A stretch of 64,000 nucleotides of DNA. Source: Psammoneis japonica. Taxonomy: Eukaryota. Below are positions 1 to 64,000 of this stretch, one piece after another. Location of the stretch: the NCBI GenBank assembly GCA_008632985.1, contig QPGO01000020.1, positions 1 to 64,000 on the forward strand, in the 5' to 3' direction. The notes under the pieces are model-generated. The model had not been told where the DNA came from, did no database searches, and was given only the letters and a program-made list of their open reading frames with translations. Positions within the stretch are counted from its first letter, which is position 1, and each line of letters opens with the position of its first letter. A program made the position numbers and the translations under genes.

Positions 1-657
1 ACGAAACTACTGTTCTGATAGTACTGGTATTTGGGAAGGGACTGAGCTGCTGGTGGTTTCGTCTTGATCACTGAAGGAGTTTCCGGGGTGTGATTTTGCG
101 GCGACGGCCGGGTTGCGAGAGGAAGGAGACGGAACAGTAGTGGAAGGTCTGTCGAGATCAGAATGGGGTGAGGTCACTGAATGCGCACTCTGAGAAGTAG
201 CTTTTGATGGCGACATGACATCCAGACATCGTTGAAGCCATTCTTCATAAACCTTCAAATCTCGATGATTAAGACTAGCCAGTTGCTTTGCGGCCTCAAA
301 GGCTACCAGAGCTTCGTCGTATCTTGCAAGGTTGTATGCAGCAATGCCCAAACGCTTGTGACACAGTTCTCGCTCGCCTGGCCGCAATCCAGAGGTATCT
401 TGGATCGAAAGGGCTGTCTGCGCATCCTCAAGAGCTTCTTGATACCGCTTACACACCAGAAAAGCGGCAGCTCGATGCGATAAGGTTCGCAAACGCAGCG
501 CCCAACAGTTGTCGTCCTTAGTAGTCGTCAACAGCGACAACGCCGCTGCGTATGCGTCAAGAGCCGACTCGTATGCTTCGTCGACTGCAAAAGAATCTCC
601 CAAGGACAGACAACTCTCCGCCGATAAGTCCATCAAATCAGTATCCGTGTTTTCCAT
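1..657 (-). CDS. SGT1: SGT1/SUGT1 Hsp90 co-chaperone (TPR + start of CS domain), runs off window start; apparent frameshift in the linker
   Basis: ORF 7..657 has TPR repeats. An alternative frame at 59..1 reads KPPAAQSLPKYQYYQNSSF, typical of the start of the SGT1 CS domain. Confidence 0.8.
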
Positions 658-3454
658 TCTTTACAAGTAAGAGGAGGGCGAGAAGTGATTAGAGCACGTA
701 TTGCGTTTTCGTTTTTGGTGTGACGGTGCCATGATCTCTACGGCCGGATCGATCGCGGATCGTGCGTGGACCCGCCACCCCGCACCAGGCAGCGTCGATA
801 ACGAAGTCGTTAGCGACCTGATCAGGGGTTCTGGTGTCAGGTTCTGGTGGCAAACCCGGACGTTGCACACGCTAACCCGTCGTGTTGGTCTGATTTCCCT
901 CTCTACTCTAGCTAGCTGCTGTAGCTCTAGAGCTAGAGAGCAGGTAGAGTCAGGTGCCAGGGCTAAAAGCATAAAACATGCATGTGTGAAAGCTAAGAAG
1001 ATTCACGCAACACAAGTCAAAGAGTCTCAAAAAATGCATGGACCACTTTCCTCCGCAGATGCTGTGGGATTTGAGATTGTTGCCATTGCATGAGCCACAC
1101 CTTGGGTGACACGAAGAGGCCTTGTTTCAGCGCTCCAAACACACGCCATGATTTGCTTCAGGAAAAAAGCAGTGAGCAAGTCCCTTCAGCTTGCCAGCGA
1201 AGATTTCCACACTTGATCTGCACAGCCTCTTTCACAGTTTCCTTGCATTTGAGTCCAATGTGCCCAAACATGTGGCAAACTTCCAGCATCGTGGAAAAAC
1301 TCATGTCGTTGTCATCTTCTTCTGTTGTTGTCTCTGGAGCAAGTTTGAAATCAAAAGTGGTTTCAATGCAATGGGGCTTCAAGGCTGTTTAAGAGTCCAC
1401 TTTTGTTTGCTCTCTTGTGTCATTTGTGTGTGCAGCATTCTCGAGGGGTGTCTCTTCGCACACTCTTCTCGACTGCTCTGCTCTGTGTTGTTTTAACCAA
1501 ACAACCACCCCAAGCTCTGAGATTTCTTTTGCAAATTCAACAGGTGCAATGTCATCATTCCATTCTGTGCAGAGCTCATGACACAGCCAAACAAGCAAAA
1601 GGATGTGAGCAAACCAGGCAAGCAAAAGTTTGGCCAACATTGTGGGTGCCCAGCAGCACTTGTGCACTTGCTTGCAATGGTTGAAGTCTTTCTCTTTCAA
1701 CTCCTTTTCATTCTGTTGTGTCTTTCACTTCATGTCTGGGTTCATGAATTTTGGAGCTTCTTCAACATTTGTTGCACTTGCTGCATTGCACACCTCCAAT
1801 GTGATTTTTAGAGCACACCTTTGAGAATGTGGCTGCTTCCCTCCTGAGCTTGGCATTGCCACCACTCCAATGCCTTGTTGTCAGGTTTGATTTGCTTTGC
1901 CTTTTGTGCATGGAAATGCTGCCAGAGCCAGGAGGCTTGAGGTTTCCACTTTTTGCAGCATGTCACATCTGAACGCCACACCAATCTTGTGAAGAACAAT
2001 GTCTTCAGAGGCACGACATTTGCCAAGCATCTCCTTGGATTCTTCAAGCAGAAAATGCTCATTGAAATCCTCTTCAACAATGTCAAAAGAGACAGTGGCG
2101 TGCTTGTTTGTCCTTGCACTCTGATTTGCACACAAGGTGACCACTGAATTTTTCACAGACACTGCAGCAAAACATGTTGCCCAGATGGTTTTGAGAACAT
2201 GAGATGAGGGAGCTGAATGTGTCAGACTGAGACTCAGGGCTTTTTCAGCATCCAAGACCACCAAACCAGTCAGCATGGATGAAGTTTCAGACCTTGGATT
2301 TGTCTGACATTCATGAGCAGTGGCAACTGGCAATTGCTTCCACATTTCTCAATTGGCAAATTTCAAAGAGTGATCTTTGTGGTCATCTCCCCGCAAATTG
2401 CTGTTGCTGTGGTTTTCATTTTCTTTTTTCATTTCTTGCTCTCCAACTTGAGAAGGCATTGTCTTTGGTGTTCCTGCACTCAGGTTGGGACAGTGAATGG
2501 ATTGATCAAAAAGCACTGGGGCAGCTGCAGTGACAGTTTCTGAAGATGTTGGATGGGTGGGGGTGTGCCACTTTCTGGCTGCTCAAGATGGAGTCTGGTG
2601 TCAGAAGCTGGTGTGTGTTGAGAAGCAAAGTTGATGTCAAAGAGGGGCTGCAAGCAACCATGCAAGAAAATCACCATGCCCTTCTCACCTCTTGCTTTGG
2701 ACTGCCACTCTCCATCATTTTATGTTGGCCATGGTGGCAATTGGCAACATCCTGCCAGACCAATTGGTTTGACCCACTGTGCTGGAGAGGTGCACAAATC
2801 ATCTTGTCATCTGCATGTGTGCTTCCTTGCGTGCGATCATTCATGCATGTGCTGAGTGTGTGAGTGCCCATGTGCAAACAACAACAGACAATTTGTGCAC
2901 CTCTGCTGGCTGTGCTGCACAAGCACCAGTGCTGGAAGGTGGTTGCAAAAGTCCAAACTTCTGCTGCAAAAATTCACAAACTGCTCATTTCTTTGCAGAA
3001 TCAATGCTGTGGCTGTGCAGAGTCACCCTGAAAATTCATTGTTCTTGCTGCTGCAACAGATGTGACTCTGCAGAAGAATGTTTGTTCATGAGATGAAGGC
3101 TCTGTGTGTTGTGCTGTGCATTGGCGTTTGTCAGGCACATGTTTCAGCTCTGGGGCATGCCTTCTCAGTTGCACCTGGTGTCAAACAGTGCCATTGTGTG
3201 ATGATGAAAAACACCAGAAGTTGTGCTGTCCAGTGCACCAAACCTCTTGAGCAGAGGCAGTGTTGAGAACATGCAGAAAAAGTTCAGACTTTTGTCACCC
3301 CCTGAAAATCACTGTTTTCAGCCCCAATGATTTCTCAACAGTTCTCCAAGGAATGACCACCACAATTGCTGCAAACAAATGCATGCACCAGTGCATGAAG
3401 ATTGATGGCAGATGCTCTGGATTCCAGAGCTTGGAATTTTTTGGCAAAAAATTG

Positions 3455-5328
3455 AACCAAAAAAGTTCATCAAACTTCTGTTGCCAACTTCTGCCAGTGT
3501 GCCTGTGGCCACTCCAGAGGATCACTTTGCACATGCAGGACAGAGCTGGAAAAATGTTGCACAGGCTGCCATGCAACAAAATTGTTGCTCACTGTTGCTC
3601 CTTGCTCCCACTTGGTTGCCTCTTGTTGAGCGGAAGACCAGCCAACAAAACACAGAATGTCCTGCTGCTCTCATGTGACTGGAGCCCCGCCAAGTCTTGT
3701 GTGATGGAAGGATCAGCAAAATGTGTGTGATCTGGTGCAAATTCATGTGGAACTTGCTGTCTGCAATTGGTCAACATTTGTCATGCGGGCATCATGAGGG
3801 TGTTCACACAATTGAAAAGACCCAAAAGAGTTCACTGTCAGGTTTGAATGAGGTGGCAGAGGATTTTGTGATCTGGTGCACCAGCATTTGCATTGCTGAC
3901 ACAACATTTTGTCAAAACATCTCATGTGATTCTTGGTTGTTTGATGAGCAAGCAATTGCCCAGATCACAGTTGAGCAGGATGCACGCATCATGCAATGCA
4001 TGTCATCTCAAATGCAGAGCCTGGTCTTTGATGCATTCTTCACACAAGTCACCACAATGTCTCACACAAGAAAATGCACAATCAACCCCACAACTGCTGC
4101 AAAACAACAAGACAGCAGCCAGCAGCATTGAAAGCAGTTGTGCACTGTCCCAACCCCTCTTGCAACATCAACCATGTCTTGGGTGCACAGCAGCCAGCAC
4201 CCAAAAGGTCACTTCCAAGATCAGGGTGGGGTCACTGCTTGTGTTTGGGCTGAAGTCTTGTCAAGGTTTGGAAGCAACAGTGAGCCACCAGAACCTTGAG
4301 CCACCAAAAGTGCTGGCTCACCACACACTCATGTGTTGGCTGCACTTTCAGTGTGCTGGGCAGGCAGCTGAGTGTCATTCTGTGTGTCTTTTGAGGTTTG
4401 GCCCTGCATTTGATCTGCACAAACAACCAAAAAAGTTCAAACTTCTGTTGCCAACTTCTGCCAGTGTGCCTGTGGCCACTCCAGAGATCACTTTGCACAT
4501 GTGTGGGACAGAACTGGGAAAATGTTGCACAGGCTGCTGTGCAACAAAATTGTTGCTCACTGTTGCTCCTTCCTCCCACTTGGTTGCCTCTTGTTGAGCT
4601 GAAGACCAGCTGACAGCACAGAATGTCCTGCTGCTCTCACATCATGACTGGAGCCCCGCTGAGTCTTGTGCAATGGGAGGATCAGCAAAATGTGTGTGAT
4701 CTGGTGCAAATTCATGTGGAACTTGCTGTTTGCAGTTGGTCAACATTTGTCATGTGGGTGTTGTGAGGGTGTGCACACAATGGAAAAGCTCTAAAAGAGT
4801 TCACTGTCAGGTTTGAATGGGGCCACAGAGGATTTTGTGATCTGGTGCACCATTTGCGTGACCAACACAACATTTTGTCAAAACATCTCATGTTGGTTGT
4901 TTGATTGGCAAGCAATTGCCAGGATCACAGTTGAGCAGGGTGCGTGCATCATGCAGTGCATGTCATCAAATGCAGAGCCTGGTCTTTGATGCACACAAGT
5001 CACCACAATCAACCCCACAACTGCTGCAAAATAACAAAACAGCAGCCAGCAGCATTGAAAGCAGTTGTGCATTGTCCCACTCCTCTTGCAACATCAACCA
5101 TGTCTTGGGTGCACAGCAGCCAGCACCCAAGAGGTCACTTCCAAGAGCAGGGTGGGGTCACTGCTTGTGTTTGGCTGAAGTCTTGTCAAGGTTTGGAAGC
5201 AACCTTGAGCTGCTGGAAGTGCTGGCTCACCACACCCCCATGTTGGCTGCACTTTCAGTGCTGGGCAGTTTGCTGAGTGTCACTCTGTGTGTCTGTTGAG
5301 GTTTGGCCCTGCATTTGATCCACACAAA
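3455..5328. repeat. Tandem duplication, two ~0.9-1 kb units (3455-4423, 4424-5328)
   Basis: Both units begin aaccaaaaaagttca..aaacttctgttgccaacttctgccagtgtgcctgtggccactccagag and end gaggtttggccctgcatttgatc. Confidence 0.9.
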
Positions 5329-6377
5329 GTTGTTTGTGATGGACAGCATGCTTCAGAGGAAGAGAGTCACTCAGCTCCTCTTGAGCAGCTGTTCTCATCA
5401 TCAGCAGAATCTGCAAGTCCTGGTGCTGGCAATCCTTGGGCAGAAATGTTTTCTGTGGAGATCTTCAGGAGGGCCCTCCAGAATCCTTTGGTGGCGGATT
5501 CTCACAACACCAAGATGGAGCTGATGCTGGGGCACCAGGTTTTGCCTGCTGAACCCACCACCCAGAGGCTGTTTTTTGCTCTTGCTGCTTTCCCCAAATG
5601 AGGCATTTTGGATGGAGATTGTGAGCTGTGCTTCACTTTTAAGGAAGACCATGGCAGCATGGAATTCATTGTGCACTTGTCTTTGCCCACAACTCTGTTA
5701 GAGTTTGTTCTGAAATTGCACTGTGGAAGTGCAATTGTCCCTGGTTGCACCTCCATTTTTGTTTGGTTTCTGGCAAGTGTTGAGAATCACAGATCCTTCA
5801 GGATCCTTTTTGTCAGTCCTTTGGCTGACATGCTGGTTGCTTTGCTCCAAGCTCTGCAGGTTGGGCTGCTCATGTTTGCTCTTTCAGGCCTCCCCATGAC
5901 AACTCATTTGCAGCTTGCCACATTTTGGCAACCCTTTGTTACATGATCCTCTGTGCCAATTTCCCAGATGCGCCACCAATGTCTCAAACATAACCAGTGT
6001 CTTGCACAACATCTTGAACAGAGCTGATCTGGGGGGCATTTCACAGCTCTTTTGCTTCTCTTGTTCTCATTGCCATGGTGTTGCTCCTTCATTTCCTCTG
6101 AGTCTGGGTGACTTTCTGCTTGGCCAGCTGCCTGCTCAAATGCATCACTCCACCACTCCTTTTCATTTGTTGTCAATTTTTTGAGGATGCCCATCAACTG
6201 ACTCTCCTTGTTGTCTTTGGTGTCTGCCACTTGACTCTTTGAATCAACCAGTTCTCTTGGCCGACACAAAACCTCAACCCAAATTTTTAACCTCCTCCTG
6301 CTTTGTGTTGTTGCAGATCTCCCTGGTCTGCTCCCTGCACAAAGTCCAACTCTCCAATCCTTTCTCCCTCAAATGCA

Positions 6378-6911
6378 TCAGCATGTTTGGGTGACAACAT
6401 CTGCAGCCCCTCATGGCTCGATCCAAGCTGATGCTGAAACCATTGATTTTGCAATCTCCTCTTCACCTCTTTGAATATGGGCAATGTGGCCATGGATGAA
6501 AGGCCTCCAAGATTTGTCCCCAATGATTTTGCAGCTTTCCCTGCTGCAGTTGGTGGTTCCCTTGAAGATGAAGCATTCTCTCTGGCCTCCACTTTCACAA
6601 TGACAACAAAAATCCTTCTGAACCTCTGCTCACAAAGGGATTGATGTGTTTGGGTGATGTGTGCAGTCTCTTGTGGCTTTGATCCAAGCTGGTGCTCAGC
6701 TGTTGATTTTGCTGCAGCTCTTTTTTCACCTCTTTGAATGTGGTCAACACAGCAATGGATGAAGGCCTCCACCAAGGTTTGTCCTCTGTGATTTTGCAGC
6801 TTTCCCTGCCATGGTTCCATGGTTGACAGTTCCTTTGAAGACCAGGCATTCTTCTCTAGCCTCCACTTTTACAAACTTCAAGTGATTGACAACAAAAATC
6901 ATTCTGAACCT
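6378..6911. repeat. Diverged tandem duplication, ~260 bp unit
   Basis: Shared blocks gatccaagctg, ttcacctctttgaat, tgattttgcagctttccctgc and gacaacaaaaatc..tctgaacct occur in 6378-6625 and 6641-6911. Confidence 0.75.
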
Positions 6912-9057
6912 GTGCAAATGAATCAAGAACTTGGGATGAACCTGAGAATGTGCCTTCCCACTTCCCACTTTTGTTTGCACATTCTGGTCTTCACAAAATC
7001 CACAAAACAGACAGCACCCTGATGAGAGATCTGGTGAACTGGGTCAATCTTTTGGCCAAGCACCAAGTGCCCACCACAAAGAACAGACACTGCAGACACC
7101 TTCAAGTGGTTGTGGTTTGGCATTGTTGTTTCACACTCTCTTATCTTGTCAATGTTCAAGTCATCTTGATCCAACATTTTTTGAAAATTTTTCTTGTCAA
7201 GCTCACATGATGGACTCCGCTCTTCACACATGGTCAAGGAGTTTGACAGATGCAGTTGGAAGCTCAACATGGCTTCCTCCAGAGTTCAATTGTGTCGCCT
7301 TGCAGCCAGGGCATTCATGTGACAGAAGAAAGTCACAAATTTTGTGTCCAAAGGTTTTTCTTCTTTTCACCTTTGCCAAAGTTGATGTGAACCCCTGTTG
7401 GCACACTCTTGGTCACCTCATGGCTTTTTGTCTTTTCCACCAACTTGTCTTGAGTGTTTCTCAGAACCTTGTCCTCCTTGTTGCATTTCACAACTTCACA
7501 ACCATGATTCTTCATTGGGGTTTGTTCCCAATGAGTGACACAGCAGCCATCATCATGGCAAAAGACATTTGTCATTTTTGTTCCAGCTTTGTCTCCCAAG
7601 CAAACCCAGCTGCCAACTGCCAAAATTTCATTTGTGCCTTTCCTCTCTCTGCACTTCTGACAATTGAAAAAGATGATCATGCTGTTGTTTTTGCAGTTTG
7701 GCTCTGGGCAACCCACTGCTCTGCACCAGCCACCTGCTTTCTTTTTGTTGCAGCAACATGCTTCTTGTGCTTTGTTTTGCAAGGGGTTTTCACCAACTCA
7801 GCTTTGCACTTGTGCAAATGAGCCAGTTGGTTGCACGCAATTCCTGCAGCCAACCTGCATTTGTTTTTGTTGTCTGCATCAACAGAAAACTTGGTGTCAA
7901 GTTTGCTGCCAAGTGTTGGATGCATGCCATTGCCAAACATTGCCTCTGCTGTGTGTGGTGTGATGTTGTTTTCTCCATGCCACAGTGGCTCATCTTCAAC
8001 ATTGCCACCAGGCATCCTCCTGGCAACCCCAAGTGTGGGGTCATTGTTTTTTCTTTCCTCCCTAAAAGGAAGCTCCTCTTCATCTGAGCTGCCAGGCATC
8101 CTGGCCACCCCAAGTGTTGGGCCACCTTGATTTTCTGACAAAATTGTGCTCAGTTTTTTCAGCGGCAATGTGTGTGACTGGAGAAGAGCTGACAGCTTCG
8201 TTGTTTGCCCAAGCTGCTGTCACCTTGCCATTGAGTGAGCCAGTTTGATTTTTAGCAGCAATTGCAGAAACTGTGCCAGCTCAGGTCATTTGTGATCTGG
8301 TGCATGATGCCATGGCACCCGCTGAAAAAGGCTCTTGAAATGCCTTGTTGCACAGAGACACTGTGTGGTGTGCTGGATCAGGTCATTTGCAATCTGGTGC
8401 ATGTTTGTGCAGAATCCACTGGCACAGAGTTGCCAAACAATTCAGTGAAGCTGACTCTTGCAAACCAAATCTTGTCTCAGACATGCAACTGCACATGCCC
8501 ACCATGTTTCTTTTGGGTGAAATTTAACCCACCTCTGTCAACTTAAATCTGCATGTTTCAGATGCCATGGGGGAACAGCAAGTGTGAGCAGAACCTTGGA
8601 TTTGTTGGCCATGCAGGCCACAAGATAAAATTTGTCAGAGGCCACAGATGAATTTCCCCCCTTTGATTTTTTTAAGACCAGCTTCTTTTCATTTGATTTG
8701 TCTCTTTTTTTTTGTTGAACAATGTTTTGAAATGGCCAAGCAGGAGCTGACCAGGATGTCAACCCTGCTCCCATTTTGAAGCGGGCAACAAGGACACACA
8801 AGGACACACCAGCAGCAGTGGACAACCCTGCAAGTTGCAGCATCCCAGTGTGAGCACAAGGAATGCCTGTGATGACTTGCCTCTCTTGGTGCACAGTTGT
8901 TTTGTTGCACAGCTCTGTGTGGGGGCAGGACCACTCTGCATTGGAAATTTCCAGTCTCTGCATGGCTCCAATGACTTCATTGTGCCACCCTTGCAGTGCA
9001 CCACTGCCAATCTTGCATTGCTCCAGCAATCCCAAGCAATTCACGAAGCTCCCTTGT

Positions 9058-9990
9058 CAAGCAGTTTTTGGGCTGGTTGGCCCTGTCTGGGGGTGCATCA
9101 CTTTGTCATTTGTGATTTCCATTTTCAACCTGGCAGGGAGCAGGCAACTGGGTGCCAACAACAAGTGCACTGCATGCTGCCATTGCAGCGACCAACCATC
9201 ATTTTTTCAGTGCTCTGGTGGACCCAAGCAGCATTCCAAGTGCCCTTTGCAAGCAGTTGTTGGGTTGGTTTGCCCTGGCTGTCTGGAAGTTGTGCTGACC
9301 AAGTGCCCTCAGCAAACAGTTGTTGGGTTGGCTTGACCTGTCTGGGGGTTTTATCACTTTGTTGTTTGGGATTTGTGGTTCTTCCAGTCTCAGCTTGGTG
9401 CCAGGAGCAGTTGGAATTGTGCCAATGATGCACCATGTCTGCCTTGCAATGCCTGCAACTCTTCCAGTGCATCAGCAGTCCAGCAGACCAATGCAAGACA
9501 CCAAGCACCCTTTTGCAAGCAGCTGTTGGGGAGTGATTGGCCCTGTTTGGGGGTTTCATTGCTTTGCTGTGTTTGGGATTTCCACAGTCTCATCCTGGTG
9601 GGGAGCAGGCAACTCAGTGCCATCAATGCCCCTTGTCATTCTTGCAGTGCTCCAACAGACCAAAGCTGCACACTGAGTGCCTTTTGCAGGCAGTTGTTGG
9701 GCTGAATGGCTCTCTCTACAAGCTTCATCATTTTGCCTCTGGCAAGGCAGGTGTGGTGATGGTTGGCCCTGTTTTAGGGTTTCATGACTTTGCAATTTGG
9801 GATGCCCAGCCCAACCAGCTCCATGTGGGAAACAGGGGACATGGTGCCAGGGAGGCACAACATTGCTCTTTCAGGTCACAACCATCACTGTTCACTGTTC
9901 CAGTCATCCACTGGACCAAGCCAATGTAAAAAGTGCCCCTGGGGTGCAGCTGTTGAATTGGTTGGCCCAGTCTTGAGCTTTTGGGATTTC
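9058..9990. repeat. Degenerate array of irregular direct repeats
   Basis: A recurrent core resembling gcaagcagttgttggg(tt)ggttggccctgt(c/t)tgggggttt..tttgggatt is seen near 9058, 9248, 9312, 9512, 9682, 9761 and 9946. Confidence 0.65.
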
Positions 9991-12553
9991 CAGCCCAAGC
10001 CAGGAGGGGGAGGACTAGATTGCAAGGAAAACAGTGTTCACAAGATTGGCTGACAAGATTGCTTGATGCAATTTTGCCCTCAGTTTTTGACTGCAGCATC
10101 AGCTCAAATGGAGAGAAAGCAGCAAGGGTCTCAAACAGCATTTGTCACAAATGCAGCTTGATCAACCAAAATTAAAACTGAGTGGGAGGCTGTGCCAACT
10201 CAAATGTTGCTGCTTCCTCTTGCCATGACACTGCACTGGGCACAATGAAACTTGCATCCTTTGTGGGAAGAAGACAAAAAGCTTTCAATGAACAGGTGGC
10301 ATTGATGGACAAAACATTTGTAGAATCTGTTGTGGCTCTTGCTTTTTGACCAGGTCCTGGCTTTTCTGTCAGAGATCACTTTCTTCTAGCCAAGCTTGCA
10401 AATCTCCTCAAAACTCAAAAGAGTTGATGTCTGAAGCAGGTGGACTGGCTGCTGGGTTGAATGAACCAACCAGCACGATGTCTGTTGACAGAGCCTCCAC
10501 CTGAATTGCTTTCTCTCTCCAGCAAAGAGTCTTGAAGTTGGCAACCACTGCCTTGCTGTCTGTGATGCAAAGTCCTCCTCCCCAGCAACACAAGAAGATT
10601 TGAGCCATGTTGGCAACACCAAGTTGGTGCATGACAGGTGACTGGGGATGGAAAGGCAAGGTTGCAGAGAGGGGACAATGGATGCACCAACGACAGGAGC
10701 AGGTGGAGACATTGCCATTGGGAACCCACAAGGCAGTGCCAAACACCAATTGTCTTTCACCTGGGACAAGAAGATTGTTCAACCAGGCACTGCACAGCAG
10801 CTCCACCACACTGTGAGCTTTGCCAGGCAACCTGGTGCTGCAGAACAGCCAGAGTTTGTTGTCCAGCTTTGATTGCTGTGCAAGACAAGGAGCACCTCCA
10901 CAGAATGCTCCCCAACATTTGTGCAACTCCTTTCATCACCCCCCCCTGTTTTGTCATCATGCTGTTGAGGCAGCACCCTGTGCTTTGTGTTTTGCTGTCA
11001 ATTCTTTTGTCTTGTTAGAACTTCCAGAGCTTGCTCCTTTTCCTTGAAAAAGGATCTTTCTGAATGTTCTCTGCAATGCTTGCACTGTCCTTCATGCACT
11101 TCTCTGAGGTGTCTTCAACTTTGTGCTTGGCATTCTTTTTGATGCCCTCTCTTCTCCCACCATCAAGCACAGCACACATGCAAAAGGTGTGCCTGGGAGA
11201 GCAGCAACCAATGTCTGCTTTGTTGCCCTCTGCTGCAGTTCTCCTCCAGGCTTCTCCCAAGGCAAGCAAGACATGGCAGCGCAGGTGGCAGGAACAGGAG
11301 ATCCAGCAGCATCCTCATCAGACTCTGGGTTGCCATCGTTGCCATGCATTGCAGCAGTTGAGTCAGAGGGAAAGAGACAGCCAGCATGAGCACAGACCAA
11401 CAAGTGCCTCAACAAAGTTGTGGCATGTCATCCTTGAAGTTGACCATGCAGCAGAGCCAATCACCATCAGCCTTTTCATCAATTCAGACAAAGGCAATGT
11501 TGACAATGGCAAAGGGAGCTGTTGTCCTCCAGGTTTCAAACAACAACCCAAAGTCTTCCAAGTGAAGAATGTCTTTGAAGCCATCAAACCTGGCTGCAAC
11601 ATGAGCAGCTTCTAAGACCCCTGGGAAAATGTGGCAAAAATCATGAGTGCAGCCAACTGTGCTCGTCTTTTGCAAATCATAAAACCACACATGTTCCAAA
11701 GGTCAGAAAGAAAAAGAGGGGACTTTGACTTGGTCTCATGCCCCCCCCTGGCAGTGCTTTGTTGCTCACACCACCTGACAAGGTCTTTGTGTGTTGAGTG
11801 CCTGGTGTGGGAAGATGAGTGTTTCAGGTGAAGGATGCAACCCTTGTGTCAAAGATTTGTGCAGCCTTCACATCCCCAGTTCCCAGTGTTGTCACTGCTG
11901 ACATCAACAACAGGGTCAGAAGCCACACAGTTCACAAAGGAAGACTTTGATGGCTTGCAATGATGAACAACAAAATCATGAAGGGAAGCTTGTGAAACAT
12001 GGGGCACTTGGAGCCAACTGCCTGGGACAGGCATCATCATGAACTCAGAGTCACCCTTCAATGCCAAAAACACCAAAGCTTTTTGTGCCACACCCTGCAA
12101 TTCTTCTCAGCTGATGGGGCAACACAGAAGAAGCAAATCTGGGAGAATCACAAATCTCCAAGGTTTCTTTCTGCCGCCAAGACAGAGTTGATCTTTTTCA
12201 CAGTTTTCCAAGAGTGGACTTTGCATCTGCACGCACTTGTTTGCATAAGCAGAAGCAGGGTTGAGAAACATCTAAAAGAAACTGCACAAGAATGGCACCA
12301 CTCCAAGTCAGAAGGATGAACAGAAAAATTGTGCTCAAAGCTGACAGCTTGCAACCTGTCCTTCACCAGAAGAAGAAACTCAAACAGGTGAGGATTCCTG
12401 CCACCATTGACAGACCACTTGTGACTGGGTTAATCTTCCAAGGATGGTCAGACTCCTCAGATTTGACTGCACCATGGCAGCACAGGTGACAGAGAGCAAG
12501 AGAGTTTGCCATGGTGGTGTGTGGCAGCAACAGAGTCACAGGCTCATGTGACA

Positions 12554-14402
12554 GAGTGGCTTGGTCAGTGGCAACTTGTGAAAGGCAATGAGTCATGCCA
12601 GCAGACAAGCACATGAGGACACACACCAAATCACAGATTTGCTGATCAAGTGCAGACAACCTTGGGAACAGAGCCACACAAGCACGGGATGATGAGAACA
12701 TCTTAAATGTGATGAGTGAATGACTGCACAAAAATTCCATGGTTGAACAGCAATGTCAAGATGCGCAGAGAGAAAGACAGCAAAAAGCATGTGCGCGGAC
12801 ATGCTGGATCAGAAATTGTTGGATCCAGCATCCATTCTGCACAAAAACAATGCATGAAAAGCTGAGGGAGATGGCACCCACAGCAACAGGCAAACTTGCT
12901 TGTCATGATCGTAAATGAAAATTGTCACTCAGGCAAATGAGCAACTGCCCAGTTTGTTGCTCTCCTTTGTGATGAAAAACATGCTGCTTTGTCACAACAA
13001 AGTGTTGCTTGGGACACATTCAACTTGTGCCAGAGCAACAAACAGCAACACAAAAGGGGAAACTGACAAATGGTTTGGTGCAATGCATGGTGCCACTGAC
13101 ATTGAAAATGTCATCTTCGAGCGCAGCTTGGCACAGTCCTGCAGGTCAGTTGAGCAAGCCAGCATGTGAGTGGCTTGGTCAGCGGCAACTTGTGAAACGC
13201 AATGAGCCATGCCAGATGAGCACATGCTGAGGACACACACCAAATCACAGATTTGCTGATCAAGTGCAGACAACCTTGGGAACAAAGCCACACAAGCACA
13301 GGATGATGAGAATGTCTTAAATGTGATGAGTGAATGACTGCACAAAAATTCCATGGTTGAACAGCAATGTGAAGATGCACAGAGAGAAAGACAGCAAAAA
13401 GCATGTGCGGACATCCTGGATCAGAAATTGGTGGATCCAGCATCCATTCTGCACAGTGACAATGCATGAAAAGCTGAGGGAGATGGCACCCACAGCAACA
13501 GGCAAAATTGTCATGATCATAATTGAGAAAATTGTTGCCAAGGCAAATGAGCAAGCCAAGGCAAATGAGCAACTGCTTGGTTTGTTGCTCTCCTTTGCAA
13601 TGAAAAACATGCTGCTTTTGTCACAACAAAATGTTGCTTGGGACACATTCAACTTGTGCCAGAGCAACAAAAAGCAACACAAAAGGGGAAACTGACAAAT
13701 GGTTTGGTGCAATGCATGGTGCCACGGACATTGAAAATGTCACCTTTGAGCAACTTGGCACAGTCCTGCAGGTCAGTTGAGCAAGCCAGCATGTGAGTGC
13801 TGGCTTGGTCAGTGGCAACTTGTGAAAGGCAATGAGTCATGCCAGCAGACAAGCACATGAGGACACACACCAAATCACAGATTTGCTGATCAAGTGCAGA
13901 CAACCTTGGAAACAAAGCCACACAAGCATGGGATGATGAGAATGTCTTGAATGTGATGAGTGAATGACTGCACAAAAATTCCACAGTTGAACAGCAATGT
14001 GAAGATGCACAGAGAGAAAGACAGCAAAAAGCATGTGCGGACATGCTGGATCAGAAATTGTTGGAAGCATTCACTCTGCACAGCGACAATGCATGAAAAG
14101 CTGAGGGAGATGGCACCCACAGCAACAGGCAAAATTGTCATGATCACAAATGAAAATTGTCACTCAGGCAAATGAGCAACTGTCCAGTTTGTTGCTCTCC
14201 TTTGTGATTGCTTGGGACACATTCAAGCAACTTGTGCCAGAGCAGCAAACAGGCAACACAAAAGGGGAAACTGACAAATGGTTTGGTGCAATGCATGGTG
14301 CCGCTGACATTGAAAATGCCATCTTTGAGCAACTTGGCTGCCAGCACGAGGTGCAGCAGGCACCCCTGTCCTGCAGGTCAGTTGAGCAAGCCAGCATGTG
14401 AG
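12554..14402. repeat. Tandem triplication, ~610-630 bp units (12554, 13168, 13795)
   Basis: Each unit starts with tggcttggtcag(t/c)ggcaacttgtgaaa and ends gtcctgcaggtcagttgagcaagccagcatgtgag. Confidence 0.95.
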
Positions 14403-16458
14403 CACTTGCAACATTGACAGGTGCCTGTGAGCTCTTGCATTTTCTGCATGGAGGACAGGTGTGTGGATGGACATGGACAAACAAATGATGCACTCCACCC
14501 CAATTGTCATCAAATCATCTTTCAGGTTTGTCAAGTGGGTTTGTTCTTTTTGGTTCTTTGAGGTTTGGGTTTTCTTCCTGAGATGCCATCAATTTTGGCC
14601 TCAATTTTTTTCTCTTTCACAAAATTTCAAGGACAAGACAACAACAAAGAGAAGGAGCATTTGTTGTTTTGTGCTCTGCCACAGGCTTTGCCAGTTTTGA
14701 CACAAGGGGGTTGCTTTGTCAGGAAGATGTGGAATGTTTTGGCAAAGTGTGTGCAGACAGAAACAGGTTTGTCTGACACAACAACAGGAAAGGTGCCACA
14801 AACAGAAGTTCCTTGCACAATTGCTTGGGCTTGAATGGTGCTTCCAGCTTCCAGTGGCACTGGTGCACACTTGCACACTGGCTGCTGCTGCCTCTGCCAT
14901 TTTGCTGTCTTCACACAATGTCCAACCAGCATGCAGAGATCAACAACTGCTCCCATCTCTGGGTTTGGAAATTTTTGGGATGTCACATCACAGAAGTCTC
15001 TGCCCGCCAGTTCTTTTTTGTTTTGATGCAGGGGATTTGACTGTTTTGTGGTGCTTGTGTTAAAGCATGCAATGTGTGGGTGAGAATGAGCATGGAGAAA
15101 GCCCAACAAGACTTGCCAACAATGAACCAAAAGCATCTCAAGATGACATGGCAGCTGTGTTGCAATCAGCCCATGTGATGGCACCACAGCATGTTGCACC
15201 AATTTTTGTTCGCCCGCTTGTTTGTTTGTTTGTTTGGAAATTGCATGCTTGCCAGTCCAGTGAATCAACAATGTAGTTGCAAAGGTCATTTGGTGCTGCT
15301 CTCTGCAGCAGTGAAGAGTGCGCTGGTGCATGTCTCATTCTGAAAATGGGTGATTTTACATTTCATGGGGGTGCTGCACTGTGAAAGTGCTTCTTCTGAG
15401 GTGATTTTTGTTGTGCACAGAACCATGAAGGGAGCAGAATTTTTTGTTGTGAGGGGGGGGGTCTGTGACCTTCACAACAAAAAATGTCCTGCACTGGGTG
15501 TCCAGGTCCCACCCAGAGCTGGGGCACTCCTGCAGAATGACCTTCTTTCTTGTGCACATTTCAGACACAACACAGGGTGGGGCTGCAATCAGCCCACCAC
15601 ATCAGTCCATTGCCAACCAACCTTGTTAAACCTTCTCTCCACCCACATGTGAGGAAAAGGTTGCCAACTTTTTCTTGCATCTTTTGAAATGCACCCTCAT
15701 GTCAGTTTTTTGCAATTTGGTGGTGGCAGAGCTTTCATGATGCAGGCACGTGAGTGGTGCAACGTGGTTGTGTTGGCCAGCAGAAGCAAAAATGGGAGGC
15801 TGTGAACATGATGATGGTGTCATGACCAAGGCCAAGAGCAAAGAAGCAAGCAATCCAGGAAAATGCCACCCCACAGATTTCTGTGGCACTCTCATGGATT
15901 GCAGGACTGATGGAGTCTGAGAGATGACATGGCAGCAATGAAAATCCACTTGAGTCACAGCCAAAGTCCAAACAGCAATGGCCATCACAAGCAACAGGTG
16001 TGACTGATGCATTGTCAGCCACAACCCATGCAATGCCAGTCACAAGCATTTGGTCTGACAAAGACTCCCCTGTGATCATGCAACCTGTCAGTGACTTCTG
16101 CAAGACTGCCGGCAACAAGAATGACATGGTGCAGGTTCTTTGACCAACCTGAACCAGAAATTTTCTTTCTGCATGAATCCGACAACAGACGATCTATGCA
16201 CGTCTAAAGGGACGTGCAATGCCCTCCAGCTAGTCGAGGAAGCGGTAATCACATTCAAGAAGTATTGATGCCCAACTAAAGCGTGTAGGTGCCATAAAAA
16301 AATTCATATGAAGAACATCGAGCACTAAATGCTGCTTATCTACTTCTGACTACAATCTGCAAAAAGAAGGAGGAGTCACATTTTGGATCTCCAAACCGTT
16401 TCGTCACCAAGCTGCCAACAGTGCTGAACATCTTTGCACTCCAAGGAACCAGGGTGCA

Positions 16459-17708
16459 TCAACCACGCTTCCTATGATGAGCTGTCTTGCCACGACGATT
16501 GTGATACCGTCTGTTGGTGTGTTCTCGTGGATTCAAGAGAATCTTGCGATAGACGGCCGGGTCGACTCGCTTTCCAAATAGTTGGGTTCGTCCTTGGGTA
16601 GGATGATCCATGGACGTCTTGATGGTAGCTGTCGTGTAGTACCAGTCCAGTTTCACTTCATCCTTTTCAAAGAATTCCGCATGTTGCCAGCTGCCAGTGA
16701 AGGTCCAGCCAAAGTTGGTAGGGTCTGGATAGTCCCTCAAGGAAACTCTCTTGGATAAATCCGTAGGACGCAATCCATTGTATCGGCGTTGTAGGTCCTC
16801 TTGTGGCTGCTGAAGAAGTCGATTCTGCAAGTGCTTCGCATCCTGTGACAATGACGTGACGTCATTCATCTCCATCAAAGCCTTTACGGCGGCTCGTACG
16901 TCTTTCAGCTGCTGCTCATCAACGATTCGTTTCTTTCTATAGTCGTTCCTTGGATGAGGGTTGTTACGCCATCGTTCGTCACCGATACGACCCCGAGCGT
17001 CGTCTCTGGATGACCATTGTGGCTGGAGTTTCTTCAAGAGTCGCTGTTCTTGAGCTCTAGCTGCGCGAAGGTAAGCATCTCGTTCAGTAGCAAAGAACGA
17101 AATGGCAATGTGGACGACATTGGCGTCATCAGCCAATCGGTGGCTTCCTGTCCTAAGGAGAAGAGCCTTGATATTTCGGAATCGGCCAATTGAATAGCCT
17201 CCATAATCCTATCCAAACTTGTCTGGTATGTTTCCGCCCCAAGTTTCCACTGAGGATGAGGCCGTTCGTTGCGACAATGGCTGGCCCTCTGCGCGTATAA
17301 CTCTGACTGTGCTGTCATGATTCGAATCGCGAGGCGCCGCATCACCAATCTCGGAGACTTATGGCTTTGATCTGGGTTTCTGACCACCACGACGTCACCA
17401 GCCTCATCGTCATTCTCAAATCGCACATGACTGTCGTAGTGAGTCTGACTACCACCTCCGTATCCGTTTCGGCCTTGCTTGAACTCTGGCGGGAGAACCG
17501 TTGGAACTTGATCCCAGTTTTCGTATTGTTGCTCCAGAATAGTTTCCAACAGAGTTAAGTAGTCAAGCGAAGCCTGAGTCGCGCGATCGCTGCCGCCAGC
17601 GTAAGATCCGTCCTGGTTTCCCGGCACCAGCGCTGTGTTCACACACATCATGGCCGCCTGAATGGCATCCAACCACGCCTCACTACAGTCCTTACGTGTA
17701 TTATCCAT
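16459..17708 (-). CDS. Hypothetical protein with C-terminal 'YYTTxT..HP.QG.TQLF..NPR.HT' domain; 1-bp frameshift at ~17136
   Basis: ORFs 17034..17708 and 16459..17136 join by adding one T (GAT TTG GCT). The C-terminus resembles an uncharacterised motif family I recognise from algae and fungi. Confidence 0.7.
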
Positions 17709-18242
17709 GATCTAAACGGGCAGCTCTTTGGGAGTTGAGGGTTTATTTGGATTGCTGTTTGCTGTTGTCGCTCGCGTGACTTCAGAATACTTCGTGAAAT
17801 GAGATGAGCACGACACGACGCACGACACACGACACGGGAACAGCTGAGAGAAAAAAATTGGAACGCGCGCTCGCGCGCTCCGAAAGCGGAACCTTTGTAT
17901 GAATATATAAATATTTTCAGATCTTATTTTGTTTGCAATGAACAATGTCGTTTATATCCTTGGTATATGAATATTTAATATCATTTACATTATTTTTGAA
18001 TTCCAATCGAGCGGAATGAGCGAGACACAACACACACTCCAACACGACCATGAACACGACATTGTGGCCCTAGGACTACTCTAGTAGAGGGCCCTACCAT
18101 ACGGTAGTCTACACTTGATGGATGAGGTGTACTGTACTGTGATACTTGCAGCGAATCGAGATTGGCATCAGGGTCATCGGTAATCGCTACTCTGGCACAC
18201 AGGAAGAGGAAGGTGATAACATCATCAACGAAAACAACAAGA

Positions 18243-21200
18243 ATGAACAATGCATGTCGGAGATTGACGGATTCCTCCCCATCGGAAAATGATCGTGCAG
18301 CTTCGAAACCTTCGGGTGATAAGACGAGTCCGTTTCAGAGCCCCCCACTGGGTGTTTTGAAAGCAGCAGGGTCCTCCCGACAGCTGCGAAGACGGTCGCC
18401 TTTGTCTCCTCTTCAGAATGACAATCGCAGATCTACGCAAGAAACCCCGAGAATGCGGGAAGAGAAAAATACTGCAGAAGAAAACGTTGCGAGAAGAAAG
18501 AGTGTTTCTTTTTCACCCCAACCCCATCAGACCCTCTCATATTTCACCATTCAAGCGAAGCTTATGATCGACGATGGTGACGACCACCATGATGGCAGGA
18601 CTGAGGGTGCCCCGTCCGCAGACTCGAACGAGGTAGAAACAAACGACATTGCCACCGACGAAAGTGACTTGGAAGGTTCTCTTGACGTTGATCAATACGA
18701 TAGCTACCAGCCCCCGTCCGACCTGCATGAGTTTTGTCACAAAGCGGCGTCTTCTCTTGATCTGATCCAAGCAAAGTCCGTTTTCTTGCAATCTTCATAT
18801 TCTCGAGAATTGATTTCTGCAGCACGAAGAAAGGATGCTCTTGGTAGGCTTCCACTTCATATTCTATCAGAGAACACTGCCTTGTCCATGGCAATCTTTT
18901 CACGAAATAACGACCAATCTTTTCAGTCCGCTTTTGATCTTTCGGATGAGGACAGGGAGGCTTTGGCCTTTGTCACGGATGTTTTAAGCCCTGCCAACGC
19001 CTCTGCTCTTACGTGCCGTGATAATGATGGATATTTCCCGTTTGAGCGAGCGATTGTCGATTGGATACATAGTGCTCACTCATCGTCAACTCTTCCCCGA
19101 AGATCTTCCAGACGAAGCAGTTTTTCGAGATCTAGCTTTTTGATGAAACCCTCTCTGGGATCGGCAGCTGTAACCACGGAAAAGATTCAGAAGTCTGTAA
19201 GCTCTGCCATCAATTGGGCCGGGCGTTCGCTTTACTTGAACCGATCTCTTGGCTCTGTCGATAGTGCTAGTGACGTTGAGAGCGCAATGGCCGGCGGCAC
19301 CATACAGGATCTTTCAGATGACGATCAAAGCGACCGAGCCTTTGACAAGAGTGATGCTGGAGGAAACCGAATCGGATATCGAGTGTTCCCACTCAATGTG
19401 AAACTGACACCGCATATGCGATTTGCGCTAGTGACACTTTCGATCTCATTGGATCTCTTGAACGAAGCGCAATCACAGCGGTCGTTTAGAGGAGAAGCAA
19501 TTGACCACAGGTGTCGAATAATTGGAACCGACGGAATCGATTCTTTCCAGACACCCCTCTCAGCCATGGGCAACACCATTGCTGAAGGACTCGCAGCTAT
19601 TCCAGATATCATCAAAGCTGTTTTACTCTTGAAGGATGACTCAGAGCGGAAATGGGCATGCTCTTGCACTCTTATTCGGAGAGTGATGTCAAAGAAACAG
19701 TCCATTGGACCATGGCTGGTACACATGCTCCAGCATCCGAATAAAGCAGTATCAGAACGCGCCGTTGATTACTTGCGTCTTGTTTCTGATGTCTTTGGAG
19801 AAAATAACGCTTTCAAATCAAACGACAGATCAAGTCAGGATCGTGAAGGACTGTACAACGAAATTAGCAAATTAGATGGCCTCATTCCATCGCTTTTGTC
19901 GCTCGAAGTAAAGGCGATAGAGGAGGCGGCCACAACTCCAGTCATCAAGGATGTTTTGGACAAAATGATCGCAAGGCCTTTCGTGGTAACGGTAGTTTTC
20001 TTTGATGCGTTGTTTCTGTTGGTACTGATATTGAGCTTCCGTTTAGCTGTTGTGGGTTTTCTGACGGGAGAAGCTCCAGGAACAGTTTTGAAGTGGATTT
20101 ATGTGGCTAACGCAGGCATCTTTTACTTTATCATTCGCGAGCTAGGAAAGGCAATCTCACTTTGCATGATCACTGCGAGGGCTCGCACGTACTTTCTGAG
20201 TTTCTGGAACGTGTCGGATGTGCTGGCAATTGTTCTTGCCCTCGTCAGCACGATTGCAATGAGAGTAAACTTTACGCACGATGATTTGAACTTGAATGAC
20301 TTGACTGACCTTCGTGGCTTTCTTGCAGTGACTACTGGGCTCCTTTGGCTTCGAGTTCTCAGCCTGCTGAAAACGATCAATATGCAATTGGCGACCTTTG
20401 TTCTTGCTATTGTACAGGTGAGTACGTGAGTCCAACTCGATTTAGGAAACGTTTTCTCATCTTGAATATTCTCTCGTCCTGCAGATTACCCGCGACATCT
20501 TGTGGTTTCTTCTAATTCTGTTGACACTGGTAGTTGCGAGTGCTCAGATGTTTTACACCATTTTGATCCCTGCAAGCTGCGCATCGGACAAGATTGCAGA
20601 CGAGGCGAGACAATGCAGTCCGTCAGAATACTATCTCGCAATGTACACCGTCCTGTTAGGAGACTTTGGCCTCTTTGATCGAGAGCACTTCACAACTGCA
20701 TTCTCAGTGTTATTGATGGTCGCATATTCCTTCCAGCTCGTCATTATCATTTTGAATGTATTAATCGCGATCGTTAGCGATTCCTACGAGAAGTGCTTGA
20801 TTAAATCACATAGCCTGTTTGGGCGGGCTCGAGTTATGCTTTTGGCCGAGCTCGTTTCCTTTCAGAATTTACTTCGAGTCAATACAGATCCTAATCATCA
20901 GGCCATGGAAGATGTCCAGATCCCCATCTATAACCGTTGGTGTTCGAAGCACGTACCCAGCAAGCGTCTGACACGGAGCAGCGCCTTGTTCTTCTCCCTC
21001 TCGGCAGCCGTATTGCTGGCCTGGATGATTGGAGAGACTGCTGGTCATTTTGCCGGAGAACGCTACGGAAATTACCTCTTCAGCTTCTGCAGCATTCTTA
21101 TCAATACTTTTCTGTTTGCGGGAATTGTCGTATTTCTTTCAAGAAGCACTCCAGGTGATGCGAGTGGAAGTTCAGATGACGCCAGCAAGAGTGGGAACAG

Positions 21201-21603
21201 GTTCTTTCGACTAATATGCACGTGGTATGAGCAATTCATTCAGAGAAGAATGCGACGAATACTGGGATCTACTCGGCATGCTACTAGTCCTTGGTCAGTA
21301 AGTGGCAGGGCAGGGGACGCAGATGAATGGAGGGGTCGGGTCAACCACTTACAACGTGAAATGTCAAGGATAGCACAAGAGTCGAGCGTAAACGTTGCAG
21401 AGAGGACCAGGGCGATTGAGCAACACGTGACATGCTCAGAAACACGTATTCGAGGTGAAATGAATACAATCGAAGGTCAAATGGAGAGTTTGAAGTCTGA
21501 TATCATGAGTGAACTGCGTGGCTCGGAACGGAGGACCGAGGAGCTTATTCGAAGCCGCATAGACGAGCTGATGAGAATCCTTACCGATAGTTGCTCCGTT
21601 TGA
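18243..21603 (+). CDS. TRP-like/Ion_trans cation channel, 2 exons (intron 20418-20484)
   Basis: TM segments with 'FLSFWNVSDVLAI', 'LLWLRVLSLLK', pore 'LLGDFG' and 'IILNVLIAIVSDSYEK'. A GT..AG intron joins the two ORFs in frame. Confidence 0.85.
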
Positions 21604-21696
21604 TTGACATCAATCTCTAGTGTGCTAAGAAGAGGTGTAGTGAGAGTGTATCGCCATCTCGTACAATAACTTTTTTCTTTACTACGGTTTCTCACT

Positions 21697-22200
21697 CTAA
21701 AAGACACGGAAGGACTTTTTTCCAGCCTGGGCGTTGACAGCAGCCTCGTGAGCTACAACGTTGAAACGCACCGTCTTGGAGAGAGGACGGCACTGTCCCA
21801 TGGTGACAATGTCACCCTCCTTGACCTCAAAGGCAGGACTGCAGTGAACAGCAATGTTCCTGTGCCTCTTTTCAAAGCGACGGTACTTTGAAACGTAGTG
21901 TAGGTAGTCCCTCCTGACGATGATGGTGCGCTTCATCTTGGTGGAGATGACCTGTCCCTTGAGAATGCGACCACGGATGGACACATTCCCGGTGAAGGGG
22001 CATTTCTTGTCCACATAACTCGTTTCAAGCGCCGTAGCAGGGGTACGAATTCCCAAACCTACAGAGCGAGTGAATCGCATAGGCTTCTGCCTCCTGTTGT
22101 AGACAGTGCGCTTCTTCGCCACAAAGATAGCATCTTGCGACTGGTATGCTTTTTCGTGCTGATCGCACTCCACGTATTCCTTGACGGTACGGGGAGCCAT
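21697..22200 (-). CDS. RPS11: 40S ribosomal protein S11 (uS17)
   Basis: Motifs [34 protein letters not shown] and [14 protein letters not shown]. Confidence 0.98.
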
Positions 22201-22959
22201 GGTGGAATTGCAACTGGTTTAAGAAAGACAACACAAACGCAATGTGAGTGATGTAACCCGATAACAAAACCGAGTCAGGTAATGAGCCTCGCAGAAGAAT
22301 CAACGATGCTTGTTTGTCGACAGCGTGTTTTGTCAATGACAGTCGGCTGCTTCCCACAGTGAACAGGATGAATAGCTCTCAACCCTCCTTCACCTCATGC
22401 TTACGATATGAAGCTGGAAAGGAGTAGAAACAATTTGCTCCCAACGATCGTTTATGCATCATCATCGTCACCCACCTTGCCCAGCGCCCGAGAAAATGTT
22501 GTGCCCCCTGCCCTGCATGTTGCTCGATTACCGCAGTACTAAAATCTAACCCCAGTGGCTTTTGTACGATAGGCAACGTAGCTCGTATACCTCAGTAACG
22601 ATTGTACTGGAAGCGAAAATTCGAGCTGCTGGTCCATCCATCCATCCGTCAACAACTTCTCACTCCCCACTCCTTTTGTGTGTGGTCACCTGTGCTGTAC
22701 CGTCATTAATTTTTCTGTTTGTTTGAAAGAAAAAGATAGGAGGTACTATACTTTATGTATTGACATCAGGTAGAGTACAGTAGCAGTGATTCTTTCTTTT
22801 TTTTTGGACCACAAAAAGTGAACTGGTATGGCCCCATACCTAGGTCTAGCAAGTTGCTTATGTTACAATCCGAGGTTATTGTCGTTTACCAAACCAAGAT
22901 CCAACACGGAAATTGTCCTGAACATCACGCCTTCATGTTATGCATTTTAAAAGCCCACA

Positions 22960-23793
22960 TCAATATCTACTAGCAAACACTTTCTCATAGAGCGGATCCA
23001 ATCCCAATCCAAGAAACACCAAAAGTAGAACCACAAAAAAGAAAGCTCGGTATTGCTTCTTCTTCTTGTATCGAATTCCTGCGTATGCTCGGCTGCTCAA
23101 TTCACGGATAAAGAGCAACCCGACACCCACCTCAACTGCATCCGTGACTTCTCCAATATATAAGTTATAACTAATAGCCACAGAAGCAGACAAGAACGCA
23201 CAGACAACCTCGATACCAGCCAGACACGCGAAAAGCAGCGGGGCTCCGATGGGAGCAACATGGATTGCACGACCAGCTTGAAGAAAATCGGATGTCAAGA
23301 ATATCGCAAGCATGAAAAAAGCTATAAATGCATCAAAGCCATTGGTGTACTCCGCTTCACACGTAAAGTTGTCTTGCGGCGCCTCGTCACTCGCGAGACA
23401 GTTGGCATGCGCCGTCATGACAACGACTTAGCCAGCTTCGTAATCTTCTATTGCTTCCTTTGCAAATATCCAGTACGTAAATAGCTGAAACGCAATAATG
23501 ATGGTTCCGACAGTCCTATCCAGCCACGTCGCACGTTTGGCTGGGTCGTCAGCAAAGACAGCCCAAGCATGAGTGGTCTCAGCAAATTCTGTGTATTCAC
23601 TCGGGACTTCGCTTTGTGTAGTGGAATGATCGTTGCCGGGGGCGCTGTTACTAAGTAACTCTCGTAGCTGATATACTTCTTGAGACGACAGCTTAGAAAA
23701 TCGAGCCATGCCTTCATACGTGGTGCCAGACAAGGCTTGCTCTTGCTCTGGCATTTCAACGAAAGATGATAAGATTTGCTGCTGAGAAGTCAT
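22960..23793 (-). pseudogene. Multi-pass membrane protein interrupted by one in-frame TAA (23428-23430)
   Basis: The two ORFs are in the same frame: ..GAA GCT GGC TAA GTC GTT GTC ATG ACG... TM helices lie on both sides of the stop. Confidence 0.6.
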
Positions 23794-24687
23794 TATCGTA
23801 CCGAATTCTTTGTTTTCTGTGACCGAGTTCTTGCTTTCAATCGAACTTATAAAAGCAACGGACTTTGTCGTTGTTTCCTTTGCCTTTCTGTAGTATTCGC
23901 AAGCGCCCTGGTGTCTTCTTCTGAGTCTACAGTACAGCACCCCGTCCACACCCTGCGTCCAGTCGCAACACTTTCATTCACTCTTGCACTTCACAAAAAG
24001 CGAAGCTCGGCCAACGCGCGTAGGGCAAGCCGAGCTGTCATTGGCTTCTCTTTCTTCAGTTGTTGACGTCATTCTGACGCAGTGATGTTCGCATTATTGT
24101 TGACAGACGACTCCTCACCGAGTACAAGAGATCAAAAACCAAGGAGGGGAAAAAAACGCACAGGAAACAGAATTTTTTTACACAATCTACTGTACAGTAT
24201 CAGGAAACGTACTGTCAGATTTGTTTCACATTCGTCGAATGACTGGACGATGAATGGATCATGCAACAATCACCGAGACCGTGGCAGTCACGTGAAAGAT
24301 GATTCTCCGAACGCTTCATCTTTTCGTATTCGTGACTTTGACTGTGTGGCAGTGGACGAAAATGTGGGAAGTACGATGAGACAGACTGCGCTTGTTCCAG
24401 TAAATGCTGTTTGACACGCGGCGGTAGAATCAGGCTTCCCCACAGTCCATCGGACGAAGCTGCAAGTGAGCGCAACCAACAGTAGTCGTTGATCGGAAAG
24501 AGGTCAAAGAACTTCCCACACTTTCTGCCTCTCGAATGTGCTGGATTCACGGTGAATGCTGGACGCATTCTTATGCACCCAGTGCATCATTCGCAGTAGT
24601 TTGATTCTCAATCATGGACGAACACAACGCTGTGACTGAAACGCATTGCTACTTGTATTTTGTCGTTACTCGTACATTCGACGACAC

Positions 24688-27600
24688 TCAAAGCCATGGA
24701 GACCAGCCAGGAAAGATTGCACACAAGTTGTTTGGGTCTCTGGCAGAGTTGATGAGCAGCTGAACCTGACCCTCTACGCTTTGACATTCTCCTGATGTAC
24801 CGTCTTCGTACCCCTGGAGCTTTTCGTGGATCCTTGCTAGAGCTCGAGTGGCTGCCTCGTTCTGGTTTTCGGACGGTTGACTAAAGCTAGAAGCAGATTT
24901 TGTTCGAGTTTCGCTCGCTTGTGCTGCATCTTCAACCTCTTCGTCATCTGCCCTTTGCAGCTCAAGAGCTTTTACTGGATTCACGCTCCACCGATAAAGA
25001 GGATCAGCAACCACTGCAGACAAAATAGTAAGGAGAGCGTTAGAATTCTCCCGTAGAACAGCAACAGTGGCTTCTGCGGCGCGAGCAAATGTCCCTTCCG
25101 TCCCACAAGGGCCCATGCCATCGACAATGTCTCTCGTCAACCGAAATGGCACGGTTTCTGGAACAGGTAGGCTTCTGCCTTGTTCAAACACAATTCCGAA
25201 GTCGATATGAACAATTTCTCCTGTCTTCTCGTGCACTAGAATGTTTGAACAGTGGCGATCTCCAATTCCTAGCATGTGGCCAACAATACTGCTGACCGCA
25301 CATGATCTGGTGTATGTCATTTTCGCCGTGTGCCATGCTTTGAGGGAGTGAGCAAAACGCTCCACGAAAAAGAAGCGAAAGGCTGGCGATATGTGTTCGC
25401 AAATGACATCAAACGCCTCACGCTTTACGTCTGCCGGAGCCTGCCGAAGGTGCGCCGCACACATTGAACTTCCCCATTCGCCTGTCAGACAGCAGTTACA
25501 TTTATCAGAGGACGTCTCCACCAGAAAACACATCGCTCATGAGAAACTTTCAATGCTCAACTTACCGGGATAGTATCTTGAGTGCGCCCCAACGTTCCGT
25601 CCCTTGTCCACGAGATAGTCGCCAAAGGGCATTGTGTCGGTTACCCACTCCAATACACCGCAAGTCGGGCTAAGAGGTACAATGCCGTACGTCACCAGCT
25701 TCAGCTGCCTATGGAGAGCTGATCTCCTCTCGAAGCTCTTCTCATGAGTAGACGTGCTATGTCGATGCGATCGCTGCTGCTTTAACAGGTCATTGACACA
25801 GGAAAAGACTTGTTCCATCACCGCATCTTGTCTAATATCATCGTGTCCCTTCACGAGCTGCTTATGCACATTTCGATTCGCCCCGATGCACTTGACAATT
25901 TTTGGACAGTGGACCCCTGTCTCCGTCAGAGAAAAGGTCGGTTGAAAGCCAAGTACACGCTCAGACCCAACCGGGTCAGACTTGCCGTCTCCGTAGTCTC
26001 TGCCAGGACGAACCGGCGGCGGCTTTGTTATCATACAAGGAGGGCAAGAGAATAGGGCTCTTGAGGCGGAACCTAAGCAGCGGTCAAGCCGCCCGCCTGC
26101 TGGAACATTCGCAAACGAAATGTCCTTAGTTTGAGCTTTTTGTAAACCTTCTGTCGAGAACATGGCAAGTTCAATGTACCCATCGACAAGTGCCGTATAT
26201 GAGTCAATAAGTTCCGACACGTAGCCTGGTCCATTAATCCGTAAGGAAGAAATCAGCTGTTTCGCGGCAGTGACTTTAGAGTCTCCAACATTTTTCAAGT
26301 AATCATTGGCTTGGCGTCCATCCACACCACTTCCGACCCTGTTCCCATTGGCAAGCGCAATGAGCTGAACCAGGCATTGATACGGATGCTCGGAACACAT
26401 CCTTTCAACAAGCTTCTCCAGAGAATCTTGAAAACTCTGTTTACCGCCAATGCGAGAGAAGACTTGATAGGTGAGAGGGACAAACCTAAAGCTAGGGATC
26501 CTTGCCAACAAATTCCCAATTTTATCCTTGAATGCTGTTTCATCGTCAGCGAAATGAGCGAACCACAAGGAGACAAACCGATAAATGTGTTTAGGCATGT
26601 CTTGCATTTCCATCGCGCCGCATACTGACATAGCAGCTCCGTAGGATTCCATGGACGAATGAAGAAAGCCCTGCACAGACCTCTCAATCTTCTTTCGCTC
26701 GGTCGTCATCATCGATATTTCCTTCTCGAGGCGACGAATATGAGTAAGCATGTCTTGGTTTCCTTTGTTGGCACTCTGCTTCGTAGTTTTTGATTCGCCT
26801 TTCCGCTTCTTTCTCGCGGAGTGCGCCTGAGACTTCTTCCCTTCTTCCACCAGCCCCTGGCAAAGTTGAAGTTCCCGTCTCTTGTCTTCGACAAAACCAC
26901 CGGCAGTTTTCCATTCGTGACTCGTGACTCGAACCGATAAGCTAACGAATAAGTTCGAACTAAGCTCCGCGATAGAGAAGAACGTCAATGCCGAACGAGC
27001 GGCCGTTTCGCTCTTTTTCTCATTTTCGTGAGAAACACGGGCTATTTCTGCAGCGGGTTTCAGGTAGGCGCGTAGAACTTCTTCGGCCGGTTCCACTTTG
27101 TAAGTGTTCATCCACCTACCGCATCTTAGTAGTGCCTCAGAGAGTAAGATAGACGATTGCGCGGAGAGGCTACCTTCTACCTCTTTTATTCGATTCAAAT
27201 GATTGACAACCAATCGTCCGGTCCGTATTGCACTAGACACGTCTCCTCTTGCTTCCATTATTTTGGACTCCTCTAAACGAAGATGCAGAGTCGTCTCAAT
27301 CGGCACCAACAAATCTTTCTCTGTCTTACGCGCGGGAGCCAATACACGGTGCAGTCTTTGCAGAGCTGAATTAGCCAATTCCAGATCCCCCTGGCGCCGC
27401 GATGATTTGCAGAATTGCCATAACTGGCAAGCTAGAGTGGAAACCGGATCGACTTCTTGGATCTGGGATCTACAGTTAAGGACTCGAAGGAAGATTTCTC
27501 GGGTGGTAAGAGAAAAAATATCTGTTTCGTATCCGTGCGGTCTCTCGGGGACGACGCCTTCAGTTTCTAAGTCAAGAACAACGCGTTCGCCATCATGACG

Positions 27601-30600
27601 GGTGGTACTTAACCCCCAAATCGAAGCTAAGTCTAGAGGCGTCGATCGCCCGGAAGCATAGTCTTCCAGATCGTTCAAGACTTGAAGCCTCGGAACGAAG
27701 CCCGCTACATCTGTCAATACCGATTCTGGAGTAACAGTATCTTCAATACTTTGCAGAAGACAGCAGCGAGCCCTCATCAAGTTACGTATGCAAGAATCCA
27801 TGTCTTCTTGCATGAGCATCAAGAACACTCCAGTCATAGACTCCGACAATCCACCATACCCAGATTCATCGGAAAGCAACACCTCCAGTTCTTTTGGCAC
27901 TGATGACAAGGCATTCAGAACTGATCGTGACGAAGCTGTAGACGCATTATCCGCAGCTGGAAAGAAAGTTTCGTCCCACTGCAAACGGTGAATACTTCCC
28001 TCGAACCACTTATCACGTAGTTTGAGGCGATCTGAACTTGACAGTTCTTGCAGTACGTCAGTTGCTTGAACTCCTACTACCCCTTCCACGTAAGTCCTCA
28101 TAATGTTCTTCAACCCGAGATCATCCAAACAACCAACTATTTGGGCAGGGGCATATATCTCTGTGTGTCGTATTTAGCATCAACTCTTCGAAGGTGGTCA
28201 AGAGCCGAAGAGACAAGCCCATAAGGCTCGGCCGGAGAAATCTGACTATCCAAAAACTGTAAAGCCGTCTTTTGTATGTCCACCGCTCTAGCGGCATCGT
28301 ACTCTTGGAGCGCACGATAGCACCGTTGCAGTGTCTCACCGAATTCAAGGGCTTCCGTCAGCTTCACTTCGGCTTCACTCTGACCACGGTGCAACGATTC
28401 ATAATCAATTATTTCATTGGAGAGACGTTGGAGGGCCCCCGTGGAGCCAGCGAAAGTATTGTCGGCGTATAGCTCAACGTAAAATAGCGCGCTAGCGTAT
28501 CGCTTAGCACGGATGCAGGCCTTTGCAACTTCCAGACCGTCTAGTTCGAGGAACACACCAAAAGGGACACCGGCCCATTTAGGCGCAGGTTCTATGCCGT
28601 CGTTGTAGGTCAGACTATCTGGTAGAGCGGATTTCGTCGACGATCGGCGAGAGTTTGACTTTGTCTGATTCTGATGCGACCTGCTGGAATGTGCCCGTGG
28701 GTTCTTCTTGTGATGCTTCGATAAGAGGAATTGCTGTTGTGATACGATTCGTAGCATATCCAATGTATTCACTGCCAAGGCGACGGATTTAGCGTTGAAC
28801 TGTAAGCCATCACTACGCACAGCGTCTCGCGATTCAATGAGTTTCGCAAAACAGCTAGAAAGCCTTTGGTAGTCGTTTTCGGCACGGTGAGTGACAACCT
28901 TTCTCTGCAGGCCATGCTCTTGGTCTTTTGCACCGCTGAGCTGGTCAAAGATTATCGCAGGAAATATGGCCGCAGCAAACTCGGGCTCGATAGAGCTCAT
29001 TTTCAAACAGCAATGAAAAAATCCCTTGGAGTTATTCTTCCTCATATAAAAACAGCTGATGAGCGAGCAGACGAGTTTTCGGATCCAGTCTTCATAGGTA
29101 ATAGATTCGTCGTCTTCGAGACTCCATAAACTCTCCTCCAAACACCACGGCAAGGCATCATGATCGACGGATTCTAATGGCGAGAAACTAGAAGCCACAG
29201 ACTCTAGAGAAACAAAGAACTCGTCGATTCGAGTAGCTTTCGCGGCACGAAAAGGTCGCAATAATTGCTTGCATTCGTCACTCTGTAACTGTCTCCACCA
29301 TGAAGATCCAAGATGAGGTTGAAGGAGAGCTTTGATTGTTTCAACAGCAGCGAGCGAGCTATCTATCCTGGGAGACTTCAGGTACTGGGTCAATAGCTCC
29401 ATAGCTTTCGCGTGCACCGACGACAGGAAATTATCACTGCTCAATTCTCGTTTGATTTGTCCGTCACAGTCGTTCAACTCATATTCACAGAAAGAGAGGT
29501 CTTCGACTGCGGAAGGCCTTAGTTCGCCCAGACAGCGACTAGCAGCGTACCTTATGTCTTCCGCTGAACTAGCGCCACATAGCGAGAGCAACTTCGAGCA
29601 AGTACTTCCACCTCCCGATCGTTTGAAGCTGACCCTTCCAAAACATTATTCTTCCTCTGACACCGTAATATTCGACGAAGATCATCCAACTCAGCAAGCA
29701 TAAGGAAAGAGTCAATGCTTTGACGCCGAGAACCAGACTCCGGGTAAGGCAAAGGTGAAGAAGCAGATTTTGGCTGGTGGGTTTCAAATAGGTGCATAGA
29801 GGAGCGAAAAGTAGCGAGGCGTTTGGAAATTGTAGGGATTGAAAATCCTGCGACGTCAGAGCTGCTTTCTGTCACTTCGTTATCCTGGAGAGCGTCTCGC
29901 ATCATTGCCTGAGCATAGAACTTTTTATTCAAGTCCGAAAGACAACGATGATGACTCGATCGCCTCGTAAGCGAATCCCATGATCCAAGCGAGAGGACAT
30001 TTGATGGGACCTGCAGCGATTTGATGTATTCAACTATGAGTTCAAGAACTTCATAAGTTCCTATGATGCTGTCCGTTGTTTCTTTTTTGACTTTTTGCCG
30101 TGTTCAAAGAGTGGCGAATGCGTTTGATCGAAGTAACCATCATCATTTATCGAATCCGAAATCGGCGAAAACGATGTTTCTTTGTCTCTGATGAGGACCA
30201 GCCCAAGACTTCGACGCCTTCTTTCGGTAGAATACGCTTTTGCTTCGGTACACTCCACAACAAAGCTCTTCTGAGATTCCTCGTGGACAAGAAGAAGCGT
30301 GCTTACCAGGCTGAACAAGCTCTGCACCACTTCTTTGTTCATCGTCTTGTTTGAATTCGAGCGAAGGTCGTCTGTGAAAAAAACTTTCATCTTTGACAAG
30401 ACCCGTCCCTTCAATGCTGGCTGCTCAAGAAGAATGTCCAAAATCACGCTAAGAGCGAAGCCTATTTCAGCATCTTCAGCGCCGTCACGAACCTGCGCTG
30501 CTACCAAATCAAATAGCACCTCAAGTACAAGGAAGTATTTCGTTTTCTGTACAGGTAGTACGGCTTCAAAAATCCACGCTCTCGAAAAAAGAATGCATTC

Positions 30601-33600
30601 CGTTACAGTAACACCAAGATTCTCGAAGATAGAACCACCTGACATATCTGTATAATCTTCCTCCGTGTCTTTTGAAAGTTCTATCATCGCATTCACGCAA
30701 GAACTAGAGGAGAACCCACAGACACCAACACTATGCTCGTGCTTCCCACAAAGTTGTAGGATTCGGCGCAAGGCGACGTGCGCCTTTCTCCGTTTGTGCT
30801 TTTCATAAGAACTAACTCCGGACAATGAAGTCTCAACCTTGGCAAGCACAATCGACGCCGTCGCCTTCTCTGAACTGTCTGGTTCATCAGAATGTGCTGA
30901 GGGCGAGAAATACCCAGTTATGTCAGGAAGATGACTCTTAAGCAGCACTTTAACCCCATCGTCATCAGGTTCGATGTTTAGCATATCACAAACTTCGCGA
31001 AGATACTTCCAGCCCCTGTCACATATCCAACTACCGGAGGCCGCCGACGAAGTCTCCTGTGAGGAACTTGAAGCGAAAAGAAGGATCAGAGGGACAATGA
31101 GATGGACATTCCGCATCGTGTACTCGACAGCCGATTCCGCTCTGAGCTGATTTGTGTACAGCTCACCACCACTCTCATCCTGATCGGCGAGCCGAAAGCT
31201 ACGCACTGTAAGGCCTTTACCCATATGAAGTAGTTGCCTTAGCAAACAAGGAGAAGTCATTAGAAGAGGCATAGATGCAAGTTCGGCTTCTTTTTTGAGC
31301 CAAGCGTTAACCAGCCACTCGCATTCATCCTGGAGCATATCTTCTGCGCTCCGAAAGCCGCGAAGGAGGGCAGTCATTTCGCAGGATCGAAAGCAGATAG
31401 CCTCAAGATCAGGTCTTACAGCCGACAGTCTAACAAAGTCAAACAAAATCTCACGAAAAATTTCAAGATCGGAGGTGCATCCTGCGATGAAACCCCTACA
31501 AAAAAGCGAACTGGCTTCGAAGGAGAGGAGCGCGTCGTCCCACACATTGTTCTCGATAGATGTAAGCTTGCCTTGGGAACCAAGATCTTTGTCTTCATAC
31601 CATCGCCTGAAAGCCGACAAAATCTTGCTACGGTTCCTGCTTCTAGTTAGGGGAGGCAACACCGTGAATACACTGTCGACGATCCTTCGTTGGTCTTCAA
31701 GGACACGCAGAGCAGCTCCGACCGCAAAGCACGCATGGAATCGAACTTGCTCGCTGATATCACAGAGGGCAGGAATCACAAATTGAGTCGCGAAGACGTG
31801 GTCGAACTCTCGATGAAAGTTCTCTCGGCCCGAACGAAAAGCTCTCGTTGCGGCATACAGCCTTTTAGCACGGAGTTCGGGGCGTGACTTGAGCGAACGA
31901 CGTTCTGACTTGCTGGTTTCTGCTTTTAGCGTTTCGGTAATGTACCGACAATCGTTCCGACTGAGGGCATTAGTATTCGATTCTCCGATACCGACAATCT
32001 GGAAACACTTCACGAATCCATACAGATGCTGCGCTATTGCTGGACCAGAAGCTGTGCGCATTAAGTTAATCATATCACAGCACAGTGGAACGATGGATTC
32101 TTTGTCGTCATTGTAGCAATAGTGCGAGACTGCCTCGTCTCTGCAGATGAGGTCGAGGCAGAAAATGCCTTGTGCTGGGTCCATCTCCTGTATTGAAATT
32201 CCTCTGTCTGTATGCCTTTCTGTCAAACACGGCCAAAGCAGTGTCTCAGCTACCAATTGGCAAGTCTCGGGAGAAGGTTGAAGGAGAACTGCAATTCCCG
32301 CAAGTTTTCTTGCACAGTCTACGCTGAGAATGGCGTTCCCGGCATCGCCGGAAGTCCCGTGAAACGATGAGTCTCCATCTGATAGCTTGCGTCGAGTATT
32401 CTTGTTTGGTTCCCTACTGCGTTTTCTCTTGTCCCCGACGGAAAAATCACTGTCACTGTCAGTCCCTTGCTTGCGAGGGGGTGTGGAACTGTCTGAATCA
32501 AAATCAGATTCCCGGAAACTACTAGAGGATCGCTGTGTACTTTCCTGTCGCTCGTCATCGCCACCATGGCTTGAATCACCATATGCTGTAAGCAATGAAA
32601 CGCAAATCTCAAACATATCTTGCACTTTCCCGGTGATGACGCGGGGCATTCGAGGGGCATTTTCGGTCGCAAAGAGAGTGGTTAATGCACTCAACAAGCC
32701 ATATACATCATCGAGGACAAAAGGGAGCTCCTCGATGTCAGTTGATGATAAAAAGGGGAGACGTGTGACGACATCATTAAAGATTGGAGCAATCACATCC
32801 GAAAGTATTTTCAGGCGTTCTGGGACTAAAGTATCATCCGTATCATGGGACATGAAGATGCTCAAATATACCTTCAACAAGGACGTGGAGCTAGATAGAC
32901 TACCAGAAAACCCCTCTTCGAAAATATCTTCTGTTGTCTTGCCATCGTCTTTTTCTTTACGAAGCAACTGCCGGACGACCTCCAAAGCAAAGCCTTGAAG
33001 TCCTCCTGATTCATGGCTCGACACCGCGCCAGACCTTTCTTCGGTACTTCGATTTTCCTTGTGCTCCACCATGCTACGAGCTTTCGTGGCAATCAGCATT
33101 GCAACGTCACGCCTCTTTTCAATAGAATTATGAATGGGCTTTTGTAGGGCAGAAAGCCACAAGTCGTCGAAAATACTTTTCGAGCCACGACTACTATCAT
33201 AGATGTCAGAAGTTTGATCTAGCATACCGGTCACACAAAGCCTGTTGTACCGCTCCGATGAAAAGGTGGTTGATAAGCGAACTCCGCAACCCAAAAGAGC
33301 CAAGACACATGCACATGAAGAGTGCAAGATCTGTCGATTTGTTTCCAAATGACTTAATGGCGCCGCGCTCTCAATATTCCTCAAAGCGAAGCGAAGGAGA
33401 CGGGCACGCCGACCTGGATCATTTTCGGGTCGACCTTGTAAGTCCACCGTTTCTGATGAAAGCTTGTATACTCTCACATCAATGCCGTCTTCGCCCTGTT
33501 CAGAGAGCCCTACATGGCGTAACGTCACGTACACGAGATCAAACAACGCTTTCGACTGCACGGAGAGTGCATCGTTGAACGCCGGCAAACCCCACACCTG

Positions 33601-35933
33601 GGCTTGATACACATGTACGAAGGAGGCGTCGCGTGCTCGTTGAATTTTACCTTTCCGTTGCCACCGAATTGACGGATCAGCGCAGAAATTACGTACAATC
33701 TCAGTCAACAGGATAAGAACAAGCTCGCCATTTGAGTTTGAAACGGCATTTTCAGTGTAGGAAGAGTAGCGACAGTCTGATCGCATGATAATATTCCAGA
33801 CGCGTCTCCAAGCAAGACCAATCAAATCCATTGAGCCCGTTTCCCGCATGAATCGTTGGCATATCACCGCAGTGCAATCTGTCAAACGGATGAGACAAAG
33901 CAATGCCCACGATTGCACACTTGAATCCCCGCCATGTCCACCATGAAGTTCTAAGACGTTTGATACGAGATACACCACAAAGGCAATGTCATGTAAAGAG
34001 CAACAGCTACACGAAAGCGTGTCGTTCTCTAGTAAGTCTTCTGGAACATGTGTAATCCAGTTTCTGCTCGTGCTAGTTGACCAGCATTCTCCGTAAGGGA
34101 AAGCCTCAGCAAATGCACAAATTAGACGCAAAGTCATCACCAGATTGACTGACGATAGGTCTTCCGTGGGGTATGATAAATCCTTGAGAATTGGGAACCG
34201 TTGTGAGAGTCTCAAAGATGGATCTCGTCTACCAGATTGGAAATCCTGAGATATATCCTTTTCTGACTGACTGGCAGAAACTGCCTTGTCCACCGAGACA
34301 GTAGGAGATGCTATCAATAGCTTCTTCGCAATCTGACTCATCCAAGGACTTTTCTGAATGTCGGACACCGGTGCTAATGGGGTTGGATCTGTGACGTAAG
34401 GATTGGATGGGTGCTTCATGAAAGAATCTGCGTCGCACTTTTCTCGTGCATTGGAGAGTGTTTTGAAGAGAGAGTCCACAGGATTCTCCATAGCATTCCA
34501 CTCCACTCGGGTAAAATGGAATCGCTGTGCGCATGCCATCAAGCGAGCACAAAGTTCAAGATGTGTCCGCTGACGATCATTGGGCGGCGACCACAGTATC
34601 TGATTATTCGTAGCTACGGAGTGCTGTCGACTGTTCAGCTTTGTTGCCTTCAGTCGAGGCGCATGGCGAACTACAGCTGCGGGTTTCGAAGACGAAAAGA
34701 GTTTCTCGAGCTCCTGCTCTGATGTAGCAAGTAAAAATAGGGACTCAATCTCAGCTTCGTCCATTGAAGCGCTTCCAACGTCGCCCAAATCCCCTGGGAG
34801 CAGTCCTTGTACACGTCCTGCAGTTTGACAGACAGAACTAAATAGAATAGATGTATAACGATGAGCTTACCAAGTTTCAACGACAACGGCTGCGATAGAG
34901 CGCCACTGTTACTTACAGATGAGCCAAAAAGTAATCAATCAACGCAGCCTTGATAAAACCTTGAGTGACCGGAAAACACCTCTTGGCCAACCTAAGCAAA
35001 GGCCGCCCATATTGTATGAAGGGGCCTATTGCTTGTTCTGGATGTGCTATTATCAAGGACGTGGCAGCCCCGTACATGAAGGGTAACGCTTGAGACGGGT
35101 TTCCGCGGGCAGCCATTCGCTGTAAGTGATATTCACACCACTTGGAAACCACCTCGATTCCGCTGGACACCAACATGTGCATGCCTATCCCCAATCTTCC
35201 ACAAGTTTGTAACAGATTAGAAAACGTTTTGGCGGCGGACAAGAATAAATCTGTGACTCCTCCTCCACCTCTGGAACGGTCAGGCGAATATCCAGCTCCG
35301 CGAGGATGTTGTGGATCTCGCCATGCGGTCTGTAGTAGACCACGTAGTCTTCCCTTGAGCACAAATGATGAAGCATGGTCAAAAGATCATTCTCTGCAAC
35401 TGCCACGGCATCTTTGTAAGTACCAATCAGAGGAGGGAGAGCAGGGTGAGAAAATGCCGCTCAAATGCAGCATAAGAAACCGAAGAGAACATGAAGCACA
35501 GACCTTCATCAGCAAGCATATTGAGACAGTACTTGAGAAGATCCAAGATTTCCGCGCTTGACAGCTTTGTTGCGGTAGACTGAGGATCCTCCTCCGAAGT
35601 GTCACAGAGACACAGGAATCGGTATGGCAGCATCACGTCGTATAGCGTAAGCTTTCCTCGACCGCTCGTCGCTTTTTTCGCTGCCATGAGCGCATTTCGA
35701 ACAAGGACACGCCATAGCTGACAAAGAGCCCTCCTCTGCGAAGAAACTCCACGCAAAGACGACGATGCCGATGATGATGGCGTAGCTTCCCTTGCAAGTC
35801 GTGCACGAGTTTTGCTGTGAGCGAGCGACGAAAGAAGATCTTCAGCAACATCGCGCCTCTTCTTGACTTGCGTCTCCGAGCCCAACTGAGAACTCAGACT
35901 GGATATCCGAGAGTACGTCGAAGAACGACTCAT
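24688..35933 (-). CDS. ATM: ATM/Tel1 PIKK serine/threonine kinase (multi-exon; ~4 apparent 1-bp frameshifts)
   Basis: Motifs KQLVKGHDDIRQDAVMEQVF, GIGDRHCSNIL, HIDFG, PETVPFRLTRDIVDGMG and FATC NLCAIFPGWSPWL. Introns at about 35411-35504, 34838-34916 and 25482-25565. Frameshifts near 35250, 30090, 29592 and 28160. Confidence 0.93.
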
Positions 35934-36782
35934 TGTAGTTCGCACGGCCTTTTGAGCTGTGCCATTGAGGATTGGTATCGACGTTGAAAGCAGTCCCGGT
36001 GATTACCGCCGGCGGCATGATGTTGTGTGCTGTGTGCGCCATTGTCTTTCTTGTGGTACGCCGTCGCGCAAACGAAAACGCGCGCCAAAGAAAAGACCCA
36101 GTTGGAAAATAGAGCTCGTAGCTCGTGAAATTTATGACTTCGCTGATAAGAAATCAATTTCTAAGTATATTAAGAAGAAAATATTCATTTACTATCAACT
36201 GTTTGGCAATTTTTTGCGATACTGGAAACACCAATGCACCTAAGTAAATAAAACTCTAATGATTTCATAAATGTTCTTGTATCCATCTTTTCGAGCTATT
36301 AATTCTACTCCGTCATTTTTATCTACTAGGACCAATTTTTCGGCGAGTTCAATGCATGCATGTGCGATTCAAAGATATTGAACAACGGCAAATAGAAATA
36401 CTTTCAGGAATTAATACATATTTTATCCTTTCGTTAAATACTTTGTATGTGGCTTTCTGAAATGGGCGAGCATAGTGGTTGTTCGGGTCACATTTTGCTT
36501 GGTCTGCGCGATTGTTGCAATTTTTCGCCAAACATGCCGGTCGCCTCGCACTTCGCAGCAGGTGTGTGTTGTTATAACCTCGAACGTCTCTCATAAATTC
36601 TTTTTCGGGGCAAAATTCATCAGATCGAATCACGTAAAAGGTACTGCAGCAAAATGTAAGTTGGCCCACTGACCAGGAGCGCGATGAAGCGCCGCTGGAT
36701 CCACCGGATAAGGTTGCTATTGACAGCGGGGGTCTCATCATCGTTTCTTGCTGTCTGTTCGTTCTCTCTCATTTTCAGGGGT

Positions 36783-37195
36783 ATGTTGAAAAGCCTAAAG
36801 AAGAAGAACTCCGAAAAGAAGCTGAAGAAGGAGAACAGCAAGAAGGGATCCAAAAAGGCCCCGAAAAAGGCTCCTCCGCCGAAGAAGGCATCGCTTCCGC
36901 CTCCGCCACCGAAGCCTGTTGAGGAAGAAAAGCCTGCTGCCCTGTAGAAGCACCACCACCGCCGCCGCCGAAGGAAGAGGCACCACCGCGCCATGAGGAA
37001 CCACCCAAGGAGGAGTCGCCTGAGGATGAGCCCGTCACTGAGGAGGAGGCTAGTGCACCGGAGGAGGTCGTCAAAGAAGGCGAAGACGAGGAGGAGCGCA
37101 CGGTGGATTCTGACGCCACTCCTGCAAACCGTGGCCTGGATGCTGAGAAAACGGCACAGGAGAGTGGATACAACTGCTGCGGAGTTGTCTTCTAA
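36783..37195 (+). CDS. Small Lys/Pro/Glu-rich low-complexity protein ending CCGVVF (may have upstream exons; frameshift at ~36941)
   Basis: MLKSLKKKNSEKK...PPPPPKPVEEEKPAA continues after one added C as PVEAPPPPPPKEE...GYNCCGVVF*. An acceptor-like ttttcag precedes it. Confidence 0.55.
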
Positions 37196-37815
37196 GTGCA
37201 CAGTCTCTTTGCTCGATGAGAATTGATTTGGTTCCTCTATGCATCATTGGTGCATCCCTTATATGTCGATTTGTTGTCCGCTTCGGTGGCGGGTCTGTTG
37301 CACTTTGAGTTTTTGCTTGCTTCGTTCGAAGTCCCAGCTTCTCACAGAGGCAGAAAATAGTTTTTAGTTTTATTTAATCAAGCCTTTTCGTTATCCGATC
37401 CGCGTCTTAAGCTTATTTAGTCACTCTGCGCATCAATTATTCGTAAGCCACACCGATACAGAGAGTCACTGAATAATTATGCTTTTTCTCTCGCACCATG
37501 GGTTGAAATGCTTTACTATTTTTCGTGTCCGCATTTGCGAGCAAGAGCTAGACTGCGACTTGAGTTTTGCTGGCTTTGTTCAAAGTTGCAGCTTCTTACG
37601 TACCAATACTGTAGTTACTCTACTTACTCCGTATCTGTGGAGCAATTAACTCCAGTACATTCGCTAACCGAAATCGATCAATCAATGTATATTTTCTGAC
37701 GCGGACTGTGAGCGAGAACTTGCCACGCATTGTAAATCGTTTGTATCGACGGCTTCGCTAACCGAGATAACAAAACAAAGTGCATTTCTGTGCATGAGTA
37801 GTACCAATGGTTACT

Positions 37816-38820
37816 CTATAACTGTTTCCACCCGCAATGAATAGCCACAATGCCACAAGACATGTTGCTGTAGGTACAATTATGGAATCCAGCTTTCTCC
37901 ATTCTCGCCACCAGTTCTTCTTGATTCGGGAACTTACGGATACTTTCCACTAGATATTGGTAAGATGGACGATCTCCAGCGACCATTTCTCCCATGTTAG
38001 GAATCACATGAAAGGAGTATGCATCGTAGACTTGCCTAATCATTGGTTGTGGCACATGCGAGAATTCCAAACAAAAGTATCTACCGCCTGGTTTTAAGAC
38101 ACGATGCGCCTCTTTCAACGCCATGTCAACGTCTGTAACATTGCGAAGTCCGAATGCAATCGTGTACAGGTCAAATGAATTGTCATCAAAAGGAAGTTCC
38201 TGGGCATTTCCTTCTTGGAAGTCAAGACCGTGCGACCCTTGCAAAAGCGAAGGTCCGAATCGTTCTTGGGCTCGGTCTCGTCCAACCCTTAACATTTCCG
38301 CGTTAATGTCACAGACGGTGACGCTTACAGGGTCTTCTCCAGATGACTTGGAACGTTCCATGCAATCGGCAGCATCCACCATACGAAAAGCCACGTCACC
38401 GGTACCGCCAGCGACGTCTAGAATCTTGAGTGATACTCGCTCTGAGTTTTGTTTTGCAGACACATTGTGGCGACGAACTGCGCGAGCCATAGGGCCCACT
38501 TTAGTTTCTTCTACCAGCACGTCCTTCCAGCATCGATGCAGTCCACCCGACATGACATCATTCATCACATCATAACTATCAGCGACATTTTCAAAGACTT
38601 GCCTGACTCGACTTTCCTTTTCCTCCGTAGGAACATCTTCAAAGCCAAAGTGTGTTGTGTCGGACGCAGAAGGTACAGTATGATTTTGATATTGACGTTG
38701 TTGGCTGGATAGAGGAGCGCTACTGCTGAAGGCCGATGACCAAAGTTGCTGGTGTCGCAGTCCACACCACTGGAGCTGTTGAGCAATAACAGGACGATTC
38801 GATAGAAGTGCTCGTTTCAT
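37816..38820 (-). CDS. COQ5: 2-methoxy-6-polyprenyl-1,4-benzoquinol methylase (UbiE/COQ5), mitochondrial
   Basis: Motifs THFGF, YDVMNDVMSGGLHRCWK, ILDVAGGTGDVAF, TIAFGLRNVTD and YQYLVESIRKFP. Confidence 0.96.
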   Translation of the reverse strand: MKRALLSNRPVIAQQLQWCGLRHQQLWSSAFSSSAPLSSQQRQYQNHTVPSASDTTHFGFEDVPTEEKESRVRQVFENVADSYDVMNDVMSGGLHRCWKDVLVEETKVGPMARAVRRHNVSAKQNSERVSLKILDVAGGTGDVAFRMVDAADCMERSKSSGEDPVSVTVCDINAEMLRVGRDRAQERFGPSLLQGSHGLDFQEGNAQELPFDDNSFDLYTIAFGLRNVTDVDMALKEAHRVLKPGGRYFCLEFSHVPQPMIRQVYDAYSFHVIPNMGEMVAGDRPSYQYLVESIRKFPNQEELVARMEKAGFHNCTYSNMSCGIVAIHCGWKQL

Positions 38821-39419
38821 ACTTTGCAATCGAACTGCGGCTGCGTCGACGAATCAAGTCTTTTAAGCGAGACCGGGCTATGTACCGAGGGGCGATTTCG
38901 AAGCCCGAAGTCCTCAACAATTATGGTGCCAATGACAAAACAGCAGCAAGAAACGGAACACTGAGCACTGAATCCAATCACAGCGTTGATTTCAAGAGGC
39001 GCAAAGCGGGAAGGAACAGCTTCAAAGCTGAAAGGAGACTTCACGATTTTTTTCCTCAGTTGTTGTGCTCCTTTCCTTTTCGCTGGACGCAAAGTTCCTC
39101 TCAATGATATTGTCCCTCCCAGTGTACAGTAGGGCTACAGTAAAAATGATGTTGTATGCTCGCTGATGCTGAGTGCAACAATGCTTCGCGGTTGTCTTCC
39201 TCCACGTGGAAGCCTCTTGTGTTTGCTGTTTCGCCACTGACGTCATAGTGGAGGGAAAAAACGAAATCAAAATAAAAAAATCAAGAAATCCCTTCTCTTA
39301 GAGGTGAAAGGAAAGCGTTGAAAAGCCGTAGCCCCTGCGATTGAGTTTCACTGTGTTACCGGTAGTTTCGCGTTTCGCCTCATCATTACATTTCACAGCT
39401 TGAATACAGTACGTAAGAT

Positions 39420-40007
39420 ATGGTTGCCATGACGATTAGTACGACGCGACGCTCCGTGTGCTTGCTACTTCTACTAGTATGTCTATTTGCTTTTGCATCC
39501 GAGCATGCACATTCTTTTACTTTGGTCATGATGGGACGCCGAGGAAAAGGCAATCTCAAAAGAAACCTTGATGACTCTGGAAAAGGTTCCGTTGGGTCCG
39601 CAAATGCAGGTCGAGGACAAGAAATCACTGGTGTCACACTGCCTGCCGAAGGCAAGATGAAAGGTTGGGAGTTTGGCAACAAGGTGCAGCTCACATGCGC
39701 CAATGTGGGTGGGAACTACTATGCCGTACAGGGCGATTGCCCGCGTTGTGCCTTCGAGCTGTACAAGGGAGACTTGATTGAAACAGACGAGGCTTTTGAA
39801 GATTTGCCACGTGTTGCTTGCCCAACATGTGGTACCACATATGGCCTCAGGTCCGGTAAGCACGGACCACCTCTGAAGCGATCTGGTTTGGCTGGCTTTG
39901 TGGGCAATCTTGCAAAGTCAGCCACAGTCACGGACTCTTACAAAGATGCCAAGGCATTTATAATAACCCGGGACGAGGATGGAAGAGTGTATCTCAAAGA
40001 AAGATAG
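39420..40007 (+). CDS. Probably plastid-targeted Rieske-ferredoxin-like protein with CxxC...CxxC motifs
   Basis: Signal peptide ending AHS-F followed by a basic transit-like stretch. YYAVQGDCPRC and VACPTCGTTYGLRSG align with the two Rieske boxes. Confidence 0.65.
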   Translation: MVAMTISTTRRSVCLLLLLVCLFAFASEHAHSFTLVMMGRRGKGNLKRNLDDSGKGSVGSANAGRGQEITGVTLPAEGKMKGWEFGNKVQLTCANVGGNYYAVQGDCPRCAFELYKGDLIETDEAFEDLPRVACPTCGTTYGLRSGKHGPPLKRSGLAGFVGNLAKSATVTDSYKDAKAFIITRDEDGRVYLKER

Positions 40008-40750
40008 AAAAGTAGTTTCAAACAAGATATCGAGCACAGCTCTACGCATATCTCATGGCGTACATTGCCAATATCTGTACATAGTAGCCACCGTAAAACG
40101 ATTTAGTACCAAGCAGACCATCTGCCTTGCACAGCAAGCGGAGGCGCTTATCAGTGGCAAGTTATTTCTTACTCAGAATTCTACAAACCTTTCTAGAGTT
40201 CGGGCAACATATCGTTTCGAATCGTTCTTGGCGTGTTTTATCCGTAGGAGTTCTCAAAGATCCTGTCCAGCAGGACGACGGTTTACAGCGTAGGTGGGAG
40301 ATGTTGATAATGACAAATTAACACGACATTACAATAGTTTGACAGCTACTGGCCAAACATTCAACATAGACATTGCATAATCCAAATCTTGACTAACCGA
40401 TGGTGTTTTCACTTTCGTGACTTTCCGGATCTGGTTTGAAAGCATCTGGCGACACTCTTTGACGCTTAAAGATAACTACATACATCTTCGTGCCTAGAGT
40501 GCTTCACCAAGATCTGCAGCATTCTCGGTATTGTAAAAAGTGCAAAAGCTGCATGAGAGGTAGATCTCAACACAAAGGAAGCTAGCATTGCGGCAGACTA
40601 TCTCGCTGCTGCATGACCCTCTGTCGCTATCCAGATAAAGCGTTTCCCCATACGCTTCCCATCCTCAATCCGTGATCGAGCCTAACATACTTTACAGCAA
40701 CTGTTGCCACATTTCTTCCATTCAACGGGTACGAATAGGCGTCAGGACGT

Positions 40751-42073
40751 TCACTCTTTTGGACTTGGTGGATGCTTAAGTGGAGATTCGCCAAGCCGCT
40801 GTTTCGCAATATGCCACAACTTTCCGCGGTACGTGTAGTGACGATTTCGTCTCAGGATACTCTGGTACCAATGCCAGTCCCAAAATCGGTAGCCAGACAT
40901 GCCTCCGCTTATATCAAGTTCACCATTGGCGTAGTCTTTGTATGAGTCAGAGGCCTGGGTGACATCCAACCAATCCATGGCGTAGTTGTTAAACATTTGT
41001 CCACTGGAAGGCAAGCCATATACATGGTTAGCTACAAGCGACATGAAGATGTCTTCACCATTCCACAGTGGTCCCTCGGCCTTTTTCAAAACAACATCAT
41101 CCCAAATCAAGTCCGCATAATCGAAGAAAGACACGCAAAGGTCTCGCTCCAGTACCATAAATTTCGTCAAGATCACCTCAGCTCCCTTGTGCGCATCAGT
41201 GGAGCAATATCCAGAAAAGGAATTCCCTTCTCGTAAGTTCCGGCCAAACCTCCCCACAATGCGTTTGGTGTTGCGGCTGTATTCAACGAGCAACTCGTTT
41301 AGTACAGACGCAGAGAACTCCATGTCGTCATCTACATGCAATACCCACTCGTTCTTGGCCATTTGACAAAAATAGAAGCGTAGGCTTAGGCCAATTTCGT
41401 CGTTCTGCTGCGCAGCATCAATGTTGACAACCTTTGGGTGAGGATGGACAAAGGCGGTCTTTGGGTTTGCATGCAACAACAAGACTTCATCTACGTTCGG
41501 ATGATCCAAGAGTGTTTTCATTAGAGCAGAATCTTGAATCATGCGAGGTCTGCTGTAGTTCATAAGTACAACCGACAGTTTGTTGGGTGGAACAGGGATA
41601 GGAATGTCGTGTGGGGGCGGTGGTCGTCGAGCAATGGGTAGGGTCCCTGCAAGTTTCCGCACGCGACCGTTCTCAGTCCTTGCCATAAGACTAGTCGGAT
41701 CATGGTGAGACCACATTGTGTCGGGTTGATCAAAGTTTGGTGCAATCAAAATGTTGACCGCGACACATAAAAATAGAGCAAAAACAACCAACGGTACAAT
41801 AACAGAGCTCTTTTGATACTCATCCTTAGCTCCACCGTTCCTTCTTCTCGTTCGTTTTCGAGTGTAATAATGCTTAGTACTTGGTATCAAAGGGGGGTCT
41901 TCATGTGTACTAGATGACTGAGAAAGGTCTTCATAATGGTGTGACAGTGTTCTTGTGCCATACAGCTCATTGCTGTCACCTTCGTCGTCAGCTACATCTT
42001 TCAAGGTCCTTTGACGAGTCCGCTGGAGGCGAGACGGATACCGCGAGACTTGACGCATGTTCCGACTCCTCAA
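40751..42073 (-). CDS. Glycosyltransferase family 64 (EXTL2-like), type II membrane protein
   Basis: A single TM helix followed by SVVLMNYSR, LSLRF, VLHVDDD and WNGEDIFMS motifs. Confidence 0.85.
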   Translation of the reverse strand: MRSRNMRQVSRYPSRLQRTRQRTLKDVADDEGDSNELYGTRTLSHHYEDLSQSSSTHEDPPLIPSTKHYYTRKRTRRRNGGAKDEYQKSSVIVPLVVFALFLCVAVNILIAPNFDQPDTMWSHHDPTSLMARTENGRVRKLAGTLPIARRPPPPHDIPIPVPPNKLSVVLMNYSRPRMIQDSALMKTLLDHPNVDEVLLLHANPKTAFVHPHPKVVNIDAAQQNDEIGLSLRFYFCQMAKNEWVLHVDDDMEFSASVLNELLVEYSRNTKRIVGRFGRNLREGNSFSGYCSTDAHKGAEVILTKFMVLERDLCVSFFDYADLIWDDVVLKKAEGPLWNGEDIFMSLVANHVYGLPSSGQMFNNYAMDWLDVTQASDSYKDYANGELDISGGMSGYRFWDWHWYQSILRRNRHYTYRGKLWHIAKQRLGESPLKHPPSPKE

Positions 42074-42523
42074 ACGACTCCCGGGAACAGCAGTGCAATA
42101 CGCCTAAAACAAAACAAAAAAAGATATATCAGGTAACGGGATTTAGTGCTCAAAATCAAAGTCTCAGCACCTGTCTTTGACAAGACTCGATGGGGAACCG
42201 CCACTCCGCGAGAACATGCTGTCTACAAGAAGAGACAAGAAACGCCGCATGATCTGATGAATCATGTTTCGTATTCTCAGCTCTAGTTGTTACAATTGAA
42301 TCTACTCACCTGTTGAGGCGAGGACCTGTTCACCCAGTGGCCAAGCACCGATGCCAAACGCCCGCTTGGTCATTCATCGAGGCGAACCCGCCATTTGCCC
42401 CCCATCCATTGCACGCCGCGGCTGTTGCATGCAAATCGCAGAGAAGCAAACGTAGAACGGTCGACGGCTGGGCGGTAAAATGGTGGACGGACGGACGCAT
42501 AGCGGACGAACGATCAGTCCGTA

Positions 42524-45500
42524 TGGCTTTGTTCATCGTGACGATCCTTTAAGTAGGATTGTACGTAATCTCGTACAAAACGTAAATAGCTCTAAAATGT
42601 TGATAGTAACTAAAAATAGACGTTATATCTTTGTCCCCGTACAAATTCTACAGCGGCTACACGAAATTGAAAAATTCACTCAGCCTCTCGATCTTCGTTC
42701 TCCGCGACGCATCGAACAAACTTGAACTCAAAGTCGATGGCGCAGCGGTGCGTCTTGAACATTTTGACAAGCTTGTCGAGCGCAACGGGTCCAAATTCAT
42801 GGACCCGCTCGGTGTCCTCAACGCATCCATTGTCAATTGCATGGCAAGCCTGAATGCACTGTCGCGCTCTCTTTGCAAACTTGCGCATGCGCTCCAGCGT
42901 CAACACCTCTTCTGACAAGCAACACTCAACTGACTTCTTGAAGTTTTCTTTCCCTCGTTTCTGTGACAGGTTGAGGTTTCGGTGCTCACCTTTGGAGCAT
43001 GCCCAAAGACACTCTGTTCCCTCCCCTGCCAATTCTGCACGGCATTTTGGAGTCAAGATGACTTGCACTCCCATTCGACGCGCACAATGTTGAGCCAGTG
43101 TCATTTCGTTTGCCAAGTCTTTGCAGGAGGCAAGCATCTCTGCGGGCTTGGTGTTTTCCATGCAGCTCCCATGCTCATCCTTTGTCCCCCCTTTTGTGTG
43201 CTTCAGGCTTGCATCAATCAACCCCCTTTCTGTCAAGACTTGCAACAAGCCTTTGGGCTTGCCGCTCCAACCGGGCAACATTTTCTGCACTCTCTTTTTG
43301 GTTGACATGCCGGCATTCTCACAGTCTTTCTGCAGATCCTTCTTTGTGGTGCCCTTCAGAACCACATGGGTTGGATCATTGGCCTTCAAGTCATTTTCTA
43401 ACTCTTCCTTGAGTTTGTCAACAGTCTTCCATTCATCGGTCGGTGTGCCACACTTTCGTCGCACCCGTTCTTCTGGGTCCATCAGGTGAGGTCCCTCGTC
43501 ATCATCCTGAAATGCCATTTCTTGCGTCTCACCACTTTGCATCGTTGAGAATTCTTGTGCTCTCCAATGCATTTGTCTGTGAGGGTGCTGCTTCTCATCT
43601 TGTGTTTTCCACCCCACCCCAGGTTCATCTTGTTGGTCGACAACCCGTCCTCCGCTGCTTCGAATGACCCACCGAGTGGTCAAAAAAAAAGATGTGCTCA
43701 AATTCCGGACACATTTCATCCAGAACATCGACACAGTCTTCCAGCTGCGTCACCATGTGGTTGTAATTCCAACAACCCTCGTTGTTCTGGCCGCACTCGA
43801 ACTTGACCATGAACGGGCTGTTTCCAAATCTTTCTTGGTGGCTGATCCTCAGGCTTCTTTTGCTGCTTCTTCGTCACTGCACTTGGTCCCTTTCCTGTTC
43901 TCATTGATTCGCTTGAGCAATTCTTCCTCGAGCGCTGGGATCAAGCAGAAGTCGCGACATGTGAAAAGCGAGAGCATGACTCCAAGACCTTCGTCCTTCG
44001 GAACAAGAGCGGTCTCGCCATGGGGTCCAACCCAAGCCCTGCTGGTCAATGGGAATTGCTTGAAAATGGCCTCATCTTGTCCCCATAAAATAGCTGGCTT
44101 TTCACCTGCAGGAAACTGACAGCTTAGATGGCCACCACATTGCTTGGCTTTCAAATCGTCGGATTGCGCAATCTCATCACGAAAGCCACTCCAGTCATCG
44201 ACGTGAAACTCCACGAACACGTTCCCGTCTCGAGTGAATAGAGAGCTCTCACCACAAGTTGGAACAAGCGACTGGTTCATGAGATCAGTTGCCTCCTCCA
44301 ATGGAATTTGAGTCCATCTGCAGCGCCGCTTCTCCAACTCGAGATGCTCCTTGTTGAACTTCTTTCGATGCGACTTTGTGGCAGGCTTCTTGTGTCCATC
44401 AACATGAAAGCCTTTGAGCCTGTGCGTGCACTCAAATCCCATAAGACGCATCCAACGGGCTGCTGTTGATGCAGAAAGTGACCTGAGTTTATGCTGTTTA
44501 AGAAACAAACTTTTGGCTTCTTCCTCTTCTGCAGTCGGTTCTCTGGATTCGCCCAACGACTCTGTCACGTTCTCAAAGTCATCATCATCAACTGCCACAA
44601 CATCTTTCTTTGCGTTCAGCATCAGCGCCGGCATGATTTTGTTGTGAACACACTCGTGCATCAGTTCAATGGAGAGGTCCTTCAAGTTCTTGACTCCATG
44701 GCGAACAAATGCATTCTTCACCTCAGGTTTCTGACTGAAGAAGGGCGGCAGTTGCGATTCGCTTCGGTTCCGGCACTGAGGAAAGTGGTCACCTGCCTCA
44801 GCAAGCCACTTGTGCCACCGCTGCACCACCTGCCAATTAGTCATCGCGGTGATGCCATCTTCTTTTAATGAGAAACAGCATGTTGACAGCACTGACCCCA
44901 ACTCATGTTGTCCTTGATCTCCCTTCCTTCACCCTTGAGATTGTCAAGGGCCGCCTGAAGGGATGCCATGATGCAGAGTGCACGATGACGAATGGACACC
45001 TTTTCAAACTCAGTTGCGAGTTTCTTGTCATCCTGGTCAGGCAAAACAGATTTGTGTCCTTGCGGATGATTGACAACAGCAGAAAGAACGTTGATCCTGT
45101 CTTGTATGACCGACTTGACATCTACATCCGCGGGGTAAACCGACATCGGCGCGAAGATGTTGCGTGCTCTCGTCGAATCCCAACAGTTGAAGCGAAGAGC
45201 ATTTTGTTGCCTTGCAGTCTCCAACTCTTCCTCAGACATGTCGTTCCCATTATTTTCACTTTCGATGCATTGTTTCTTCTTGGCTTGTCGGGCCTTTTCT
45301 GCATTCTGGATGTCGGGATCCGTCTCCGAAAACTCTGCCAGCATGTCTGCTCTTCGCACCGAGCCTCTGCCCATTTTCTTTCGGACCGCCCCACTCCTCA
45401 GCCAGCCTTCAACATTTGTCATTGTTGGCGGACGAAGAAACCGACTGGGAACTCCAACAGCAACAAGAAAGAACGTGTGAGGAGCTCTTTTTCCATTGAG

Positions 45501-46004
45501 CTTGCAACTGCACTCTTCTTGTGCAAGCTCACGCCGTTGGCGACAATGTTGTTTTCTGTCGCAACATTGGAAACTCCAGCCACATTTTTGTAAATCTTCT
45601 TTGTTTCTCTGCCCATCACACGAACATTCTCATCGGTTGAACCAAATTTGGCATTGCAACACTCCGCCCAAAGGTCAGTGGACATCCAACAGTTGTGAAA
45701 ACGCTTGTCGCCGAAGACGAGCTGCACGTGCTTGGCAACAAACAATTTTCTGATGTCGGTCATGATGATTTTTTTTGTCAGTGGTTGCAGGGAGCTTTGC
45801 TGATGTGTTTAGAAGGTGGACCGCACAGTGACAAAAAAAGTCATGAGTTTTGGGGAAATTGTGGCCATCATCATCGAGCGACCGCTTGTGTGGCATTTCT
45901 CATGCTTCGTAAACTTCCCTCCAAGAAATGAACTTCAACTTGATGACGTGTCACACCAATTGCGCAGAAATCTGCTTGAAGTTTCATCACAATGAACAAA
46001 GCCA
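42524..46004 (-). mobile_element. IS630/Tc1-mariner-related DNA transposon, 3481 bp, 46-bp imperfect TIRs, TA TSD (right copy now CA)
   Basis: The left TIR TGGCTTTGTTCATCGTGACGATCCTTTAAGTAGGATTGTACGTAAT (42524-42569) matches the reverse complement of 45959-46004. Flanks are TA (42522-23) and CA (46005-06), and a DDE transposase lies inside. Confidence 0.9.
42676..45763 (-). pseudogene. Frameshifted, hypermutated DDE transposase (~1000 codons)
   Basis: Motifs GQDEAIFKQ..W...LVPKDEGLGVM (D1), FFFDHSVGH (D2), GWSGKPKGLLQVLTERG, TPKCRAELAGEGTECLW (E) and KTHRCAIDF, split over 5 ORFs. Confidence 0.88.
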
Positions 46005-46095
46005 CACGTCGGATGAACGACGATGCAATTGCCGGTGCAGTTGTGCTGCAATTTTCTGATGGCATTCTTGTGGCATTTTTACAAAAACAACAACA

Positions 46096-47023
46096 ATGAT
46101 GGCTTCTGGTGACAGCACACTGTCATTGATCGAGCTTGGAGATGACGTCGTTTCTCAAGTGTGCCAGTTTCTCAACATCCGGGTGCTTTGTCATTTTGAG
46201 CAGTCCTGTTGACGTGGTGTTCATTTCACCGCGTGTGCATGGCATCGATTGAGCCAAGACAAAAGTGTGCATGATGAAGAAATCAGCAATGATGCTCCAT
46301 GCATTGGCATTGTGGAACGTCAACATCCTCCTCGGCTCATTTTGTTCTCAATGAAAATGAAACGAGAGGCCGACAAGCATTGTGGCGGTTGTTGGGAAAG
46401 CAACCGTGTTGCAATGAATGTCACTTGTTCTGGCAAATGCAATCTTCCTAAGTTTCTTGATGTTGCAATGCCCTCAGCTTCCCCAGAAAGTTGCCGTTTC
46501 TGCTGCCATCTGTCCCGCTTGGACAAAATTCAAGAGCTGCTCGGTTTCATGTCCTTTGATGTTCTTCCCGCTGCTGAATGGTCCTCATCTCATGGTTGGC
46601 ATCTGCAAGAAGAAGAAGAATTTGAAATGATTCAATCACACAAACTTTCCATTCAGAGCAAACGGTGGAATTCTGGGCTGTTTCAATGCAGCGCAGATGA
46701 TGAAATTGATGTTGCAGACGACAAAAATTTTGCAAACCTCCGCAAGAGGTGATGACACTCGCACTTTGCACCCCTCGCTGCTGCGTGTTGGAACAGAACA
46801 CCTGGACTGGCATGCAGAGCTTCTTGACAAATTGCGCATGTTTTTGGATCCAGCGTTCATGCCAGTTGACACCCATGACAGCGCTCGAAGGTTGGGTGAA
46901 TTGGTTGGATTCGTCTCAAGATCCACAGGGATCAGTTGTGGGCTGGGCCAATTCTTCATCACAAACAATGATTCAACAACATGGCAAATGAGCTCATTGC
47001 ATTTTGCAAGCCCTGATGCTTGA
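46096..47023 (+). pseudogene. F-box protein pseudogene
   Basis: ATG 46096 gives MMASGDSTLSLIELGDDVVSQVCQFLNIRVLCHFEQSC*RG..AWHRL, an F-box pattern. TGA 46210-12 is plausibly an ex-CGA. It continues in frame into ORF 46249..46752 and via a frameshift into 46697..47023. Confidence 0.65.
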
Positions 47024-47755
47024 AATTCCATGTGAAGACAAAGTGCGCCCTTTGATTGACAACACTGCGTCATCGTGGCATGCTGCAGGCTCTCGTTTTG
47101 ACAAGGGACGAAAAGCACACTTGCTTTTTTTGTCATCCTGAACAAATTGCTTTTCTTCATGCCTTGCCACTTCTGCATGATGCACAGTTGATGTTGAGCC
47201 AAGGCACACAATTGCGCTGCCATGTCACATTGGCAGAGTGCCGCAATCATTGCTTTTGTTTCACTCACGAGCTGAAAAAATAGAATGGAAGGCAAGCAGG
47301 CATCATCATGTTTGTGTCATGCATTGGCACAAGCTGGTCCATTGTCTCTCTGTGGAGGCCAGAGCAAAGTTCTCCAATCAACATCATCATTGGCAGACAA
47401 GCATGGAAATGAATTGGTGGCCCGCATCTCCAGGCTGTTGGGGTGCATCAAGGGTGACATCAAGGTCAACTCAAGGTCAACTCAACCGTAACAAACATGC
47501 AATGAGCATGTGACACATGTGGCTTGCCTTGGGGCTCCAGGCTCATTTTGTGCAAAAGCTTGCAGGAGTGCAAATGTGTGACATTGAGAACTGCTTCTTT
47601 TTGCCAAAAATGAAGAAGTTGTTTTGACTGCATTGTGCATCCCCAACAATTTCGTCACCTTCCTTTCTCACAACCAACCACTTGATGTCATGTGGACCAT
47701 TTGATGTTTTGTGGCCAAGAAACTGAAATTGACCACCAAGTCAAAACACATCTCC

Positions 47756-48325
47756 CATGGAGAGCAAGGGATTTTTGATCTTTGTGTGCCCTCATTTTGG
47801 CTCTTCATGAGCACACCTCTCCCGGATTGTTCATCTGCAACATTTCTCTGCAGCTGGTGAATGTTTTGACTTTCCTTGCCACATGTGTGGCATGGGCAAT
47901 GCATGTGCACGCATTTCTTCATGTGTGAAGTTGTCAGTGAACATGCAGGAAATGCCCAAGGAACAAGATGTGTCCTTGTTGTGTGATGGTTGCACACTCA
48001 TGTTGACAGTTGTCATTCTTGCACATCAGTTGGGGAGCATGACAATGTGGTTGTTCATGTGTTTTGTGTGTGTGTCATGCTTGTGCAGACATGTGACATT
48101 TTTTGAAATGTCGTTGACTGACTCTGCAACAAAGATCATTGGTTTTTCCTCTCAAAGCAGGAGCAGGATGAATGGGTTCTTGAGACTGCATCCTTGTGTT
48201 GCAACCATGAGTTAAAACCAGTCTCTCTGTGGAGAGCAAGGTAATTTCAACCTTTGTGCACCCTCAATTTGGCCATTTGCAAGCACCCCTCTCATTGGCT
48301 GTTCCCCCACATTTCTCTGCAGCTG
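47756..48325. repeat. ~100 bp diverged direct repeat (47756-47856, 48229-48325)
   Basis: tggagagcaagg...ctttgtg..ccctca.tttggc...acatttctctgcagctg occurs twice. Confidence 0.6.
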
Positions 48326-49043
48326 AGTGCTTTGACAATTTTTGATCTGTTGCAATGAATCTCAAGAGCTGGCAAAATTCTTGAGAATCCTGGCATGGAA
48401 TCTTGTGAAAATGCATTTTCAAGAATCAGACCTTGTGCAAAAATTCTGGTTGTTGTGAGCAACTGACTCTCTAGAGCCCAGCTTGCCAACTCACAAAAGC
48501 TCTTCCTTCAACACATCCTCTGCTGGATTTTTGTAAATTGGAGGCTGGCCAAAGATGCAGCACCCTTCCCTGTTTACCTCCATGGCCTTTTCACAGTGCT
48601 GCTCTTTGTGCATTTCTGTTTTTCTTTCTGGCCAAGAGGAGCATCTCATTCTTGTTGCTGCTGTCATGCAAGCTGCTGTCCCACCTCCTGGCCAGCCAGA
48701 TGCTGCTGGCACATTGTCAGATCTCCCAAGAAGGTGAGGGTTGTTTTTGTGGAGACCAGACCTTGTGAAGCCTTCAACTTGGCAACCTTTGGCATCAAGG
48801 ACAATGGCCACAATGGCGCCACACTTGAGGTCAACTCCAAGGCAATGCTTGGCTCTGAGTGGGAAATGAACAAGGCACAGGCTGCACAGTTCTAGAAGAC
48901 TGATGGGACCAGGCTGGCTGCTCAACAGCTTTCCAAGCTTTTTGGCAACCAAGCTTGCTCCCAGCAGTGCAGCCACATGATGGAAAGCAACCTCCTTGGG
49001 TTTGCCACATTGCCCCCAATAAAAAAAATGAGGGAGTGGAGCT

Positions 49044-49510
49044 GTGGCATCAAAGTTGATTGTTCTCCATTTCAAGCAGATTTTCAACATCACAGAGTGG
49101 CACCACAAGCACATGCTGGGTGGTCATCTCAAGCTTGTGGCTTGCACACTCAACAACGTTAAGAAAAAATGCAGTGACACCACCAAGATGCCAAGTTCTT
49201 GCCATGGCATTGATCTGTGTCCCATTTGCAGCAGGGCTCAGCTGTGTGCTGTCTGTGGCAAGAGTTCAAGGGGCAAGTGCCCCAATCATGACCAGGAGCA
49301 CCCATGACAACAGGTTCCAGGTGGACTTGGTAGATTGGCTGCTGAAAGAACCTGTGCTCATTTCACCCCAAGGACCTCATGTCCTTGGTCATGATCAAGT
49401 GGCTCATGGCTCTCAAGAGCCACTGCACAAAGTTGCTCTGGATGGCAGCCATTCTCTTCAAGAAGGCCAAGTGGGCTGCCAAGGACTTCTTCACCACATT
49501 TGCTTTTTAA
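49044..49510 (+). pseudogene. Integrase fragment (HHCC zinc finger + rve start), Ginger2/SCAND3-KRBA2-like DNA transposon relic
   Basis: Across frameshifts: FNITEWHHKHMLGGHLK...DLCPIC, PIMTRSTHDNRFQVDLVD and IKWLMALKSHCTKLLWMAAILFKKAKWAAK. Confidence 0.7.
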
Positions 49511-49522
49511 AAACAAAATCAT

Positions 49523-49569
49523 GTTGGTTGGTTGGTTGGTTGGTTGCTGGTTGGTTGGTTGGTTGGTTG
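49523..49569. repeat. (GGTT)n microsatellite
   Basis: gttggttggttggttggttggttgctggttggttggttggttggttg. Confidence 0.95.
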
Positions 49570-50575
49570 ATTGGGTCTGTGGGGATTAGAGCCATGAGAT
49601 TGGTGCCCTCTTGGAACTGTTCCTGGAGGAGAACAAGATGGCCAATGCTGAGACCCATTGTCAACACCAATGGTGACATCAGAGATGGAAGTCTTGCAAA
49701 AGCAACAGGTGCACAAATGCCTCAAGATGTTTCTTTCAAACTTTTCAATGATGCAACGTGTGGGGTTGATTCAAGAAGCAATCTTGATGCTGCAAGCATC
49801 GGATGCTCCCGAGGAGAATCAGATTTTTAGCGGATGAAATTGGGTTGTGCGAACACTTTTGCAAGGACTGACCATGTGATTCACCGCCAAAAACTCGGTT
49901 TCTCGTATGTTTGAAGTTATTTCTTAACTTGAAGGTGAGGGGGGCTGCTAAGTGATGTCTATCTTTTGGAGTGCTGGTCTCCAATAGAATCATTATAGGA
50001 GAACAGTAAATAAAATGTGGAAGCATGACAATGCTCATCGGCGGGTTGGGCGCTCTGCGCTTCTCAGCCAAATGAAAGTCATCTGTTCTGTGAATATCTG
50101 GATAAGTTGTTTCTTAATGAAAGGTGTGCTATGTTTGCGCACCGGCGGAACGACATGTATCGGAGAAGGTTGGCAGAAGTTCGAAGACTTTTGCATCAAA
50201 TTCTTACGCACCACGGGACGGATCAATGGTAGAGCAAAGGGTGTCTCTGGCCAAGCAATTCTGGTATGCTGGAAGCGACGCGTAGCAAACATAGCATCGC
50301 AGTACTCGCCTGATACGTGCCCAGTGTATTGACCACAACGTGACTCTTGATACCGGAATTGCTTCGTACTTCAATCCTTGTCTATTTGCTTGCAGTCTCT
50401 AGAGAGCGTCAACATCTGTCTTTCTGTCTGGCTCTACTATTAACAATTTCGAATGTTCCTTATCTGCTATCAGACGGCAACACCATACCTTGAAAGCAAG
50501 CTTCGCATCAAAAATGAGTACTACCTTCATACTGGTGGCAGCATAAGTTGTCGGGAAGAACCCGACCACCAAATA

Positions 50576-51958
50576 TCACAGTCCCTTTCTCTTCTTCGCC
50601 TTTTTCTTGTCTTTCCTCTTCTTCATCTTCTTAGCTTGCTGAACTAGCTCGCGAGCCTTCTCCAACGTCTCGCCATCCATCTCGGCCACCTTCCGCTTTG
50701 CACCCCTGCTTTCCTTTGCATCTTTCCCTATTATCATCTCCTTCGTGCTAACGTCTTCATCCTGTTTCTCCTCCTTTTCCTCTTCCAAGCTGTCGTTAGG
50801 AGGCTCGTCACTGTCAAAGCTCCAAACAACGAGACTCGTAATACGAGCACCTGACCCTAGCCGTGTACTCTCGACAATATCAACTGCGAGTTCCTCCTCG
50901 TCATCGGCAGATTCGTCGCTCGCTTCACTATCTCTGTCGACAGCGGTATCATCGCCATCGTCTTGAAGAATCATGTTTATGGCTCCATTCAAGTCCATTA
51001 TACTAACGACACCGGCGCTATTTGCTGTAACAACTAAGTACTCTCTCACAGAGCAAATACATTTGAAGCGCTCTTCTCCCGCAACCACATTCTCCACTGG
51101 TTCAATGGCCATGACAGCACGAATCTCCCCCTCTTCAGCCGAACACAAGAGAACAGGCAGTGAACCATCATTGCATGCTGCGGCTACAAACAAACCTCGC
51201 GGACCATTCAATAGAGTGACTTGATTGACTCTGCTGGGAAGGTCGACATTGACCAAATCGTTTCCGGATGAATCAACGTTTCGTACTCGAATATGATTCC
51301 CATGACACCATGCGTAGGCATCCCCATCGTCGGACCATTGCAAGCTTTCAATCATCTCTCTCTGCTTGTTCTTGCTGGAAGTGACTGCCAAATCACTATA
51401 AGCTAACCGTCCCTTCGTCAAATCCCACAGCTTAACCTTTCCGTCTCGTGCTCCCCCCGTCAAGGCCATTTTCCCAGAGGGATGCACTGCCAACGACGAT
51501 ATCCCACCATCGTGTCCAGCAAATACATGCTGAATCGACCAATCTCGCTTTTTGTACAAGACGAGTTTTCCGTGATCAAAGCCAACCAGACAATGAGACG
51601 ACGGAGAGCTCGATACAGTAGACGGCGGCGGGCAAAAGGCAACGCATGTCGGTGTTCCAAAGTCTGCTGGGGTTCGTATTTCACCAGACGAAGTCATTCG
51701 CTTCTTCCAATCATGAGTTTTCAACATTTCATCGTAACCACAAGTCAAAAGTGTGCCTGGCTGATGCTCATCTGCAGAAGCGGCCATACAGACATGTCTC
51801 GTACTGCCTTCATGAACTGGGGTTGCAAACGACAGTCTCAGCAGAGAAGAATCAATCTGATCCTGCGACATCTCCCATCCAGCCAACACACCATCATACG
51901 TTCCTGCCACAATTACTAGCCGTGAAGGCAACGCCTCTCGGTGAGATAAATATGACAT
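50576..51958 (-). CDS. PAK1IP1: MAK11/PAK1IP1-like WD40 60S biogenesis factor
   Basis: Motifs VIVAGTYDG, GYDEMLK, LAVHPSGKMALT, KLWDLTKGR and GARITSL, with a Lys-rich tail. Confidence 0.85.
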   Translation of the reverse strand: MSYLSHREALPSRLVIVAGTYDGVLAGWEMSQDQIDSSLLRLSFATPVHEGSTRHVCMAASADEHQPGTLLTCGYDEMLKTHDWKKRMTSSGEIRTPADFGTPTCVAFCPPPSTVSSSPSSHCLVGFDHGKLVLYKKRDWSIQHVFAGHDGGISSLAVHPSGKMALTGGARDGKVKLWDLTKGRLAYSDLAVTSSKNKQREMIESLQWSDDGDAYAWCHGNHIRVRNVDSSGNDLVNVDLPSRVNQVTLLNGPRGLFVAAACNDGSLPVLLCSAEEGEIRAVMAIEPVENVVAGEERFKCICSVREYLVVTANSAGVVSIMDLNGAINMILQDDGDDTAVDRDSEASDESADDEEELAVDIVESTRLGSGARITSLVVWSFDSDEPPNDSLEEEKEEKQDEDVSTKEMIIGKDAKESRGAKRKVAEMDGETLEKARELVQQAKKMKKRKDKKKAKKRKGL

Positions 51959-52301
51959 TGTTTTGATTGGCAACCTACTCCAAAATGCGATGATCTGTGG
52001 CAGATGTATCGTTATGGATACAGTACGACTGATAGATGGAACGCGTTTCCGGTATCCGAGAAAAAGTGAACGGCGAAAACGCATCTTGTCTGCTTGTCAA
52101 CCGCAAACACTTTCTCGCGCGTACAGAGCGCATCAGAAGTTAAAGACAGGCAGACAGAAGACAACCAATTGACACTCCAACACGACGAACGACGACACCA
52201 GAACATAGGGACGGTAAAACGCACCAAGTACTTCTATTTTCTATTTGTATGGATTTTTTAGCAACAACCTCAAAGCATCAGCAAGAAGAACATTATGCAG
52301 C

Positions 52302-52502
52302 ATGGAGGACGAGGACCTGCTAGAGACATCCCCCCCAACAGGCCCTATTGAAGGTGCTAATGCAAACTTTTTTCAGTGGTTCGGCAATCTTTGCTATGAG
52401 TGGGGATGCTACGGGCCCTGCCGATGTAATGCATACTGCCTCGATGATTGCTACGATCTTTGCACGGACGGCTCGTGCTGTGCCGGTGGATGCACGTGTT
52501 AG
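52302..52502 (+). CDS. Small Cys-rich (metallothionein-like) protein, 66 aa
   Basis: MEDEDLLE...LCYEWGCYGPCRCNAYCLDDCYDLCTDGSCCAGGCTC*, divergent from the MAK11-like gene. Confidence 0.45.
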   Translation: MEDEDLLETSPPTGPIEGANANFFQWFGNLCYEWGCYGPCRCNAYCLDDCYDLCTDGSCCAGGCTC

Positions 52503-52794
52503 CCACACTGAAGATGGCTGGCTTAGTACTGTTAATAGGCAGAGTATGAGCCTGCTGTTCTTCAGGGAATGACTGGTGATGAAGGATGTTTGTTTGTGCG
52601 ACATACCATGCAACTACGTGAAAAGATGTCTTCTCTCGCTTTGCCCGTGACTCTCGAGCCGACGTGCGATGGATGCGTAGCAGGTCGACCACCTACTCAT
52701 ACACTTCTCGCTGCTGATAAGTTGTCTTACAATGTTTCAAAGAGCGAGGTTCAAGGTAGTCGGTGAGAAGATTGTTCCATTCGTGGTCTCGGGC

Positions 52795-53312
52795 TCATAT
52801 CTTTGATGGATCATAGAATTGAGAGTGCCCCAAGGGCTGTCGAGCATTACTCAAGATAGTGATGATGATATCATTTCTACATCACGAACGACTCTTCGGA
52901 AGACAAGAAAACGAAATGGAGATGAATCAAGTCACGCTGTTTCTCAATTCTTTGCCGATCACGAACCACGCATAGCTCTTCTCAAAGGCAGTGGCTACGT
53001 AACGAAAATATGATCTATCATCGCTCACCTCTTATCTTTGATGGATCGTAAGAATCGAGAGTAACTCAGGTTTTCAAGGATTACCGTACACAAGATAGTG
53101 ATGCTATCACTTCTACATTACGAATGACTCATCGAAGTTACACAAACACTGGAGTCGGTCGAATGTAGTCTAGTGTCGATGGGACACGGATGATAAGAAA
53201 ATGAAATGGCTATTTCTCAATTCTTTGCCGATCACGAATCATGCATAGCTCCTCTGAAAGGCCGTGGCTCCTAGAGTCATCCAATGAAACGTAACGAAAG
53301 TATGATCTATCA
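52795..53312. repeat. Local tandem duplication of the 3' end/3' UTR of the adjacent gene
   Basis: atctttgatggatc, caagatagtgatg, ttctcaattctttgccgatcacgaa and cgtaacgaaa.tatgatctatca each occur twice. Confidence 0.75.
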
Positions 53313-53911
53313 CCTTCATCGTGGTCTTCGTCTCTCAGTGTTTGCACCGGTACCAATTCAATGTCAACCGGTCCGGGGGTCTCGTGATCGGCAGTGGTTT
53401 GTTCACGTATTGCTTGGTTACTTGCCTGTCCAATGTACAATGACAGTGCTTCTATGCAGCTTCGGTTTCGTATTAGCATCAAGACGAAGCCCAGTGTCAA
53501 GATCGGTAAAGCTATTGTATACCTCAGGTTGGTTCGACTAGCTGTCGTATGCGTTGCATTTGAAGTTGTTGCATCGGGCTTGGAATTAGTTTCGGAAACC
53601 GTGCTTGCCGTTGGCGCATGTGTCGATGAAACACTGGCTGTGACAATATTTGTTGGTGTAGAGGTTGGCGCATACGTGAGTGGTGCGGAGGTCGGTTCAG
53701 CTGTTGGTGCCGAGGCATACGTTAGCTTTCGCTGAGTAAACAGAACGTGATCCTTATTGTCTTGCAAGCTCAAAGGCCTCGGCATGACAGCAAAGTTTCG
53801 CTTCTCGTTTGATGTCTCTAGCCAGTTTTCCGAGCGGCGTTGCAACGACGCAGTCGACACGTCAACCGCCAGAAGAAAGGAATGAAAGGCTATGAATAAC
53901 AGACTTCTCAT
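53210..53911 (-). CDS. Type I membrane protein with Thr/Pro-rich (APT) mucin-like ectodomain
   Basis: Signal peptide MRSLLFIAFHSFLLAV, then SAPTAEPTSAPLTYAPTSTPT repeats and a TM helix YTIALPILTLGFVLMLI. Confidence 0.7.
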   Translation of the reverse strand: MRSLLFIAFHSFLLAVDVSTASLQRRSENWLETSNEKRNFAVMPRPLSLQDNKDHVLFTQRKLTYASAPTAEPTSAPLTYAPTSTPTNIVTASVSSTHAPTASTVSETNSKPDATTSNATHTTASRTNLRYTIALPILTLGFVLMLIRNRSCIEALSLYIGQASNQAIREQTTADHETPGPVDIELVPVQTLRDEDHDEGDRSYFRYVSLDDSRSHGLSEELCMIRDRQRIEK

Positions 53912-54129
53912 CTGAAGTAAGATCAGCAAGTAATGGCTATAGCAAGTCAATATCGCCTCCTCCCTTTTATTGAACTCTTGCCGTGATGAAGTGTCGCACA
54001 AGCTCCTCCGTCATGTTGGTGCTCAATCCCTCACCACGAAGCCAGTGCGCCGCATTCTTGTGTAACACGTGAGGTCATCCACATGAATTCTCTCTTTCCT
54101 TCAGTCGTGGTTAGAGGATGATGCATAAG

Positions 54130-56450
54130 GTAGTTGCAGCAAAACTTTTTGAATGAGAGCAAAATTTGCTTTTCACATCATGTGTGTCGCTTTTGTTTGG
54201 CGCGAAAAGTGAGCAGGTTGTTCCTCATGTTTGTAGACTGGCAGTGGCTTCCAGCGAGCCTGTCGGGCGAGAACAGATGGTGGCACCTTTCCTGTCCTTC
54301 TTGTTTTTTGTTTTTCTTTCCCCAACATGCAATGCCACACACAGTGCAATGCGATGGCCAATGAATCTCAGTTGCCTCTCCTCTGTTCTTCAACACACTG
54401 GTGAATGAGGCAACAATGCAGCGATCTGTGCAGTGTTGTCATGGCGGATGATGGAGCGGCAGAAGCAAAGGAAAAAAAATGAGTGGCAACAGGCCATCAG
54501 AGTTTGTTCAGTGTCACTGCAATGTTTTGGGAGTTCATCTGGATGCCACAGTTGCTCAGACCAGCAAGCAATCACTGTCATCCCAGACTTCTTTGATGCC
54601 TGGGAAGGAAATCTGCTTCCCACCTTGACCCGTTTTCTTCAAAAGAGCTGAGCTCTTCAAGCAGTCAATGCACACACACCAACTGTGTCTCTGACTGCAT
54701 GAGCCATTGCTTGTCTCCTTGCCAGCAAGTCAGCTCGATTTGTGGTGTGTGCAGACATGATGTTGCTTGGCTCTGTCAGGTCACTTTTGGCCAGTGTTGA
54801 CCAATTGCAAAGTTTTCTGCATCAATCAGATTGCAATCAGTCGACTGCACTGTGCAGCAACAATTGGCTGATTGCAATCATGAAGCAATTGCATGGTGAG
54901 ATGAACAGATTGCAATCATGATTGCAATTGCCCCACCAGCCAGGCATGCCCCCAATGCAGGGGTGCTCTCTGTGCAAGAGCACACTCTGCACAGGAGAGA
55001 AGCCCACCGCAGGAGAAGAAATTCAAGCCATTTCACTGATTTTAGCTGGAAAAAGAGCTCAAATTTTGATTGCAACAGTCGATTGTGATTGTGACCTTGG
55101 CTCTTGCCCAAGCAGGCCATTGCAATTGAGTTTGCCATGGCAATTGCAGTCAAAGTGAGGCTGACTGCAGTCAACCCCAGCAATTGGTTGACACTGCTTT
55201 TGGCTGCTTGGTGCATGGTGGGTGTTCTTGACTGCTGTCTTATGACCTCCTCATCTCCCCAGATTTGTTTTCTCAAGAAATGCCATTTTTCTTCCACAAA
55301 TGTTTTGTTTCCATCCAGAGAGTTTTGCAGCCAACTGCTTTGGAGCTGAGGTGGCTTGAACAAGCCCCAGTGGTTTTGTTGTTGGTGCTCTTTTGTTGGT
55401 GCTCCATTTTGGCACAGAACACTTGAAAGTCTCTGACAAAAAGTGAGTGCAGCAAATCCACAAAAAATTCACAGATGATCAGTGCTGAAACAGCGCAGGA
55501 TGCATTGAAGACAAGCCCCAGAGCATGGAGCAATGATGAACACCTCAGTGTGGGCCCCAGGCAAGAAAGTGTGCCGTGACATCACCAAGTGCTGCCACCA
55601 TTGTTGCAACAGTTCATTGACATGCACACACAGAACAACGTGCCCAAGCAAAGATTGCCGTGTTGTGCTTTTAGCATTTTCCACTGCAGCAAAAGTTCAA
55701 AGCATGGTGTTTTAAAAAAGGTTGAAATGCACCACAAAAGCAATGAAGGAGCTAAAAGACACAGGAGCCATCCGGGCTCCAGGCTGGAGACACCATGCAC
55801 TTGATTTGCCCTGACCTCTGGGCTGAGCTGGCAGCACCTGCACCGCCGATTTAGACAACACTGCTTCATGTCAGCAAAACAAGCTGCAAAACACCAAACA
55901 AGAGTGAGCACACTGGAGCCAGGGAAGGGCAAGTGTCATCCTGGGGCATTGCAGCACTCAGCACTTGGCGAACAACAAACACTTTGTGCCAGATGACAAG
56001 TTGTGGTTGAAAAACAAGCACAAAAGAAGCAAAGCTTTTTTTTATAGAGATTTTGTGTTTGAGTCAAAACCATTGCCAAATTCATCAATCACTGTCATTT
56101 TTGTGAAGTGTTGCAGAGTCAAAAAGAGAAAAGTGGGTGCTGTGCACTTGATGCAGTTGTGCGAGTGAGGGGGGTGGTTGTTGTGCGCGTGTTTCACCGT
56201 TGTTTGTGCACATGAAATTCGACGAACAGGGTTGACAAGAACAAAGGTTGTTGTCACGTGTGCAGGAAGGCTTGCAAGCCTTTCCATGCAGTGCCATGTC
56301 TTTGTGTGTAGAACATTCGTCGGAATTTGGTGCTTTCCAAATTCTTGCTAATTCACACGTGGCCCTTCCCACAGCTTCCCACGCTCCACATCACGACATT
56401 CACAGCCGGGAACAAGCAAAACGGCCGCCCGCGGTGACGTCTTTGTTATC
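54130..56450. other. TpA-depleted domain 3
   Basis: TA is almost absent. CG is retained mainly near both edges. Confidence 0.85.
54878..56098 (-). pseudogene. Probable decayed multi-pass membrane protein gene
   Basis: Fragmented hydrophobic minus-strand frames (LHALGLVFNASCAVSALIICEFFVDLLHSLFVRDF; LLGLTAVSLTLTAIAMANSIAMA). A possible start MTVIDEF at 56098 lies head-to-head with the PqiA-like gene. Confidence 0.35.
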
Positions 56451-56539
56451 GAGGTCCGAGCTCCATAATTAGCTGGTGACACACCACGACCCACGATGAA
56501 CGATGACAGTATTGGGATACTCTGCAAGCGGTGTTCACC

Positions 56540-57901
56540 ATGGACACTCCTTTGCTTGCACCAGACGACGGAGAAACGCCGCCTTCTCTATCCAATGGCC
56601 TTGTAAGTCAAGAGAGTGACGAAAATGAAGGGCTCCTGTCTCGGCTTTCAGGTCGCTCCGACACTGACATTCCAGTACAACAACCAGAACAACTCGTGAT
56701 TGAGGCAGGTGAAGATCCAGGCAGCAAGGCCTTTTTCATAATTGCCTCCGGGTCGCTTATATTGATTCACATTGGCTTCGTTTGGGGCTCCTATCTGGTC
56801 TCGTCATGGTCGGATACGTATGTTTTTGTAAAGGTATCGTGGTTGGATTCAACGGTCGAGTCTTTGGTGCAGTCAATTGATCTGGGCACGTTCATGTCTG
56901 TCCTTTTTCAGGCGCAACAGTACTTGCATGTTATATTCTTTGCGTTTGCTGGTCTGGTACTTCCAGTATTAGCAATGGTGGTTCACTCTGTTCGTATTAT
57001 TCAACACCAGTTGGACCTTGAAGATCAAAACGGGGGAAGACAGTTTCGATGGTTGGAACTCAGCTTGAGATTCGCGCTCCTTGTGGTGTATGCAATGTCT
57101 TTCTTGGACTTGTCAACTACGTTTGAGCTGCAGTGGACAGGTACCAATATTGCGGTCGCAAGTCGTTGGAGGGGTGGGCTTGTAGCATTTATGGGAGGCA
57201 CGAGTGCTTCATTTGTAGTGGTTTCGTTGTTTCGCAGGCGGGAAGCACTCGTGTTTCAGAATCATCGTTTAGGCGATGGGAATGATGGAAGAAATTGCAA
57301 TTGTGCTCCAAGCAAGAAGCGACGTTTCTTAGCATGGGAGCTTGGATTGATGGCCTTGATCTTGTTGGTACCGGCAACTACGCTGCCTGTGATGAGCATC
57401 TCCTATAGTGGTTTGGCCGCGAAGTTCATGCCGTCCTCAACGAAGCGCATCTATCTTTCTCAATTCCCAGTATTGTTGTGGGAACACGGTTTTAAGGCAG
57501 GAACGCAGCTCTACATGCTGACGGTGGGGGTTGCTCTATCTGTGTTTCATGTAGCAATTGCGCCGACGGTAGCCTTGATTGTGGGTCTCAACATGTGGTG
57601 GAACGAAGGAACTATGGACTCTGCATCAATGAGTCGTCGTCGCTTGATTGTGCACTGTTTGCATCCACACGTCAACTCCATCACATTTAGTTTTGCACTG
57701 GTATGTATGGGGATTTCTCTTTCGCAAGTGGGACATGTCTTGCTGGACAATGACGCGTATGGCCTTTGCGAGAAAATGAATAATCTTGTGGGCGAGCCGT
57801 GTCTGGACGTGTCGAGTCAATTGCTTGGGGGTGCCTGGTTTTATGTTGCCCAATCCGTGGCGTTGGAGATCTTTCTTTCCTTCACTTTTTCTGCTTTCTA
57901 A
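56540..57901 (+). CDS. Multi-pass membrane protein, PqiA-like
   Basis: Intact ~450-aa ORF with ~8 TM helices in two halves. The family assignment rests on overall resemblance only. Confidence 0.6.
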   Translation: MDTPLLAPDDGETPPSLSNGLVSQESDENEGLLSRLSGRSDTDIPVQQPEQLVIEAGEDPGSKAFFIIASGSLILIHIGFVWGSYLVSSWSDTYVFVKVSWLDSTVESLVQSIDLGTFMSVLFQAQQYLHVIFFAFAGLVLPVLAMVVHSVRIIQHQLDLEDQNGGRQFRWLELSLRFALLVVYAMSFLDLSTTFELQWTGTNIAVASRWRGGLVAFMGGTSASFVVVSLFRRREALVFQNHRLGDGNDGRNCNCAPSKKRRFLAWELGLMALILLVPATTLPVMSISYSGLAAKFMPSSTKRIYLSQFPVLLWEHGFKAGTQLYMLTVGVALSVFHVAIAPTVALIVGLNMWWNEGTMDSASMSRRRLIVHCLHPHVNSITFSFALVCMGISLSQVGHVLLDNDAYGLCEKMNNLVGEPCLDVSSQLLGGAWFYVAQSVALEIFLSFTFSAF

Positions 57902-58661
57902 TAAGGTGGCAAAAACTCTTTACCGCATGACAACGCCGGTGGCAGGTGGCTCTTCGGGAGAACGTAAGCTTGAATCAATCTAAGCTGCACTGCTAGACCT
58001 GTACCTTACAAGTATTTGATCCTCTATCGTGTACGATAGGGACTTCTGCAATGGGAGACCGCTGGCTGTCCAAAGGCCGAGCTACAAGGTGTAGAGGCCC
58101 GACTGTAGCTGGATTTTTGATGATCGGGCTTTCTTAGCAATCTAATAGAGACTCTCGTGCTAGGGCCTCTAGAGCTAGAGAGAATTGCCTGGTACCGGTA
58201 GTGCAATTCAATGAAATTCGCTTCCTTTCTCTCGTCCGTCTGCCCGTACGTGCAACGTGCCACTGATCAATTTGGAGGCTCTGACGTTGAAGTTTCTTAC
58301 GTAGAATCCAACGATGATTTTGGTACAAGTCCGGTCGAAGTTGGTTGGCGATCGGCGAGTTGCTTCAGACAACCATGTGATGATGATGATTCATTCCGCA
58401 TCAGTGGCTACCGACTGTTGCGAATTGGCAGGCTTTCGACATACATGAACTTGCGGACCTGAAGCTAGGCGTCTCGTTGTATACAAGAACCTTGTTCCTT
58501 TTTCTCTCGAGAAAGAGCTGCAAAAAGTCTAAACAGTTGCGACAGCATCGGAAAATACCTCACACGCACACATCCGTACTTTGCTTGTTGCGTCGTCCAT
58601 CATGTCAGGAAATAGCTCTCGGGGAAGGGTAGTACGGAGTAGGAGGAGTCCACCAATCAAG

Positions 58662-60964
58662 ATGGTTTCTTTTCTGTGCCTCGTACCATGCTTTGTGGTA
58701 GCATTGATACCGCCACATCGGCATCTGCCACATCCTTTGAAGCATCGAACGTTGGTCTCGCAGCTACCGAGAACACAACAAACAAGAGCAGGACTATATC
58801 CGAAGAAAAAAGAAGAGCGCACTAATGCTGAAAAGGTTCGAGCTACGACCTTGGCGGTCGATTCCTCTTCTTCGCAACAAACGCAGTCCCCGACGCCGTT
58901 GTCTGCGGCGAAGAATCCTAAATTGAAAATTCTCAAGGACAAAATGTGGCTTCGCGAAACAAAGGAAGACTTGACTGCTGCTGAGTTTGCTTGTTCTTTG
59001 GAAGCTACGCCAGACGACAGTGACGACGACGAGAAGCGAAAGAAGAAAAGAAAACGTGCAATCGACTATGAGAAACTCTTGACAAAACTAGAGCAGGCAG
59101 CGTTGGATCTATGCTGTGATACAATGGAAGACTGTCCCTTAAGCGTCGAAGACGGCGAAAGTCTTGCACCTTCTCTGAACGGAAAGGGGAGCATTGTTTG
59201 TACGGAGGAAGAGAGAAAAAAGCTCTTGGAGTACGTTGTTTTGATTCATTGGGAGCGACTCGCGTTCGAACGGTGCGTCCCTTACTTTTTCGCTTTTTTT
59301 TTCTTGTCTGCCTTTTGGTCGCCGCAGAAAGATACTTACGACGCGACATGCCCTCACTGAGATAATGCAGGGCCATTTTCTTGATCTGAATGACGACGAT
59401 GACAGGAGTCCGTTTAATATCCAGCTTCCAGAAATTCAGCTAGACATTCCCAAAGAGGACGGCAGCATAGGCACGGACTTGGGAGAAGACAGTCTCTTGT
59501 ACGTTCGTGACGATGGGACGGTGGATTGGGATGGCGCCCTTCAGGATCGAGTTGCCTTGAAGAAATTCGGAATAGCTGTCTGGGCTCGTATTAACGGAGA
59601 AGACCCCGATTTAGTCGACGAGGAAAATGTCGGAAAAAGCAGAGGTGGCTTCGAGGAGAAGCCTCGTGTTGTTGCAAAAATCGAAGAGACCGAGGCGATA
59701 CGAATGGAGAAGAAAAGACTCGATGAATTGATGGAAGAATATGACGATATGAAAGTCAAGCACCTTGCACTGTTGAATTCAGGTACGATCGGTATCTCGC
59801 CGGGGACAAGGTATGAGGTACAACTAGCATCGCTCACTTTTTCATTTTCTTTTTGCGTCGCCAGCCATCAACGCTGGTCAAGCCGTTGCTAATATCAACC
59901 TTGCAACGTTAGATCCGAAACTTCGAACGAAGATTCGGATATCGACGGAAACACTGGAAAAGAAAGAAGAAGAAGTTTCGTTTCAGACACTGATGTATGA
60001 GTTGGAGCGCATTTTCACTTATCTGGACGGCGAAATGTCGCTGAAGGGATCCATACCACTGCAGGATAGACTGAACGTAGCTGAGTTTGGCTTGCTGGAG
60101 TCACAAATCGAAAGTCTCAATTCTCAGATGGAGGCGGGCGAAATTGTCGATCCGGATGTGTTGGCTGTAGTTTTGGACCAGTTGAGAGATTTCAAACGCC
60201 GTCTCGGCATCGACTACTTTGTTACCGGTCTAACCTTTGATCGACAAGCAATCATGAAATGGCTTGGTGAACTTGGAACTAAAGCGAAAGATGGACTTGC
60301 ATTCTATGTCAAAGGTTGCCGTTTGTTTTGGAATGACATTGTCTTTGGCCTCAGCCTTGTTGGTAGAGCACTTCGAGGATATACCCTCAAGCCACGGGAA
60401 GTGCGAAACCTGAGGTAAGCCACGACGTAATACATGAGACGTATTCAGTTTCTTTATCTCACGTTTTCGGTTTTACACCCCGACAGGAGAACTGTAAAAG
60501 ACATAGTCACATTTGTCCCTGTTGTCATTATTTTGCTTATTCCTTTGTCGCCTGTGGGCCATGTCTTCGTGTTTGGAGCTATTCAACGATTCTTTCCTGG
60601 TTTCTTTCCTAGTTGCTTTACCGAAAGCCGACAGAATCTATTGCAACTTTACGAAAGCACTGAGTACTCCGAAGTGATTATCAACGAATCATGGGGGGTA
60701 AGTAATTTTCTCTTGCGGCAGTTCTTTTGTGTACTCTACGTCTATCTTCAATTGCCTTTCAGGTCATCGAAATTGCTCATCTCCTTTTTTTGCTATTTCT
60801 GCAAATGAACTTAGGAGAAGGTTTCAAGATTCTTCGAAGCTTTCATCTTCTTAGTTGCAAACGCTGTCCGAAAGGTTTACACCAGGCTTCGCTATGGTCC
60901 TTCTGGGACTGATCACACCGATTCTGTTAGTGCATCTAGTAGTGATGCTCAAGACCAACAATAG
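58662..60964 (+). CDS. LETM1-like protein, probably plastid-targeted, multi-exon
   Basis: C-terminal LKPREVRNLR/RTVKDIVTFVPVVIILLIPLSPVGHVFVFGAIQRFFPGFFPSCF. Introns near 59231, 59783, 60415 and 60698. The start codon is uncertain (58602 or 58662). Confidence 0.8.
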
Positions 60965-61544
60965 TTGATCAAGGTGCGATTGATGGCACCATAAGACGCT
61001 CGGGAGCATTCACGAAATATTGGCAAAAGGATCGACAAAGCAGAAAGATTTTCATAATTTAATCGAGTGATTCAGCATCGTGCCCTCTCTAATGGCCCCA
61101 ATAGAAATGTAGTCGTAGACGACACGGCAAGTGACTGCACCTCCAAGCACGATCAACATTGTAAAGCAAGGAGCTTTAAAATTGCGAGTACAGAGCAGGA
61201 CCGAAAAGGGAGGACTTTCTCTCTCTCTCTCACGGAGGTAACTTATTAGGGATAGTCGGTCGGTGATGAGAGAAAAACTCGCCCTCTCATCCTGATTTTA
61301 CCGGTGCGACACTGGTCATTGGCAGTTGCAAGGACATGCGTTTGGGCACTCTCATGTTTTGTCTCCATTTTGATAGAGAATTGCCGACGCTTAGACTTGG
61401 CTTGAACGCGAAACACATCATGTAAAAATTCGTGTTGAACACATTCAAAATCTCTAATTTAAGTTGACAAAGTACAAGCAGAAGCAGGCACTGATGATGA
61501 GAAAAACCCAACAGCTAAATGCGCCTGCTGGTTGGGCAGCTTAA

Positions 61545-64000
61545 AATGTTTCAGTCCAGCATCTCAAACCAGAATGGGGAGCTTTGCAATGCTGTCCAGA
61601 TCTTTTTGGACCCTGCAGATGCGGCACAACTTTCCAGTTCAAAGTCTCATCCACAGTGCACTTCACCTGCTGCATGGTGAGCAACACATCACAAGCTTAC
61701 AAAAAATGTTTCTCTTTCTCTCCCCAGGCTGCACACTTTTTCTCTTTCCTTTGGCACTGCATGAGCTTTGTGGGTGAGTTCTCCACCAAACAAAGAGGGT
61801 TGGGTTCACAGGCTGGAACCTGAGGAAGTGCTTTGGACATTGACGCAACACAAAATCTGGAATGGTTTGATTCTCCAAGCAAGAACCAAAACATTTGTTC
61901 ACCATCTTCTTGAATGCAACACTTGCAGCACTTTTCCTCCACCCACAGTGACATTCAACATGTGGGAACTGAGCACTGTGCATCTTTGCCAGGACTCTCT
62001 GTTTCTTGTTTGTGCCGGCCCCGGCAATCAACAACAACCATCAACCCTTTTTCTTCCCCACTTGGAGGATGATGAAGTCATGCATTGAAGTTGATGCAAA
62101 CATGAGCACAGCAACCACCTGAGCAACTTTGGGCAAGTCAGAGAAAGTCAAGCAAAAACAGAAATTCCTTTGGGATGTCTTCAGCTGTTGTTGCAATGGC
62201 CAAAAACATGAGAAATGCAACAGGCCATGTACGAATTTGAAAGAGCATTGATTTTTCCTGCAAGAACAACAGCTGGAAATCATGGTGCTGCTGCCCCAGT
62301 CATTTCCAGCTGCACTGTCAAACAGCTGCTGCTGTTTCTTCCACCCACATGTGCTCATTCTGTCAGCTCTTTTCAACCCAGTTTTGTTTTGTTTGTTGTC
62401 AGAATCCTGCTGCTTTGTGCTTCTGTCATTTCTGTTTTGCTGCTTGGCTCTTTTTGCACCATCAAACTTGCAAAATTCTGTGGTGCAATCTTTGACTTGT
62501 TGTTGGCTTGTTTCCCTTCCTTTGTCCTGTGCATGCTGTCTCTCATGCCCCAACATTGACCCTGCTCTCAAGGAATGCAGAGCTGTCAACCATGCAGCGG
62601 CATTGAAACTTGCCATGCAGTTGGTCCACCAACAACACAGCATGTCCCCTGCCATCATTGTTGGGTTTAAATTTGCAACAAAACATGGCAAGATCAACAA
62701 ACTTCATGAAAAAGTTGCAACGAGCAAGGCTCTCTGCAACACATCTTGTGCTGCAAGCAAAGGGTGCACTCTTTGCTTGAGCACTTCATTGACAGTTCTC
62801 TGACATCCAAAAAACCCAAAAAATGTGCCTCTGTCATCACAATCTTTTTTCAACAGAGCAAAAGTTCCCAGCACACTTCCCACTGACCACAAAGCAAAAC
62901 ATGGGAGCAGTTGTGTTGACAGAGCAATGGCTTTCTGCCCACTGGCACCCAATCTTTCATTGTTTTGCCACATCCAGATGGCTTGACAAAATGTGCAAAG
63001 AGAGTTCAAGGGCAGTGTGTGTCACCAAAAAGGCAGCACTGGGATGGTCTCTGCAAGCAGGGCAGAAGAAAAGACAATGGCTGCCAAACAATTGGCTTCT
63101 CCTTTGGCAGGAACAAATCTGGGCACAAAAAGAGGAGATGTGGAGACAGGTTTAGACTGCATTGACACAGCACACGCCAGTGTCAAATGTTGGAGCTTGC
63201 CCCCTTCATTTGCACCAATCATTGTTGAAAACATGCTGCACTGTCAATCAAAGACATTGTCTGCACACTGAAACTACATCATGCAGCACAATGCAAGCAA
63301 ATGTGCACCAAATGCACACTGCCACCATGTGTTGGCTGAGATGAGATGCTGGGCAGCTTGTGCATTTGCTGTTTTTTTATGCTGAAGAGTGTGCTGGCAT
63401 TTTCACAAAAAAGTGATGCATCACAGAAAATTGCTTCAATGTGTGAGCCATCACCAATGGCAGCAAAAGCAACAGCACATAGACTCTTTTTAGCCACACA
63501 GGAGAGTCTGTGAGAGTGTCACTTCCTTCAAGGATTTTGAGTCAAGTGCCGGCTTGCATGCCACACTGGGCATGGCTTTCTTTGCCACTCCACCAAAAAG
63601 AGCACAGAGGGTCATGCACCAACAAACAGTGAGTGAAAAAACTCAATTCAGACAAGCCACAGATGCCCAACAAGATTTGGTGTTCAGAACAACAAATCAG
63701 TGATTTTCCCATTCTAGATTGGCTGCAAGCTCACAAACACATGCTCCTCAATCTCTGTCTCTGCTCAAGACAAAGAAGCTGCACTGTGTGCTGCTGCCCC
63801 ATCACAAACTTGGTGAGGATGAGACTCTTGTCAACAACATTGAACATTGTTTGGTCTTGACAAAACTTGTGCACACAAAAGCTGCTGCACTCACTCTTTT
63901 CTCTTTTCACTGGCAAGGTTCACCAAGTCTCTGGGCTCTTGGTAAAAAAAAAAGCAGGAGAGAGCCACAGCATTGACCTCAGCTTTAGTGTGCAAAATCT
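61545..64000. other. TpA/CpG-depleted domain 4 (runs off window end)
   Basis: Same compositional signature as domain 1. No recognisable protein family. Confidence 0.85.

Follow-up and report, generated by a model that had tools for sequence, protein, structure and literature searches.

In the RIP of ascomycete fungi, CpA is converted to TpA, so that TpA and the stop codons TAA and TAG rise and GC content falls. A different signature, centered on TpA itself, was described in Bigelowiella natans by Mettrop et al.: across two viral inserts, 230 of 231 mutations consisted of A-to-G or T-to-C changes, all of them at TpA. This signature was measured in mutation-accumulation lines and an ADAT2-like deaminase was proposed; DDE endonuclease and reverse transcriptase domains were over-represented among TpA-depleted coding sequences, and CpG goes unmentioned in the available text of the preprint (bioRxiv 10.64898/2026.01.13.699255). 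For diatoms, DNMT4 enzymes related to the RIP enzyme RID are described in the accessible part of a published report (PMC9998398), and our literature search turned up no description of either TA-free transposons or TpA-specific hypermutation in these algae. TpA-targeted hypermutation has so far been documented in one organism, and diatoms represent a different branch of the supergroup that includes genetically tractable species. This precedent comes from just one preprint, which concerns an unrelated lineage. Here we analyze a 64-kb stretch of diatom DNA (hereafter the window), in which a copy of a multi-copy DNA transposon probably lies in a tract of locally targeted TpA hypermutation of repeated or foreign DNA.

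Sharply bounded tracts with a TpA O/E of 0.05–0.11, compared to 0.4–0.8 in background kilobases, make up about 27 kb of the window, and TA-free gaps extend up to 2,071 nt in tracts vs. at most 199 nt in the background. Most tracts are CpG-poor as well, with a CG O/E of 0.07–0.23 in four of them. The largest tract depleted in both dinucleotides (block 1, 995..16194; TA O/E 0.05, CG O/E 0.09) contains tandem duplications, and similar tracts are found at 54235..56308 (TA O/E 0.06, CG O/E 0.23) and toward the window end at 61543..63942 (TA O/E 0.05, CG O/E 0.07). Most of the transposon lies in a TA-depleted tract of 7 kb (42659..49827). At the left edge of this tract, 17 TA are present in 42,550–42,658, the last dense TA occurs at position 42658, and 741 nt without TA separate it from the following one at 43399; at the right edge, isolated TA reappear from 49828 and dense TA from 49906 onward. 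CpG is moderately kept in this tract up to ~47,250 and nearly absent between 47,250 and 49,750. The process is not peculiar to the transposase gene on which the initial annotation focused: it affects the whole 7-kb tract and, across the window, ~27 kb of both coding and noncoding DNA. The tract edge falls ~140–170 nt inside the element, away from the element end, which is unpredicted by simple whole-repeat targeting.

Within the element (42,691–46,008), TA density is 5.4 per kb compared to 40.3 per kb in the background (~87% lower), with a TA O/E of 0.03–0.15 and a CG O/E of 0.62–0.87. Expressed as a mass balance per kb, block 1 has lost 37.4 TA and 52.3 CG and gained 90.1 TG+CA (net +0.4), and the element has lost 34.9 TA and 11.4 CG and gained 38.1 TG+CA. 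The YpR total in tracts is equal to the host background, and their GC content stays at 47–48%. Besides TA, CpG has been changed into TG/CA in most tracts, though only mildly so in the element. The two kinds of erasure, of TA and of CpG, can be separated, and jointly they conserve GC, so that GC-based scans would miss such tracts. The CpG process is near-complete in the remaining tracts and at an early stage in the element; it would represent a second, slower process on top of the first, most simply explained by 5-methylcytosine deamination in methylated repeats. Among residual TA, TTAA and TTAG are enriched, and ATAC, CTAT, GTAC, GTAT, and ATAT are almost gone.

The element itself is a DNA transposon copy of ~3.5 kb (42,520–46,008) with one gene of ~1000 codons on the minus strand and terminal inverted repeats of ~60 nt, which extend it beyond the 42676..45763 originally assigned to it. 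Repeat search and alignment identified one arm beside the 3′ end of the transposase gene (42520..42582), outside of the TA-free tract and retaining 7 TA and 6 CG, and another arm within the TA-free tract (45946..46008), with 0 TA and 3 CG. As an inverted repeat, 42520–42569 and 45959–46008 match at 38 of 50 positions, compared to a best score of ≤32 elsewhere in the window, and none of 200 shuffled arms scored >32. Six TA of the outer arm are read in the inner arm as TG (three) or CA (three), and two CG are read as TG. The bases beside the arms are ..GTC and TCG.., and no TA target-site duplication is visible at the element flanks, one of which is inside the mutated tract; the exact ends are uncertain. 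In contigs from run X1 (accurate reads, unique k-mer depth ~56, longest record 315 kb), summed depth was 148–777 across the element vs. 56 in its flanks, indicating that the element is multi-copy; the stretch is barely or not at all represented in runs X2 and X3. The best named matches of the adjoining COQ5 gene are from diatoms, at 60–71% identity.

To delineate the transposase gene, the three minus-strand frames were searched by hmmsearch with a profile built from 35 homologues, alongside tblastn. From the 3′ end of the gene, a first coding segment (42676..43548, profile 625–916; hmmsearch 348 bits, tblastn, and alignment A1) ends with a TGA stop at 42676–42678 and carries EGTEC and ARQCIQAC. 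It is followed by a short and weakly scoring segment (43509..43655, profile 588–637; 9.1 bits) with a −1 shift at both ends, then by a segment (43628..43825, profile 531–596; 93 bits) that includes the motif ECGQNNEGCWNYNHMV..FFFDHSVGH with the second catalytic-type Asp, as well as the sole retained consensus Tyr (TAC, 43763–43765). The next segment (43813..44889, profile 182–532; 311 bits and tblastn) carries GFEC..FHVDGH and WGQDEAIFKQF, and its translation is interrupted by an in-frame TGA (43849..43851), which separates the two ~350-aa ORFs and falls in a column occupied in homologues by Y (6), N (4), R (4), or L (2). It is joined through a −1 shift near 44870 to the N-terminal part (44853..45308, profile 54–193; 50 bits). 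All of these segments are on the minus strand, as is the probable gene start, a 114-aa ORF from the ORF list beginning with ATG (45419..45763) and weakly supported by homology; tblastn with residues 102–293 of the homologue P0148 extends to 45497. The homology-supported reading path therefore includes four −1 frameshifts and one in-frame TGA. Read-derived X1 contigs have an extra base at three of the four frameshift places, i.e., after 43540, after 43651 or 43654, and, in one contig, an extra C after 44870 (depth 174/380), so that some frameshifts could stem from errors in the assembly or from differences between alleles. Overall, the description of this copy as crippled by Tyr erasure rather than by stops holds for the lost Tyr codons, but TA loss is not the sole damage, with one TGA and four frameshifts also present.

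The identification of this gene as a transposase was borne out: it encodes a putative DDE-type catalytic core with a Mos1/Sleeping Beauty-like fold. Among candidate acidic catalytic residues, D556 is invariant and D690, E909, and E916 are nearly invariant in homologues (alignment A3), and the corresponding GQDE, FDHS, and AELAGEG motifs are kept in the window. Using a predicted 1021-residue model of P0148 as query (mean pLDDT 79.8), VIA-align matched the Mos1 catalytic domain (4mdb_A) at Z 14.5 and rmsd 3.0, with an alignment over 190 of 201 residues; Metnase likewise reached Z 14.5, Sleeping Beauty Z 12.8, and integrases Z 8–9. A Foldseek search of the same model against the PDB yielded no match at E ≤ 0.001, the top one being Mos1 (E 0.14). 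The predicted core thus appears RNase H-like and closest to Mos1 and Sleeping Beauty. Similar to the Tc1/mariner group (Mos1, Sleeping Beauty, Metnase), the family combines an RNase H-like domain with an N-terminal helix-turn-helix or winged-helix and terminal inverted repeats. Unlike this group, its proteins are ~1000 aa long, with ~330 residues of the catalytic domain contributed by insertions, among them a weak SAP-like stretch, they match no Pfam profile, and no TA target-site duplication was seen. Specifically, Pfam recognized no transposase family in the four window ORFs or in 24 full-length homologues, the only matches being weak ones at chance level and a weak one to SAP (E 0.0058). 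A feature search returned DDE_3-bearing clusters as leads only (scores 0.86–0.90).

TA depletion does not appear inherent to this transposase family, judging from 80 metagenomic loci of relatives, in which TA O/E was 0.48–0.88 and no TA-free gap exceeded 245 nt, although these normal-TA loci were chosen via a Tyr-containing peptide pattern and are biased toward unmutated copies. In the window, as first noticed, the two ~350-aa ORFs are entirely devoid of Tyr (0 of 352 aa for 42676–43734 and 0 of 350 aa for 43849–44901, both on the minus strand), and two upstream ORFs include one Tyr apiece. Cys and His represent 3.4–4.5% and 3.4–4.0% of residues in the ORFs, respectively, compared to 2.2% and 2.8% in the 35 pooled homologues, where Tyr represents 3.5%. 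The family motifs named in the initial annotation were all found in real homologues and are altered in the window as described, both in alignment A1 and at the codon level: EGIEY is replaced by EG-T(ACA)-E-C(TGT), ARQYxxAY by ARQ-C(TGC)-IQA-C(TGC), GFxY by GFE-C(TGC), YYVDGH by F-H-VDGH, and EYG..EGYW by E-C(TGC)-G..EG-C(TGT)-W.

When tabulated against homologues, as the initial annotation had suggested, the 23 consensus-Tyr columns are occupied in the window by Tyr (1), Cys (10), His (6), Phe (3), and other residues (3). The corresponding Cys and His codons are 10 TGY and 6 CAY, which indicates that both strands were mutated. Meanwhile, other consensus residues are retained in 280 of 443 columns (63%, vs. 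1 of 23 for Tyr; Fisher p = 1.0e-8), which falls inside the 48–92% range of the 35 intact homologues. These homologues carry few or no Cys or His at the sites in question: in a leave-one-out comparison, 35 of 35 keep 48–100% of Tyr and have 0–3 Cys/His. Similarly, among 17 consensus-Ile columns, the 6 Ile that are kept are all ATT or ATC, and the replacements include ACA (2), ATG (3), and ACT (1). A removal of Tyr and ATA-Ile codons via single TA-to-TG or TA-to-CA transitions is thus supported by these aligned codons. An in-silico reversion is in line with this direction of change: blindly assigning Tyr to all 39 Cys and 35 His left the profile score near-unchanged (828.0 vs. 832.4 bits), and control swaps lost 98–131 bits. 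Per kb and strand, stop codons in the element vs. background amount to 2.4 vs. 8.2 for TAA, 1.05 vs. 8.9 for TAG, and 24 vs. 20 for TGA. Long overlapping frames exist on both strands because TAA and TAG are nearly gone while TGA is not, and TA loss does leave frames open in a manner opposite to RIP, as anticipated.

These observations are consistent with a process in which almost every TpA in a tract would be changed into TpG or CpA by A:T-to-G:C transitions on either strand. Tyr codons (TAY) would then be turned into Cys (TGY) or His (CAY) codons, the Ile codon ATA into ATG (Met) or ACA (Thr), and TAA and TAG would vanish, so that conserved residues are lost while the six frames stay unusually open. 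The most likely chemistry would be adenine deamination at TpA on DNA. 5-hydroxymethyluracil in dinoflagellate DNA favors TpA, and targeted hypermutation could instead act via thymine, with a modified T at TpA (5-hydroxymethyluracil or base-J type) being mispaired or misrepaired and leading to T-to-C changes. TpA-to-CpA is equivalent to TpA-to-TpG on the other strand, and the sequence is silent on the base attacked, which, along with the dinoflagellate preference, leaves this route some plausibility. We nevertheless consider it unlikely, as the sole published proposal, in the available text of the B. natans preprint, is an ADAT2-like adenine deaminase (bioRxiv 10.64898/2026.01.13.699255).

Alternatively, the tracts could represent old, silent, methylated heterochromatin in which the ordinary YpR context bias has run to saturation with no dedicated machinery. 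CpG loss is expected in methylated repeats, and the other tracts are indeed degraded: none of their 25 long ORFs matched Pfam, leaving block 1 without any Pfam-recognizable ORF, and tandem copies in block 1 are only 73–85% identical. However, passive decay would hardly spare 63% of non-Tyr consensus residues (48–92% in homologues) with Tyr reduced to 4% and TA by ~87%; the TA-specific rate must instead far exceed the general rate. Tract edges are also sharp within tens of nucleotides. Finally, Phaeodactylum tricornutum mutation accumulation revealed, in the accessible part of the study, a GC-to-AT bias with CG, CC, and TG as mutagenic contexts, not TA (PMC6604790). Taken together, these elements make passive decay an improbable explanation.

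It is very unlikely that the signal stems from assembly or base-calling artefacts, with modified bases in repeats causing CG and TA to be miscalled as TG/CA in a long-read assembly. Some differences between the window and X1 contigs would fit such errors: 34 gaps over 3.5 kb set X1 record 7 apart from the window, with many single-base indels in repeats and none in flanks, and six listed differences (in 40 of 475 rows) have CA in the window and CG in the contig. Yet contigs obtained from accurate reads carry the same depleted sequence (12 substitutions over 3,524 nt for record 7 and none over 359 nt for record 5) and show no difference to the window flanks over 2,070 nt. Fixed differences between the window and X1 in the tract, considering 40 of 475 rows, are all transitions (19 of 19), 17 of them at TA/CG vs. 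TG/CA steps, and those at TA and CG steps run in both directions, contrary to a one-way miscall. In addition, the same Tyr-to-Cys/His change occurs in 6 of 144 representative metagenomic relatives, which were independently assembled and are 28–46% identical to the window copy. The 19 fixed differences would fit a locally raised mutability but could also correspond to alleles, strain differences, or consensus errors, and errors of the consensus within repeats, instead of ongoing mutation, may account for part of the variation between the window and X1.

Three results instead point to mutation in place, as read from this assembly and the X1 contigs: the spared inverted-repeat arm (7 TA vs. 0), the accurate-read contigs, and the double mismatches between tandem copies. 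In block 1, the 230 mismatched positions of four tandem-copy pairs include 30 TG|CA double mismatches, indicating that the changes arose after duplication. Dinucleotide avoidance occurs in some viruses, but the notion that this DNA was already TA- and CG-poor on arrival from a donor, or that the element was selected to avoid TA and CG, has nothing specific in its favor and seems scarcely credible given that one arm of the same element retains TA, that TG|CA pairs between tandem copies postdate duplication, that family-conserved residues are destroyed with noncoding DNA equally affected, and that the YpR total equals the host background.

Within this window, TpA has therefore been converted to TpG and CpA, in this direction, only in tracts, and in place after duplication. 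Targeted TpA hypermutation of this kind would presumably be enzymatic and could serve as genome defence. We tentatively propose, as one possibility, that diatoms run a RIP-like defence of opposite chemistry, in which DNA-directed editing finds repeated or invading DNA and turns every TpA into TpG or CpA. If so, all pyrimidine-purine steps would, together with methyl-CpG deamination, collapse to TG/CA, and tract edges, such as the spared 140–170 nt at the element end, would mark the limit of a guiding pairing partner or chromatin domain. Because the rhizarian B. natans also shows this signature in action, such a system would be ancient and broadly distributed across the SAR supergroup.

Beyond its mechanism, a saturated diatom example suggests that the process is widespread, and comparing genomes with TA-free tracts to genomes without them provides a route to the enzyme. 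It also has consequences for annotation: tracts without TAA and TAG yield long spurious ORFs on both strands, and the resulting Cys/His-rich “proteins” escape family profiles, so that mislabeling by gene finders and repeat annotators is to be expected.

Compared to known systems, these tracts share with RIP a restriction of transitions to repeated DNA, occurring in place after duplication, on both strands, and disabling transposons; the mutation of both copies after duplication is visible here in the 30 TG|CA mismatches and in inverted-repeat arms diverged at TA/CG. They differ from RIP in lacking C-to-T changes at CpA, excess TpA, and new TAA/TAG: TpA is instead reduced ~tenfold, TAA and TAG vanish, and GC stays at 47–48%. 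Decay of 5-methylcytosine at CpG likewise changes CG into TG/CA in repeats and explains the CpG half of the pattern, but is unable to remove TpA, whereas the element loses TA and largely keeps CG. The closest counterpart is the B. natans signature, in which, as far as the available text describes it, only TpA is mutated, the products are TpG and CpA, and the targets are separate stretches of non-host or repeated DNA bordered by normal sequence (bioRxiv 10.64898/2026.01.13.699255). The loss of TpA, the TpG/CpA products on either strand, and the confinement to discrete tracts of repeated DNA are all found here as well. The two cases are otherwise distinct: the B. natans host is a chlorarachniophyte rather than a diatom (stramenopile), the target there is a giant-virus/virophage insert rather than a Tc1/mariner-like transposon and tandem repeats, and depletion is near-saturated here (O/E 0.05–0.11) vs. 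a Rho of 0.45 reported in the available text for the viral insert. CpG is also erased here in most tracts. By analogy, the diatom signature matches, and would be of the same kind as, the TpA-to-TpG/CpA hypermutation of B. natans.

The Tc1/mariner-like element at 42,520–46,008 is a copy of a transposon, and TpA-to-TpG/CpA transitions are the main cause of its inactivation. Its minus strand carries four head-to-tail ORFs (45,763 to 42,676), all without a Pfam match, and Tyr is entirely absent from the two longest, of 352 and 350 aa, as stated in the initial annotation. Relatives included 25 proteins of similar length (top identity 53–57%), with a Fragilaria crotonensis hypothetical protein as one named relative among the best similar-length matches, and 10 longer proteins of 700–1050 aa; the upstream ORF matched 1073 cluster representatives at E ≤ 0.001. 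A search of the three minus frames with a 35-homologue profile yielded matches that form a single collinear path through coding segments at 45,308–44,853 (profile positions 54–193), 44,889–43,813 (182–532), 43,825–43,628 (531–596), 43,655–43,509 (588–637), and 43,548–42,688 (625–916), which indicates a single transposase gene of ~1000 codons. As the window reads, four −1 frameshifts and an in-frame TGA (43,849–43,851) break up this gene, so that the earlier proposal of inactivation by TA loss instead of new stops holds for the main process but not for every lesion. Contigs from X1, a sequencing run of the organism, carry one extra base after 43,540, after 43,651 or 43,654, after 44,870, at 45,516, and at 45,819. 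Since three of the four frameshift places coincide with these extra bases, the open frame of the true copy may be longer than the window shows.

To quantify residue loss, the five coding segments were aligned to the profile, retaining as consensus columns those with at least five homologues present and at least half agreeing. At the 23 consensus-Tyr columns, the window copy encodes Tyr once, Cys 10 times (all TGY), His six times (all CAY), Phe three times, and other residues three times, compared to 280 of 443 non-Tyr consensus residues retained (63%; Fisher p = 1.0e-8). The expected enrichment of Tyr-to-Cys/His changes relative to intact homologues was thus recovered, at 16 of the 23 columns. 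In leave-one-out comparisons, the 35 homologues retained 48–100% of consensus Tyr, with 0–3 Cys/His at these columns, and 48–92% of other consensus residues. Because the window copy has lost Tyr while keeping other residues as its homologues do, it is specifically stripped of Tyr, without general decay. Six of the 17 consensus-Ile columns are kept, every one as ATT or ATC, and five others read ACA (2) or ATG (3), as expected from the loss of ATA. At consensus columns, Cys of the window copy falls on Tyr columns 10 times and on Cys columns eight times. Blind reversion of 39 Cys and 35 His to Tyr, which had been suggested as a test for improved profile scores, was near-neutral without bringing a gain (828.0 vs. 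832.4 bits); it destroys 16 truly conserved Cys/His, and control residue swaps cost 98–131 bits.

This erasure belongs to the DNA as such and is not peculiar to the transposase gene. Per-kilobase dinucleotide counts and segmentation on TA-free runs delineated four depleted tracts, at ~995–16,194 (block 1; TA O/E 0.05, CG O/E 0.09), ~42,659–49,827 (0.11 and 0.54), 54,235–56,308 (0.06 and 0.23), and 61,543–63,942 (0.05 and 0.07), totaling ~27 kb of the 64-kb window. TG/CA O/E reaches 1.6–1.9 in these tracts, while background kilobases have TA O/E of 0.4–0.8 and CG O/E of ~1. Relative to background, block 1 changes per kb by −37.4 TA, −52.3 CG, and +90.1 TG+CA (net +0.4), and the element by −34.9, −11.4, and +38.1, respectively, with GC content unchanged in the tracts (47–48%). 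The element's TA loss is one part of a conversion that, tract by tract, turns every TA step and, at a lower rate, every CG step into TG/CA. Within the element, TA loss is far ahead of CG loss, and CpG in the 42.7–49.8 kb tract is moderately retained up to ~47,250 and nearly gone past that point; the retention of CpG where TA is lost indicates that the two losses are separable. Relative to background, TAA is about four times and TAG about eight times less dense, with TGA slightly up, and this scarcity leaves open frames on both strands, including 24 overlapping ORFs of at least 80 aa within 41.5–47 kb. The process thus runs in the reverse direction of RIP, as initially proposed.

The tract edge is sharp, with 17 TA in 42,550–42,658 and the next only at 43,399; the terminal 140–170 nt of the transposon (42,520–42,690), including one inverted-repeat arm, are TA-rich and lie outside the TA-free tract. 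Mutated versions of this terminal part are present in other X1 copies. Among the 97 residual TA of the four tracts (~25.8 kb for this count), TTAA is 6.6-fold enriched (20/97 vs. 43/1369 in background) and TTAG is also enriched, with no ATAC or CTAT and a single occurrence each of GTAC, GTAT, and ATAT, a bias that may reflect a flanking-base preference of the mutator. No Pfam match was obtained for 25 long ORFs across all tracts, 18 of them in the 15-kb tract. The latter contains tandem duplications at 3,455–5,328, 6,384–6,915, 9,022–9,626, and 12,554–14,402, with units of ~615 and 970 nt that are 73–85% identical.

Three independent observations, from repeat arms, tandem copies, and X1 contig ends, bear on the direction of change and on mutation in place. 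First, the inverted-repeat arm outside the tract contains 7 TA and 6 CG, and its partner inside 0 TA and 3 CG; across 65 aligned positions with 19 mismatches, six TA read TG or CA and two CG read TG in the inner arm. Second, 30 TG|CA double mismatches (TG in one copy opposite CA in the other) account for 60 of the 230 mismatched positions in four tandem-copy pairs of block 1. Such pairs should result when a single ancestral TA or CG mutated on different strands in each copy, and are very unlikely to have arisen by independent substitutions. Third, three X1 contigs representing other copies leave the alignment at 42,621, and their next 30 letters correspond to the window with TA read as CA/TG.

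A base-calling artefact is excluded by the match of X1 to depleted sequence (0 differences in 359 nt, 2 in 301 nt, 6 in 741 nt, and 12 in 3,524 nt), although X1 may derive from the window's own sample and would then be only partly independent. A unique-sequence k-mer depth of ~56, together with records of up to 315 kb, indicates accurate reads, and the window flanks match without differences over 1,151 and 919 nt. Among the differences listed (40 of 475), every covering X1 contig departs from the window at 19 sites, all transitions, 17 of which oppose TA/CG to TG/CA steps, in both directions. The full set of 475 comprises 341 transitions and 134 transversions, and X1 record 7 has 34 gaps relative to the window. 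These differences, like the extra bases, only hint at continuing mutation, and could be allelic, strain-specific, or unpolished consensus errors in repeats.

The boundaries of the element, ~42,520 to 46,008, are given by an inverted repeat pairing 42,520–42,582 with 45,946–46,008 (38 of 50 core positions identical); no other place in the window scored >32 as a competing arm, nor did any of 200 shuffled arms. Summed X1 contig depth is 148–777 over the element vs. 56 in its flanks, indicating a multi-copy family in this organism. Host neighbors have normal dinucleotide content, and include on the minus strand a large PI3K-like kinase split over several ORFs (PI3_PI4_kinase, FAT, FATC; 24,688–34,764), a COQ5 methyltransferase (37,816–38,820; top named matches in diatoms, 60–71% identity), and a glycosyltransferase family 64 protein (40,751–42,058) that borders the transposon end with its upstream region. 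Next to the element, the depleted sequence at 46,009–49,750 is near single-copy by 31-mers (a single 3.5-kb contig, depth 62.6) and lacks a recognizable protein domain. Two repeats lie in it, one direct (75 nt; 47,758 and 48,230) and one inverted (29 nt; 47,495 and 47,878).

A model of the full-length homologue P0148, built from a 42-sequence alignment (mean pLDDT 79.8), aligned over region 453–977 with the Mos1 mariner catalytic domain (Z 14.5, rmsd 3.0, 190/201 residues), the Metnase transposase domain (Z 14.5), Sleeping Beauty (Z 12.8), and retroviral integrases (Z 8–9). Foldseek alone returned nothing significant for this model, yet still ranked Mos1 first. The N-terminus (residues 6–116) resembled winged-helix DNA-binding domains at a non-distinctive Z of ~6. 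A weak SAP-like DNA-binding motif was detected in two other homologues (P0200, 872–901, E 0.0058; P0252, 743–762, E 0.047), within a large insertion in the catalytic domain; the equivalent window stretch (~43,300–43,420) reads KLKEELENDL..KGTTKKDLQKDCE.

The same Tyr erasure was found in 6 of 144 representative relatives (P0293, P0257, P0274, P0263, P0246, and P0279), all from metagenome assemblies (ENA and JGI, short contigs) and 28–46% identical to the window copy. These retain Tyr at 0/8, 0/8, 0/9, 1/10, 3/16, and 1/5 consensus columns, with 3–8 Cys/His each, and their mutual identity of 30–63% marks them as several independently erased lineages. P0260 and P0178, two further relatives low in Tyr, lack a Cys/His excess and are merely divergent. 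Across 80 metagenomic loci of relatives, TA O/E was 0.48–0.88 and TA-free gaps never exceeded 245 nt, in a set biased towards unmutated copies because its selection pattern contained Tyr. One 2,174-nt metagenome contig of the same transposon family (L070) has CpG O/E of 0.09 and TA O/E of 0.48. Erasure of CpG alone thus occurs as well, with the roles of TA and CpG reversed relative to the window element.

A full-text literature search returned nothing on a comparable process in diatoms. Mutation accumulation in P. tricornutum showed a GC-to-AT bias, and the available text includes neither "TpA" nor "hypermutation" (PMC6604790). Diatom transposons are reported as CpG-methylated, and many diatoms as carrying RID-related DNMT4 genes without an assigned function (PMC9998398, available text). 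The closest precedent is a preprint on Bigelowiella natans (bioRxiv 10.64898/2026.01.13.699255), whose accessible portion contains neither "diatoms" nor "CpG". As described there, mutation-accumulation lines show a rate ~1000 times that of the remaining genome in two integrated viral regions, with 230 of 231 mutations A-to-G or T-to-C, every one at TpA. The preprint also reports 124 TpA-depleted genomic clusters and 324 nearly TpA-free CDS, in which DDE endonuclease and reverse transcriptase domains are over-represented, and its authors propose an ADAT2-like adenine deaminase as the agent. In the diatom tracts, the conversion may proceed by adenine deamination or by a thymine route. Taken together, the initial observation was correct and its mechanism right in essence, i.e., TpA-to-TpG/CpA transitions, with a signature that matches the B. 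natans process but differs in its host, a diatom, and in reaching saturation.

Follow-up and report, generated by a model that had tools for sequence, protein, structure and literature searches.

Across 64,000 nt of one strand of DNA from the diatom Psammoneis japonica (GCA_008632985.1 QPGO01000020.1:1-64000, hereafter the window), the loss of TA dinucleotides is uncoupled from the loss of CG dinucleotides: both run towards TG and CA, the total TA+CG+TG+CA is conserved, and TA reaches saturation before CG. These patterns are probably the product of two separable mutation processes acting on silenced DNA, both ending in TG/CA. The first would convert TpA to TpG or CpA (an A-to-G change on either strand) and would be fast and saturating, within domains whose edges are sharper than ~50 bp and would be set by the extent of silencing, not by where mobile elements end. 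The second would be ordinary decay of CpG to TpG/CpA, most likely by deamination of 5-methylcytosine; it would share the domains of the first, be at least ~4 times slower per site and be weak in the outermost ~150 bp. By this account, a 4.6-kb tract at 42659-47270, where TA is gone, would be 20-40% of the way through a continuing CpG decay and would be a comparatively recent addition onto an older, fully decayed block.

Domains of TA loss and CG loss in the window

Blocks were called from 500-bp dinucleotide profiles, from separate two-state HMMs for TA and for CG, and from the raw positions of the steps. Over the whole window, gene islands contain 40 TA/kb, compared with 3-5/kb in four TA-depleted blocks (995-16194, 42659-49905, 54132-56308 and 61543-64000). 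The CG-depleted blocks, located in the same way by HMM and raw positions, lie at 882/1471-16179, about 47110/47270-49756, 54458-56161 and 61432-64000, and window counts give 56.7 CG/kb in islands vs 4.0/kb in the cores. Both steps are lost in cores at 1471-16179 and 47271-49756 (CG 3.2/kb in the latter), as well as in the block at 61543-64000, which continues beyond the end of the window. Observed/expected CG is about 1 in islands. The boundaries of the TA blocks are sharp, at less than ~50 bp. Comparison of TG with CA within blocks revealed no consistent strand bias, and no shared motif is evident in the sequences just outside all seven edges.

The four steps together amount to 238.4 per kb in islands, 235.9 in the 42659-47270 tract, 238.6 in the fringes described below and 238.8 in cores, with TG and CA each at ~70/kb in islands, ~95 in the tract and ~116 in cores. 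Since the total is constant across compartments, both losses are conversions to TG/CA. The conserved total, the shared cores and end products, and the observation that CG-lost DNA lies nearly always within TA-lost DNA would also suit a single machinery with two targets, TA and CG both being self-complementary pyrimidine-purine steps, that prefers TA; on this view CpG loss would have a cause other than spontaneous 5mC deamination. RID-like DNMT4 genes of unassigned function, present in 31 of 60 diatoms according to the accessible part of one source (PMC9998398), could fit such a machinery. We nevertheless consider it improbable, as TA is saturated across 4.6 kb where about three quarters of CG persist, and the decay of methylated CpG is an already known and sufficient cause. 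In addition, residual TA is strongly context-biased and residual CG has little context bias, suggesting different recognition, and in the accessible part of a preprint on Bigelowiella natans hypermutation hit TpA only (bioRxiv 10.64898/2026.01.13.699255).

The separation of the two losses is widest in the tract at 42659-47270 (4612 bp), which has TA 4.3/kb, CG 42.1/kb, TG 95/kb and CA 94/kb. Its 20 TA are far below expectation at the island rate (Poisson P = 6e-55), and its 194 CG are far above expectation at the core rate (P = 1e-118), in line with a sequence-only reading of this DNA that had described the transposon region as nearly TA-free yet CpG-rich. TA is near the floor of the old blocks (3.5/kb) while CG is still at 74% of island density, which supports the further proposal that TA loss is not a by-product of completed CpG decay. 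CG in the tract falls short of the island rate as well (42 vs 57/kb, P = 6e-5). CG is lost to the right of ~47270, but the gradual rightward fading of CpG that had been proposed is statistically no better than one step: BIC values are 1743 with a step at ~47270, 1747 with a logistic gradient (midpoint 47022, width 373 bp) and 1750 with two steps.

Besides the main tract, TA-lost/CG-kept fringes of 147-476 bp are found at four other edges, seven edges having been compared. Those at 995-1470 (1 TA, 10 CG) and 54132-54457 (1 TA, 9 CG), where CG is partly kept, were recovered almost exactly where the sequence-only reading had placed them (~1000-1470 and ~54130-54460), and a third, assigned to ~56150-56450, is present but narrower, at 56162-56308 (0 TA, 7 CG), with TA back from 56309. 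The fringe at the right edge of its block, 49757-49905 (1 TA, 8 CG), was absent from the earlier list. A fringe was sought at all seven edges and none was found at 16194, the right edge of the first core, or at 61543, the left edge of the last block, so the separation of TA and CG boundaries expected from that reading holds at five of seven edges and gives way to coincidence at two. The nesting of CG loss within TA loss is imperfect because of these two fringeless edges and of two stretches just outside TA boundaries that are CG-poor but TA-normal (882-994, 0 CG, P = 0.002; 61432-61542, 1 CG). In the window, TA-lost/CG-kept DNA sums to 5710 bp (4612 + 1098), and the reverse state to 224 bp. 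TA-free gaps of at least 147 bp exist in islands as well (5 of 1496 gaps), so the 147-149-bp fringes are singly just moderately significant. When the six ordinary edges are pooled, the outermost 150 bp of TA-depleted DNA contain 33 CG/kb and 2.2 TA/kb, compared with 4-5 CG/kb in cores, and this agrees with the suggestion that TA conversion reaches wider than CpG decay.

A purely spatial arrangement could produce a similar map: if the domain of the TA mutator were wider than that of CpG methylation, the tract and fringes would be unmethylated and CG would be kept there indefinitely, with no difference in rate. The fringes at 49757-49905 and 56162-56308 are near island CG density (54 and 48/kb) and border fully decayed blocks, and the one CG step at about 47270 fits no worse than a gradient. 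We judge this arrangement unlikely, however, given that the CG density of the tract lies below that of the islands and that CpG-type changes are seen inside it. These affect two of four CG in a transposon repeat arm, arginine sites of a pseudogene that now read TGA or TGC/TGG, and five of the seven differences (vs one other change in ~1600 bases) from a contig of the sequencing run X1 at 45992-47600, all considered below.

The transposon relic and its neighbouring pseudogene

The tract is composed of a dead DNA transposon (about 42511-46019) and an adjoining pseudogene (46096-46915). The transposon body had been taken as the unit of TA loss, which the coordinates contradict: the TA boundary at 42659 falls 148 bp inside the element, and the tract extends 1.25 kb past its right end. 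The left end of the element (42511-42658), located by inverted-repeat search and alignment, is unmutated and carries about 20 TA in 148 bp. Inverted-repeat search places the left terminal inverted repeat at 42520-42569 and, together with alignment to the left arm, the mutated right copy at 45959-46008; the 50-nt arms are 76% complementary and lie 110 and 190 bp beyond the transposase reading frame. The alignment of the two ends (42511-42585 with 46019-45944) has a score of 61.5, which none of 500 dinucleotide shuffles and none of 250 other comparisons attains. Inspection of the flanking sequence of the element gave no clear target-site duplication. Because the left 148 bp escaped mutation, the left terminal repeat represents the "before" state, and relative to it the right arm reads TG/CA at five of five TA and TG at two of four CG, with five further mismatches in 50 nt. 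An edge that cuts through a transposon argues for targeting of a chromatin domain over sequence homology, and it may be chromatin that defines the domain.

A dead transposase gene in at least three frames occupies 42679-45766 on the minus strand (tblastn with P0001, P0002 and P0003), with 34% identity to the 990-aa P0001 (E = 4e-111). None of the tyrosines at 31 aligned P0001 sites is kept, and 15 of the 31 are now His or Cys, while 11 CGN arginine codons are kept vs at most nine of decay type. A Pfam search of the relic and its intact relatives returned no family. Atlas neighbours carrying PF13358 offer a lead, and only a lead, towards a DDE_3-like transposase, on which the element, with its terminal inverted repeats, would be a DNA transposon of DDE type.

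The pseudogene lies outside the transposon on the plus strand and belongs to a family for which a Pfam search gave no match; an F-box-like start was dropped, as Pfam did not confirm it. It is 53% identical to the 297-aa P0004 (E = 1.7e-53) and is interrupted by an in-frame TGA at 46210-46212, opposite an arginine of the homologue, and by a frameshift near 46745. None of 13 P0004 tyrosines is kept, and the arginine positions comprise nine CGN codons kept and five of CpG-decay type, TGA, TGC and TGG among them. The pseudogene is not evidently mobile.

A native scarcity of TA in the transposon and its neighbour, by origin or codon use, would be in keeping with the under-representation of TA throughout the window, where observed/expected is about 0.6 even in islands. 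It is the least probable of the explanations we considered. Of 15 metagenome loci belonging to this transposon family, 14 have ordinary observed/expected values, 0.50-0.72 for TA and 0.59-1.10 for CG, which indicates that lack of TA is not an original property of the family (at 31-45% identity to the transposase, the relatives are too divergent for polarising DNA-level changes). Moreover, the homologues retain their tyrosines whereas all 44 are lost from the copies in the window, the TAs missing from the right repeat arm are present in the unmutated left arm, and the reading frames of the transposase relic and the pseudogene are both broken.

Relative rates and continuing decay

A public sequencing run (X1) was compared with the window as contigs at a word depth of about 55-65; it is possibly from the same sample as the assembly, with alleles and paralogues mixed together in its short contigs. 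Transitions account for 98 of 101 differences, and 38 among the 40 listed of these 101 fall within the TA/CG/TG/CA quartet. Among the differences listed, the tract has 12 sites with CG in the window and TG/CA in X1 and 11 of the reverse, six with TA in X1 and TG/CA in the window and two of the reverse, two CA/TG doubles and two other changes. The single X1 contig across 45992-47600 differs by seven letters, five of CpG type, one of TA type and one other. As the differences are almost all at quartet sites and mostly at CG, CpG decay appears to be under way in the tract. X1 record 1, the left flank contig, reaches 42650 with 0 differences across 351 bases, and record 5 also has 0, across 359 bases; record 2, which crosses the TA boundary (42524-42751), has 15. 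X1 depth rises over parts of the element, to 231-404 at 42654-43007, compared with 56-63 in the flanks, but the mutated tract excludes the left 148 bp of the element and takes in 1.25 kb past its right end.

Nanopore consensus sequences are known to contain systematic miscalls at methylated motifs, and modified bases of silent chromatin, if misread in assembling long reads (modified A as G, 5mC as T), could in principle imitate both losses. Such an artefact is highly improbable here. X1 contigs carry the same TA-free sequence, though X1 is possibly not independent of the assembly; the differences between window and X1 run both ways (12 vs 11 for CG, 2 vs 6 for TA), whereas an artefact should always leave the window "mutated"; and the relics are also marked by frameshifts and non-quartet mismatches.

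For the two-process explanation, relative rates can be bounded. In the two coding relics taken together, 0 of 44 tyrosine codons survive, whereas CGN arginine codons survive at 20 sites and have decayed at no more than 14. Loss of TA amounts to at least 2.34 e-foldings and loss of CG to 0.27-0.53, which puts the ratio at 4.4 or more. These values, with TA at its floor and CG at 74%, the repeat arms (5/5 vs 2/4) and the X1 differences, support the earlier claim that TA conversion is the faster of the two. The 20-40% estimate of CpG loss in the tract draws on island density, the composition of relatives and 34 arginine positions, where R-to-Q and R-to-K changes are also normal protein divergence. 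By a rough equilibrium argument, the similar residues in old cores (TA 3.5/kb, CG 4.0/kb) fit a ratio of just 2-3. In the first block, tandem repeats at 3455-5328 and 12554-14402 carry CA/TG double differences. Three independent tandem-repeat pairs hold 12 CG-retaining vs four TA-retaining differences, too few to order the processes.

It is plausible that the CpG loss is methylation-driven and that the TA step is an enzymatic deamination of adenine in a T-A context, a context that ADAT/TadA-like enzymes prefer. More tentatively, and with less confidence than we place in the two processes themselves, TpA editing may be a fast first step of genome defence, aimed by chromatin, that precedes CpG decay and reaches about one nucleosome wider, in which case TA-lost/CG-kept tracts would serve as a silencing clock. 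A newly silenced element and its neighbour gene would then be sterilised quickly, with slow CpG erosion to follow. If the ordering is true genome-wide, the TA mutator is an independent process, not a by-product of methylation decay, it is quick enough to disable a transposon and the gene beside it while CpG erosion is still at an early stage, and silencing events could be dated by the ratio between the two losses. Targeting of chromatin domains, as suggested by the edge within the transposon, narrows the search for the machinery.

Comparison with known systems

The CpG component resembles the well-known decay of methylated CpG, with CG converted to TG/CA in transposon-derived, gene-free blocks and retained in islands (4.0/kb in cores vs 56.7, the cores having 116/kb each of TG and CA). 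Such decay cannot remove TA, and so explains half of the signature and lags behind TA loss here. According to the accessible parts of two papers, diatom 5mC occurs only in transposons and requires DNMT5a (PMC9998398, PMC12344493).

Two better-known systems share some features with the TA step. In repeat-induced point mutation (RIP) of ascomycete fungi, C-to-T changes fall mostly at CpA and create TpA, in targets defined by duplication. As in RIP, dense transitions in mobile or duplicated DNA kill reading frames and may spill into neighbours, but the chemistry is opposite: TpA is destroyed here and is made from CpA in RIP, and RIP-type chemistry is ruled out on the ground that TpA is lost, not gained. 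An edge inside the element, with its left 148 bp spared, is also not predicted for a target defined by homology. Very-short-patch repair in Escherichia coli is biased and depletes CTAG in favour of CCAG/CTGG; it too turns a TA-containing word into CA/TG, by way of the machinery for 5mC deamination, but this is an analogy only, as the bacterial process acts on a single motif genome-wide and the loss in the diatom is restricted to domains.

Our literature search found nothing on erasure of TpA in the repeats of diatoms, nor on whether it comes before or after CpG loss; it did find a single 2026 preprint on such TpA loss, in another alga. In the accessible part of that preprint, giant-virus and virophage DNA integrated in the chlorarachniophyte B. 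natans is hypermutated from TpA to TpG/CpA, at a measured rate of about 6e-7 per site per generation (Mettrop et al., bioRxiv 10.64898/2026.01.13.699255). As far as that text goes, the likeness is close: TpA is converted to TpG/CpA on either strand, in non-host-like stretches only, with enrichment of CpA and TpG. In the window, the changes likewise fall on TpA (five of five in the repeats, no tyrosine kept, and eight TA-type X1 sites among those listed) and are regionally confined, to stretches that include a transposon relic but also the pseudogene. The host and the targets differ from those reported for B. natans, being a diatom and a DNA transposon with a pseudogene rather than viral inserts, and in the diatom erasure is nearly complete, has sharp edges and is accompanied by CpG loss. 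The relation of TA loss to CpG decay, which the accessible part of the preprint does not treat, is added here, and a signature known from one rhizarian alga is extended to diatoms, a major phytoplankton group.

Two kinds of DNA and their boundaries

The window alternates between gene islands and four depleted blocks. The islands carry a TPR gene and genes for ribosomal protein S11/S17, a large PI3K-related kinase, COQ5, a GT64 glycosyltransferase and a WD40 protein, and a domain search of the window returned no recognisable domains in the four blocks. The COQ5-type methyltransferase gene (37819-38853, minus strand) has only diatoms among its named best matches (57-71% identity), including Cylindrotheca, Fistulifera, Cyclotella, Nitzschia, Skeletonema and Thalassiosira, and on this basis the window is taken to come from a diatom. 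The very large kinase gene (24691-34866, minus strand; FAT, kinase and FATC domains) consists of several long open frames, and TA and CG are normal along its whole length. From islands to block cores, TA falls from 40.5 to 3.5 per kb and CG from 56.7 to 4.0 per kb, while TG and CA each rise from ∼70 to ∼116 per kb and G+C is almost unchanged (0.478 vs. 0.471).

Blocks were called with two-state HMMs run separately on TA and on CG, together with raw dinucleotide positions. The first block is TA-depleted at 995-16194 and CG-depleted at 1471-16179 (with CG absent already from 882), the second at 42659-49905 and from about 47110/47270 to 49756, the third at 54132-56308 and 54458-56161, and the fourth at 61543-64000 and 61432-64000, respectively. 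Five stretches have thereby lost TA and kept CG: a tract at 42659-47270 (4612 bp; 20 TA, 194 CG), and shorter fringes at 995-1470 (476 bp; 1 TA, 10 CG), 49757-49905 (149 bp; 1 TA, 8 CG), 54132-54457 (326 bp; 1 TA, 9 CG) and 56162-56308 (147 bp; 0 TA, 7 CG). Against the island rate their TA counts are far too low (P between 0.017 and 6e-55), and against the core rate their CG counts are far too high (P between 6e-5 and 1e-118). Complete TA loss is found together with partial CG loss, and the opposite combination hardly occurs. The sequence-only reading had proposed that the two losses are uncoupled, which is confirmed by their different extent and different completion. Its description of CpG as fading further right is not demonstrated, as a single step near 47270 (BIC 1743) fits the CG profile as well as a gradient of logistic form (BIC 1747; midpoint 47022, width 373 bp) or two steps (BIC 1750).

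When six block edges are pooled, leaving out 42659, the outermost 150 bp on the TA-depleted side contain 33 CG and 2.2 TA per kb, and further in CG drops to 4-12 per kb. Imprecise placement of the TA edge does not explain this fringe CG, since 24 of the 30 CG involved sit more than 50 bp inside the boundary. TA-free gaps of at least 147 bp make up 5 of 1496 island gaps. A fringe is absent at 16194 and 61543, two of the seven edges, where the TA and CG boundaries coincide. Just outside a TA edge, 882-994 has normal TA and 0 CG (P = 0.002) and 61432-61542 has normal TA and 1 CG (P = 0.016); CG-free gaps as long as these ∼110-bp stretches account for 2 of 2089 island gaps. These two stretches, the first rich in CTAG and the second A+T-rich by eye, are the sole candidates in the window for the reverse state of lost CG and kept TA. 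The 150 bp outside four TA boundaries (845-994, 16195-16344, 42509-42658 and 49906-50055) are unusually TA-rich, with 10-18 TA each and a pooled density of 61 per kb vs. 41 further out, and 42509-42658 is the unmutated end of a transposon.

A transposon relic and its neighbour

The tract contains a broken transposase gene (42679-45766, minus strand) with 34% identity to residues 286-985 of P0001, a 990-residue homologue (E = 4e-111), and a further piece matching P0001 lies in another frame. Neither the relic nor its intact relatives have a family match in Pfam; P0001 adjoins clusters with DDE_3 (PF13358) in a protein-atlas look-up, a lead that makes DDE_3 a candidate for kinship. The gene is flanked by the arms of a terminal inverted repeat at 42520-42569 and 45959-46008 (50 nt, 76% complementary), which is the longest inverted repeat in 42400-50100 and can be aligned further, over 42511-42585 and 46019-45944. 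The repeat scores 61.5, a value that none of 500 dinucleotide-preserving shuffles attained (mean 30.6, maximum 53), nor any of 250 comparisons with depleted DNA from elsewhere in the window (maximum 48.5). Since the repeat flanks the transposase gene, the element spans ∼42511-46019, with the start of the GT64 gene (42103, minus strand) on its left and that of a pseudogene (46096, plus strand) on its right. The TA boundary at 42659 therefore falls 148 bp within the element, whose left 148 bp, with about 20 TA, are spared. This placement is supported by contigs of X1, a public sequencing run, of which a flank contig shows 0 differences over 42300-42650 and a second, with 15 differences, bridges the boundary (42524-42751). 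X1 word depth, 56-63 in the flanks and mostly 65-130 within the element, climbs to 231-404 at 42654-43007, so this 3′ portion of the transposase gene exists in more copies than the remainder.

The pseudogene to the right of the element (46096-46915, plus strand) has 53% identity to P0004, a 297-residue homologue (E = 1.7e-53), and no family match in Pfam. It contains a frameshift near 46745 and, at 46210-46212, an in-frame TGA where P0004 has an arginine, as expected for CGA turned into TGA by CpG decay. The tract ends ∼350 bp past the last aligned pseudogene codon. Hence the unit is not the transposon body, as the sequence-only reading had it, but a domain of most of the transposon and 1.25 kb of neighbouring DNA, and TA-domain edges are sharp and do not follow element ends.

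Conversion to TG and CA, probably at different rates

The unmutated left repeat arm and the complement of the right arm form a before/after pair. Each of the five left-arm TA is matched by TG or CA on the right, and two of the four left-arm CG by TG, alongside 5 additional mismatches of other kinds. Coding positions agree on TA: none of the 31 P0001 tyrosines aligned to the main segment is tyrosine in the window, where 9 are histidine and 6 cysteine (15 of 31, against a combined background of 7%), and none of 13 P0004 tyrosines is kept in the pseudogene, five of them reading TGY or TGG. Opposite 45 arginines of P0001 stand 11 CGN, 3 AGR, 9 CAN, 0 TGN and 22 other codons, and opposite 19 of P0004 stand 9 CGN, 1 AGG, 5 of decay type (TGA, TGC, TGG, CAT, CAA) and 4 others. 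This puts decay at no more than 14 of 34 CGN codons, and part of the R-to-Q or R-to-H changes may be ordinary divergence.

Transitions at TA or CG leave a pyrimidine-purine step as a pyrimidine-purine step. If both losses are transitions, the sum of TA, CG, TG and CA should stay nearly constant, and it does: 238.4 per kb in islands, 235.9 in the tract, 238.6 in the small fringes and 238.8 in cores. Selection or a foreign composition need not yield such constancy. Both losses are conversions to TG/CA. The first block also holds tandem duplications at 3455-5328 and 12554-14402 (two ∼950 bp copies; three ∼615 bp copies; ∼85% identity), whose copies have CA in one and TG in the other at 12, 4, 4 and 2 sites, a pattern that requires each copy, once duplicated, to have decayed on its own from a single ancestral TA or CG.

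Among metagenome loci with relatives of the transposase (31-45% identity), 14 of 15 are of ordinary composition, with whole-locus observed/expected ratios of 0.50-0.72 for TA and 0.59-1.10 for CG. The exception, L015, has 6 TA in the 1140 bp of 362-1501 (TA-free gaps of 486, 322 and 235 bp; CG ∼45 per kb) and normal TA at 1-361; the largest TA-free gap in the other 14 is at most 157 bp. L015 may be a second, independent tract of lost TA and kept CG in another organism.

Run X1 contains 76% of sampled words of 42300-47600 and may be the source sample of the window's assembly. Its contigs differ from the window at 101 positions, 98 of them transitions, and among the 40 differences listed, 38 fall inside the TA/CG/TG/CA quartet (classified by window context). 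At the tract sites among these, window CG is TG/CA in X1 12 times and the converse occurs 11 times, window TG/CA is TA 6 times and the converse occurs twice, window CA is TG, with both letters changed, twice, and two are other changes. The roughly equal frequency of both directions indicates independent decay in different copies or alleles and disfavours one-sided miscalling in the assembly. The sole X1 contig over 45992-47600, at a depth of 62.6 similar to the flanks, has 7 letter differences (5 of CpG type, 1 of TA type, 1 other) where the window contains 45 CG and 4 TA. CpG sites in this CG-kept tract thus diverge far faster than other bases, as expected if CpG is methylated.

Among the differences listed, 8 of 26 sites with TA in either sequence differ and 23 of 205 with CG, a comparison that mixes alleles with paralogues. 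Judged from densities, TA in the tract has undergone at least 2.34 e-foldings, a minimum since it is already at its floor, and CG 0.27 (0.53 when judged from arginine codons), which makes the per-site rate ratio about 4.4 or more. A rough equilibrium argument gives only 2-3, because residual TA and CG are nearly equal in old cores. TA is lost faster than CG per site, by an uncertain factor but in a certain direction. These results support, with the corrections described, the earlier interpretation that TA conversion is faster or spreads wider than CpG decay.

The 97 TA that survive across the four blocks are strongly biased in context relative to island TA. TTAA is over-represented 6.2 times and CTAA/TTAG 2.6 times, and ATAC/GTAT, GTAC and ATAT stand at 0.07, 0.12 and 0.14 of expectation, a ranking in keeping with an additive preference, on each strand, for T-A with a pyrimidine (C or T) after it. 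Residual CG shows little context bias, and this difference hints at separate recognition by two processes.

Proposed mechanism and known systems

CG loss would be deamination of 5-methylcytosine, and TA loss a targeted A-to-G change in T-A context. The part of the element that escaped is its left end, which faces the promoter of GT64, and for this reason the domain of TA loss is probably set by a silenced chromatin state; in agreement with this, the domain takes in the pseudogene, which lies on the opposite side toward the old block. On this view the tract would have been added to the older block at 47271-49756 at a later time. We favour a part for both timing and spatial reach, with timing behind the 4.6-kb tract and reach behind the ∼150-bp fringes. 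Two Phaeodactylum reports describe 5mC as restricted to transposons and dependent on DNMT5a (PMC9998398; PMC12344493).

None of the main-text literature searched describes TpA erasure in diatom repeats or states whether it comes before or after CpG decay. Fungal RIP creates TpA and is thus opposite in chemistry to the TA loss seen here. On its other hallmark, a target set by sequence duplication, the observations point both ways: X1 depth is raised over parts of the element, yet the mutated tract leaves out the left 148 bp of the element and runs 1.25 kb past its right end. The closest described phenomenon is hypermutation in Bigelowiella natans, in a paper whose text contains 0 occurrences of CpG and 0 of diatoms (bioRxiv 10.64898/2026.01.13.699255). 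A targeted change of this kind has been measured directly only in B. natans, where new mutations in two viral inserts were A-to-G or T-to-C in 210 of 211 and 20 of 20 cases, every one on TpA, at ∼6e-7 per site per generation (bioRxiv 10.64898/2026.01.13.699255).
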